Source: Podarcis cretensis (Eukaryota). Taken from it: a stretch of DNA of 64,000 bases. The first letter of the stretch is position 1; each line of letters starts with the position of its first letter. Below the pieces are notes generated by a model that worked only from the letters and a program-made list of their open reading frames with translations, searched no databases and was not told where the DNA came from. Position numbers and translations under genes: made by a program. The stretch is taken from assembly GCA_951804945.1 (NCBI GenBank), contig OX638157.1, positions 50,530,001 to 50,594,000 on the forward strand, in the 5' to 3' direction. Positions 1 through 64,000 of the stretch are shown here, in pieces.

Positions 1-19
1 TATGTATAGTAAAACAATA

Positions 20-266
20 CACTGGTACCTCAGGTTACAGACACTTCAGGTTACAGACACTTCAGGTTACAGACTCTGCTAACCCAGAAATAGTACCTCA
101 GGTTAACAACTTTGCTTCAGGATGAGAACAGAAATCATGCTCCGGCGGTGCGGCGCGGCGGCAGCGGGAGACCCCATTAGCTAAAGTGGTACCTCAGATT
201 AAGAACAGTTTCAGATTAAGAACGGAGCTCCAGAACGAATTAAGTTCTTAACCCGAGGTACCACTG
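20..266 (+). mobile_element. Tigger/pogo-type (Tc1-mariner) MITE, family A
   Basis: TIRs CA(C/G)TGGTACCTC...GAGGTACCACTG flanked by TA; same body as copies at 24764, 31167, 51657, 57249. Confidence 0.9.
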
Positions 267-1053
267 TACATAACAAAGCAATCATACACTTTCACCCATA
301 AGCTGTGCATGTTTGTCTACATCAGTAAGCAACCCAGGACTCTGTGCTACAGGGTGTTTAATTTGCATTGATCTAGATCTAACATATTTCTCAATGTATA
401 CTCCAAATATTTTTTATGTCTAAAATATTTGGGGACCTCTTCCCCAGTGATCTGCTACTAAGCATTAGTAGGACATGCCTATAATCATGATAATATCTTT
501 GAACAGTTGATAGGAGAATTAATTGTTCTACACCTTATTCTTGTTTCCATGTTTAAAAGTACTTTCCCATCTAGATACGGTGTGTGCTTAAAACAAACTT
601 AAGCATGATTCCAATCACTTGACTGGAGTACCAAGTTAGACTACCGTGGGGATAACTTGTGCCACACAATGCCCCTTAAAAAGTGTTTTGTTAACAAAGA
701 GCATGTGCTGTGATTTTGTATTTTACGCCACAAACCAAAGCTGCCTTAATTCTTTAAAATGGAACATAATTCTCCTGTTTATGTTTCTGTCGCTGGAAGA
801 AAAAAGTTTCCATTCTCTCTGCTTTGTTGTCTTGTACTCTGAGCCTAACAAATTATTCCTCAATGATCCTTTTCCTACTCCCAAACCAATTTTGACTAAA
901 CTGCCTGTCACTGCTTTTAACACTTCCTTATTTCTCCAACAACAGTGGCCTTAGGCTGAAGATTGACAAAGACACCCAAGGCACTTCCATTGCTTCATAG
1001 GCAGCAGCTGACACCATCCCTCAGCAGCTTTTGTGGGAAATCGCACAGTGGGA

Positions 1054-1081
<28 letters not shown>
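1054..1081. repeat. (GT)n microsatellite
   Basis: direct reading. Confidence 0.97.
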
Positions 1082-1085
<4 letters not shown>

Positions 1086-3166
1086 TATGTGTATGTACCC
1101 TTTATGGTTTTTGTTGCTGTTTTTGTATTCAGAATACTCTCCGTCTAATGAATAAAATGTGTCAGAAATATCTCTGACAGAGTGACAACCCAGGATGGCT
1201 TTCTGAAGCAGAGAATTCTTGTTTCTAATTTCCAGTTTATAGGACAATAATAGCTTTATTTAGATATTTTTGACTTCATGTAAATAACTAGGTGTGAGGG
1301 ATAGCAGGGCAAGATACATTAGCCTCACACGCTCGTGGGTCCCCTGCAGTCCTTCCATTGGGGGAAGCAATAGTGGCCAGTTGGATGGTGCATGTTGGGG
1401 CAGCATTGATACCTGGCTTCTCAATGGTAAGCGTCACTGCCAGATACCAAGAGAAAGGGGGACACGGTGCAAGGAGCTCATCACAAAACCAGAACAGCAG
1501 TGTGTTGGTTCCTCTGATGCTGGGAGAGGAGCACCGGGCCGAGCTGTGATGGGGACACTGGCGTGGGGCCACCTACTTCCCTCCCCCTCAAATATCTGTG
1601 CCCAGAGCCATGGTCCCTCTGTGCCCAGAGCCATTGGTCCAAGCCAAATACCAAGCACTTCACTTACCCAGCTTTGTGAAGGCAATGTAAGGGCTAGGGG
1701 CCTCCAAAAAGGCCTTGACATGTGGCCCTCAAGACAAACAATGAACAGATAAAACTGAAGAAGGACTATAGAAGAAAGGGAAGGACGCAAGGAAAAGAAA
1801 GATGGTACAGATATATAGGATAAGGGATAATGTATCTATAGGGCTTGGAACAGTTCTCTTTGTATAACACCAGATTAAAAAGGCATGAAGTGGCTTACTT
1901 GAAGGGAAATGAGAAATGTCATCCTTGCACTGATGAAAAAGCACTCATTACATCCAAATCAGCTGCCTTCTCTTAGCTATCACTACACATACATCTGCAC
2001 TCCTTTTAGAATTAACTACATAAGCTATTTTTTCAGCAATTAAAGCATTGGAGGTTACAGACCTCTTCAAGTGTAATCAGCCTCTTGAAGGGATTTTAAA
2101 CAGCATGCATTGTGTAAACGAGAAACATTCTGTTTTATGCCGCAGACAGTGATGTGCTGACAAAGTTTAAAGGGCATCGACAAAAACTTTTCCCTCTAGT
2201 CAGCAAATACGATTTTCATGGGTAAAATACCCTTCCCTATACTAGCCTCGTAGCTTCCTGTAAATATTTCCTTTTTTCATTCCCAAAGTCTCACTTCGGT
2301 GCCTGCATGCACATTTTTGTCAGCCTTTTAGCAGACTAGATAAAACATGTATCACAATATGGGTTGCTTCCCAGGAGAGCTGATGAAGTCCCTGGTCCAA
2401 ACATTGCCACTGCCATGAACTCAATAGATGGCCTTAAAACCCCCACTTTTAAGCTCCTGTCCCTTCCACTCCCCATTGCCAGGGGCAATATCTAATTTGT
2501 GATTATGCAATTGTGCTATATCATACAATCATATATTTTTGTGTGGTGATGCTATGTGTTCAGCATATGACAAAAGCTATATAATGAAGGTCCCAGAGTG
2601 TGGCCTGGGAAACCTCAGGGGAATCATTCATTTGGAAATATTCCTGAACTCATGTTGTTAATCTCTTCACTACCTCCAGATCAGTCAAGATCTGAGTACT
2701 TAGATTGTGATCTTGTCTCAGACAGGTCCAAGTCAGCCTACACTGAGGTGTGGTCTGAGCCAGTCATACTTTATAGATTGCAAGCCTGCAGACAGGGACT
2801 ATCTTGTTTTAATTGATTGTACGTAAGCCACTCTGGGAGCCTTTTTGGCTGAAGTGCAGGGTGCAAATGCTCTAAATAATGAATGACAATAATAAGTAGC
2901 CAATGGAGCTGTCAAAATGTAATTATTATATGAGTGTGTGGAGGAGCAAATGAAAAAGAAAGTAAAGTCTTAATCAATGGGGTGAAATTGGCACCATTAA
3001 CTACCAAACCAAGTTACTTGGCTTCTGAACCACTCACTTCCTTCCAACACTTCTCTCCCACACATCATATACACATTTAGGTTGCATCCTAACACCACCT
3101 CCCCATGTTGAGCGCCTTAAGGTCCTTAAAAAAACTCCTGACACAGGGCCAGTCCTGCCATGCAGG

Positions 3167-3533
3167 TAAAAGGTAAAGGACCCCTGGACAGTCAAGGTCC
3201 AGGTCAAGTCCAGTCAAAGGCAATGATGGGGTTGCAGCATTTATCTTGCTTCAGGCTGAGGGAGCTGGCATTTGTCCACAGAAAGCTTTCCGAGTCATGT
3301 GGCCAGCATGACTAAACCGCTTCTGGCACAATGGAACACCATGACAGAAAACAGAGCACAAAGAAACACCTTCCCGCCATAGCTGTACCTATTTATCTAC
3401 TTGCACTGGCATGCCTTCAAACTGCTAGGTTGGCAGGATCTGGGACAGAGCAACAGGAGATTCGAACCGCCGACCTTCTGATCGGCAAGTCCAAGAGGCT
3501 CAGTAGTTTAGACCACAGTGCCGCCCGCGTCCC
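3167..3533 (-). mobile_element. Sauria (Squam1) SINE
   Basis: (AAAGGT)n tail at left, GCGTCCC head at right, CCTATTTATCTACTTGCAC core; near-perfect TSD TGCCA(T/A)GCAGG at 3156-3166 and 3542-3552. Confidence 0.93.
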
Positions 3534-3579
3534 TTTACCTTTGCCAAGCAGGAGTGTGAAGCAATGTGTGTCCTTTTAT

Positions 3580-3706
3580 GGATAGCTCAGTTGGTTAGAG
3601 CATGCTGCTGATAATGCAAAGGTTGCAAGTTTGATCCCCGTATGGGATAGCTGCACATTCCTGCGTATTACTTCCAAGTTTCCAGTTCTATTATTCTCTG
3701 ATTCTA
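3580..3706 (+). mobile_element. tRNA-derived SINE with CR1-like (ATTCT) tail, internally deleted
   Basis: TAGCTCAGTTGGTTAGAGC A-box, GTTTGATCCC B-box, ends ATTCTCTGATTCTA; too diverged to be a tRNA gene. Confidence 0.7.
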
Positions 3707-6700
3707 ATGTGCTTCAGGCATCACTTTCATGAGGAGCAGGGGAGGTTAAAGTAGCACCCTTCCTTACCCTGCTGCATGGTACTCCCTTGTCCACTTAGAA
3801 TTCCAGCACTTTGGGAATTTAGTACAAAAAACTTTTAGTTATATAAGTATTATCATCATGTATTGGTGGGTTGAACATACTCTCCACAGTTTGAATAATT
3901 TCTCACTGCCCCCACCCCCTTTGCTAGTTACAATGAGTTTTGCTTATACGGAAATAGCCACCTTGACATCAGATTGGCACAGAACATCCAGCAATCAGCA
4001 ATGGATTGAGAATAAGAATTAATATGTATTCAGTGCAGAACCATTTGATCAGAAGGATTTTAGAGAAAAGTTGTAGGATTTACTGTACTTGATGTTATGA
4101 AATTCAAAATCTTTCAACTTCAACTTACAGGTACACTTCTATCATTTCCATAGTACTGTAGAATATTATCTTGCAACGCTACTGCAAAAGCAGATACATC
4201 TACATCACTTCTCTTGTTAGATCTAGAGTTGTACTCAGTGGAATCTTACTGGTGCTAGAGAAAGTGGGAAAATATTTTTTTCCTATTTCCTGTCCCCATA
4301 TCCAGAGCTTTTTCCTTCCAGATAAAAGTCCTTCCAGAGCAGCATAAGAGGCAGTCCTGAAGACTGCAGGAAGAAGTGGAAATAGTCTGAAATTGTTTCC
4401 TCATCCTTTTCCTCTAACAGGAAGCTTCCACAGAATGTCAGTGCCTTTCATTTGTTGAATGGCCACTCTGGATTCATTCCAGAAGAATCATCCCTTTATG
4501 TATATTAATCACAATGGGACAGAATAGCTCTTACGGAGCGGGCAATGAAATGTGGCATCTTGCCATAGATGGCATGTTGGTCCACTCCAAAAAGTTTGTG
4601 ACTCTTCAGCAGTGCTACTTCCTATCGGAAATGCAGTGTCTACTGTCAAACCTCCCCAACCAACCCTGTTCAGTTAATGGAGCATCTGTTGAGAGGAGAG
4701 ATATCTCCAGGGAATGAGGTCCTGGATGAGATAACTTCCATCCCACCCTGCAGCTCTTAGGATTCACACTTATTCATACAGAAGATCATCCAATACCTAA
4801 ATCAGTGACACACATTTCCCTTCTCTTCCCTGGCTCACCAGCCTATTTATGGCCAGGTACATGATTATAAAAGATTGATGCAAGCCTTCACATCATACCT
4901 GCAAGCTGATAAATAATAAACAAAACAAAGTGAGAAAACTCACAGTAAGGCAAATACATCCAAGAAGAGAGAGAGAGATTCCTATTTGTTCATCTGTGCA
5001 TCTAGCAAACATAATGACACCTTTGCAGATCTGACTGATACCAGTGGTGTTAATAGCTATAGGCCTCCGAGTCCTAGCTTGGTGTATAGCCGACAGCAAT
5101 AATTATCTCATCATGCCAAATACAAACTTGCAATATTAACTCATTCATCCTACCATGCATACACACACACAATTTGGAGCAAGGCTAAGCAGCATTTGCA
5201 ATAGGCCTGAACTGGCTTTCCTTGAAATGCTTGTTGTGCACTTGCAATTCTGAGCACCATAAAAACCTCCCCACACCGACAAGCAGCTCAAATTGCTGGT
5301 TTGTGAGCCTACTTTTGAACCAGTTCATCGGTGCTTCTGAGAACAGCACTCTAGTGCAGATCAATCAGCATTTCCTATGCTGCAATGACACCTCCTTAAT
5401 TGCAGCAATAATCTCAACGTGGCACTGTGGTGTTCAGGTTTTCATTCCCTCCCCCCCCCCACTACAGCTGTAATGGGCCTGCATGTGCTAAGGAATTTAT
5501 GGTAGCAATTGACATAAGAAAATGGGCCCTTATGCAGTTGATGGCACAGCTAAAATCTTCATGAACCACTGTGGAACTTTGTTTCCTTCCTTTTGTCCCA
5601 CTCAAGAAGCACATTAAAGGGAATATAAGAAGTCTCCAACTTCTCAGCTAAGTTTCTTACTACACTGTCTCAACTACTGCATAGAAACAGAATTTGATTT
5701 ATTTTCTCTGCAGTGTGGTGCTCAAGCCTTAACTACAAAGAAGTAGATAGAAAGTAGGGTTACGGTTTGTGGGCTTAGCGTTAGAAATCCAGTAGGTACA
5801 CTTGTGGCAAACCCCTGTACCTTTGTAAATGTGTTCAGATTTTGATGCAAGGGCATAAAGTATTTTTGCTTCACTGTATCTGTTTTGGGAGACAGGAAAA
5901 TAGATGTGTGTGGAAAAATTGTCAGCAGTTTCCAATTATCTTGAGGCTGCAGTTGTAATTTTTAAAAAATCAGAAGTAAGAAAACTGGATTATATAGGAT
6001 TGGGTTATAAGACCCTATCAGGTTCATTCTTAGCTTAGAATGTATTAATTCTGAAAAATTGGGGTCTAGCTAATCATAATAAAAATGGAGTTTGTATGTA
6101 TTTGAATCTCTGTCCTAATTTTGTCGCATATTAAAGTGTGTAGACTCAATGTAAGCTGAATACTGCAATCTTAGGCACAACTACTTGGGAGTAAATTTCC
6201 TTGAATTCTGAATAAAAAGAGGCAGACTCCATATCTGATATTCACAGGGTATTGGCTCCAGCATTTTAATGGTGGGGAGGACCGAGACAGAATTTACACC
6301 TCCATTAGAATAGATTACTAAGCATTTGCCTAGACATGAAGAAAAAAAGAAACCAATCTGATTTAATTAAGCAAGTATGTGAGCAAAGGATAAGCTAATT
6401 ATAGATTAACAAATGAATCTAGTGCAGTGAGCTAATGATGTGCAGCAGCTAGATCAGAGATGCTCTTCATCAGGCAATGGCAATCCTTCCAGGCTGTTGG
6501 TCATCATCTAAGAGGCCTTGAGCTAGTCATTTCTGTATTTGTTAAGGAGAACTAAGCATTCCTCTGTAGGTGGGAAAACTACTCAGCAGAAACCTTTGCT
6601 TGTGAGCTATTGACACTCATCACCAACTCACCACTAGTGATGAGACCAACTGTCCCTGCCAGAAAACTGAATTAAGCTTCATCAAAACTCAGTTTATTTC

Positions 6701-7336
6701 AAGTTGAAATCTTAGCGAAATCAGACCCCAACACATCAGACATTATGTTACTCCCAGGTGAACCTACAATCTCCCTGTTCATCTGAGTGCCAAATCCCTA
6801 ACCCTACACAAATCACCAGACATCTAGTTTCATAAGTGGTGCAAGACACTGGATAATTGACTTGTCCTCTATCCTCCAGTTTGTTCAACTTCTCCTTGTC
6901 TCCTTTTGTTCTTCATATGTATTTTTCTTCCGCTTTTCCAAACTTCTTATACACCATCCTGTTTCTTTTATTTTTTTTCATATCAAGCCTGTCCTATTGG
7001 TCATGCTAAGATTATCTCTTAAGACATTAGGAATGTCTTCAATTCAAGCTAAATTGTCAGCAGTGAAGGATAGAGCCTTCTTACTTTTGTGTTAACCAGT
7101 TAATAATATTGATGTTTCAGTCTTTCAGAACTGCACAGGATCACACTATTTGAAGTATTTTTGATGTTGCATCAACACTTTGAAAGAAAATGAATACATT
7201 TGTATGCTAACATTGTATACTACTAATTCCAAGACAGGTTACTTTTAAGCAGCATGCTCAGGATTTATGGTTAACAAGTGGTTCTGAGGATAAATATTTG
7301 TTTTTCAAAGTATGTTTTGTCAGGACTTCTTAATAC

Positions 7337-7384
7337 CTTTGTTCACGATACAGATGAAAGGTTCTCGTCATTAGACTGCTTCAC
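7337..7384 (-). ncRNA. candidate 48-nt exon of a minus-strand transcript
   Basis: acceptor TTTTATTTTATTTCAG, donor AAG|GTATTA on minus strand; stop codon in each of the three frames. Confidence 0.35.
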
Positions 7385-7752
7385 CTGAAATAAAATAAAA
7401 AGTGTCAGAGTTTGTTTATGTTCTCCCTCCCTCCCTCTCTTCATAGGTGCATCCTCCAAGTGAAAATAGCACATTTTAGATAATTTATTTGTTAATTTGA
7501 CAGAATTTATATGCTGCTTGATTGTAAACAGAACCTCTAAAAATGATTTACTTGAGAAGTCATTGTGTTGTCAGAACAAAGGCATTGTGACCTATGCCCC
7601 AAAGCTACATTTCTTTCCTAACCTATTCCCTTCTTCATCTTAACACTTTTTCTAAATTGAAAGGCATGCAAAGATGTTTCTGTAAGAGCTATTGGGGGGT
7701 GCTTTTATTACCCTTTCATATATTTTCCAGTTATCTTGCTATTCCCCTGTGT

Positions 7753-7973
7753 TTTATTTATTTGTTGCATTTATATACCACTTTTTCTTCCAAGAAACTC
7801 AGTGGGGCGTACATGGTTCTTCTCTTCCCCATTTAAACCTCACAACAACCCTGTGAGGTAGGTTAGGGTGACTGGCCCAGGTCACCCAGTGAGCTTCATG
7901 GCTGAGTAGGAATTTGAACCTTGGTCTGTCAGATGGTAGTCCAACATTCTAATCATTATGTCACTCTGGATCT
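7753..7973 (-). mobile_element. old CORE SINE (Squam3/MIR-like)
   Basis: CCTCACAACAACCCTGTGAGGTAGG and GGTCACCCAG CORE motifs, (TTTA)n tail at left, tRNA-like head at right. Confidence 0.8.
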
Positions 7974-9010
7974 CTTTATAAAGAATGGGGAAAAAATGCA
8001 AGGGGAGCCTCTTGGTTGCACTTTGTAAAATGGGATGGCAAAACAACCAAAAGAAAATGCAAAGTTGTGTTTAAAATATGACAAAATGTTTTGCCATTAA
8101 TAAGAAAAGTTACACATCGCACATTTCTTGCTTGATGTGGACAGTGTTACCAATCTACATCTAGCAAACCCACACCCTCCATAGATATTTTCCAAGTTCA
8201 AATGGATAAAATATATTCTGTATTTATTTATTTATTTAAAAACCATTTTCAGGGAGACATGACAAATTGGAGGTGGGCAGCTAAGAGTTCCAAACATTTG
8301 AGTTATAATAGAGCAGAACACTATTAAACTGTTTACAATTCTATCTACAACAGGAACATCATAAATAGACAAACCAAACAATGATTATCCTACTCAATGA
8401 GCTACAATGAGTAATATTTATTTATGTGACTAGTCAATAAAGCAGAGTACTGCAGTTCACAGCAAGTAGTTCATTTCTGGTGAAAGGGGTATTGTAAAAA
8501 GGCTCAGCTTGCATACGAATGACTAATACTCAGAATTTTTTTGTCATTCAGCATTTTCCCTGTATCTTTATTGTCTTCAGCAGGGAAATATGATGCTGGA
8601 TTATGTCTGGTTTCTGCATGCATAGTGATAAATGTGCAGCAAGGATCATCACATTATTATGGGCATGTGACTGGACAGAAGCTAAGCATAATAATTGGAC
8701 CTCAGCTGTGACATCTTCAGAATCATCCACAATAGTACTAGCAGCTATGTGATGGAGACAACCACTGCCTAAAGTTAAGTGTGGCAAATTAACTACTGCA
8801 TTAGAACATTCTAGCTACCTTGTTCCCTGAATCATGACTGGACTATAACAGGGGGGGAAGTAATAAATTATTATCATTAATATTTTGTGGACACAATTCT
8901 TATGCGGTTCATTGGTCTGTCATATGCCACTAAATAGAAATGCTCTGTATGAATTTGAAATGCCTCTGACTTGAGAAATGTTGCATTTAGAAAGAAAAAA
9001 GATGCTAAGG

Positions 9011-9297
9011 GGGACATAGGAAGCTAGCTTACACCATCAGACCATGAGTTCATCTAGAGTTTCCTAAACTTGGGTCTCCAGCTTTTGTTGAACTACAACT
9101 CCCATCATCCCTAGCTAGCAGGACCAGTGGTCAGGGATGATGGGAACTGTAGTCTAATAACAGCTAGAGACCCAAGTTTAGGAAACCCTGATCTAACTCA
9201 GTATTGCCTATATTCAATAGCAGCAGCTCTCCGGGGTTTCAGACAGGTGACATTCTGAGCCCTACCTGGAGATGCTGAACTTGGGGCAGATGCTCCT
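9011..9297 (-). mobile_element. tRNA-derived SINE interrupted by a hAT-type palindromic MITE (9055-9190)
   Basis: GGGACATAGGAAGCT tail ... CCCTACCTGGAGATGC body; inserted MITE has long inverted arms AAACTTGGGTCTC...ACTACAACTCCCATCATCCCT / AGGGATGATGGGAACTGTAGT...GAGACCCAAGTTT. Confidence 0.75.
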
Positions 9298-10711
9298 CTC
9301 CTGGTCCACAGTCTCATTCAACAAGGGAGAGGAATGTCTCCACCAGGGTGGGTGGGATGTGTGCTTGCCTTATGTACACAGACCAGTCACACACAAGCAG
9401 GATCAGAGTTCCACATCAGGGGGAAAGCTACATATTATCAACATGTAGATGTGCCCACAGGCAGGGCCAGTCCAAGAGATCTTGATGTCTGAGATGTAAC
9501 AGCAAATGGTGTCTCATTCCCTGCTCCAAGTCAAGATGTGTAATATTCAGGGCCAGCCAGACTATTCTGGCACCTGAAGCAATTAATAAATAAATTCCCC
9601 ACAAAACCCTTATCCCCTTCCCTGGCAGGGAAAATTCAAAATAAATAAACAAATAATAATTTGCTGCATTTGCAGGCTTCTCATGCTACCTAATGGTAGG
9701 GCTGGCTCTGGGATTACAGAAACAAATTCTTTTCATAAGAATGATAATTACACCCAGAAATATAAAGTGTCTCTCGTAAGATTAGATCCACAAGTCTCCT
9801 TTAATAACAAACAAGTTTGGCAAAAGTTTGCACGTTACATATGAAACACCTCTTCCCTACTATATTGATGTCTCATTAGTTTAAGGACCTGGAGCCCTCC
9901 AGGAATTGTCACTCACATGACATTTATGAGCACTAGATTTTGCATTTGGATTTGTAATATGTTCAGCAGATGTGGAGGAATCTTATGTACAGGGAACTCC
10001 CTGGTGACTACAAAGCTGGGGTTGCAACAAGAGTAGAGGAAACTGGCACAGAACAGCACTAAACAACATTAAAATGCATCAGATGGAAGGAATTTATCTG
10101 ACGGGTAGCTAGCTAAAATACAAGATTTGTATACAATGGTAAGTTCTGTCATTAATTTCACTGCAAAATCTTCTTTTGGAATGGATCTTTCCCCAAGAAC
10201 AGTATGTGGTACTTTTTCCTTTTCTTTTTTTATCTCACACATTTCCCCTGCCCCCCTCCATCACTTTTCATGACATCTTCTACTAAGGGGCTGGAAAACA
10301 CACAGCATTTGTATTTATCTGGCTATATATACCAGCATGACAAGATTTATTTAGTTTTAAAAATTAGTTTAATATCAGAGATAATTATAGACCACAAAAA
10401 CTATTAGAGCCCTATTACTAAACTGCCTCACTCAGTCAAAGCAAAGGTGGCACCAAAGCACAAAGGTTAGAAGACAATGCTGAATTATTAGAATGAGTAA
10501 TAGTGACAAGTCTGAAAATATTTCATCACAACAAGAGTTGAGGAAACTCTCCTTGGCTCAAATCTGAAATTGACTGACAGTTACGAGAAGCATTATGGAA
10601 CACAAACAAACATTCATTCTAAATTGACTATTCTACTCTGCAGATGTGTTCTTGTATTGCTACTTGAGAATTTAGGGGCTGGATTTGGAAGAAATTGCCT
10701 AAGCAACTCTC

Positions 10712-11232
10712 TGATGCTTCCGTGGGCATGGAGGACTTGGAAATTTCAATTGGTCCAGAATGCAGCAACAAGATTACTGGCTGCAGTTCCATTTAGAGAT
10801 CATATAACACCTGTTTTAAAACAGGTGGATTGGTTACCAGTTCATTTCTGGGTCCAATCCAAGGTGCTTATGTTAGTTTTTAATGCCATAAAGCAACTCA
10901 GCCCCTAAATACCTGAAAGACCACCTCCTTCCCCACAGACCATTTTGGGTGCTAAGATGGTCAGAGGGAACCCTCTTGGTGGTTCCACTGTCCTCAAAAG
11001 CTCTGGGGTGCTGGTGGCAGCCCCTAAGTTGTGAAATCCCCTCCCCAGAGAGGTGTGTCTAGCATTTTCATTCTGCAGCTTCTGGTGAATACTAAAGTCA
11101 GACTCCTATATCCCAGCTTTGACGCTTGAGGTGCGTATTTTTCATGATTGTGAGTTGTTTTAAATTGTTTTAATATTGTGCCACCCTGGCATTTTAGGGA
11201 GAAGGGCGGGGAATACTGATACTGATAATAAT
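10712..11232 (+). mobile_element. L2-clade LINE 3' fragment (decayed ORF2 C-terminus and tail)
   Basis: ORF 10570-10908 contains KFQLVQNAATRLL...RDHITPVLKQVDWLPVHF..KVL, the L2 post-RT motif; ends GAAGGGCGG...ATAATAAT. Confidence 0.88.
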
Positions 11233-11512
11233 GCATGGTGACATCTTGCCACTGGTTTTCTGGCCCATATTTACAAATCTGGAGCATGTGCAAAAGGGTA
11301 TAGTAGCAGCTGGAACATCAACAGGGACAGCAGCAGTTTTGTTTGACAACAGAGAAAGAGGCACCTTTTCCAGCACTTGTATTTTCCAGCACCTACTCAG
11401 TCTGCCTCAGGTGCAAGTGAAGGAATATTCAGGTAAGTGACAGTATGAGTTTCCAATAGGGGTAGGGCTGCTTGTTTAGAATGGGAAAGGCTTGCAGACG
11501 GGGGTTCAAGCA

Positions 11513-11775
11513 TGTCCAACACGTCCATCACGATCTACTGGCAGATCACTGAACACCTGTGGTAGATCACTGGTAGATCACTGGCTCTCACAAAGAAGCC
11601 CAACAACTTTGGCTCCCCTAAGAAAAGCTCAACATTTTAGCCCTGCAGCCCATAAAAACAGGGCTTTCCTTCCTAAAAAAAGCTCAACAACAACTTTGAC
11701 CTGAACCCCTAAAAAGGGGGTAGATCACTGCCAGTTTTTAACTGAGTAGGTCACATTCTGTTGGGAGTTGGCCAC
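11513..11775. mobile_element. hAT-type MITE (GTAGATCAC-repeat family), degraded
   Basis: GTCCAAC...GTTGGCCAC ends, repeated GTAGATCACTG subterminal motif. Confidence 0.6.
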
Positions 11776-12562
11776 AGTTGACTACATGATTACTGCAGGT
11801 GAAGCAATATGTACAATATGGACTATATTGTAGAGCTGTGGTTAGTCACTACCTTGCAGCCAGCTACTGTCCCCTGAAATAATAGCAGTCACTGTCCTCC
11901 AAAAGACAATTTGTACACTCAGTGAACATGTACCAGAACAGCAGCTGAATGCTAAGTCTGAGAAATGCAGACTACAGAGGTGTCAAAACTAGGATATGAG
12001 CTCACAGTAGACTAGGGAGGAATATATCAGGGGCTATGGAGCTTGCTTCAATACAATTAGTTCATTGAGACCTGTTTAAATTTGTATTCTGTTCTTGTTG
12101 TTTTTTGAACTTCAGCAACATCAATAACCACAACAGCTTGTTGCCAATCATTAATTAACCTGCTACCCACTGTTGCTGTGTCCAACACTGAATGTTTTCT
12201 CACTCCAGCCTGAGAAACAACCACATATTTCTGGCCAAACACATTTCCTATCATTCATCTTCAGATAGATAAAACTGTGAATGCAATTGCAAATTCTCTC
12301 TCAAAGTATACATTCGAGACCATCAACAACAGATTGCACTGTAAGACTCAAGGACTCCCTGTAGTCAGCGCCACACAATTTCTCCTGCGGACCAGCACCC
12401 TGATTCTACTGCCAACCTGGCAGACTGAGCATTATGCTTTGAGAGCACTACCTAAGTCAGGTGTAAAATCCTCTAGAGTTTACCAAGGAATCCTCCAATT
12501 TGTTATGGTATTTAATTATTCATCACGCCTACAGGTTCCCTATAATGATGCCTTCCAATCTG

Positions 12563-12566
<4 letters not shown>

Positions 12567-12608
<42 letters not shown>
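12567..12608. repeat. (TA)n microsatellite
   Basis: direct reading. Confidence 0.97.
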
Positions 12609-12610
<2 letters not shown>

Positions 12611-13056
12611 CTGACTGCTTCCATAAGTCCCCTGATGTGATGTAAAATGTTTTTGTGTCTCTCCAAGTTGTCTGCCAGCCCTTCAATGTTGTACATTATA
12701 TGTTACCAGTGAAGTTGGAGGGGGTTAAAAATGAGGTTCCAGTTCTCATTTCTTGATAAAAGTGGATGGTAGCACAAGATTGCTGCCATGGGCAGCAAAA
12801 AATAAAAAATAAAAAATTAAGGAGGAAGTGCTCCGTTTCCATTATTTCTCTCTCTCCTCTCCCTCTCTCTCCTCCCTTCTTCTCCTTCTCCTTCTCCCCC
12901 TCCTCCTCTCCCTGTAACCCTTTCTCACAAGCACATCTCTGTATAATATTAACTACTACTACTCTGTGGTGACAAAAGGTTTTGGGCCCTCCACAAATTG
13001 ATCATTTTATGGTGCCGAAAGGCTTTTGTGGCAAATCCAAAACCCCAACACACATA

Positions 13057-13273
13057 CAGTGGTACCTCTGGATGAGAACGGGATCCATTCTGGAGCCCCA
13101 TTCGCATCCAGTGAACGCAACCCGTGTCCGTGCATCTGCGCATGTGCAGGTCACGATTCGCCGCTTCCGCGCATGTGTGTGATGTCATTGTGACCGTCTG
13201 TGCATGCACAAGCGCCACAGCGTGCAACCCAAAAATACTTATCCCCAAGCTACTTCAACCCAAGGTATGACTG
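13057..13273 (+). mobile_element. Tigger/pogo-type MITE, family B
   Basis: TA|CAGTGGTACCTC ... GGTATGACTG|TA; similar to 57645-57892 and 42708-42922. Confidence 0.85.
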
Positions 13274-13416
13274 TACATCCACTTTTGCACTTCTGCCATG
13301 CCTTCTTTGACATGCAGTCTCCAGACCATTGTCTCCTCCCTAAGGACCAATCCCATTTCACAAAACCCTAGAAAGCACCCACCTCCAAGCTCATTTTTCA
13401 GTCTGGGCTACTGGTA

Positions 13417-13579
13417 CAGTGGTACCTCTGGTTGCGAACTTACGGTAATTCTTTTTGGAGGTCCGTTCTTAACCTGAAACTGTTCTTAACCTGAGGTACC
13501 ACTTTAGCTAATGGGACCGCCACATGATTTCTGTTCCCATCCTAAGGTAAAGTTCTTAACTGGAGGTACTACTTCCGGC
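13417..13579 (-). mobile_element. Tigger/pogo-type MITE family A, truncated
   Basis: one TIR plus GTTCTTAACCTGA repeats; second TIR absent. Confidence 0.75.
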
Positions 13580-14383
13580 TTGTCCTGGATCTTAGGCAAG
13601 TCTATTTTACTTTTTTAAATATGGCAACCATACACAAAAGCAATTCCATGAAAATCAGTAGAGAAATTTGAAGTAGCATATCATCAAAAAGTTCCGCAGA
13701 ACACAGTAAAGATTTCTTAGAAATCCTGTATAATTAATGCCACATTAGACAAAAATCTAATTATTTTGTCTTAATACACTAATTAAAATTACTTGCTAAA
13801 ATCTGGCTTACCTCTATGCTTCAGTAGTCTCAATGTGCAGGATCACTTTTCAGAATTGAGCATGGTATAATACAAGTATAGACCCTCTAAAACATTTCCT
13901 AGTTTATGTATTTTCCTCTTCTTTTATTACATTTAACTTTTTATTACATTGGACTGGGCCCTATATATCATCAACTTTTGGCTGAGGGGGGTGGAAAAGG
14001 GGCAGTCCAAAAATGGCTCAGTGTAGGACAGAAATTTCACATACAAGTTCAATCCCAATTATATTCAGTTAAAAGAATCAAGTATCCAAAGCAACAAATG
14101 AAAAAGATCAGGTAGGAGTGAAATATCTCTACCGGGCCAGTGAACACATATATTTATGGAAAAGCTATTTTGGGAGAATTAGTAATACTAATTTTGGGAA
14201 CATCTACTGGGGGAGGCTGTGCATCAGAGAAAGAAGTGGCTACAAATACCTTGCTTATTTTGGGAAATTTCAGCCAAAACCAATGATAACTAATATTAGT
14301 GTGCTAGCTACAGAAAACTAGCAATAAGCAGACTGTTTAAGAGTTAAAGAAAAAGTGTTCATAATTTTATGTGCCATGGCAGA

Positions 14384-14392
14384 AACACACAT

Positions 14393-14463
<71 letters not shown>

Positions 14464-14472
14464 GCACACACA
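14384..14472. repeat. compound (AC)n(AG)n(AGAC)n microsatellite
   Basis: direct reading. Confidence 0.95.
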
Positions 14473-15011
14473 CTGCCTAGACCATATACGGTACTTAGCT
14501 GATATTAGAAGAAGGTTAAGGAAGAAAATCACCATGTAGGGAGATACAAGGATCCAGCTTAGCTATGAAGAGCAGGAAGGGGGAAAGTTCAGTTGCAAAG
14601 TGAACTTTCACTAATGTGGCAGTCTGCATGTGGGAGTGAGACACAATTTCTTCTGGGTAGATGGGAGAGACCAGGATCCTAAATTCTCTTGAAGAAGACA
14701 GTCATCCAACATCTTTCCAAACTTACAGTGCTGTACTCCCTTCTTAAGGTTCTCCTTTATACATTTTAATTGGGGTTCCATTTCATCTTCTTATCCTGGT
14801 TCAAACCAAGATATGTATACACAAACAAACTTATCAGTGAACCTCAGCCTAGGTTTTAGCAAAGGTCAAGGCTTAACACAAGTGTCATTACATAACAAAA
14901 CATACACTAAGGAATTTTCCTGGGTCCATCAGAGTCAGATATGTTAAGTCCCCTGTCAAAAAACTTAAAACAAAGTCAAAAGGCTGTCCCTGCTCAACAA
15001 ATCTATGCTCT

Positions 15012-15399
15012 CAGTAGTGTAGCGTGGGCGGGGCCCCGAGCACAAAATTCTTAGAAGCACAAAATTTCAAAAGAAAAATAGAGAAAGCAGTAAGAATAAA
15101 TAAAAAATAGTGCACCCTCCTCCTCACACAGAAAATCTCCCAACGTTTGTGTAGGCAGACTGAAGAGCAGATTTGGGTGGCAGCCAGTTGCTAAGGCACA
15201 CTCTGCATGGGCTTTAGAAAGAAACCTGCTCCTGACCAATCCCGCGTCCCCTTCTCTCCCATGCTCAGTGCTCATGAGGTGTTGCGGCTACCACTCAGAT
15301 AGGTCGCCAAGCTCTTGCATCTTCGTTCCAGCCTATTGGCAGGCAGTGGCGATTATATTTGCCTTGCCTTGGGCACTGGTATCCCATGCTATGCCACTG
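15012..15399. mobile_element. non-autonomous hAT element, CAGTGGCGTAGCGTGGG TIR family
   Basis: TIRs CAGTAGTGTAGCGTGGG / CCCATGCTATGCCACTG; 8-bp flanks TATGCTCT / GGTGCTCT (6/8); right subterminus matches left subterminus of the 55596 element (GGCAAGGCAA). Confidence 0.8.
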
Positions 15400-15557
15400 G
15401 GTGCTCTTGTGCTCCTTGAAAGGGCTTGGCCTCTTTAGAAAATGTAAAAAGAATACTTGGTTTACTTGATGCAAAATATTTATTTATTAAGACTATTTAT
15501 ATCCCACTCTCCATCCTAGGATCTTTGCTTGTACAGAATAAAAAGCAGTAAAACAAG

Positions 15558-15980
15558 TTTATTTGTTTTATTAAATTTGTTAGTCACTTATCTTGTCCAA
15601 GGCGACTTACAACCACATATTCCACCACTGCCCTAAAAACAATATATCAAATAACACCAGTATTATCACCCAAAGGACAGAACAGCTAAATTTCCACATG
15701 GTGGCTGAATACCAATTGTGTGAGTGCCAACTGAATTTCCATGGGGAGGGCCTTCTAGAGTCACAGTGACACCATGAAAATGGCCCAACCGTGTGTTTCC
15801 ACCAAACATACAGTTTCCAGTGATGGGAAATTAAGGAGAGCCTCCAAGGAAGGGCCTCACAGGCAGGAACATAGAGAAAAAAGGTGCTCCAACAAGCATT
15901 TAGATCCTAAGCCATTTAAGGTTTTCTAAATCATTTGTAGAACCTTGAATTCAGAACATAAATGAATTGTTATCCAGTTA
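15558..15980 (-). mobile_element. decayed L2-clade LINE 3' fragment
   Basis: CCAAGGCGACTTACAA tail motif; GGGAGGGCCTTC and AAGCCATTTAAGG..ACCTTGAATT motifs typical of reverse L2 ends. Confidence 0.6.
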
Positions 15981-16999
15981 AAAGGAGCCAATTAAAAGTA
16001 ACAATGTGGTTTTCCTGCATACCTTTGCTGTCTATCCTGTATGTAGGAATTATATCCATTCTTGACATGTCCTTTCCACCATTTCTCTTTCCACTGCACT
16101 CACTGGCTAAACAGCCACTTTCCTAGTAGGAATAGTACTTATACGTTTTGCATGTTAAAATTGCCTATGTGAGGTAATTTTGTAACAGCTAATTAAAGTT
16201 ATTTACTCTAGTAACAGTCTCCCATTTGGGCTGTAAACTCTGTAAAACTTAACATTTTCGTTCCCCCCAACAGATATTAATTGGCCTTCTGGATGATGTT
16301 GAGTAAAGCACATATTTTTTACACTGCTTACAACACTTCAAATGTTGAGGTCAGCACTAACTTCATGTGAAACTACCATATGCAATTTTCATGTCATAGC
16401 AGAAATAAGGGGAATGCCAATTTGATCCTAGTAATAGATGGTATTACTTTCATGAAAGATTATAGTTCTTCTGTAAAGCAGTTCATTAAATCGTAATGTC
16501 ACAAGAGGTAGGTTAAGGGGTATCTAAAATACAGTATTTCTAGTAAAACTCGGTGCTTCTAGCAACAATTGGTTTTATCCCAAACAGGGTATGTAGTATT
16601 AATAATTCACTTGAATTTATGATACACAAAAGTCCTTCAATGTTTTAAAATTGAGATGAAATGAGGTCAGTAAAGACATAATTTCTTTCTCCATTAAGAT
16701 AATGGCTATTCAGCAGCTATAGGCAAGTAAGTATTGTGTGCTGAAAAAAGTAACCAGAAAATATAGTTATAAGTTAGTGGGTGCATGACACACTAAATTC
16801 CAGATCAAGCTAGTCACTAGCTAGTGTCTTGCACCCACCAACTTCTTTAATCCTAGGGAATCAACAAGTGTTAAGAGCTAATTTCCATTTGAGGTGATAG
16901 CCTTGGGGTGTGCAATTAAGACAACACAAAGGATCAATGGCAAATCCCATTTGCAAATAAGCTACCTCCTTCCATCAGAGTTAGTTTAAAAGACAATGA

Positions 17000-17329
17000 C
17001 AGTGTTTGGGGGGAGAGTTTAAGATTACAGTTAGGAGTTATGCAATGGGCATACTAAGCAGTGGGCAGGAGAGTCTGAGAGCAGCCTTTGAGAGCAATGG
17101 TTGGAGTCTGCTTAAGTCCAAGGCTGCTGTGGCTATGGGAGAAGCCAGAACTTCATGGGGTGTCAATGCTGTGAACTCCTCCATCATAGGCTGAGGTTGT
17201 ATATATGGGTAATAAACCATATATCACAAAGTCAGCAAAGTCTGCCCTGTGCCTCATTTTCCAAAAGGAAGCACACCTGGGACTCCCTGGAATCTTGCAC
17301 CGCTCAGAAATTGGGGGTGGCATGGAACA
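17000..17329 (+). mobile_element. partial solo LTR
   Basis: TGTATATAT..AATAAA signal followed by U5-like segment ending GGAACA; resembles a lacertid LTR family from recall; 5' TG and TSD not identified. Confidence 0.45.
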
Positions 17330-20261
17330 ATATTGTGTGTGGCATAAAGTAACCAGTGCCGTTTAAAATTGTTCTCTCTCTTTTTAACGCAATCTCATGT
17401 TAAAATAAGTGTATCACTTCACCTCTGAAGTGTGATGTTTAAATGACAAGAAGCCACAATACAGCAAAATATCTATAGAATTTTTATTTTAAAAAAATGT
17501 AATTTGAGGAATAGGGAATTTTATAGATCTATTTTTGCTCAAAATACTTCGATTCGCAGTAGAGATATTTCCATTCTAGTACTCATCTAACAGTACAACA
17601 AATTCTAAGAGCACAGTCTTTAAGAACCCTTTATACAAGTTTTTCTTTCCCCCTGCATTTATACTACTGCTGTCACCAGCGCTGCTATCCCATTTTTGCT
17701 ATGTGCAAAGCAGCAGTGGAAAGCCTTTGGAATCACTAAGGGGAAAGAGGCCATGCCCCATTTAAAGATGGTTACAATGAGTGACTTGGCATGTGTATTT
17801 AACATACCATAACTGCTGTTTCTGAGCTCTGCTTTCCACTATACATGATTTCATATGTGTGAGATATAACATGTCTTGCCATATGAGATTAAAAAAAATA
17901 GGAAGAACAGGAACAGGAATTAAGAAAACAGGACAGGAATTAAGAAAAGCAGAACTCTTAAAAGGTGCACCTCAAGCTCAGAGTTTCCAGCTTCACAGCT
18001 CTTTTTCAGGAGTAACAGAACCAGTTATTTGCTTTGGAAGCTACCATATAGATTTGTTTTAGCTGGTTCAATCTGGTTCAATGGGCCTTGAAAAGGAGTC
18101 ACCTGCGAAACCAAAATGCATTGTGACTTAATAAATTGCTTGAAGACAAGCTTTTGAGATTTATTCTTCTCTTTGTTTAAGTATCACCATAGTAACACAA
18201 TTCAGCGCAATCATATAAGCAAAAGAGCAGCCCCTGGCAGTATTTCACTAACAGAGTATCAAGATGCCTGCTGCTTATGGCAACACTTAAGACACATCCA
18301 CTCTTTTGCTTGACTTCTGTTTTGATCGTATTGTGCAACAATTAATTTCCCTGGGCCCCAAAGTATTTTGGAATGTGCCTTGAGAAAATCTGATCTTACC
18401 CACTAAGTTAAGCAAAATCTCGCTTCGGATTTTTCATGCATCTGATAAGATCTGATTCAGCTGGTAAGATCGAATTTTCGCAAGGTGTAGCTATAGAAGA
18501 AGAAAAGCTCACAGACCAAGGGGAATTGATTGGTATAATATATTGGTCAAGCGAAAGTATAGCTGAGCCCTACTTAAGGAACATGGGGGAAACACCAAAG
18601 AGAAAAAGAAGGTGGTGCTATGCTAAGATATTTTAAATCCATATTCTCCCCCCACCCCCACCCCCCAAAAAACCCCAAACTTATCACATTGAAGTAATGC
18701 AAGGAACTGGGGTTAATTAAAAAGTCAAAAAGTAATTTCATCTGATAGATCCACATTGTGTTATATAACTACTGAAATGAGATAGAATAGAATAGCTACA
18801 TTACAGTAATAAACTGCTCTTTTGAAATGTTTGTTTTTGATTCCTCTTCCCATTTTGCCAGCATGATTTCTAGGGTGGGAGAAAGATGAGATGGAGAGGG
18901 ATTTGCCATCATTCAATAAAATTATAGGGTTAATCAGATTGAAATGACTAAATATAGAATCCTTATAATCATCAAAGAAATCTTGGAGCTGAATTGGCGC
19001 ACATGCTCATCCTGGCTCAAAATTATTCAATACAGAGTGGATCAAAAGGGCTACTTTAGCAAAGGTTTCACAATCACCTCCTTTAAGATAATTGGGACTA
19101 TACCCGCCCTTAAAGAATTTACTACCCCTGTTACTTAATATCAGTCAATCAACCTGTGGCTGGTTTAGGCAACCAGAAGGATGAAGAATTGAGTACCCAA
19201 GTAGTCAATTTCCCACTTAGGCTGCAGTTTTATACAACCTTACTACTGAACTCAATGGGGCTTACTTCTGAACTCATATGCATAGGGTTGTGCTGTCAAG
19301 GAGCTTTGAAAATCTATGATTCATCATCTTTTGGGAGGACACAGACTGGAGGAATATAGCCTAAAATTAGATAGTTGAAAGAGGCGCTTATGTAGGTTGA
19401 CAGAATCAGGTTGATCCACCTTTATACTTCATGCCACAATTTTAAGATAAAACCAAAATTAGATAATTGGATTGACTTGTGATTTTAGCATCACTTGTTG
19501 CCAGAAAAATCTACAATTGAGAAATTTGCCTTCATACCAGTGGAATAGAAATGCCTCCCCGCCCTCCTTAATTCATCTTGTTACAAATATTCTTTCTAGC
19601 AGGATGTTTTTAAATGACATTCTATCTATATTTAATTAGTCAACATGAAGCATGTTTTAATAAAACCTTCACAATGTGTCTGTATTGATGCAGTGCAGCT
19701 TTTAATTTAGTTGCACTGTTATAGTATTAATAGGTTACAGCTGTAATCCTAAACACACTTGCTAGGCAGCAAACCCCATTGGACATAGTGGAACATCCTT
19801 CTGAGACTACACAGGAATGCAGCCTGTTTATGGAACAAATATCTGCCAGAATTAGGGAAACTCGCTTAAAAGAGCAGTACAACAGAAAGCTCTGATTGGT
19901 GTAACAGAGTTAGAATAAGAGAATTTTTGGAGCCAGCATATGTATGTTTAGGTACCCTCCTTCTGCCTCAAGATAGTATAATGCTTTTCAATAATTAATG
20001 CAATTGGCTGACTTATCGATAAAGAAATTGGACGGTGGCATACAGAGGGAGGCAGGGTTGGTGCCACTAGCAGCTGTTTCCACTCACTCTCTAATCAAGC
20101 CTGAAGAGCAGCAGGTAGCAGCATTTCAAACAGGAACATGCACAGGGAGGCAAAGCCAAGCAGGAATCAGCCTCAACCAAGAGGTTCCAAAGGACTACAC
20201 TTTCTTTACTGGGAGAATCGACAACTACAGATGAGTTAGTGGCTGCTGTCCTAGGGAATTA

Positions 20262-20520
20262 CCGTATTTTTCACTCTACGAGACACACCAGACCACAAGA
20301 TGCACCTAGTTTTTGGAGGAGGAAAACAAGAAAAAAAATATTCTGAATCTCAGAAGCCAGAACAGCAAGAGGGATCGCTGCGCAGTGAAAGCAGAAATCC
20401 CTCTTGCTGTTCTGGCTTCTGGGATAGCTGCGCAGCCTGCATTCGCTCCATAAGACGTACAGACATTTCCCCTTACTTTTTAGGAGGGAAAAAGTGAGTC
20501 TTTTAGAGCAAAAAATACGG
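20262..20520. mobile_element. Tc1/mariner-superfamily MITE (CCGTATTT TIR)
   Basis: TA|CCGTATTTTT ... AAAAATACGG|TA; internal hairpin CAGAAGCCAGAACAGCAAGAGGGA / TCCCTCTTGCTGTTCTGGCTTCTG. Confidence 0.9.
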
Positions 20521-20834
20521 TATGTAGCAATGGCAGCCAAAGGAGAGCAACTATGCCATGCCATTTCCTTCCCACTGCATGGTGTATACTAGAACTTACA
20601 CCTGTCCCTTACACTGTTATTCCAGGAGATTGTATTTAAAAGCATTTGGGCCAGTTATAATTAAGCCTTTCCCAGGGAAGGAATCGGCACAGTCTTTTTT
20701 CTTTCTATAAGTTATTAATTCAGCCTCACTTATGGTGTTTATACCTATGTTACTTGATCTGTGATCTTTATACCTACACTTTAAATAAGTCAAAAAAATT
20801 GGTCCATCCAATATTTGTGCCAGTGTTGTCTGTG

Positions 20835-20967
20835 CCAGGGATAACCAATGTGGTTTCCTCCTGATGGACCACAACTACCATTTGTCCCAGTCAGCATGGT
20901 CAATGCTCAGGAATGATGGGAGCTGTAGTCCAACAACATCTGCAGGGTACCACATTGCCCAGTTTGG
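20835..20967. mobile_element. old hAT-type palindromic MITE
   Basis: GGACCACAACTACCAT...ATGGGAGCTGTAGTCC arms; same family as 9055 and 41193. Confidence 0.65.
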
Positions 20968-23900
20968 GTCTAAATTGACAGGCAATGGTTCTTGAAGGTT
21001 TTAGACAGAGGGCATTCCCAAGGCATGCTGGGGATCTTCTCCAGACAAAGCAGATGCTCTACAGCTGTTCCCTAGCAGCTAGGAAATGCAGGCTTCTTTA
21101 TTCTCCTACCTGCAGCAGCACAAAGCTCCTTCTCCTCTTCACCCCCCCACCTCCTGCTGCAGGAAGTGTCAGAAAGAAGTGTGCATTTTACAGGCTTTCT
21201 TTGAGTGTGTGAACTTGTTCCATGAATAGAAGGAAACCCTTCTTCATCACCTAAGGAGTAGGGGTTAACACCTGCTGCACACACAGGATTTAACTCTGTC
21301 CTCTCACCCCTCAAATGAAGTCACTAGTGTGTACAAAGCTTTGTACTGGGAAATTCCTTTAAGGTGGCATTAGAGGAGAGCAGAGGGGAACATTTGCAGA
21401 GTAATTCCCTGACTCCATCTGGCTCTTTCAATGTGAGAGCAGCCATAAAGGGTCAAGGCACAAGTGCTAACACTTAAGATCTGATCTAGTTTATTAATAA
21501 ACTTTTGCTGCTGCGACTGTTGAAAAGAAATCCAAGAAGTTTTTTTATATATAATTTAAAAAAATCACAATTCCCATTGATATTTTTCATTATCTTCAGA
21601 AAGGTGGAAGTGGTACAAACCTTTTGCATATTTATGCTGCTACCTGGAGTGGTGGGAAATGGCTTGAACTCAGTGGATAAAAAGCATGTCCAGAGGGGAA
21701 GAGAAGCCCAGAAAAGTCATTGTGAAGGTAATGATGGCATAAAGAGGAATATCAGAACTGTGTGTTCAGTTTTGGTTTTCAAATAGCCAAAAAGCTGGCT
21801 CCACCAGGTAGGTGATGAGAGCGGCAGATAAGAGAAGAGTGGTCAAAGAAATGCATTAGTTTGTCAGTAGCTATTTGTGTATAATTCTAACCAACTTGTC
21901 CTTGGAATGCAGTATTGTCCTCTTTTCTACATGATCTTTCTAAAAACTAAGCAATTCACTTTGGAAACCTATTCGACAGTGTAGACGAAATAAATTCCTG
22001 AGATAGTTCCATGTCAAAGAAACTATACAGAAATGGATTTGACTGCATTTGTGTGACAAATGTAGTGGACCATAGATCAAACAAATAGGGGGGTAGCAAA
22101 GGTGTTTTCCTCTAATTTTACAATTCACAAAGCAAACCTCTATTAAGACATCATGGCTTGCCTTGACAAATGCCAGTTGTTCTCTATTGCAAGTTATGAA
22201 TGCATGGGGTTTCTATGTGTAATGTATGAGTGGACCATATATACATTGAAAACAGAGTGTGGATAGACTTTTAAAAAGCACATAGGCAAGTAGGAAGATT
22301 ATAACTCATTTGGAAGTTTTACTGAGGTAATGGTTTTGTTGTTGAATTGGTAGCTCCGCATTTTCTGAACAGTGTCACCAGATTCTGAATGCCTGGCTTG
22401 AATAACATCTGAAGTGTTTCAAGTAAAGCAAGAAAGAATGAGGTAACATCAACAATTTTTTTGAGGAAGGCATGAATAGCAGTTTTCTGACTAGTATAGC
22501 AGATCTAATTAAACTAGAATAATACATGGCAATGTAATCTTACACATGTTTATTCAGTCCATTGTGTTTATGGTGTTTATTCCAAAGTAAGTGTGCACAG
22601 AATTGCTGCCTATGCCTTAAATCCTAAATACCCTTACCTAGGGGGGGAAATCCCATTGGAAAAAATAGGATTTACTTTTGAGTAGACATGTGCAAACTTT
22701 CACTGTGTGAATGTCAACAAGCTGTCACCTAAGATATAAGCATTTTACTTTCTGCTAATATTGCCACCATATATATGAATATTGCTTGCCCAAAATATTG
22801 TAGAACCTATACACATGGACATATTGGGTAACAATTAAAAGACAAGTATGAAAAACAGTCAAATGATAATACAAGCTGTTTATTACATGAAACCAATTTC
22901 ATTGTTCAGATCAAAAATATAAAGTACATGATTCATTTTTTGAAATTTATGAGGAAACGGTAGCTATTAACATGCAAAGAAATATGAATTAAGTACCTCC
23001 TGTTTAAATTAAAGTCCATTTTTCATGGCTAGTGCTACAGTATCTATTCCATAGATATTCAATTGTTTCATTTATATTTCTGTAGTTTTTGCTTTGGCAT
23101 TGAAATTGTTAAACTTGTCTCATCTCTTCTCATTACCAGAATATTTCATAGGTAAATCTACTCAAGAAAGCTATTGTGCTTTCTGATCAAAGTGGAAATT
23201 GATGCTAGGGTATAATAAGCAATTTAATTTTTAATGAGCTTATTTAGGCCCAAGGTTATAAGAAAGGTTACAAGGTGCAAAAACAACCTAAACAAAAATA
23301 ACAACAAAATCCTGCTCCAGAACACTAATGACAGTGTCCAAAATTTGATCAGGGTGGAATAAAATTTAGCAGAAATCATTTAATATTGCACTACTGTATT
23401 TTCTTTTTTTCAGAACTGTGACTAAGAATGAGCAATGTATAGCATATTAAACAATACTGGAACACATAAAATGTGAGGGGCTATTTTTCTTCAAAGAAGT
23501 CAGCTAACCAATTTGTTGAATTTAACTTTTCAAAGTGCATGTTCAAAAGCTTGTATTGTGGTTTGTTAACCCTGTATTACCTCTCAAATCTTTACAGAGA
23601 AGCAGATTCTTTGACATCGGAGTCTATCTTCAGGAAATTTTATTTTTAAAGCAAAAAATTGAATTTGGTATGTGGCCTTTAACAGAAAGGGCTATTTATG
23701 CTGCAGCTAAGAGGACTTCATTCTGCAGCATTCCCACCAGCTACACATAAAGAGTAGCAGGATGTGAAGCAGAGCCTAAGAGGAAGGTAGGATCATGTAG
23801 CAGCAGCTAGTTCCCGTGTTCCCAAATCATGTTTGGCTTTAGAGGAGATAACCAGCACTCTGAACTGAAATCGCATGAAGATCAAATAAAGAACAGTACC

Positions 23901-24018
23901 CCAACCTGTCTATGATCAAGGTATGTTCAACAGTACCTGCATTTTCTCCTCTAGAAAAACAATCCAACAGCAAACCATGGACTATGGCTGGTATGTTGAA
24001 ACTAACCATACTTTAGTA

Positions 24019-24382
24019 AAAGGTAAAGGTAAAGGTACCCCTGCCCGTACGGGCCAGTCTTGACAGACTCTGGGGTTGTGCGCCCATCTCACTTAAGAGG
24101 CCAGGGGCCAGCGCTGTCCGGAGACACTTCCGGGTCACGTGGCCAGCGTGACATCGCTGCTCTGGCGAGCCAGAGCCGCACACGGAAACGCCGTTTACCT
24201 TCCCGCTGGTAAGCGGTCCCTATTTATCTACTTGCACCCGGAGGTGCTTTCGAGCTGCTAGGTTGGCAGGCGCTGGGACCGAGCAGCGGGAGCGCACCCC
24301 GCCGCAGGGATTCGAACCGCCGACCTTTCGATCGGCAAGCCCTAGGCGCTGAGGCTTTAACCCACAGCGCCACCTGCGTCCC
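24019..24382 (-). mobile_element. young Sauria (Squam1) SINE
   Basis: full length, CpG-rich; perfect 15-bp TSD AACCATACTTTAGTA (24004-24018, 24383-24397). Confidence 0.96.
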
Positions 24383-24763
24383 AACCATACTTTAGTATTA
24401 TACTGTAATCCCCAGTTCAGGTGCCATGGGGTTTACTAACCGCAAAGGGCAAAGCTTCCAAAATCGTCTTCTCAGCTGTGCTGGACTATGGTTATTCACT
24501 GTCAGCATTGCATATATAATAGCAGACTGAGGTAAGTCAGTAGTCAGGACCCTTCAGATCAAACAACAAACTAGAAGGCAAGGAGTGGGACTCATGTAAT
24601 AGGACTGGGGGCCATAGCGTTACCAATTTGGGGTGGGTGGTTCTATTCCATGCCTTGGTAGTGAGCTTATGCTGCCCCTCAGGACCAGTACGGCCACCAT
24701 GCTGTTTATCTATATAAAGTTGTTTGGGTAGGACATTCTGGGTTTGGGGTTCTGTCACCAATA

Positions 24764-24989
24764 CAGTGGTACCTCGGGTTAAGTACTTAATTCGTTCCAG
24801 AGGTCCATTCATAACCTGAAACTGTTCTTAACCTGAAGCACCACTTTAGCTAATGGGGCCTCCCGCTGCCGCCGCGCCGCCGCTGCACGATTTCTGTTCT
24901 TATCCTGAAACTAAATTCTTAACCCGAGGTACTATTTCTGGGTTAGCGGAGTCTATAACCTGAAGTGTATGTTACCCGAGGTACCACTG
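24764..24989 (-). mobile_element. Tigger/pogo-type MITE, family A
   Basis: TA|CAGTGGTACCTCGGGT ... ACCCGAGGTACCACTG|TA. Confidence 0.93.
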
Positions 24990-27811
24990 TACATAGAAGA
25001 CATTCAATTCTATCTCTCCTTTCTGTCTCATTCACAGAAAGCTGTGAACCCAAGCCTTCTCAGAGACCTAGGGAGGCTTTTGAGGCTCATAACTGGCTTT
25101 TGAGGCTCATAACCGTAATAAATGCAGCCATGAAAAATGATGACATGTGAACACAAAGTGATGCTCCAAATAAAGAAGAGTGAAACATAAATTGAATTTT
25201 AGGTTGTAAATTATTGTTTTGGTTTTCATGATTTTGCTGTTGTACTTATTTAATTTCTGCAGTTGCTTTAGTTAGCTTATATAATTTATATTTTCAGGTG
25301 TTAAGTTATTGTTTTGCCTTTGTTTTCCGCCTTGATCTACCTTTCATGTTCTTAAATATTAAATGAAGGACAAATTAAGAAGTGTGATAAAGGAACAATC
25401 CAGGAGTTGGGACCAAATAATAATGAAGATACCAGTGCCTAGGAAGACTTTGTTGTTCAAGCAAATTTAATTTAATACTCCTTCCTGCCTAGAAGGATCC
25501 AATGGTCAGCATGGGTGGACAGCACTCTTCACTGACAAGCTGCAGTTCAGTGGGTCACCACAAAGGGCAGCCATACAGATCTAATAGCTTTTCATATACA
25601 TGCAGTGCTTAACCATGGTGTTCCTCATATCTGCACAACAGCTGACATGTTTTTGGAGAAGGTCAACATTTTTGGCCTTATGTTGGATGCTTTTCTCAAA
25701 GTGGACCCACATTTTAGGAGCAGCTTCTTGGACATTGATGGCAACTATATTCCAAAGGGAAGCTTCAGATAATTTTCCATATGTATGGAATTAAGTATAT
25801 GGTTCACTGGATCACAGACAATATCAGCAATGAATGAACTAGTGAAATATATATCAAACTATTAGGCTTTAATATTTTATCAGGAAATAGCATTGATAGC
25901 TTGTCAGGAGGTTAAAAAAATCTGGAAATCCAATCTTATGTCACAACTCTTCTTTTCAATATGTTGTGTTTTTCTTATTGTGTGGAAGCAGGGAATTTGC
26001 TTAGCAGGTTAGGTTTTCATGCCTCTTTCTTCACTTTTGAAGTATCTATTCTCTCTTATCACAATGGTTGCTGTAGAAACAAATTTGGATGTCTCAGATG
26101 AAGCATTATGACTTCAGGTAAAATAGGTAGAGAGCAGCACAAGTTAAGACAATATTGTTGGAGAGAATTTAAGCTGCTAAGAGAAAATAAATAAAATATC
26201 TGACAGGGGATCTGAAGGAGACACTGCCGTATGTATTTTGGTTACCAAATAGCCACACAAAAACAACACTGAAATAAATTCAGGGTTATAGCAAGTTATT
26301 TCAGACTTCTCCAGTGAAATACAGTGCAATACAGATTAGAACATTCCTCTGAATTCCTTCAAAGCCTCTGGCTATTGTGCAATAGATGGCAATTGTTAGG
26401 ATTTTATAAATTCTAGAGTCCTCTAGAAGTTATTATATATATATTTTCTATGTTCTTTAAAGTTCTAAATTTATGAACCTCCATAGCAGCAAGCCATTAT
26501 TTGTCTGTAAAGCTAAGCTTAATTTCTTCAGATGCCCATGGCTACAAACCTATAAGATGGAACCACATACACACCTACATTCATAGAAATGGGGAAGGTC
26601 CAGCTCTTCAACTAAAATGTTGTACAAGCAATGACAAACTATGGACAGGGTCCCTATATTGGTACAACCAGCTGCTGAATCCATCAAGGTCTTCCCTGCC
26701 CCGTTCAGTCCTGTGACTCACATCAGCCACAGATGGACATGACTGACCAGCAAGCTCAAATAGCTTTGTTCTACCAGCTCCTGGGGGAGGAAGTACTGTT
26801 GATTAATGTTCCCGCCCTTGTATTCTATTGGCCTTAGCTCTTAGGTACCAAAAAAATGGCTTACTGTGAAGACTAAGGTTTGCACTGAAATACTCTGGTC
26901 TTCAGCAAATATCACTGTACTTTCATGCCTTCTGCATTTCTTATGCAATGGTGCTCTCCCAGTTTTAAAGAGGGAAGATGCTGATAAAAAGTGCATTACC
27001 TGCCCTATTTTCAGTGTGGGATATTTGCTGTTAAAGCCCAATACAGAATTAATTTCAGGATTGGATGATATGGCACCAGGACATAATGTCTGTTGGAAAA
27101 TATATTTAATTATTCAAATATTTTACGGTTGTAATTTTGTAGGATCCTTCGAAGACTTTAAAAAATACGCTTTTACATATTCTTGCATAGTTTAAAAAAA
27201 AAAACCCTGAAGAAGACCGTAAATAATAAGCCAACATAATAACAAAATTCCCTGCTAAATGACAGCCAGGAATAAGTTTAAGATTGGGGTGTCAATCATA
27301 TGAAATGGAAATAAGGTTTTTTATATTAAGAGCTGGATAAAAACACAGAAACGAAAGCAATAATTAAATGGATCAATTTTTGTTACAATATAAATTGCTA
27401 AGAGCTGGCAGTCTACAGGTCAGTTTTAGCATGGCTGTAATTATATGTGTAGCAATACTTCCAGGCAGTAGCAGAATTAACTGTGTAGTGAAGGAAAGGA
27501 TGCAGAGAAGCCTGTAGCGAGGTATTTTGCCTTTTCAAGGAGGAAAGGCATTTCTTTCTCCTCACTGGGATTGAAACCTCTGTGGTTCCACTATACACCT
27601 CTCCCACTGACTGCCCATTAATCCTTTGCAATACATAAACCCTGCTAAGCGAAGCCTCAACCGCAATCTACCACAACAAGGCTGACATAAACATCCTCTT
27701 TCCTTTCAAAGCAGTAATACAGCATGGTAAAAGACATAGTACTCTGGACAAAGTACAATAAAAAATAGAAAACAAAATATAAGACATAAAATACATATAC
27801 ATTTGATTGTC

Positions 27812-28018
27812 AAGGCTGTCCAATAGTGGTTACTAGCCACAATGACTATGCTGTACTTCCACTGTCAGAAATAGTATGCCTCTGAATACCAGTTGCTGGG
27901 AATCACATGCGGCAGAGTATTTTTGCTCTCAGGTTCTGCTCATGGGCATGCCACATGTCACTGACCACTGTGAGAACAGGATGCTGGACAACTGATGGCT
28001 TTTCTGATGTTCTCATGA
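27812..28018 (+). mobile_element. CR1-type LINE 3' UTR fragment
   Basis: similar to 32245-32452 (GCCTCTGAATACCAGTTGCTGG...GTGAGAACAGGATGCTGGAC). Confidence 0.65.
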
Positions 28019-28141
28019 GCCCTGTATTTTTTTTTAGTATGGCAGTGCTGTTTCCTTCTTTAGGTCCAAAGACTACTCCAGAAAATTCACCTCCTTCTGA
28101 GTTTGGTGGGTATGCTTTTCCTTCACATATTTCTTCCTTAC

Positions 28142-28205
28142 CTGGTTGCTGAAATACCATAAGCAAGGTGTGAGTGGCAGGCTTCTTCAGATCAAAATAA
28201 TGACA
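28142..28205 (-). ncRNA. candidate exon of minus-strand transcript (alternative acceptor would extend it to 28307)
   Basis: acceptor TTTTTGTATCCTTGCAG, donor CAG|GTAAGG. Confidence 0.4.
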
Positions 28206-28575
28206 CTGCAAGGATACAAAAATACCTGACTTTACTGTGCTATCTGCGCTTTGTACCTGCTTCAATAGTAGACCAAATACAGCGGCTAAATTTTGGGTTA
28301 TTTACCTCTGTAATAAAAGCCCATTCATATAAAGATGGGATATAACCATATTTGATTACTTCATTCCTGGAATGTCTCTATAGAATCACACACTCGTAGG
28401 GTATGAGGTTTAAACATGTTGACATCATACTGTAAATAGGGATGAGAACGAGTGCTTTAAGTGTTGGTTAACAAAATATGCAGCAGGCTACAAAAACCAT
28501 GAATCTTTCAAGGGGAAAGGATAATTGTAACATAGAGGCAGGTGCAGAAAATGCTTTTTAAAAAGAAAATACAAA

Positions 28576-30310
28576 GACTTCCGGGTCGACGCCATCGCCG
28601 AATGGCGGACTCCCTCCGAGCTCCGGAGGGAGTCGGCTGGGTAGGGGTCGGGTCCTGCCATGCCGGCGACGCGGGGACCCTCAAAAACCATGGGCGGAGA
28701 TGCCCATGGACTTGGTGACTCGGCGGGCACCGTTTGCGCCCCCCGACCCGCGAAGGAGCCTTTTTAAAGGCTGCGGAGCGGGTGACGGGGGGTGTGGTGC
28801 TGTGAGTCCAATGCTTCCCCTGCCCAGCGAAGCCGCATGCCATTCGGTGGAAAGCAACGACTTCTTCTTTGAAAATTTCGGATTTGGACTAAAAGGAACA
28901 ACCCGTGAGTAAATTGATTGGACTTAAAAGGGAAATTTGATCTTTGAATTTGGAGCGAGCGGGGGGAGTGCAAAAAGGAAGTCCGCCCCCCCCCTGTTGT
29001 AGATGGCTCAACACAAGGATTTGACAACTAAGATCGAGAGATGAACTTGTTTACCTGAAAAAAAATTTTAACTTCACGAAGGGAAATTACAATAATTGTG
29101 CTGGAGGAGAAGACTGATTTGTGGGAACTAAAATGCAACCCCCCCGGGAACCGGGAACGATCCGCTATGAGAGACTGGTGAAGAGACACAGAAACTTTGA
29201 CAGCTGTCAAAGTAGCTGTCAAAGTAGGAAAATAAAAGAGAACTCTGTTACGATGGCTTTGCTGGTTAGATTTGTTACAATTTGGACATAAATTATTGGA
29301 AATAAAGGCAACAAGTTATTTGACTTTTGGGTCTGATTTTGAAAGAAATTAAGTTACCATATTCCCTCTAGAGGGAGGCTGGGACATTGCAACAGTAGCA
29401 GCAAGTGGAAAAATACTATGAATTTGAGCAGGATCTGTTATCTCTTGGGAAAGCTGCAAAAACGAAGCATTATTTTGTCTACAGAGGTTTCTATACTAAA
29501 GGAGACAATGGATTTATCTATTGAAGAAAGGAAGGGACTTGACGCAAGTTATGTTCCTGAATAACAAAAGCCTCTGTGGAGAACAAGAAGTTTCTGAATT
29601 AGAAGGTTTCTGCAGCAGAACAGGAAAAAGCAACCTGAGGAATAAGAGCTGGACCAAATTTGAAGCCGGAGTATTTGGAACATCCAGACTTTAAAAGGAC
29701 CATGAAATAGAATTTAAGTTAGACTCTTAAACATAGAGGTCTGGATGGAAGAACAATGACTTTTTCTGAGAGTTTTTTCGAGATTGGACTTTCTGAAATT
29801 AAAAGCTATCAAAAGACGGCAAAGTGGAGTTGAGATATAGACGTGGATACACCAGGCTGGCAGTAGACAATGGATGAACTTTGGGGATTGGAACCGGGGA
29901 ATGGGGGGGGGGAGAGAGATTTGGAATCCAAAGGCTGTAAAATTATATATTATTTCTTTCTTTACTTTTTTCATGTTTGTTGTTTGAAAATAGGGGAATT
30001 CGTGGAAGGGAAATGGGGTCGATCTTAGGGAATTATATAAAATATAAGGAGAAATGGTTCATTAAGATAAATAAGATAAATTAATTTGGAATAAATGGGT
30101 TATTTAAAATTACAAATAAGGTTTTAAAATTTGGGGTAAGAATCTGTGGAATCAATTTAAGGGAAATGGAATACAAGAGGGGGAGGAGGGGGAAGGCCGG
30201 GAAAGATGCCACTGAAACCAAGTGTAAATCATATTTGTTTTTTCTTTCTTGCTTGCTATCTTTCCTTTTTATTCTGGAAAATTTTTAATAAATATTATTA
30301 AAAAAATAAA
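28576..30310 (+). mobile_element. non-autonomous L1-mobilised retroelement, 1,735 bp, no long ORF
   Basis: perfect 17-bp TSD TAAAAAGAAAATACAAA (28559-28575, 30311-30327) at a TTTT/AAAA site; AATAAA 30287 plus A-rich tail; CpG-rich 5' end beginning GACTTCCGG. Confidence 0.88.
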
Positions 30311-30544
30311 TAAAAAGAAAATACAAAATGCTTCAGTCTACAGAAACCTAATATAAAGGTACATTTCAGAGAGTTCTTTTACCCTTTCTATTTGATGTTT
30401 CAGTCTTAAAAATAATTAATGTTGGAATTTTAATATATGGTTATTAAGTACAGAAGAACTGAAAAATGAATAAAAATTGAAGGAGGCAACTACAAGCAAC
30501 TCAATAACGCAATTCACAGCATTTTGAAACCAGCAGATCCTTAC

Positions 30545-30723
30545 TTAGCCTGGCTTTGACTCTCTTCATCTCTTCATCTTTTCTTCTGTTATTCTTTTTC
30601 TTTTGGGTCCTTTGTGGGGGTTTTTCCATTTTTCTTTGCTCCAGCCACCTGCTCTTACCTCTTTGTGTTCTTAACCCTAATTTCTCAACACTCCCAGGAG
30701 AAAAAAATATATAGTTGCTTTAC
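30545..30723 (-). ncRNA. candidate purine-rich exon of minus-strand transcript, contains a small ORF start
   Basis: acceptor CCTCTTTCCTCAG, donor TAA|GTAAGG, GAA-rich body. Confidence 0.45.
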
Positions 30724-30863
30724 CTGAGGAAAGAGGTTGAATTCATTGAATTCAGTAAGGATTTCAGGTGATTAAAATGAACAATATCTGACCAATTTCC
30801 AGAGCAAGCCGATATAGGTGGGGGGTGAAGGGGTGGGGAGACTGAAATACAAAATGAACTCAC

Positions 30864-30949
30864 CTTTCATACTTGCGGTGCTGTGAAAAGTATTGGAAGC
30901 AATCCAAAGTGAGGGGACCTTGGACTTATTCTATAGCAGTGTCCAGGAC
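30864..30949 (-). ncRNA. candidate exon of minus-strand transcript
   Basis: consensus donor AAG|GTGAGT; acceptor CACTAG (weaker); stops in all frames. Confidence 0.45.
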
Positions 30950-31166
30950 CTAGTGTGACATATAAGTTTTGTTGAATGAACAGAAACAGTGCTTTCAAAT
31001 ACCACTGTGCTATCAAATTCAACATACATGTAAGTGAACAATTGTCAAGGAAATTCAGTGCAATCACAGTTGACTCCCAAAGATGATACTTTATCAAAAA
31101 TGAGGGGAATGGTAAAAAGTTGAAAAGGAAGAGGAAGAGGGTCAAAAGTCTTATAGTGGATGTATA

Positions 31167-31405
31167 CAGTGGTACCTCGGGTTACATACGCTTCAGGTTA
31201 CATACGCTTCAGGTTACAGACTCCGCTAATCCAGAAATAGTGCTTCAGGTTAAGAACTTTGCTTCAGGATGAGAACAATCATGCTCCGGCGGTGCGGCAG
31301 CAGCGGGAGGCCCCATTAGCTAAAGTGGTATCTCAGATTAAGAACAGTTTCAGGTTAAGTACGGACCTCCGGAACGAATTAAGTACTTAACCCGAGGTAC
31401 CACTG
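31167..31405 (+). mobile_element. Tigger/pogo-type MITE, family A
   Basis: TA|CAGTGGTACCTCGGGTTA ... TAACCCGAGGTACCACTG|TA. Confidence 0.94.
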
Positions 31406-31785
31406 TACTGCAAATCAGGGAAAGTGCCATCAAGGTCAATTAAGTTTCACCCACTGAAATGACATACCACATTGTTGCATTATGGAACTGTGGCTTTTTC
31501 TAATGAGATACCACTATGTCACTGAATTCCATTCATGTAAGTGTACACAACTGAACATGTCATGCCTCTTTATGCACCTGAATGCTTCTGTTCTCCCATG
31601 AGTCACCCAAGAAAATGGTAGGAAAGAACTGTTTGCTAGAATACTACCCCAAATATTACCGCATGCTCTGATCCATGCAAACTGCAGAAAAATAACAGTG
31701 CAAAACTCCCAAAATTTTCCAGGTTAATGGGGTTGCAATTAATGAGGAAGCAACTGGCATGGAAATGAAATGAAACTGTCGAAAT

Positions 31786-32452
31786 CATAATGCTGCTATA
31801 CAAATCTATGGTGTGACCATGCTTGGGATACTGTGTCCCATTCTCATTGTTGCATCTCAAAATGAATATTGTGGAGCTGGAAAAGGAAAAGAAAAGAGCA
31901 ATTAAAATATGTAAGGAACTCCCAAAAGGTTACAGCATTTTGCGCTTTTTAAGTTTAGGGAGGGAAAGGCAAGGAAGGTGGGTGGGGAGAGAACATCATA
32001 GAGGTGCATAAAAGTATGCATGTTGCATAAAAAGTGGAGTATTTGTCCCTCTTTCATGAAAGTAGAACTTGGGATCATCCAATGAAGCTGAGCATGGGAA
32101 AATGTAGGCCAGATTAAAGGAACTACTTCTTCATACAGCACATAATTAAAATAAGGAACTTACTCCCTCAAGAGAGGACTAAATAGCCACTAACTTGGAT
32201 GGCTTTAAAAGGGATTGGGGGGGGGGGAATCCTTTGAGTATAAGGCTATCAATAGCTATTAGACATGATGGCTGTACTCTGCCTCCAGTATTGGAGATGC
32301 CATGCTTCTAAATGCAACTTGATGTAGAGAAGAACTGTTGTGCTCTTGTCCTGCTTGTGGGTTTCTCAGAGGCATCTGGTTGGCTACTTTGAGAATAGAA
32401 TGCTAGACTAGGTAGGCCTTTGACCTGATCCAACAGGCCTCTTAGTATGTTT
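31786..32452 (+). mobile_element. CR1 LINE 3' fragment
   Basis: decayed IMLLYKSMV-P-LGYCV...HLKMNIVELEK-KRAIK (CR1 LYKSMVRPHLEYCVQFW...ELEKVQKRATKM motif) followed by the 3' UTR. Confidence 0.88.
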
Positions 32453-34954
32453 CCATGCCTCTCGATTTGTTCCATGGTGAAAATAAAACACGGCTTAGTG
32501 TTATTTGCAAATGCAGTTTCCCCTAAAAAAAATCTTACAAGTGCTCCATGTTTGTTTCATGAGCAGTTAACCTTCCTTATCCACTTTCCTTTCTCCTTTC
32601 TTCTTCCTTCTGTTCTTCTTCCTTCTGTGCCTCTTGCATGCACCCCAACCCCATACTTATTTATGTGGAATTAATTCCCACAGTATTCAATGGTGCTTAG
32701 TCCCAATTAAATTTCCATCGTGTTGCAACCCTAAAGGGCAAAATGGTTCTCTACACAGCTTCTTTTATGCCTCTGGTAAATATATTTTAACAGCAGTTGG
32801 GGGAAGGCTGGTATGTCTTGTGTTTTTGCTATGCTGACTCCCTGGCCGGTGAAGCAAACGGGACCAGAATGATTTGATATACTGCTTCCACCACCTGCAG
32901 TTTGGACAGTACTGAGGTGACAGAAGCTTCCTTGCCACTGGCTGGTGAAAAAGGCAACCCAGAAAGAGCTGAGCAGGGGGACAACTTAGTCTCACCCAAA
33001 TCTCCTTCCAGCATAGTGGACCAGGGCTTTGGATTGTGCTGTTCATTCTTGTTCCTATCTTATTGGCTGGAAATGATTTGTTCTATGTAGAAAAGGTAAC
33101 CTAGTGTTTGTATTGTCTTACAGCAAATATAATAAGTGTGTTCTTTCTTATCAGTGTATCTTTCATAAGGTATGTGGAAACGCAGGTGTCAAGTTAGTAT
33201 GCAATAAGCAGTAATTATAAGAATTTGAGGACTTCACTGACATTTTCTTCACTAATTTACCTTGAAGTCTAATAGGATTAGCATCAAAGATGAACATTTC
33301 ACTAATTTAAATAAACCAGTTAGAACAACATAAATAGATTTTAAAAAAAGAAGAAGTATGTGACACACTTTTGTTACCTACTGTTCTTCTCCATGCCTGA
33401 AGAAAACTGGCTGAATCCAAAGGAGTTTTTGTCCTTAAGTGGCAGTGACCACAAGGATTGACAAGTACAGCAATCACCTTTGAGAAGTGATTTCTAAGGA
33501 TGTTAAGACCATGAACTGCTTTCATTTGGAATGCCTTCTTTAATAGATGCTTCAAAACAAAGCCAACAATTGATCTGCTCTTTGGAAAAAAAAGTGTTTT
33601 TGTATTTGAGAATGTGCTTTATCATGGAGAAGAAAACATGCACTTATCTTTTCCAGTTTGTTATTATTTGACTACAGTGGTTACAAATTTCTAATGCAGA
33701 GAACCATCTAGTACTCTGTTGAGAAATGTGAATCTATGTGAATAAAATAATTCTTCACATTTCCCGTGCAGCATCTCATAATGCTGCAGCAGTTGCTACC
33801 AAACTAATAATAATCTATAGGAACATTTGTTAAGTGTTTATCTGTTTATCACAAGAACAGAAAAATATAGCAGTGAAAAAATGTTTGTGGATTGTGCATT
33901 CCATCCCTTTGGTCTGGAAGTGTTACAAAAGTGGCTGCAGTTACGTTGTACTAAATGTGCTGGATGTTCTCCCACAGGGGCTAGTAATTCCTTATCTAAT
34001 CTGATTTAGGAGAGCAAAAAGTCCATTCCTGCACTATAATAATCTTGAGTATATGTCTGCTTGGGGGAAAAAGTCAAAATCTTTTTGTTTTTTACTTCTC
34101 AACTGATAAATAATGGTAATATAATTTAAGACAAGAAAAAATAGGGACAGTTTTTCACTTTCTTTTTGCATCTTTATTCAAGCAACAACTGGGTAAGGGT
34201 TTTCCCTCTTCCTGAGTTGCTGAAAGATGTGCACCAGCACTGAGGAAATGCCTCAGTAAGACTTACTGAAGCTACTGCAGCTGGGCTTCAGTGGCTCTGA
34301 AAATCCAGCAAATGGTTCCCTGGTCAATTTTCACATTTTGCAAATCAGAAGTGAAATAAATCCTGTTTGTTGTGTGGCTCACATGAGCAGCAGGAAACAT
34401 AAAGCCTTGACAAACCATTCACTGCCATAGATCTCTCTTGATTTCAACTTGCAAACAAACTACATATGTAACTATATATCACAGGCCAGTAGTTGTACAG
34501 CCTAGTTGCATTAACGTCTTCCCTTAAATTTGAGTTTTCTTTATTTGTAAAGTAATAGAATAGTAAAATAAAAATAAAAATCTATACATTATAATTTTGG
34601 GGTGAGAACTTAAATTTTGTATGTGCGTGATGGGTTGAGTAATGTTTCAGGTTTTTCTTTTTTTCTTTTAATAATGATGCTTTCCTTCTAGATATGCTAG
34701 CACAGGAAATAAATATTTGTATATTTTGTCTTTCTTTTCTGTTTATATGTTTCTAAATGCCTGTTTGATCTCTTTACGCTTTCCATCAAGGTTTAGAATT
34801 TTGTTTGCAAATACCAGTTAGCAGTCAGAACTCCAGATTGGAAAGAAAATACCATACAGTGACCCAAAAGTGAGAATGTGAAGAGGAAGAAGCTCACAGT
34901 TCGATGTTATGGATTCATAAGAAAAATTACATGTAAAAATGAGCATAAAATTAC

Positions 34955-35069
34955 CTTTGAAGAATGTGCCTGTTGATCACTATCAGAATATATACCTCTC
35001 TCCACGAACTCTGTGAAAAAAAACTTCAGCCAGAAGGCACAGGCAGTTTGTCCTTGTTCCTCTTCTTTC
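34955..35069 (-). ncRNA. candidate 115-nt exon of minus-strand transcript
   Basis: strong acceptor CTTCCCTTTTTTTCTAG and donor AAG|GTAATT. Confidence 0.5.
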
Positions 35070-36139
35070 CTAGAAAAAAAGGGAAGATGAACCCACCTTT
35101 ATTCTTGGAGAAGAGAGATGAAAGCACAAGCTCAAGGTGCATCATATTATGTAATTCCATCCAAAGCCAAGTACACTTTTCTGCCAATCCTATCAAACAA
35201 ACGGGCACTGCAATTCTGGAAGACTTTTGTCTTCTGCAGTGTCTCCAGAGGACTCAGTCCCCAGACTCACTTCAAGCACTGTTTTTTCAGTTTTCTCATT
35301 TTCCTTTACGCAAGTCTTGCAACACCTGGCTGAAGAGGATTGGAACAAGAGCTAGAAATTTAAAATTCATGTTTGACAATTTGGGTATAAAATAGTCAGC
35401 ATATGCTATTCAGTGTATACTATAGCTCTTTTTCAAGCCCATTTTCCCCTACCTTGACATTTTGTTTCATTTTTTGTATACACATATCACTACAGTATAA
35501 CAAAGAAACAGAAGACAAGAATGTTAGTCATATTATAGAAGTATTTTTGTTGCTGTTGGTGGATGTCCTTGTCTAGTAATTATTCTCTTTTTTTCTTTAA
35601 GGTTATCTTAGAGTGCCTTTCCAGAGAAGTCTGTGTGTGGAGGGTGATTGCCAATTATGTTTGTTTTGTGTCACATATGCATAAAGCTGAATCAAGTCAT
35701 TTAAAATGCGTCCACTGTGTTTAGAGCCCCTCTTAATATACAACACATTTTGAAATGTATTGATTTTAGTTTCTTTATGCTTAATTTCTGAAGTGTGAGC
35801 TACCAGCCTCAAATATTCCTGGGTGTCCTTTCCGAGGGTATGCCTTCTTGGCAAATATATACATATGGGTACAAAGAAAAAATGGAAATACTAGGTTTGT
35901 GATACCTCTTTGCAAAGCCCAGATGTATACAAGATAAGAAGTGAAATTTGCACAGAAATATCACAGAATTTGCACAGAAATTTCACAGACCTCCTAGACG
36001 TTTGCATTTCACAGACTTTTGGTCCTACTGTTTCATATCTCTAAAGTTGTATATATTATCTGCCCACTGAATATTGCATTTCTTGCATCTATCAGTAGGC
36101 TCTGTTCCATGAAATTTCATGCCACAATGCAACTGTTAT

Positions 36140-36234
36140 ACAATGCAATCCTATGTATGTTTACTCATGCACACTGAATCCCATTGTTTTCAAAGGGGCT
36201 TACTCCCCAGTAAAGTGCATTCAGGATTGCAGCC
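36140..36234. repeat. short old palindromic interspersed repeat (GCAATCCT...AGGATTGC); related copies near 6160, 19220, 19740, 22530, 36350, 42420, 59750, 60560
   Basis: inverted ends and central CCCATTG..TCAA(T)GGGGCTTACT motif recurring through the window. Confidence 0.6.
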
Positions 36235-37029
36235 ACTGCTGTTTTTGATAACCAAGAGCTGGTCATTATTGCTTAGAAGTGAGGAAAATGAAATTTGTTA
36301 TTACTTCACAAATTTCAGGACTGAGCTCTTTTACAGAAAGCTGGTTCAGTAAGCCTGCAACACCTTCCATGGTTACCTGGGATTAAGTCCTGCTAAAGTC
36401 AATGGTGGGAGTATAACTGGATAGGGTTGTGTTATTCCTCTCAGTAACCCCAAAAGGGAGCTTCCAGGCACTAGGCACTGTATTACAACTCAGCTTCTTC
36501 TTAGGGAAGTTATCATGAGTCATATTTGACTATTTTCATACTTATCTTAGTATAAATTAGTTAGTATTCCATTTAATACCTGATATGTCACATTTTCATA
36601 CTCCCATGTCCCTTCCGCAATCTCTTCCTGTTATGCATTCTTTCATGATTATGTGAAATGACACTCCGCTGCCCCCACTTTTCATTCTCCTAGCCCCATG
36701 GTATGCTCCATTTCTCTCTTCCCCCAACCCTTCTCCATAGCCCCTTCCATCTTGCCTTTGAACCAACCTACCAGCTGTGGACATTCTATGCTGAATATCT
36801 CCTACTTGCTCCTTTTTTCCTCCTTGTTCTACACTCTATTTCCTTTTAATCACCATTGCCATTCCTCCCATACATCTTTTTTTGTCAGCCTACTTACTCT
36901 TTTAAATGATCTGGTCTACCCCATTACTACATCAGTTCCCTCATTATGCCTGCCTCTTGTCTTAAATGAAACCTGATGCCTGCCAGTGCTGCCACCCTGC
37001 CCCCACTACTCTAAGAGGAGAAGTGCCAT

Positions 37030-38830
37030 TCCGCCACCGAGGCTTCTCCGTTCTTGCCCACGACCCGTTTGCACGAGTATCAGTCATCCCTTCCCCTTCC
37101 CACCTCCTTCTCTCCCTCTCCTTGCCATTCCACAGGCTCCTTTGGAACAGGTTCCTCTTTCCCCTTGACTCCGTTGACACCTGCTGGCCTCGGCTCCGAA
37201 GCCCCGCCCCCTTCCTCATTGCCATTCTCCAAGCGGCGCTCCTTCACGCCAAAAGACAGAGCGAGCCCGCTCCGCGGTCACGTGCCCCCTCCCCGTCCGC
37301 TCCTGGCGAGGGTTTATGTGCCCCATTCACGAGCGTTACGCGCCAAGCCGAGGAGTGAAACAGTGGTGTACCTTTAAGGCACGTGAGGGAGCGAGGAGCG
37401 CGAGAGAACCCCTGCCGGCACGGCACTAAAACCCCTCCATTAACAATTGCAAACTCGCCTCCTCCGCGACTAAAGGGCGTTCTGGTGGGAGCGCTCCTCC
37501 TGAGGAGGTTAATGAGGGAAGCGGCAAAGACCAGCGGCAGCCTGGAGCTTGCCGGCTAGGAGGAGGAGGAGGAGGAGGAGCAGGGAAAAGAGAAGCTGCA
37601 ACCAGCAGCCTTGGGAGGCTGTGGCAGACCGTAGAAGCCGCTCGCTCCACGCCGGTTCCATCCGCAGACTGCGCGCGTGTCTCGCCTTGTCCGCTCAGCC
37701 CTCGGGTGCTGCGAGAGCGGCTGCCCTCCCCTCACAGGCACCTGGAAGGAGCTGCTGCTGCTGCTGCCTGCTGCCTAAGCCACGCTGCTCGTCCTCTGCC
37801 TGCGGCCGAGCCCTTTCGCTCCTTAGCCGCCACCACAGTCGCTTCCTTTTTACCCCTCGGTTTCCCACCTTGCCCTCCCCGCCCTGGGGAAGGGCAGCTG
37901 ACGCCGGCCACCGAAGCTGCGGGCGAGCACGGAGCAAGCTGGCGGGACTGACTGAGGTGGGCGGGAGAGCCGCGGCAGGAACTGAGGGCGCGCGAGAGAA
38001 AGAACTGTCTGTGTGAGAGGAAAATCTAATCTTGGCGCCAAGAAGCAAGCCTGAGGAGAGCCGCGTCTTTGGGGAGGGGGGCGCGCTCGCGCAAAGCCAT
38101 AGGATCGGACGGCGACGCTGGCCAGGCTTTACTACTGCTGCTGCTGCTGCTGCTGCTCTTCGGCGTGACTGACGCGGCGAAGTTCGACGCAAACGTGTTG
38201 CTCGCCGTCGCCGGCAGCCTCCACCTGCCAGCCCCTGTGGTTGTGGCTCCCGCCGCGCTGCCTTGCTGGAGCCCCGGCTGGCGCCATTCCGCGAAGGTGG
38301 GCGTCACTTTGCCTGCCCTGAGGACCGAGGACACCCAGGTACGCTCCTCTTTCGGGCTTCGCCTGTTGTGGAAGGGCGCGCGGGACGACGGAGCTGGTGT
38401 TGTCTTTCCTCCCGCCCCCCTCCTCCCTTCCTCCTCCCCTCCCGGTTGTGTGTCAAACTTTGCCTTACACATGGCGGTGACAGCTCCCCCCCCCTTTCCC
38501 TCTTCCTCCTCCTTCCCCCTCCCCGCCCCGCTTTCCCAGATGGGTGCGAGTGCCCGAGGTGAGGGCGTTGGGGCTCGAGGAGGAGCCAAGACCCTCCCCC
38601 GTTATAGGAGCCGCTCGAGCCCGCGATTATATAGACGCCTCGTTTCAATAACGGGGCTTCGAGGCGTCAGGTTTTCCTCGTCGCTTATTTTGCTCCGTAG
38701 AAAGAGTTGAGCTGGGTAGGTAAGCAAGTTTTGAAGCTGCAGGAGGAGAGGCCAAGTTTGTCCTTGCTGGCTGCCTCTCGATCCCGGGAGGCGAGGCGAT
38801 TTTGTACCTTAACTTTCACCGCCCTCGCCT
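37030..38830. promoter_or_regulatory. large CpG island, probable bidirectional promoter and non-coding first exon(s)
   Basis: ~1.8 kb of high GC/CpG in AT-rich flanks; GC box 37202-37210, CACGTG at 37279 and 37380, (GGA)n 37558-37579, (CTG)7 38135-38155; + strand donors CAG|GTACGC 38339 and TAG|GTAAGC 38720; - strand donor AAG|GTACAC 37371. Confidence 0.85.
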
Positions 38831-41192
38831 CCCAATCCCTCAGCTGCCTGACAGACACCTCAGCAGTCAAGTGATGAAAATCCTGCAGTTTTAAGTAAAA
38901 GGCTCCTTTTTCCAGGTTTGCATGGATCCAGGATTTGAAAGAAAATGCCGTTAGGTAAACACACTTTCGCTTTGAATGCATCGTATTAAAAACCTGTAAC
39001 GGTTTCTGAAGGTTTGTTTTGATGCGCCTCGCGTAAAAAAAAACTTGCCAATAGACATGTGTTATTTTTAAAAGATCATTTCGCTTGTTTTGGGTTATAG
39101 TAAAAGACTGCGTGTCTTGCGCCTCTATAGTGCTCTCTATGCAGATTATGCTAACTGAAATCTCTGCTTCCCTGAGACTGTTTTTACACAATATGTCAAG
39201 TCCTTTTTTCTTTAATTTTAAAATGCTAGGTAAATATTTAGTAATAAGTTGGACACAAGGTATCCAAAGATTGCTGAAGCCACCTGCTGAATTGTTTTAT
39301 TCCCGCCCCCCTCCTCAGTGCTGGGAGTTAGTTGTTAGCGTTGTACAGACATCCAGCAGATGGAGCAATGGAAAACTGGTACAGTTTCTGCATTATAATA
39401 AACGACCGCTCTCTAATCATAGCTAAATAAAAGGTTATATTGCATACTTTCCCCAAAAGGGGGGGGGGGGACTTGCCTGCTGCTAAAGTTCGTGATTGAT
39501 GGATCTTTTTATTTTCCTTTTTAAAAGGTGTTTATAATAAATTGCTGGTAGCATGTAGTTCATAGTTCTGCTTTTTCTGCCTTAGGTGTATTTCTTTGGT
39601 ATTAATGGCTCCCATTTGTGGGTGTGTGGGTTGTTTTTGCAATGCACAGTGAAAGACTAAATGGTTTGTAGTTAGGAAGGTAGCTCTTTGTGAGTACATG
39701 GCTGTAACTGTTGAAGCTACAAAGGCTGTCTACAATTTAGACAGGTATAATTGGAAAATGTATCAGTTTGCTGCAGATAGTCCCAAGTAATTATACTCAT
39801 TAAATGGTTAATTCAGTATTGCAATGGAAGTTGTCCTGATTGCGAATGAGCAATGACAGAAGTGTTGGTTGCTATGCTACAGCAGTGCGAACTTTTAAAA
39901 ATAAAATTTTACTAAAGACATGAAAATGTTTATGGTTGGGAATGAGTTTTGGTGGTTCTGTTGCTCAGATAAAGATGGCATTCAGCAGGTTATACCTGTT
40001 ACAATTTGGCATCTGTAATATTCACTGTGGCTGCAAGTCCAGAGACCCATTTTGGCAGTTCCTCACCACCAAACATCTTCTATGACTACAAGTTAAAGCT
40101 TAATTTTATAATTGGTCTGCACTTGAATATAGACTACAATCTAATGTAGCCAGTTCGAAAACTGTAGCTGTTTTAAAGCATGATCAAGGTGAAGTTTAGT
40201 GCCTGTGTATACTATTGATTTTAATCATGTGCTTTAATTTTCCATTGATTTTCATTGGACAGTAGAATGTACAACTTTGGCTGCATTATGCTCTTTGATA
40301 GCCATATTGATAATTTCCTATAAACGAGTGCTTATTGTGCCTCTTAGTTGGGCATTAACTATTAGGGAGGAATGTGGGTTAATTTTTGTTACTTGATGAG
40401 TATATGTAGTAGAAGGGGCAATGCAGAAGAAACCCATTTTGTTGTTAAATTTTCTATTTGCCTTCTAAAACTTTATTTGTCACCCTTTTGTGTTAATATA
40501 CATGCTGTATTCACTTATCCAAAAGTGAAGTGGGATATTCAAAAACAAAGTTTTAAAGGTGTTTGCAAAACATAACCCTACACTACATTGAGGACTGCTG
40601 GAGGGAATAATGCATTATTAAAATAGATTCTTTTTCAGGCTTGATGTGTATTGTCTTATAACCTTAAAGCAAATGCCTTTTTTAAAAAAAGTTTTTTTGG
40701 GGAGGTATTTGGGGTCTGGTTTTATAGATGTAACTATGTTCAAGCATTCAGAAGATTCTGTCCTCACTGATGTTAGCACCTCTTGATCATCTTAGATGCA
40801 GCTACTTCAGCAGGGTGTCTGCTTATCTGTTGGTCTTTAAGATTGGTCTACTTTTTGTTGCAGTAAGATTGTGGTTCAAGAGCTGATCTAGAAAGCTGTT
40901 TTAAAACAATTTAAGTATATTCTGTCTCATTGCAATCTAAGTCAGCTTCATTCAAAGTAATTACCTATTTGGGTCAAGTTGATAATTAAGTCAAGAGTTC
41001 TTAAGAAAAAGCAAAGCCTCTACCATCTGGTTAAAGTAGATGTTCCAGGTACATATTTATTTCTGTTCCTTTATTGAAATACTTCCCCTTGGGTTTATCC
41101 TCAACTACCACCATGCCTTTCCATGTACACTGGAAGCTGCAGCTGTTGTGGCACCTATAGGTGCTTGTTGTTGCTCATACTTTCTTCTAGGT

Positions 41193-41329
41193 CAGGAATG
41201 TGAAACCTATAGACTTCCAGATATTGCTGGACTCCAACTCGCACCAGGCCCAGTCAGCATGGTTAATGGTTAGAGTTGACAGCAGTTGTAGTCCAGCAAA
41301 TATCTTTAAGGGCACAGATTTTCCATCCT
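41193..41329. mobile_element. old hAT-type palindromic MITE
   Basis: AGATATTGCTGGACTCCAACT / AGTTGTAGTCCAGCAAATATCT arms. Confidence 0.65.
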
Positions 41330-42097
41330 AAGTGCTGTATGCAGAGAGATGGTCAAAAGGAAGCTAATGGGTTGCATATTCTTGTGGGTGATTTCATTGG
41401 CTTGTGTTGGCTTCTCTTAGTTTTCAAAATGCAATGCATTCAGAGGTGTATTTCTGTTTTTGGACTAAACATAATTGGATCCATGTATTGGTTGTCTAGA
41501 ATCCGGCACAAGTATTGGCTACCATGCCAGAGATGGTTGTGAGAAGCATCAAACCTAGTATTGTAAAAAGGCATTGCTTGGAGAGGTCATATGTAGCTCT
41601 GAACTTTATTCTGGAGAAACTGCATTCCTTTAATTATAGCAAATGGAGTAAAAGTTGGCATTGCTAGGTAAGTCAAGAAGTAATTAACAATGGTGCCTTT
41701 CAATTTGATCAGTATATATTCTAAAATAATACATATACTTTTTAAACTCCAAAATCTCAATCTTCATATCTTTAATGGTAGTTCTGTTTCATTCTTCATG
41801 TTAGATGTTTGCTTTGACCACACAGCAAACCTATAATAGCATAAGCAATATTTTTATTAGAATATAGGACAATCTGACATAATGTAACTTGGATTTTGAC
41901 AGTGGGTGATTTGCTGTTCATTATTACATAAATGGAATTGCCTGTGCTAAGATGAAAATGGAAAATACACATGTTATTATCCAGCATGTTGACTACTTAC
42001 TGCCTTCTCTTGAATACAAGGGAACTATAGCTACAAATGTTTCAGTTTTTTTAATGGTCGCTGTATGCATTACGAGAACTATTGTTTTTATTTGAAG

Positions 42098-42127
42098 ATG
42101 ATAGCCCACATAATCCTGAAGCTCCTG
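42098..42127 (+). other. candidate 30-nt micro-exon of the + strand transcript
   Basis: TTGTTTTTATTTGAAG| ... CTG|GTGAGT. Confidence 0.35.
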
Positions 42128-42707
42128 GTGAGTAAATCACAGCACCTAATTTTCCTACTATAAGCTAAAGATTATATTTAATGTGTTGGTCTGAGTGATT
42201 ACGGCAGTGTACATTTTAAATCAATTGATATTAAAGCCTAGTTGAATCTAGATTATTCTCGATTAAAAGGCTAGAGGACTATGCTCTGTTACAAACCTCG
42301 GTTGCCTTACTCTAGAGATGCTTGTGAACAACATACTTCTGCTTAACTGATATGGAGCAAATATTGTCATAGTTTCTGATAAAGGTCCAGAAGAAGGTAG
42401 TGGGGGAGGGGGCTGCATTGGAAATAAGAGTCACTGAATTTGACAGGGCTTACTTCTGGGTAGACATGTGAAGTATAGTAACACACTGCAACAGAAGCAT
42501 TGCTGATCATAGGGTTAGTTACAGTGCTCCAAAAATTTACACCAAGGAATAACATGTCCTTCTTGAGGTGTTTCACCCATGCTCTTAGAGATGCACATGT
42601 AGAATGTGAGGAATAATTGCTCACTCCTGCTTTGCTTTGGCTTCATGCACCACCCAACTCTTAGTTGAAAAAATAACATTCCTTCTCATGTGCAGTTTTT
42701 GTAAGTA

Positions 42708-42922
42708 CAGTCATGCCTTGGGTTACAGATACTTCAGGTTGCATTATTTTCGGGTTACGGACCTGCTGAAACCTGGAAGTACCGGAACGGGTTACTTCCG
42801 GGTTCTGGGGGTTGCACATGCACTGAAGCGCCAAATCGCAACCTGCGCATGCGCAGACGCGCCACTGGGGGTTGCGAACGTGCATCCCGCACAGATCACG
42901 TTCGCAACCCGAGCATCCACTG
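42708..42922 (-). mobile_element. Tigger/pogo-type MITE, family B-like
   Basis: TA|CAGTCATGCCT ... GAGCATCCACTG|TA. Confidence 0.82.
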
Positions 42923-43801
42923 TAGTTGAGCATAGAGACCAGACAGAGCCAATGACTTGGAGATTTCCTAAAAATAATCTGACTGCATGTCATATGATAA
43001 TATGCCTTCACTGTGCAAATCTCTAGGAAGTCTAATTTGCGGGGGAGCAAAAGTGGAGATATTTCACACTAACACTGTCTCAATGGTTCTCTGAGTCCTA
43101 CAGTGGGAGCTAAAGGGAAGCTGGAGGCAAAGAAAAAACCTGACAGAGATTTAACATCCTGAAGTAACTAGAATTCAGGTGGGCAGAGCACTCCAGCAGC
43201 AAAGGTAGGTCTAAGGGTGAATGTGTGAGCTTGAACTATACTCAAAATAAACTGGAGATCTGCCACTTTAACCTGGTCAGACTCTTTCTATCCAGGTAAA
43301 TGATAGAGAAGGAACATTATTTAAGTACCATTGTTCATGATTGATTGCATTCTTTTTTTATCAAGGCAACTGAATATTGCCCACTATAAATAGCCCAATA
43401 TGCACCAATTTTGTACGGCATGCTAAGGACAAATATTGTTGCCCGACATGTAAATCCAAATTCTGTGCCAAAAATTATGCTGAAAATGTTGCATTATTAA
43501 AACCTTCTACAATTCTTCTTCTTTATGCGTACTTTGAGCAATGTTTAGCTTTTTAAAAGTAGCCTTAATGTAAATCATACAATTTATGACACTAAACTAA
43601 AACATTGCACTTTGACTTGAACACAATTAAAATGGAGATTGCAGGCAATTGAGATTTCACTTAGAATAAATTATGCAGACAAGAACAGTATGCATATGTG
43701 TTCTAGTTTTGCATACTTTATATCAAGTTGGTGTTATGGTTTGCAAGACAGAAAATCAATGGAGACTTTTAGGGAGGGACACATAGGTACAGGGCATAGA
43801 G

Positions 43802-44153
43802 CAAGGATGGGGAACCTCAACCCTCTCTAGCTGGCCCTCCACAGATCACACACCCTCCTGAGTCGCACCTCCTCACCAGCCTGCTTTGCACCTTTCTTGA
43901 GTATTTTTGCCTGGCTTGAATAAATCCCTCAACTCTGGTTATACTTCTTGCTTGTCTGGATGGAGATTAGAGAGGGATGTGATACTGTGAAGAACTAGTC
44001 TGCTGTACAAAGCTAAGATTCATTCCTCATTCTGCTCACTTTTCCTTCAGATCATGCCCACTTTTTGTTCTGGACCCACCCATCATGTGGTCCATGGAAA
44101 GTTGGGAAGAATGGAATGTAGTCCTTGGGCTGGAAAAGACCCCAAAACCCCTG
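43802..44153. mobile_element. old hAT-type MITE
   Basis: CAAGGATGGGGAACC ... ACCCCTG ends. Confidence 0.55.
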
Positions 44154-44271
44154 ACAGAGAAGCTTTCTACGGCTTTCTTTATTCATTGCACTGACCTTGA
44201 AACAACACAGGAAATTATTTTGAATTCTTTAACAGGGGGAATAGTTTTGAATTCAAGGAGTAATGTAAAAA

Positions 44272-44318
44272 AAGGTAAAGGACCCCTGGATGGTTAAGTC
44301 CAGTCAAAGGCGACTGGG
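44272..44318 (-). mobile_element. 5'-truncated Sauria SINE (3' end only)
   Basis: AAGGTAAAGGACCCCTGGATGGTTAAGTCCAGTCAAAGGCGAC matches the 3' end of the 3167 copy. Confidence 0.8.
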
Positions 44319-44740
44319 GGAGTACTTAGCTACTCAAGGAGTAGCTAAAGACATTGTACAGGTTGCTCATGAACTAGCTTTTTCAATTTATCTCTTCAGT
44401 TTATTCTTTTTCTGCTGTAATTTTTATATAAAAATAGTATGTGTGTGCTATCTAAAGACAGCTGGGTTTGAACTCTTACAATCTAGAACTCTTGAGGATG
44501 GATTCTAATGGTTTTTAAATGTTTCAGTGTTAATTAAGAGATAATGTGAATAGAATAGTCTGTTATGACAGGATAATGATTTCTTACAGAATGTAAATTA
44601 TGCAGCTTAATTTTTTTTTAAGAAATAGAAGTGCTGTAAATGCAAACCAAAATATTAGCAGTTGCTTCGGTTCCCATTATTTTCTTAGTGCATTGATTCA
44701 CAAACTATGGTGCATTAGGATTTTTCTTGCATTTTCAAAT

Positions 44741-45250
44741 GATAAGAATATAAGAAGTGTCCTGCTGGATCAGGCCAAAGACTCATTTAGTTCAGCACTT
44801 CTGTTATCACAGTGTCCAACCAAATACCCATGGAAAGCCTACAAGCAGCAAGCAATACAGTAATCTCTGCATCTGTGATTCAAAGTGGAGGTAGAACATA
44901 GTCATCACAACTAGTAGTCACAGATAGCGTTATCATCCAAGTTGGTAGCCGACGCCACATCTAGTGGGAGTGAACTCTGTTGTTTAACTGTGTGCTGTGT
45001 AAAGTATATTTCAACGTTTAGCTTCATTCCCTAAGTTCTAATATTATGATGGAGGGAGACAACCATTTTTCTATCCATATGCTCCACACCATACATAATT
45101 CTACAGAACTCTGTTATGTCCACTCTTACTTGCCTTTTCTCTAAACTAAGAAGCCCCCATTGTTCTAACCTTGCCTCACAGGGAAGTTACTCAATTGTCT
45201 TGATAATCTGGCTGCCTTTTCTGAGTCTTTTCCAAATCTATAATATCCTT
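44741..45250 (-). mobile_element. CR1 LINE 3' fragment
   Basis: ATAAGAATATAAGAAG tail; reverse-complement similarity to 31860-32452. Confidence 0.8.
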
Positions 45251-46199
45251 ATTAGTGGCTGGTAGTTCAACTGCATTAACACTGCTGTACTGTACATGAA
45301 TGGTAAGACTGCACTGCCTATGTGGGGGCCAGTGCAGCCTTACCATTCATGTACAGTACAGCAACTACCACACCTATCACTCTGCTATTTTGCTGTGGGG
45401 TGGCAGCTGGAGTAGGAGGAGATGACAGAGGGGGAAGAAAGAGCTGTGAGTGGAGCCCCACCCCCCTTCAATTGTTTGGATGCCCTGGGAAACTCAACAA
45501 GCCTACTTTGCATGGAACTGGGTGTGCAGAGTGTAGCTGAATGAGACACAGCTGTGGGGCAGCCTAAGGAAGTACCCTCCACCTTGGGCCTGCTCATAAA
45601 AAGCAAGTCTAGAATGAGAGACTAGGGTGCTGTTTGCTGTTTCCAGGAACTCTTCTTGCTGTGAGACTTTTGGGGATGAGCTGAGAGTTTGTTGGACCCT
45701 GAATGAGAATCAAGAGACTGAGATGGGAGGGTGTGTCAGAATGAAATTGAATTGAGATATATGTGTGTGTGTGTGTAACTTTGTATTATTGTAACATGAT
45801 TATATATAACTGTGTATTTTTTGTACTTTTGTTTTTGTTATCTGTTGTTGCTTCAGTTTTCTCTACACTACTTAGAGATATTTTTAAATTAAGAAGTAAG
45901 AAATGGTGTGACAATCATATTTCCTCCCATTGACAACATTTGCAAGGAATTAACTACTCTAGCCTTGCTAGAACACCTATCTCACGGAACACCTATGTCA
46001 GGGAACCTTTCTATTGCTGTATGAGGGTGTGTGTGTCTGTTTTCCAGTGGTACAAGTATCATCTCTTCCCACACGAGCAGAGCAATGCTTAAACTGCTCC
46101 CTTAAACTGCTTCAGCTGTCTTTCTGCTGCTGATCACCATTTTAGATTATTTTGATGGTTGTTGGTTTTAACATTTTAAGAGCCACATTGATGTGTGCC

Positions 46200-46240
46200 T
46201 GTTTGTTTGTTTGTTTGTTTGTTTGTTTGTTTGTTTGTTT
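46200..46240. repeat. (GTTT)n microsatellite
   Basis: direct reading. Confidence 0.96.
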
Positions 46241-47906
46241 TCAAACTCTGCTATATAAATGGAAAAAGTGATTGCTTCATTAAGCTTCTTAGATATATTG
46301 GTAAAAAACCAAAATCTATCTCAGCCTTTATTCCTCTCAAAACAGACTGAGAGTTTATGTAAGTCCTGTCAGCACAACAATTCTCCAAATGCAGTTAAAG
46401 AGATGCACAAGTTGGCCTTACTTAAGATTAAGTGCATTCTCCCCAAACCACAGGGGACCATGGCTCTCCTTAATTCACAACCATCTTTTACATTAAAAAT
46501 GTAAACATTAGAAATATTTATTTGCTTACCTAGCACATCAGTTCATGGTGCTTTACATGGATGTCCTTACCTCGAAGAGCTTACAATCTAAAATATTAGG
46601 CTCCTCATGCATCAATATAGTATTGACATCTTTTCCCCCCCTGATGGGGATCCTTGGAGTATTACCAGGTGCAGTGCGTAAGAGGCAGAAGTTAACAGAT
46701 GCTGTTTTTCCCACCATGGACATATATTGATGGGGGAATAAAAGTCCTTTTCCAACTTCTGCCTGTCATGCAGTTGTTAAAGGCACAGGGAGCCCTGTCA
46801 GGGGGAAAAAAGATGGCAGCCCTGTATATCTCTTTACAAAAGAAAATCCTGTCACGTTGTACAAAGAGTGCTTGTATGCTGTTGGTTATGAATGGGTAGA
46901 AAGGAGGGATGAATCAAATATGAATTTCCCTGAAGGCACATACGATCATTAATAATGTCTGTGTGTGTCTATAGGGCTGACAAACATGCCCAGCTGTACT
47001 TGATAGTTCTTGCATCCAGTCCTCTCACAATAGGGACCATCATATGCACAGCCATTTCTATGACAGTTTATTCTGTTTTACAGTAGAAAATAATGGCAAA
47101 ACTGGAGCTAAAAAAAAAAATCATTCTTCTAGGTCTAACACAGTGTAACTTAGTTAACTTGACTATAAATATTTTGTACAAGGAAAGCAAGAGGGGCACT
47201 ATTAAGATTCCAAAATGAAACTTGATCACAGAAATGCCTTGTAATTCTTAATATATCAAAAGCCTTATAGCAGAAAGATGTCCCAAGCTGCCTTGCTGCA
47301 TACATTAATAAATTTTGTGACTGCCATTATCGTATTCTGTGAGAAGCAAATGTGGGATGTTCATTTACCTGTAGGTTATGTCATCTAATAATTTTGTTAA
47401 CAGGCTGCCAATATGTGATTGGACATCTAGATTTGTACTAGTATAGATAGCTTTATTGTAACTAAGACTGTCTTACAGGGTACTATGCAGAATCTTTCAG
47501 AAAGCCTTTCTCCCACAACCCCATGGCTACAAAATACCTTTTTACAGTGTCACAGTATTCATGTACTTTCATCAAATTAGCCTACTCTGTGTGAGAGAGC
47601 AGCAATCTAAACTGGCTTAGTACAACATGTTTAGAATATTATGTTTACCAATGTATCCATATCCATATCTAACTTCAAATCCTCTCTTACTGTTTCTATA
47701 ATCAAAGCAAAAGTAACCTGAAACATGTCCTCATAAAGCAATATGAATAAGTAAGTGATTAGCTAAAAATGACTAACTGCTAGGATTTTACTTTCCCCTC
47801 TGACAGAAGTTTTCTGCAGCTGCGTGTTTCTCTAGTCCTTAGAAAATGAGAGGAATGAAATTTTGGGTGCTGGTAGTGTTTTGTAGTATTCTCAAGTCAT
47901 TGTCAA

Positions 47907-48287
47907 GGGACGCGGGTGGCGCTGTGGGTAAAAGCCTCAGCGCCTAGGGCTTGCCAATCGAAAGGTCGGCGGTTCGAATCCCTGCGGCGGGGTGCATCCC
48001 CGTTGTTCAGTCCCAGCGCTGCCCAGTCCCAGCGCTGCCAACCTAGCAGTTCGAAAGCACCCCCGGGTGCAAGTAGATAAATAGGGACCGCTTTATAGCG
48101 GGAAGGTAAACGGCGTTTCCGTGTGTTGCGCTGGCTCGCCAGATGCAGCTTTGTCACGCTGGCCACGTGACCCGGAAGTGTCTCCGGACAGCGCTGGCCC
48201 CCGGCCTCTTGAGTGAGATGGGCGCACAACCCTAGAGTCTGTCAAGACTGGCCCGTACGGGCAGGGGTACCTTTACCTTTACCTTTA
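47907..48287 (+). mobile_element. young Sauria (Squam1) SINE, same subfamily as 24019
   Basis: GGGACGCGGGTGGCGCTGTGG head, (CCTTTA)n tail, TSD CAAGTCATTGT (47893-47903, 48288-48298); internal 16-bp tandem duplication CAGTCCCAGCGCTGCC. Confidence 0.96.
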
Positions 48288-48339
48288 CAAGTCATTGTAA
48301 GCACACTACCAGCAAAGCAGCATCCCCTAAAACAAAACA

Positions 48340-48790
48340 ATGGGAGACTTTGTCAAAAGCCTTACTGAAATCAAGATACACTATGTCCACAGCATTCCCC
48401 TGATCCATCAAACTAGTAATTCTATTTTTAAAAAAGACATCAGATTCATCTGGCATGACCTGTTTTTGAGAAACCCATGATGAGTCTTCGTAATCACAGC
48501 ATCCACTTCTAAGTACTCACAAACTGTTAAATTATCTGTTCTAGAACCTTTCCTAGTATCAGTGTCAAGCTGACCAGTTGGTAGATACCTGGGTCTTCTC
48601 CCCACCCCCCACCCCAATTTTTGAACATTTGCCCACCTCCAGTCTGCAGGGACCTCCAAGAATTCTCAAAGATTATAGACAGAGGTTCTGAGATTACATC
48701 CTCAAGTTCCTTTACTACCAGGGGTCCTCAAACCTTTTCAGCAGGGGGCCGGTCCACTATCCCTCAGACCTTGTGGGGGTGGTGGACACA

Positions 48791-48829
<39 letters not shown>

Positions 48830-49500
48830 AACGGCAGTGGAGGGACGATGAGTGGTGCATGAAAGGGCTCCAGAGAGAGGCTGCTTTAAATGGTGTCCAC
48901 TCGAAAGGGGTGCTCAGCCAATCACGGCTTCTGTGTCTTGTCAGCAGCAGGGGCTGGTGGCGGGACGATGAGCAGCATGCAAAAGGGCTCTGGAGAGAGC
49001 TGCTTTAAATGGTGGCCGCTCGAGAGGGGTGCTCAGCCAACTGCAGCTCCTGTGTCTTGTGAACGGCAGGGGCTGGTGGTGGTGGGACGATGAGCGGATC
49101 ACAAAAGGGCAGCAACAAAGCCCAGTCCCCTTCCTCCTCTAGGCAGGGCAGGGAGAAGCCAGGAGGATGGAGGGAAGGAGGAGGCGCTGCCGCCGCCACT
49201 GTCATCATGTGAAGGAGAGGGAAAGAATATGTGTGCTGGAGATCCATGCGGTGATTCCCAGACCGTCCGTGGGCTGGATTTAGAAGGCAATTTGGCCTGA
49301 TCCAGCCCGTGGCCCTTAGTTTGCTAACCCATGCTTTAGTACCCTTGGGTGCAGCTCATCAGGCCCTGGAAATTTGGATTCATTTGTAGTAGCTAGGTGT
49401 TCCCTTACTACCTATTTTCCTATCTTGCATCATATGCAGCTCCCTTCTTGCATCATTTATTCTGTTATCACCAGGTTGGGCACTGCTTTCCTTCTGGAAA
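48340..49500 (-). mobile_element. CR1 LINE reverse-transcriptase fragment, split by a hAT insertion
   Basis: EVPADWR.ANV, HGFLKNRSCQ.NL.SF (ORF 48408-48659), AVDIVYLDFSKAFDKV; resumes after 49334 with PGPDELHPRVLK. Confidence 0.92.
48719..49333. mobile_element. non-autonomous hAT element with internal ~120-bp tandem units
   Basis: ends CAGGGGTCCTCAAAC / GTTTGCTAACCCATG; duplicated flank CTTTACTAC / CTTTAGTAC; cleanly interrupts CR1. Confidence 0.85.
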
Positions 49501-50658
49501 GTACTGGAGAAAGTGTTGAATCTTCTGGTTTTGCACCTTAGATGAGATTTTCAGAGGAATGGTAGTGTTGGTATCTGTATGCGTTTTCACAATTGCACAC
49601 CAGTCACCAGTAGAGCAAATCATAACTGAGATCTGTTATACTGTGGTAAGAATGGATGGGAATGCTCACATTGGGGACTGTGTGCTAGATTCACTTTTGC
49701 TTTTGGAAATCTATACTGATCGTTCAAGCATTGATTTGGTGCAAATTTGTTTTAAGCTAGTGTCTAGCTCAAATCAACAATGTGCAAGCACTTGTGACTG
49801 CAATTAACAGTAAGTGCAAGTTTCCATCTTATATTTGTAATTTTGGAAAGCAAAATGTGTTTTTAATTCTTACTTGTAAACTAATAATTGCATGATTTTC
49901 ACTGTGACAGATATGGTTGGCAATGAGTCAGACTTCTACAATGAAGCATATGGTCTGGTCTGAACCATATAAACAGCCCTTGAAAATGGTTTAACATATA
50001 ATTTCTTCTTGGAAACAAATAATTAGCATCTCCAGCAAGCTATTTTGCATATATGTGTGCACATTATGAAGTAAGTAGACATTAAAAAGCCATTAAGGTT
50101 ATAAGCAGATCTATAAAAGCAAATTAAAAATAAAGAATTAGTCATAAGTAGTCAGGAAAGAGTTCAGTGGGGTTTGAATGCACAATCATACTCTTGACGT
50201 AAGAAATAATACTTGTCCCCAAACCTATCTCAGGGATGAAAGGAGCATTCTTTACTTTTAAGTGAACTACAACTTGATTAACTGAGTAAAGAGCATGCAA
50301 AAATGACAGCTCAGGCTATATTAACCTAACCCAGTATCAACCATTTTTATTTTTGATCAGAAACAGGCTCCCCATTACTGTCATATCTTGCCTTTCCTTG
50401 GAGCACAGATGAACTTATTTGTCCTCTGTAATCCTGTAAGATCAGACAGCATCTTATGAGGGTGGTTTTCAGTTCCAAGGTTCCATGTATGCAAGAAAAA
50501 TTGTATATACCCAAGCCCTTGGAGCTGCCCCATGGCTAGTGGGTATGGGGAGAGAGAGTAGCCCAAGTACTCCTAGAGCCCATGCACCAAATAGGACTTG
50601 TCCAGTAAACAAAGTGAAGAGCTTAAAAGCTCCTTTTGCGCTGAGTAACCTAAGCAAT

Positions 50659-51012
50659 GGGATGCGGGTAGCGCTGTGGGTTAAACCACAGAGCCTAGGA
50701 CTTGCCAATCAGAAGTTTGGCGGTTCAGATCCCCGCAACGGGGTGAGCTCCTGTTGCTCAGTCCCTGCTCCTGCCAACCTAGCAGTTCAAAAGCACATCA
50801 AAGTGCAAGTAGATAGGTACCGTTCCGGCGGGAAGGTAAACGGCATTTCCATGCGCTGCTCTGGTTTGCCAGAAGCAGCTTAGTCATGCTGGCCACATGA
50901 CCCGGAAGCTGTACACCGGCCCCCTCGGCCAGTAAAGCAAGATGAGCTCCACAGCCCCAGAGTCGGTCACGACTGGACCTAAATGGTCAGGGGTCCTTTT
51001 ACCTTTTACCTT
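50659..51012 (+). mobile_element. Sauria (Squam1) SINE
   Basis: head and tail intact; TSD TAACCTAAGCAA (50646-50657, 51013-51024). Confidence 0.95.
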
Positions 51013-51656
51013 TAACCTAAGCAAAGTTGACATAAAAAGAGACCATAAGCTCCTTGCCTTACTTAGGGGGCAAGGCCTATTTGGCTTGCTGGCTCTGGAA
51101 GGCCAGGGATGCTCACATGAAAATTAATGACAACTTGAATGTCCCCACAATATTTCACGAGAATATCCTCAGGCTTGGATTTAACCTGCACAAGTTCAAC
51201 CCACCCACCTCCAACGGTGTATGGTCAAAATTGTGAAAGTTAAATGAGCATAAGATGTGATTTTACTGTACTGAGCTTCAATTCTTTAATCTTCCCCTGC
51301 GCTCGCATGTTGTCTTCAAATACCTTACTATTATATCAATCTACTGCTAACTTACCTCTGGGCTGGTACTTGGACTCATACTGTGTCCTGCATGTAGACC
51401 TTACGACAAGAAGCCATGATCCATAGACTTGCCCTCCATGAATTTTTCTAACTCCTTTTAAAGCCATCTAAGTTAGTGGGCGTTACAGTGTTTTGATAGT
51501 TGTGGATTCCATAATTTTAATGCATTCTGTGTGAAGACATCCTCCCTGTGAATCCTGTCCAGTCAGTTCAGTTGGATGATCCTGAGTTCTAGGAAGAAAA
51601 CGTATCTCTTTTCACACAATGTACAATGTTGCAAACACCTGTCATTCACCATTGTA

Positions 51657-51882
51657 CAGTGGTACCTCGGGTTACATACGATTCAGGTTACAGACTCCGC
51701 TATCCCAGAAATATTACCTCGGATAAAGAACTTTGCTTCAGGATGAGAACAGAAATCGTGCTCCGGCGGCGCGGCAGCAGCAGGAGGCCCCATTAGCTAA
51801 AGTGGTGCTTCAGGTTAAGAACAGTTTCAGGTTAAGAACGGACCTCCGGAACGAATTAAGTACTTAACTTGAGGTGCCACTG
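51657..51882 (+). mobile_element. Tigger/pogo-type MITE, family A
   Basis: TA-flanked TIRs; body matches 31167 copy. Confidence 0.93.
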
Positions 51883-54800
51883 TATTCTGTGGTTGCAACA
51901 CAGATTTTTATTACAGGAGTTAAGATACTGGCAGATACATTTTTGGTTCAGTTCCCAACAGTGCCTAATATGGATTTTGCCTCCCCCCAACCCACAAAGC
52001 TGCAACATACTGAATCAACACATTGTAATAAAATCAACCTCATTCTCATAATGATGGAACATGCAATACTAGTTGTCATTGCATTGAGTGGTGACAAGCA
52101 GAAGGATAAGTATAAATATTATAGTATTATAGAACAGTAGCCGAAATGTGCTCTTGCTTTGTACAGTGTGTTGTGTGTTAATTTTCATTATTAAAATTGT
52201 CAAAGAACCTTAATAATTGACTTCCTTTCTGCCATAATACAGTATAGATCTGAGCCTTGAGCTTTCACAATATGCCACTGTGTTGTCAAACAAACATTGC
52301 AGAGGAAGTGAACTCCTTTTACAGCACAGTACTGTTGCTTCTTCAACATGCTGTCAGCATTTGACAAAATACCTAAACAAAATTATAGAAGAATTAGCAA
52401 ACATTGATCTTGATCTGGATTGCAAGCATGTATGTTTATAAGATATAACACACAAATATTGTGTAGCAGTAATGGGAAAAGATAAAATCAGATCTATTGA
52501 TGGGCCACTTCCAAGTTTTTTTGCTTTTGGACATATGGTTTCTGTGGATTGGTATTTTTGTCATCAGTCGGCCCCCAGATTTAGAGATGGAAACAAGCCT
52601 TTTACTCGTTTCACTTTCCCTTCTTCTCTTTCTAGCATGCTGCAATAAATCAAAGTCTTCAACTTAGAATAGTTTCCCAAAATGTCAAAGCCAGGTAACT
52701 CTGATTACTAAACTAGAACCTTAAAACAGCAATTTGAAGTTAGTTCAAGATGCTGGCTTGTTCCAAACATGGTAATCAGTTTCATAGATGTAACAGGAAA
52801 CTGGCTAATTGATTGGAGATGCTTATGTTTAACTGTGGTACACCAAAGATCGAAAGAGTTATATGTGTGGGAACAAGGATTGTTGATATTTTGGCTTATT
52901 GAACTAGCTCTGAGTGCATGTGCAACAACTTCTGCCTTCTTTATCTTGAGTGAAAAATCTGGATTGTCACCAACCATCTGGATGAGAAGAGCCTGCCATA
53001 AATACCCTCATGTAACCTTAATACAATGTAAAATTTTATGGCTTGCATTGTAAGCTACTTTGGGAGCCAGACTTGTCTAAACCAGGCTCTCAGGTCCATC
53101 TGCAGCAACTTCTGTCATCATCCTCTGGATGCAAGAGTCATTTAAAACTGGGTATAAATAAAAGTGATAGTCTATAAATCATACTGTTGGGAACTACAGT
53201 GAAGGTCTTGGGAAACATCACAATAGCGTCTACTCCACAAAACACATTAATTTATATTCTCTATCTGTCACTTGCTAAATGAATTTGTAGAAAGTTTAAT
53301 GACAGCCTTTATACTTCATATTGAATAAGTTATTACTGGCCCTCACCATCTCATTAGCAGGAAAGTGACTGCATTTCTGATCCCTCCACCCCTTTGTGGC
53401 TCTACACTTCAATATTTTCCATTATGTCAGTTGAAAATTGAGAAATTTTCAGCTAATGTGGTATGAAATGATAGAATTTAAGGGACAGGGATTAAAAAGA
53501 TTTGCTTTCTAAAATACACTTGGCAGAAATGTAGTTTTTTTGTAATATAACATCATTGCACATGGATGAATGGAACAGAAACCTTCAGATTACAATATGA
53601 TGAAATCAATGGCAGGCTTAATGGAAAATGACAATGAAAACTATTTTAAATATAAATATAATAGAAAATCAATATTAAATTACTACTCAGTAGTCTTATG
53701 TCCAATAAAGGGTAAATGAAATTATTGTTATCTGAAAGTGAATTTAGTTGGTGTGATTCTCAAAGAGCAGATAAAATGTTTCTACCATTTTTAGTACCAT
53801 TTTAGATGTATTAACACACTGCTAAATTCCATCTTCCGTTGTTAATCCTTCTCCCTGTGTTAGATTTACCATGCAACTTTAAGTGGGGTAAAAAGTAAGG
53901 TTTAAAGTGATGGATTGGCCATGATTTTCAAAGCCTGGCTGTTTAGAGCAACAGCTGTGTAACAAGAGTTTAGGAAAGAAATCTCTGCATATATTTAGTA
54001 AGTTCTGAAAGGGAGCCTTGTGAAAGAAAGTTTCACTCATGCAAGGGAGTGGCACACACACTTTACACTGAACAGTCCCAATGCTGAATCCTACTTGGGT
54101 TCCCCAACCCTTAGCAGGATATTTTGAGGAGGCACTGGAGACTCAAGCAGGCATAAGGATACAGGAAAAACCCAGTTTTGTACATCTCACAGTGCTTAAG
54201 ATCCAGTCCATTGTCTTGTATGAATCAAGTTGATTAGATATATCTATGTATTCAAAATAAAAACACAGTAAAATGAGGAAGCACAACTTATTCAAGGATG
54301 CATTCTGGTGGTGCTTTATTCCATCTTCCTGATGTTTCCTTACCCATTAAATTTTGTATTTTGCATGCTCTTTCACAGACATAAAAGCCACTTATGCTAG
54401 ATTCCACTATATAAAGTGAATAAATATTAACAATAACAATTACTACTACTACTCTTATTTCCAGAAGTTCAGTGCTCATTTCTGTGTTTTCAGGGAGGGG
54501 AATCCATTTGCAATCCCCTTAACTCAAAAAATTGTGAAGTTTTGTGTTGTGATTTTCCTGCAGTCTTCATGATCATACCTAAGCCTTAGCTTAGGGACTG
54601 CCACAGAGAATGCTCTTTTGGGTTACCTTTTACCAAGAAGAGCCTTTTAACACCAAAGAGGGTCTGTAGGAAAGGAGGTGATCTAAATCATGTAGGGCTT
54701 TACATGTAACTAATACAAACTCCAATACACTTTTAAAATTATTTAAAAGTTTTAATCTTAACTGATTCATATATTCTATGGTTCTAAATACATTTACTCT

Positions 54801-55689
54801 GAAGCAAACTCCATTGCTTTTACCCCAGCACTTTTTTCAAGTACATGAGCCTATGCTAGCAGACTTAGGGTCACATAAAAACTGGCCAGAGAAGTAATAA
54901 TGTTGAAATTAGATGAGACCTAACCTTTCAAACTGTTTTGTGACAGATACCATCTGGGCATACAAGGAAAGGATATAGAAAAAGGTGTAAGACTTGTCTA
55001 ACCCCTCTTTCTTCAGTGTGATCATTTGATATAAAAGAGGTTGCTGGAAGTTCCATTTCCTTTTACTATATGTTAAAGGTGCTGAATGTAACCTTTGTCA
55101 CTGCCTCTTGAGAGCTCTTACATAAAGCCATTTTCATCTAAATTGAAAGCTTCTCATAGTCAATAATCACTTTATATAGAGGTCATATATATTATCTATT
55201 GGTTCAGCTATCACATTAAGGTGCTTTATTGTAGAGAATTCTTCTAGATGAGCTGCTTGATCTTGTTTGGTTAAAATCCAATGGTGTAGTGAATAAGTCA
55301 CTTAATATCTACATAAAGTGAATCTGCAGGCAAGTATGATTAAGTCTTCTCCTGATATTTGCTGTTCCATTTTTTTTTTAAAGTACTTCCAGCAATGCAG
55401 CAAATGTGTCTGACATTTGGTTTCCAAAGCATAAAAAATAAAAAATTGTAATTCTTATCAGAGAACCATGAAAAAGGAATGAGTACTTTTTGCAAAGCTT
55501 TAACTTAATTGTTCCACACGTCAACTTTTAAGCTGTGCATTTGAGCTTAGAACCCTGTGAAAGCTGACTACGTAATGCTTAGCATGGTGAATGACCAGTG
55601 GCGTAGCGTGGGTTGTCAGCACCCGGGGCAAGGCAAGTAATTTGCGCTCCCTAACCCGTGGATTTTAGCACTCGAGTCTCTTCCACTAG

Positions 55690-55822
55690 ATTTTTCCCAG
55701 GCCTCTGGTTAAGTGGGAGGGTTACTGTTTTTGTTTGATACTATGTTATGTATTTTTGTGTTCTTATATTGTAAGCTGCCCCTGTGATCCTCAGAGGAAG
55801 GGCAGCATAAAAATTAAATAAA
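55690..55822 (+). mobile_element. L2-clade LINE 3' tail (inside hAT cargo)
   Basis: TGTAAGCTGCCCCTGTGATCCTC..GAAGGGCAGCATAAAAATTAAATAAAT. Confidence 0.7.
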
Positions 55823-55946
55823 TTTTAAAATTGAGACAATTTCATAGTAACACAGCAAGAATTTCATAACATAGTGTATGTTATAGTAAAACAGTAACAT
55901 AGTCTTATTCACAGATACTTTGTGTCTTAAGACACGAGTGGTAGTA

Positions 55947-56173
55947 CAGTATCCTGAACAGTAGTTCGCATCCTGAACAGAACGTAAGACGCGACAGTGC
56001 ATCTGCGCGTGTCGCGTTTCGCCGCTTCCATGCATGCGCGTGACGTCATTTTTATCGTCTGTGCATGCGTAAGCGACAAAACCCAGAAGTAACACGCTCC
56101 ATTACTTCCAGGTCACCGCAGAGCGCAACCCGAAAATACTTATCCGAAGCGTATTTATCCCGAGGTACGACTG
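55947..56173 (+). mobile_element. Tigger/pogo-type MITE family B, left end rearranged
   Basis: right TIR GAGGTACGACTG|TA; body similar to 13057 and 57645. Confidence 0.8.
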
Positions 56174-56645
56174 TACGAACTTAATCTGTTCTGGAAGTCC
56201 GTTGTTAAACCAAAGCATTCTTAAACCAAGGTGTGCTTTCCCATAGCAGCGGGGGACTCAATTTACAAATGGAACTTGCTCAAGAAGAAGAGGAGGAGTT
56301 TGGATTTAATATCCCGCTTTAACACTACCCGAAGGAGTCTCAAAGCAGCTACCATTCTCCTTTCCCTTTCTCCCCCACAACAAACACTCTGCGAGGTGAG
56401 TGAGGCTGAGAGACTTCAGAGAAGTGTGACTAGCCCAAGGTCACCCAGCAGCTGCATGTGGAGGAGCGGGGAAGCGAACCCGGTTCCCCAGATTACGAAT
56501 CTACCGCTCTTAACCACTTCACCACCCTGGCTCAACAGGAAGTGAAACATGTTCTGCTTCCAAGGCAAAGTTCACAAACCAAAACACCTACTTCTGGGTT
56601 TGCAGTGTTCTTAATCCAAGTTGCTCATAAACTAAGCTGTTCTAA
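56174..56645. mobile_element. third Tigger-type MITE (both ends lost), split by a SINE
   Basis: ACTTAATCTGTTCTGGAAGTCCGTT and TTCTTAAACC motifs related to family A; continues after 56534 (GGCAAAGTTC..TACTTCTGGGTT). Confidence 0.65.
56284..56533 (-). mobile_element. Squam3-type tRNA/CORE SINE
   Basis: minus strand GAGCCAGGGTGGTGAAGTGGTTAAGAGC A-box, GGTTCGCTTCC B-box, GTGACCTTGGGCTAGTCAC CORE, (CTT)n tail; GCTCAA on both sides. Confidence 0.9.
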
Positions 56646-57248
56646 GCTATTGTAGCATAGCAGCTAGGAGACTAGGTTATGAATCTGTTCAAATCTCACT
56701 AGGTGAACTCTCTCCCCGCCACCAACCTCCAGCTTTACTTACCTTTGCTGGGCTGTGTGCAAGCCACACATTAAAAGGGCATGACTTTCCCCAAAGTATC
56801 CTGAGAGCTGCAGTTTTCTAAGGATGTTATGAATTACCAGGATACTTTAAGGAAGTCAGGTGCTTTTACTATCCCTTCAGGATTGGCATGAGATTAGTGG
56901 TTGGGGCCGAAATTGCGTGCGGCCAACCCCACAACCTTGCATGCACACACACTGGCAAATATCCCTCCTCAACTGATCCAGGCAGACCAGCTGTAATCTG
57001 CTTATTAGCCCCACTGCACACACCAAAAGAGCAATCAGATGAAGGAAAGAAAGCTATTTGTATCCCGATCTAGGCACCTCAGCACATGTCTGCTTTATTT
57101 TTTATCATTTTTATTTGTTGCCCTCGTTGCCAAAATGAACGAGGTCTTGGGCTGCAGAACAATGTGCTAATTAGTCTTCCAAGGTTGCTTAAAAATAACA
57201 ACTAAACAATGTGAATGAATGCAGGAAAGCACTATACAAAGTTCAGTA

Positions 57249-57473
57249 CAGGGGTACCTCAGATTACAGACGCTTCAGGTTACATACACTTCAGGTTACA
57301 GACTCCGCTAACCCAGAAATAGTACCTCGGGTTGAGAACTTTGCTTCAGGATGAGAACAGAAATCGTGCAGCAGCGGCGCAGCAGCAGTGGGACGCCCCA
57401 TTAGCTAAAGTGGTGCTTCAGGTTAAGAACGGACCTCCAGAACGAATTAAGTACGTAACCAGAGGTACCACTG
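57249..57473 (+). mobile_element. Tigger/pogo-type MITE, family A
   Basis: TA-flanked TIRs. Confidence 0.92.
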
Positions 57474-57644
57474 TATTATTATTATGCATTGAAATTTCAA
57501 GTCACAGGGAGGCCACCTCTGGCAAAACTTTGATTGGTAATACATTTGGGACAGACCTAAGAAAATGTTTCTTCACATAGGGTGTAATCAAGGAACCACA
57601 TGTACACCACCCTGTGTTCCATTATGGAAGAAAGGTGCTTGATA

Positions 57645-57892
57645 CAGTGGTACCTCTGGTTGCGAACGGGATCCATTTTGGAGCCCCGTTTGCAACATGA
57701 GCAGAATGCATACCACATCTGCACGTCTGTGTGTGCCGCGATTTGCTGCTTCTGCGCATGACATCATTTTGAGTGTCTGCGCATGCATGAGCGGCAAAAC
57801 CCGAAAGTAACCCTTTCCAGTACTTCCGGGTCTCCGCAGGACGCAACCTGAAAAGATGTAACCTGAACCGATCATAACAAGAGGTATGACTG
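57645..57892 (+). mobile_element. Tigger/pogo-type MITE, family B
   Basis: TA|CAGTGGTACCTC ... GAGGTATGACTG|TA. Confidence 0.9.
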
Positions 57893-57911
57893 TAGAATAA
57901 AAAATAAATAT

Positions 57912-58131
57912 GTGGTTATGATGACCACAGGCTAAGATGTCTTTAAAAGCTGATTAGGGCTAAATGGGATCCTCAAGATTTCATGCCACTAAATAGTTAC
58001 GAGGAGAGGCTGGCAACAGCCAGGGAGAGTGATCACCTTCATAGACCTGCCTGTACGCCTATTAGATGCATCTGTCTGCAGGAAAGCTGGCCTAGATAGG
58101 CCTTTCGTCTGATCCAACAGGTTTCTTCTTA
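57912..58131 (+). mobile_element. highly decayed CR1 3' UTR (inside hAT cargo)
   Basis: CTAGATAGGCCTTTCGTCTGATCCAACAGG..TTCTTA end as at 32400-32450. Confidence 0.65.
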
Positions 58132-58272
58132 CCTCCTTAATTTCTACTGAAATTCTCCAAGTCACTGTCTTTCAACCTAATGTGCCTCAGAAGGTTGTTT
58201 TGCAGATAAAATGGGGAATGGACAACCCTGTACACCACCTTTGAGTTCCTAGGGAGGAAAAAGTTGGAGGGG

Positions 58273-58288
58273 AAAGAAAGAAAGAAAG

Positions 58289-58327
<39 letters not shown>

Positions 58328-58333
58328 GAAAGA
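58273..58333. repeat. (GAAA)n microsatellite
   Basis: direct reading. Confidence 0.95.
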
Positions 58334-58929
58334 ACATTTTACCAGTGGCGCAGTGACAAAATTCATTCTACATCTACTTCCTTTGAAACCGTTGCTTCGT
58401 GTGTTATGAAATATAATACACAGAAGAAAGAGATTGCTGTATAAATACGATTTACTAAAGAGAAAATAATCCCCTTTTTAAAAATATATTTTTTTAAAGG
58501 TGGGGGATGGAGAGAAACCTACAGCTGTTTAGAATAGGACCTATAATTCAGAAAAGGAAATCTTTTTACAGTTAAAGCTAAAGAGGAAGTACAAGCCAAA
58601 TACAGAATTACTACTATGATTATCATTATCATTATCATTATTTATACCCCGCCCATCTGGCAAGGTTTCCCCAGCCAGGGCAAAGGAAAGTATGTTCGTG
58701 GGAAGGTGCTAGGCAAGATTTGAATGCAAAAAAAGATATTCCCAAACAACAAGATGAGATTGTCGTCATTGGGGGGCGGGGGGGGGGTGAGATTCCTGTG
58801 TCCTTAAACACACCAGAAAATCAACAGGTACAAATTTCACATGGGGCAGGTGGGTGGGAGAGGCCGGAATAGGGTGCAAAACACTTCCAGGGGTTGAATT
58901 CCTGCACTGTTCGGAAACTCCCACCCAAC

Positions 58930-59520
58930 CTTGTAAGCAAACGGATGGCCAGCCAGGGAAAGTACGCGGAGAGGCTGCAAAGTGGGGCAGAAGCAGAAAG
59001 GAAGAGATGAAAAGGGGCGACGACTGAGAACGCGGCGGGTCACGCGTGCGGAGTGTTGCGCAAGCAAGGGAGCCATGGCGTCGCGCAAGAGCGGCCCTCC
59101 TTAGCCCGGACACTACCTGCCCGCCCGCCCGTGAGCGTGCCCCCCTACCCTTCAGCTAGCCGACAACGGCCCAGGCGAAGGCCCGATTCTGTCACGGGCG
59201 GAGTGGCCCGCCCCGGCGTTCAATCACAGCAGCGGCACGAGCCCCGCCCACAAAAGTCGCTCGAAGCTCCCCGATCCCTCCCCATCACGTGCCGTGACTT
59301 CCCCAATAGGAACAAGATTTCCGCTTTGGAATGCTCTTCATTCAAGCCCCACCCCTCTCATGGCAACTGCTTCTGCTCCGGGTTGGCGGTGGGCAGAGCT
59401 TGAGGGGGGCTGGGCTTTGCGCCCGGCTCTGAGAGAGAGAGAGTGAGCCAGGTAGGGGCAGAGAGCTGTGAGTGCAAGCGCGCGCCCCCAGATGTTGCGC
59501 CCGGTGCGGCCGGCCCCCCC
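58930..59520. promoter_or_regulatory. CpG island with housekeeping-promoter motifs, located inside the hAT element
   Basis: NRF1-like TGCGCAAGCA 59057, GCCATGGCG 59072, GC boxes 59196/59207/59242, CACGTG 59286, CCAAT 59303. Confidence 0.75.
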
Positions 59521-61527
59521 TGCACCCCCACGCTACACCACTGTGAATGACTGAACATCAGCTTGCTGTTGGAAGGTGCTAAGCTCCTTGGCAGCAGTAG
59601 TTTAGAAAAGCAAGTATTTCTGTTAACCCATTCCCTTAACACCAGGAAGCCAGTTAGTGCTCTGAACCAGGTTCTCTGTTCACCAAACATTCAGCTGATG
59701 TGTTGGAAAATATCTGTGTGAATTTGAATTTCACTAATCTAAATCAGATTTAAGTCCTTTATCCACCTACCTGGGGGTAAGCCCCACTGAATTCAGTGAG
59801 GCTTAACTTCTGAGCAAAAATGTATACAACTGCTGTGTCAGGAGCAAAGTTACCTTGCCTTTCTTCATATGCCAGAATGATTTGTGCTATCAGAAATATA
59901 ATTGGAGGGAAAGGATCCAGAATGCTTTCCCCATTTGTTGTTGTTTTTTTTATAAATAGAATAGCCTTACATTCAAAATGTCATCACATTTTGGGCATGA
60001 ATGACATTCAGAGTAAAAAAAAAAAAATCAAATGGAAGGTAAGCAATGCTCAGAATTAACTACTCAGCTGTTTTTGCAACTAGTCCTTGAGGTAGCTACC
60101 GTAAAATTATAATACAGTTAAAACTAATTTAAAACAATACATTAAAACTTCAGTAAATTTAAAACATGGCACGTAGCAAATAAAAATAAACATATATCCA
60201 TTTAAGCCCAAATATGTTACAGAAAGGGAAGGGAAATATCATGGCCAGCTTGCTAAAAAATTAGGAGAGCTGTACTAGTGAGCATCCCTTGATAGGAGGC
60301 TTTTGCTCCCACTTAACATATTTCCTCTCTTTGCTTGATATACCAGGGTGTGAATATGAACTCTCCACACTGAATCTAGGTGGTAACATAGCTCTTGAAA
60401 TGCCTTTAAGTGAAAAAAGAGACGACAGTAGGGAAATTGACAAAAAGTATTAACTCAGATATTGAGTTGTGCCTAGGATTTTCAGCATACTATTATTTGA
60501 TTTGCAGATAGACTTGTTTAAACCTTTCAGACATTAAACCTTTATTCAAAGGAATGGTTTTTGCTGCAATCTACTTATCTGGGAGGAAGCCCTACTGAGT
60601 ACAGTGGTATGTACTTCTGTGTAGTAAATAAGCATAGGGATAGGATGAAAGGCTACCTGTTGAGAATATAGAGCCACGAAGGCATATTGTGATGGTCAAA
60701 TTGGAACCTAGAACTGCATGCCCACTTTCGTATAGTTAAACAAAATTATGGAAACTTTATTGTAAAGATTATCCTGCCATGGTAAATAACACTTGGGAGT
60801 TTAATTGTCCTCTTGCTTCCCCCATATGTTGCTATTCTTATCCTTGGTCTGTCATTTTCAGATCCTATTTCTGATAGCATGTAATAAAAATAGACCTGGT
60901 TTTATCAATGGAACTCTGACATTTTGTAAAGCTATTTTATAAACTACCCAAATTATGTATAAAACCTGAGTAACTGATTTCATTACAGTGAAATTGTCAA
61001 GATTTCCCACACAGCCGTTTGCTTTTGTCAGAAAGAAAAAAACATACCTACTGTTTTCCCGCATCTTTGTCAAGTAATGTTTTCTATTGTTACAGCACTG
61101 GCAAAATTTGTTAGTTTTTATGCCATTGGTGTTTTGTTGTTGAACTTTCTGTGTTGCTAGCTGCTGTGTGCTTATGCATTCTCCATTAGAAGTGCTAATT
61201 CTGGGCCAAACTACTTGTTACATTAAACAGTGTACTTAACCAACATGCTTTACACTGCTTTTTCTTTTAAAGAAACACAGCAGCTGTAATTCATGTTCCT
61301 GATTATTACTATTATTGCGAGCCCACATGCTAAACCCTGTCCCCAGAGCCCACCACCCAGAAATGAGACATGACAACAATGTATGGGATTAACATTGGGC
61401 CACAACTTTATTGAATAAAAGTTGATCTTTTATATTTATATGTAATTTTAATTCCATAAAACTTTATTTTTTATTGTTAAGTATACAACTGACAATAAAA
61501 AACAAAGTTATATGGAATTAAAACTAC

Positions 61528-61589
61528 ATATAAATATAAATATAAATATAAATATAAATATAAATATAAATATAAATATAAATATAAAT
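61528..61589. repeat. (ATATAA)n hexamer microsatellite
   Basis: direct reading. Confidence 0.96.
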
Positions 61590-61736
61590 GAGCATACTTT
61601 TAACATTTCCATGTAATTTACTCTTCATGCTATCTGAGTGGTTGGAAACAAACAGTTAGGACTTGCAACTGATATGGTATTGTTGCTTCCCATGCCAATA
61701 CCCATGGCCTCCTGGGAAGAAGCATGTGTGGGATAA

Positions 61737-62081
61737 AGGTAAAGGGTAAAGGGACCCCTGACCATTAGGTCCAGTCGTGGCTGACTCTGGGATTACGGCA
61801 CTCATCTCGCTTTACTGGTCGAGGGAGCCAGCGTACAGCTTCCGGGTCATGACTAAGCCGCTTCTGGCGAACCAGAGCAGCGCATGGAAATACCGTTTGC
61901 CTCCCGCCGGAGCGGTACCTATTTATCTACTTGCACTTTTGATGTGCTTTCGAACTGCTAGGTTGGAAGGAGCAGAGACCGAGCAATGGGAGTTCACCCC
62001 ATCGCAGGGATTCAAACCGCCGACCTTCTGATCAGCAAGTCCTAGGCTCTGTGGTTTAACCCACAGCGCCACCCACGTCCC
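61737..62081 (-). mobile_element. Sauria (Squam1) SINE
   Basis: TSD ATGTGTGGGATAA (61724-61736, 62084-62096); head and tail intact. Confidence 0.95.
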
Positions 62082-62859
62082 ATATGTGTGGGATAACTAG
62101 CCTCATATAACCAACATGCTTAAGACTAATCAATGCATTAAGACATTAAAATGATAGAGTAACCTGCCCTGCCAGGCTTAGCGTACTTTGGGAGGAAATG
62201 GATAATCAAGCCTGTTGTTCCCCTTGCCAATTTGCCTGAGAAGCTCAAGGTGTGAGGAGGTATGAGCTCCAGTTCAGACCTCGTGGCTTTCATGAGCCAC
62301 TCATATACAAATAATTTATAAACTTTCACCACTTTGGAACTAAACCATGTTTTACTGCCTATGCAATTTTTTTGATTGCTGTATGGAAAAGCACATAAAA
62401 CTGATCTTTTTAAAGTTTGTAAGTAAGCCATTTTTCACGTACCAAACATGTGGTCTTTTTCTGTGGTAGGGGAAGAAGGAAGTTTGAGAGCTCACAAGGG
62501 CTTATTTTAAGGGTCTAACTGCCTATATTTCCATGTTTTACTTTTGTGATTTTAAATCTTTGCTAGGGTTCTTTCCACAAAGAGTACTTACTTGCCTCAA
62601 ACTTGGATCCTAGCATCAAATCCAGGGAATTCTCCTTTTATACTTATTTTTCCCTTGCCACCAACAGCATGTTAGTAGGAGAAGTAACCATGTATGTTGC
62701 CCAGATCATCAGGGCATCCCCCAGATGTTTGCCAGCACAGTGAGAGAAGCAACCTTGTAGAATCAGCTTTAATATCTGGATTGTATAAGAATTTGTCCTT
62801 GATCTTTTTTAATATGGGGAGGAGCCTGGGTCTCCCTGTGCAGGACCTGTTGTAGTTAG

Positions 62860-63800
62860 TACTGCAACTGAAGGTGGCACAACTGAATCCCACTGACATT
62901 ATCTGGGCTTCTGATACCGTAATGGATTTAGGAGCACAATTGCCATTCCGCAGAAATTCTGTACCTGCTCCTTCAGAAGGAATGAAATCCCATCCAGAGC
63001 TGATTTTAAAAAACCAATTCATGGTGCTGGGAACTATCCATCCATTCATCCATAGGGTCTCTGTCTTGCTAGAATTAATTTGTAGTCATCCAGTTGGTAG
63101 CCCTCATTCAGCCCATGACTTGTGTCCAGGCACTGGATTAGGATATGAGCAGCTTGTCCTGATCCACATGTCACAGAGAAATAGAGCTAGTTAAGATCAG
63201 CATAGTAGTGACACCTTGCCCAGCATGTTCTAGCAGCTTCATATAAATATTAAATAGCAATGAGAATAAAATTGTGCACCGTGGCATTCCACAGATAAGC
63301 TTCCAGAGGACTGAGACATGGGTATTCAATACAGCTCTCTGGAACTGACCCTTTAAGTAGGAATGGAACTGTAAAACTGTGTCTACATCTCATAGAGATG
63401 GTCCAGGAAGGCACCATGGTCAACACTATCAAAGTTTTCTCAGAGATTCAGTAGAGTCAGCAGGTGAACACCCTCACTGTTCCTCTCCTGAAGGTTATCC
63501 TTCAGGGTAGCCAAGGAAATTCGTTCCCAAGTTTGATCTGTATCTAGACTGGAATAGATTAAGATATAAACATATTGGGGACAGAGGTAGAGTCTTCTCC
63601 ATTGTGGCACCCTGAACGCTGGAATTTGTTCCTTGCAGAGATGTAGTTGTCACTCTAATTGGCAGCTTTTTGCCACCAACCTTTCCTTCAGGCCTTTGGC
63701 AGTTGAACATTATTTGGAATGTAACAGTTGATATGGTGTTGCTACTTCAATGATATCATGTATGACTGTAATTTGCTATTGTCCATGCATTAATACAGAG
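62860..63800 (-). mobile_element. decayed L2-clade LINE ORF2 fragment
   Basis: minus-strand remnants FQS.YR...GT, LLTLLNL...FDSVDHG, G.P...ILFSLLFNIYMK, CHYYAD, N.SKTE, LKEQV, EAQI. Confidence 0.82.
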
Positions 63801-64000
63801 AAGTGTATGTCCATAGAGGTGTTCTGGGGTAGGTGATGTAGGTTTAGTGTGATGATCTGACCAGGTTAAGTAATAACTACAGAAATCTTCTAGGAAGAAG
63901 TCAAGCTTGCCGCATGTTCAACTAAGAATGAAGATTTCTGCCATCCTCTCTGGAATCTGATATATTTCCTGTACATAACACCTATGGAACCACATGGTTT

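Follow-up and report, generated by a model that had tools for sequence, protein, structure and literature searches.

The 64-kb window (the whole stretch of 64,000 nucleotides of lizard DNA that was analysed) carries an element of 3,948 bp, spanning positions 55596 to 59543 with its inverted ends and interior. Both ends stem from a single hAT-type integration event, and everything between them, a CpG island included, is foreign to the current site. A sequence-only reading of this DNA had proposed that a hAT transposon captured and relocated a whole CpG-island promoter. We regard the structure as solid and the finding as a good candidate rather than a demonstrated case. The features on which the analysis rests are compiled in Table 1.

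Table 1. Features of the element, its flanks and its 388-bp sibling (positions of the window)
Feature	Position	Strand	Remarks
Left target-site duplication, 8 bp, TGAATGAC	55588-55595		Directly outside left end
Left 17-nt terminal inverted repeat, CAGTGGCGTAGCGTGGG	55596-55612	+	
Left subterminal region	55596-55650	+	Shares homology with the right end of the 388-bp sibling MITE
MITE-B1	55944-56176	+	CpG-rich, TA-flanked family with ends TACAGTGGTACCTC; left end missing
Old MITE-A-like copy	56164-56645	-	Two pieces (56164-56232, 56546-56645) with the SINE between them
tRNA-derived SINE	56284-56545	-	Inside the old MITE-A-like copy; left boundary approximate
MITE-A copy	57244-57477	+	TA-flanked; 92.5% identity to a consensus built from four further copies in the window
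MITE-B2	57640-57894	+	Full-length, TA-flanked; decayed CpGs (14 CpG)
(GAAA)n microsatellite	58272-58327	+	
CpG island	58850-59415		Adjoins right end region
Right subterminal region	59416-59543	-	Two direct copies of TTGCGCCCGG (59417, 59495)
Right 17-nt terminal inverted repeat, CAGTGGTGTAGCGTGGG on minus strand	59527-59543	-	
Right target-site duplication, 8 bp, TGAATGAC	59544-59551		Directly outside right end
Sibling 388-bp hAT-type MITE	15012-15399	Opposite orientation to element	Same ends, 2 mismatches each

The 17-nt inverted ends are identical at 16 of 17 positions, and the sole mismatch is a CpG-to-TpG change. Both begin with CAGTG, which fits the short terminal inverted repeats of the hAT type; hAT repeats start with a YARNG-type motif, and hAT elements produce 8-bp target-site duplications. 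The two copies of TGAATGAC match in all eight positions and abut both ends, a coincidence expected for random flanks at fixed positions with a probability of ~1.5e-5. Compared to the nTnnnnAn target preference of hAT elements, the duplication has the A at position 7 and a G instead of the T at position 2, a comparison that concerns a single site. A scan covered every pair of identical 8-mers (17,825 pairs) located 50 to 10,000 bp apart in the window. Inverted repeats of 17 nt directly inside the 8-mers were present in only three pairs, one of which is the element; the remaining two trace back to a different MITE, present as two inverted copies. The same structure did not occur in 20 block shuffles of the window. 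A literature search with the end sequence returned no match. The lone hAT ends and the identical 8-mer flanking them exactly, as the sequence-only reading had described them, were thereby borne out, and its claim that positions 55595 and 59552 were formerly adjacent is supported.

A second, much shorter insertion places these ends in a family. The MITE at 15012 possesses both ends and therefore identifies a real hAT-type family; its 8-bp flanks, TATGCTCT and GGTGCTCT, agree in 6 of 8 positions and represent a decayed duplication. Homology to the right end of this MITE covers the leftmost ~55 nt of the element (none of 500 shuffles reached the score), and weak homology links the rightmost ~50 nt to the MITE's left end (p ~0.008), so that the homology extends past the terminal inverted repeat. 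The interiors of the two have no common sequence. An autonomous partner with a hAT transposase was not found in the 64-kb window. That the structure arose by chance from unrelated solo hAT ends sharing a flank, or from a misjoined contig, is the least probable explanation, close to negligible: the shuffles and the flank match speak against it, the two ends are counterparts of the opposite termini of the sibling MITE and are properly oriented to each other, and the window contains no Ns. We classify 55596-59543 as one non-autonomous hAT-superfamily element that retains only ~55 to 130 bp of transposon-derived sequence on either side.

The interior resembles ordinary host DNA that is old, CpG depleted and laden with repeats, in support of the earlier description. 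It comprises at least five other repeat copies, and recognizable repeats make up about one-third of it. The MITEs were verified by further copies in the window, the (GAAA)n tract was confirmed, and the SINE was corroborated by translated matches to a Podarcis muralis protein (72%) and to two ENA contigs. MITE-B1 holds 25 CpG in 250 bp. The (GAAA)n tract may form the tail of a repeat (58082-58264) that shows weak similarity to 7780-7871 and 32398-32443. About 2.5 kb of the interior, including the CpG island, is unique within the window, and the CpG-depleted unique sequence shows CpG observed/expected (o/e) ratios of 0 to 0.42, as in bulk vertebrate DNA. No Pfam domain, and no sign of a transposase, even a degenerate one, was detected in the 20 longest reading frames of the interior, consistent with the claim that the element lacks one, and a tRNA search found none. 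The only Rfam result was a subthreshold match of a hairpin at 56772-56868 to a plant microRNA.

The repeats also allowed the age of the cargo to be compared with that of the ends. The old MITE-A-like copy shares 82% identity with a four-copy consensus in an alignment with 74 gap columns, whereas the hAT ends and the duplication together show a single difference, a CpG transition, in 25 paired sites. At the divergence of the old copy, one difference or fewer in 25 pairs would be expected with a probability of ~0.001, a figure that assumes that the old copy descends from the consensus of the same four copies. Given its low identity and many indels compared to the near-identical ends, this repeat probably predates the joining of the ends to the site; that is, it was probably already in the DNA at that time. 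For the better-preserved nested MITE-A copy (92.5%), the age difference from the hAT ends was not significant (P ~0.12). These sequence comparisons suggest that the interior arrived from elsewhere, by transport or by copying, and did not accumulate in place. A history in which a short hAT MITE inserted at this site and then grew by 3.7 kb through successive repeat insertions would explain why at least five interior pieces are recognizable repeats with their own ends. Such growth in place is nevertheless highly improbable, since repeats account for only a minor part of the interior, the island lies in the unique remainder, and the hAT ends appear far younger than the split MITE-A-like copy.

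The CpG island within the element is likewise substantiated. Together with the right end it occupies 694 bp (58850-59543) with a GC content of 0.64 and a CpG o/e of 0.74, above all three thresholds applied (length of ≥500 bp, GC of ≥0.55 and CpG o/e of ≥0.65), and its core at 58960-59300 reaches a CpG o/e of 0.99. It shows promoter-type motifs and contains GC boxes, an inverted CCAAT box and a CACGTG motif, and a CCATGG at 59075-59078 provides an ATG on both strands. Neither the plus-strand frame at 59053-59400 nor the minus-strand frame at 58840-59100 had protein relatives in a database that barely covers lizard nongenic DNA. A control search with the SINE frame gave only three matches, which reveals this poor coverage and makes the blanks uninformative about copy number. 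Contigs of metagenomes and prokaryote genomes, collections that contain no lizard DNA, gave no match to a degenerate pattern of the left end or to a 27-mer of the island, in line with expectation. In an all-length search of representative proteins, two repetitive FN3 proteins matched an island frame with an E value of ~1e-4 and were judged to be chance matches. CpG-rich patches elsewhere in the window are repeats, with one ~370-bp family located at 24019, 47907, 50658 and 61734.

This last observation would fit an ordinary multicopy family of long nonautonomous hAT elements, in which the CpG-rich block beside the right end is the family's own repeated sequence and not a recently captured host promoter. 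The absence of a clear break where the island passes into the GC-rich right end points the same way. However, no second copy of interior parts other than the known MITEs exists within the 64-kb window, and several unrelated older repeats together with CpG-depleted unique DNA are unlike a compact family consensus. Even the origin of such a family would still require a capture, and we consider this explanation unlikely.

Because the insertion looks young, the high CpG content of the island says little about its present activity: at an estimated divergence of ~2 to 3% since insertion, most of its CpGs would be retained even in a methylated state. The sequence-only reading had also placed the element, as probable, in an intron of a transcript starting at the island at 37 to 39 kb. 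This placement gained no support, as no exons were found in the window, and the long open reading frames across the window and at that island contained no Pfam domains. In the most far-reaching scenario, a hAT element would have taken a complete working CpG-island promoter and first exon from a host gene and dropped both ~17 to 20 kb downstream of the island of another gene. The imported island would be unmethylated and start new or chimeric transcripts, amounting to promoter shuffling in an amniote, and would belong to a broader wave in which hAT elements captured gene starts in lacertid lizards. We regard this full scenario as very unlikely.

The history that we consider most likely, and to which we give an even chance, is that the cargo was captured at another locus and then moved here as a unit by a hAT transposase acting in trans. 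The cargo would be older genomic DNA consisting of the MITE/SINE nest, the microsatellite, CpG-depleted unique sequence and the ~0.6-kb CpG island beside the right end. Elsewhere in the genome, two hAT ends would have come to bracket this DNA, either by template switching while a hAT MITE was repaired or by two neighboring hAT copies acting through their outer ends. Transposase supplied in trans would then have excised the whole unit and inserted it here, duplicating TGAATGAC. We infer that the cargo was inside the unit when it landed, that it derived from host DNA rather than from long-standing family sequence, and that it was moved by transposition.

The use of two neighboring copies has a precedent in the Ac/Ds macrotransposons of maize, in which two hAT ends mobilize several kilobases of host DNA as a unit with a single 8-bp duplication. 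The composite transposition model of Ac/Ds predicts internal, inward-facing hAT ends. In contrast, the only internal end-like sequence of the element is a 13-mer at 58343 with two mismatches, which is at chance level (~1.4 expected per window), and the 200 nt next to it are no more similar to any of the hAT ends than shuffled sequence is. A two-copy macrotransposon was rejected on these grounds.

Capture without any movement by transposase has to be weighed as well. A small hAT MITE comparable to the 388-bp sibling could have inserted and generated the TGAATGAC duplication, and a later break within it could have been repaired by copying ~3.7 kb from another locus. Such gap filling in place predicts the identical structure of ends, duplication and foreign interior, and a cargo older than the ends fits it equally well. 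It is also the route that Tan et al. (2021) infer for most single-copy Pack-TIRs of animals; 208 of their 370 cases are hAT (PMC8277862). However, 57% of the published parental copies lie within 15 kb (PMC8277862), whereas the 55 kb upstream and the 4.4 kb downstream of the element contain no parental copy of the cargo, which weakens local gap filling. Moreover, the median published cargo measures 224 bp, with a median of 4.6% of the element lost to the gap (PMC8277862), whereas here the cargo amounts to ~3.7 kb and only the termini are left. We judge gap filling to be a rather doubtful alternative to capture followed by transposition.

For plants there is ample documentation that cut-and-paste transposons capture host DNA; in animals, such events have been catalogued only recently and mostly concern fragments of ~200 bp from local repair. 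If the proposed history is true, a 3.7-kb cargo with a whole CpG island was moved as a unit, and hAT elements of amniotes can relocate complete regulatory modules. Like the element, the Pack-MULEs and Pack-TYPE elements of plants are nonautonomous TIR elements; they carry fragments of host genes, with a bias to GC-rich gene 5′ ends (PMC8903248, PMC5861414). They differ in that Pack-MULEs belong to the Mutator superfamily with a 9-bp duplication and long TIRs, and usually hold several hundred base pairs of exonic cargo with identified parents (PMC8903248, PMC5861414). Closer counterparts are the animal Pack-TIRs, among which hAT cargo capture has been published (Tan et al. 2021, Nat Commun; PMC8277862); lizards, Anolis and reptiles are absent from the main text of that study. 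Its definition of a Pack-TIR includes a parental copy of the interior (PMC8277862), and sequence of a TIR element lies on both sides of an unrelated interior in our case. One Pack-hAT, hAT-N8_XT, carries the 5′ UTR of CAPSL in Xenopus tropicalis, and the cargo of multicopy Pack-TIRs is GC rich, like the 5′ end of a gene (PMC8277862). The element shares with them its hAT ends, target-site duplication, nontransposon interior, lack of a transposase and GC-rich cargo resembling a gene 5′ end, and differs in the size of its cargo, which contains other repeats and an entire CpG island. It is thus probably a case of the hAT cargo capture already published for animals, with an unusually large cargo.

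The 3,948-bp element at 55596-59543 is bounded by 17-nt inverted repeats that match at 16 of 17 positions, the sole mismatch being a CpG-to-TpG change. On the plus strand, the left junction from 55588 reads TGAATGAC followed by CAGTGGCGTAGCGTGGG, and the right junction, up to 59551, reads CCCACGCTACACCACTG followed by TGAATGAC. This 8-mer, the target-site duplication, occurs 6 times in the window compared to 2.7 expected; what matters is its location immediately outside both ends rather than its count. We scanned all pairs of identical 8-mers lying 50 to 10,000 bp apart in the window (n = 17,825) for 17-nt inverted repeats with no more than 2 mismatches immediately inside the pair. Such repeats were enclosed by three pairs, one of which was the element, while the other two resulted from two copies of another MITE in opposite orientation. 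No such pair was found in 20 block shuffles of the window, and the inverted ends with an exact flanking 8-mer described in the sequence-only reading were thereby confirmed.

A second, 388-bp hAT-type element (sibling MITE, 15012-15399) is bounded by the same ends, with 2 mismatches in each. The left end of the 3.9-kb element (~55 nt) is homologous to the right end of the sibling MITE (0 of 500 shuffles), and its right end (~50 nt) is weakly homologous to the left end of the sibling (p about 0.008). Homology of both ends to this copy identifies the two lone ends, as judged by sequence comparison, as the complementary ends of a single hAT-type family, correctly oriented with respect to each other. 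Its ends, duplication and sibling copy assign the element to the hAT superfamily. The right end holds the TTGCGCCCGG motif twice in direct orientation (59417 and 59495), which places its inner limit near 59416. The sibling MITE is complete and clearly older than the element: its 8-bp flanks (TATGCTCT and GGTGCTCT) match at 6 of 8 positions, and its own two ends agree at 13 of 17. Its interior is unrelated to that of the element.

The ~3.7-kb interior (cargo) yielded no Pfam match in its 20 longest stop-to-stop frames; thus, it holds no detectable transposase remnant, in line with the earlier claim. The MITEs, SINE and (GAAA)n tract reported there were all recovered, the MITEs as copies of MITE-A and MITE-B, two TA-flanked families that share the ends TACAGTGGTACCTC and have copies inside and outside the element.

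Repeats within the element and related copies in the window
Feature	Position	Remarks
MITE-B1	55944-56176	CpG-rich, left-truncated (without left end)
Old MITE-A-like copy	56164-56232 + 56546-56645	minus strand; two pieces, SINE between
tRNA-derived SINE	about 56284-56545	splits old MITE-A-like copy
MITE-A copy	57244-57477	92.5% identity to consensus of four full copies elsewhere in window
MITE-B2	57640-57894	
(GAAA)n	58272-58327	
MITE-A family	15-268, 13415-13581, 24760-24979, 31165-31407, 51667-51886, 57244-57477	TA-flanked; six copies in 64 kb
~370-bp CpG-rich repeat	24019-24383, 47907-48286, 50658-51016, 61734-62083 (and 3368-3538)	four to five copies

Outside the element, the window contains four full copies of MITE-A and a fifth that is partial and diverged; the family carries 16-bp tandem units inside and lies about 7% from its consensus. 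MITE-B1 retains 25 CpGs in 250 bp (o/e 1.6) and contains TGACGTCA and GCATGCGC motifs, and its siblings at 57640, 13054 and 42705 display 14 to 17 CpGs with TG/CA decay. Either MITE-B1 inserted much more recently, or it is shielded from methylation. When translated, the SINE matches a protein of Podarcis muralis (72%) and two ENA contigs. A hairpin at 56772-56868 (17-nt arms, 88% complementary) resembled plant MIR1512 in Rfam, but its 30.8 bits fall well short of the gathering score (79), and it was attributed to chance or to a small palindromic repeat. The remaining, unique stretches of the interior have a GC content of 0.40 to 0.43 and a CpG o/e of 0 to 0.42, and the flanks of the element have 0.34 to 0.36 and about 0.1, respectively.

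The CpG island previously noticed in the cargo is real (58850-59543; 694 bp, GC 0.64, o/e 0.74, core o/e 0.99). It contains GC boxes, an inverted CCAAT, CACGTG, and a CCATGG that provides an ATG on either strand, with a plus-strand frame ending after 9 codons and a minus-strand frame of 83 codons. Protein searches with open frames of the island returned no match, a result that carries no weight since the SINE frame used as a control gave only three matches. Scans of contig collections, which contain no lizard DNA, gave no match either. A less likely reading is that the island block is a family sequence present in many repeated copies. Other CpG-rich patches in the window are repeats too, although unrelated to the island. 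The native island proposed upstream of the element was likewise found, at 37-39 kb (2 kb, GC 0.62, o/e 0.78); the long open frames of 37000-39000 showed no recognizable coding exon or Pfam domain, and no exons were found in the window, so that the element's location in an intron of this island's transcript, as the sequence-only reading has it, is conjectural. Outside 37-39 kb, most CpG-island-like patches of the window are the ~370-bp repeat, whose copies are 72 to 90% identical among themselves; repeats are a frequent source of CpG-rich patches in this genome. A unique patch at 28500-29000 (GC 0.55, o/e 0.91) has no second copy in the window.

The ends and duplication of the element differ at 1 of 25 paired sites, which suggests that each copy has diverged by roughly 2% since integration; by the same measure, 6 differences were counted in the sibling MITE. 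Because the insertion is so young, the intact CpGs of the island are not evidence for an unmethylated or active state here. The split MITE-A-like copy displays 82% identity to the family consensus, with 74 gap columns. Were the ends as old as this copy, 1 or fewer differences in 25 pairs would occur with a P of about 0.001 (about 0.12 with the better-preserved MITE-A), although the number of sites is small and a somewhat different subfamily may be the source of the old copy. This is suggestive only, but at least the split copy, and hence the surrounding DNA, is probably older than the integration, in which case the interior would have been carried or copied in rather than assembled in place.

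Under every model except artefact, positions 55595 and 59552 were formerly adjacent and the island was imported, as the sequence-only reading had it. For most single-copy animal Pack-TIRs, the argued origin is gap filling inside an element already resident at the site, with the parental copy no more than 15 kb away in 57% of cases, and for multicopy ones it is template switching followed by transposition, with GC-rich cargo favored (PMC8277862). In-place filling is the less likely route here, since the 55 kb upstream and the 4.4 kb downstream contain no parental copy of the cargo, whose length is about 16-fold the published median, and of the element proper only the termini are left. For the same reasons we favor, with roughly even confidence, transposition of a ready-made unit, in which the cargo would already have lain between hAT ends when it entered the site.

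Cargo capture has already been published for animals, with 370 Pack-TIRs catalogued, 208 of them hAT (Tan et al. 2021, PMC8277862); what is new here is the unusually large, island-bearing cargo. Full Pack-TIR membership requires a parental copy, but the element works alike, with a cargo far above the Pack-TIR median of 224 bp (PMC8277862).
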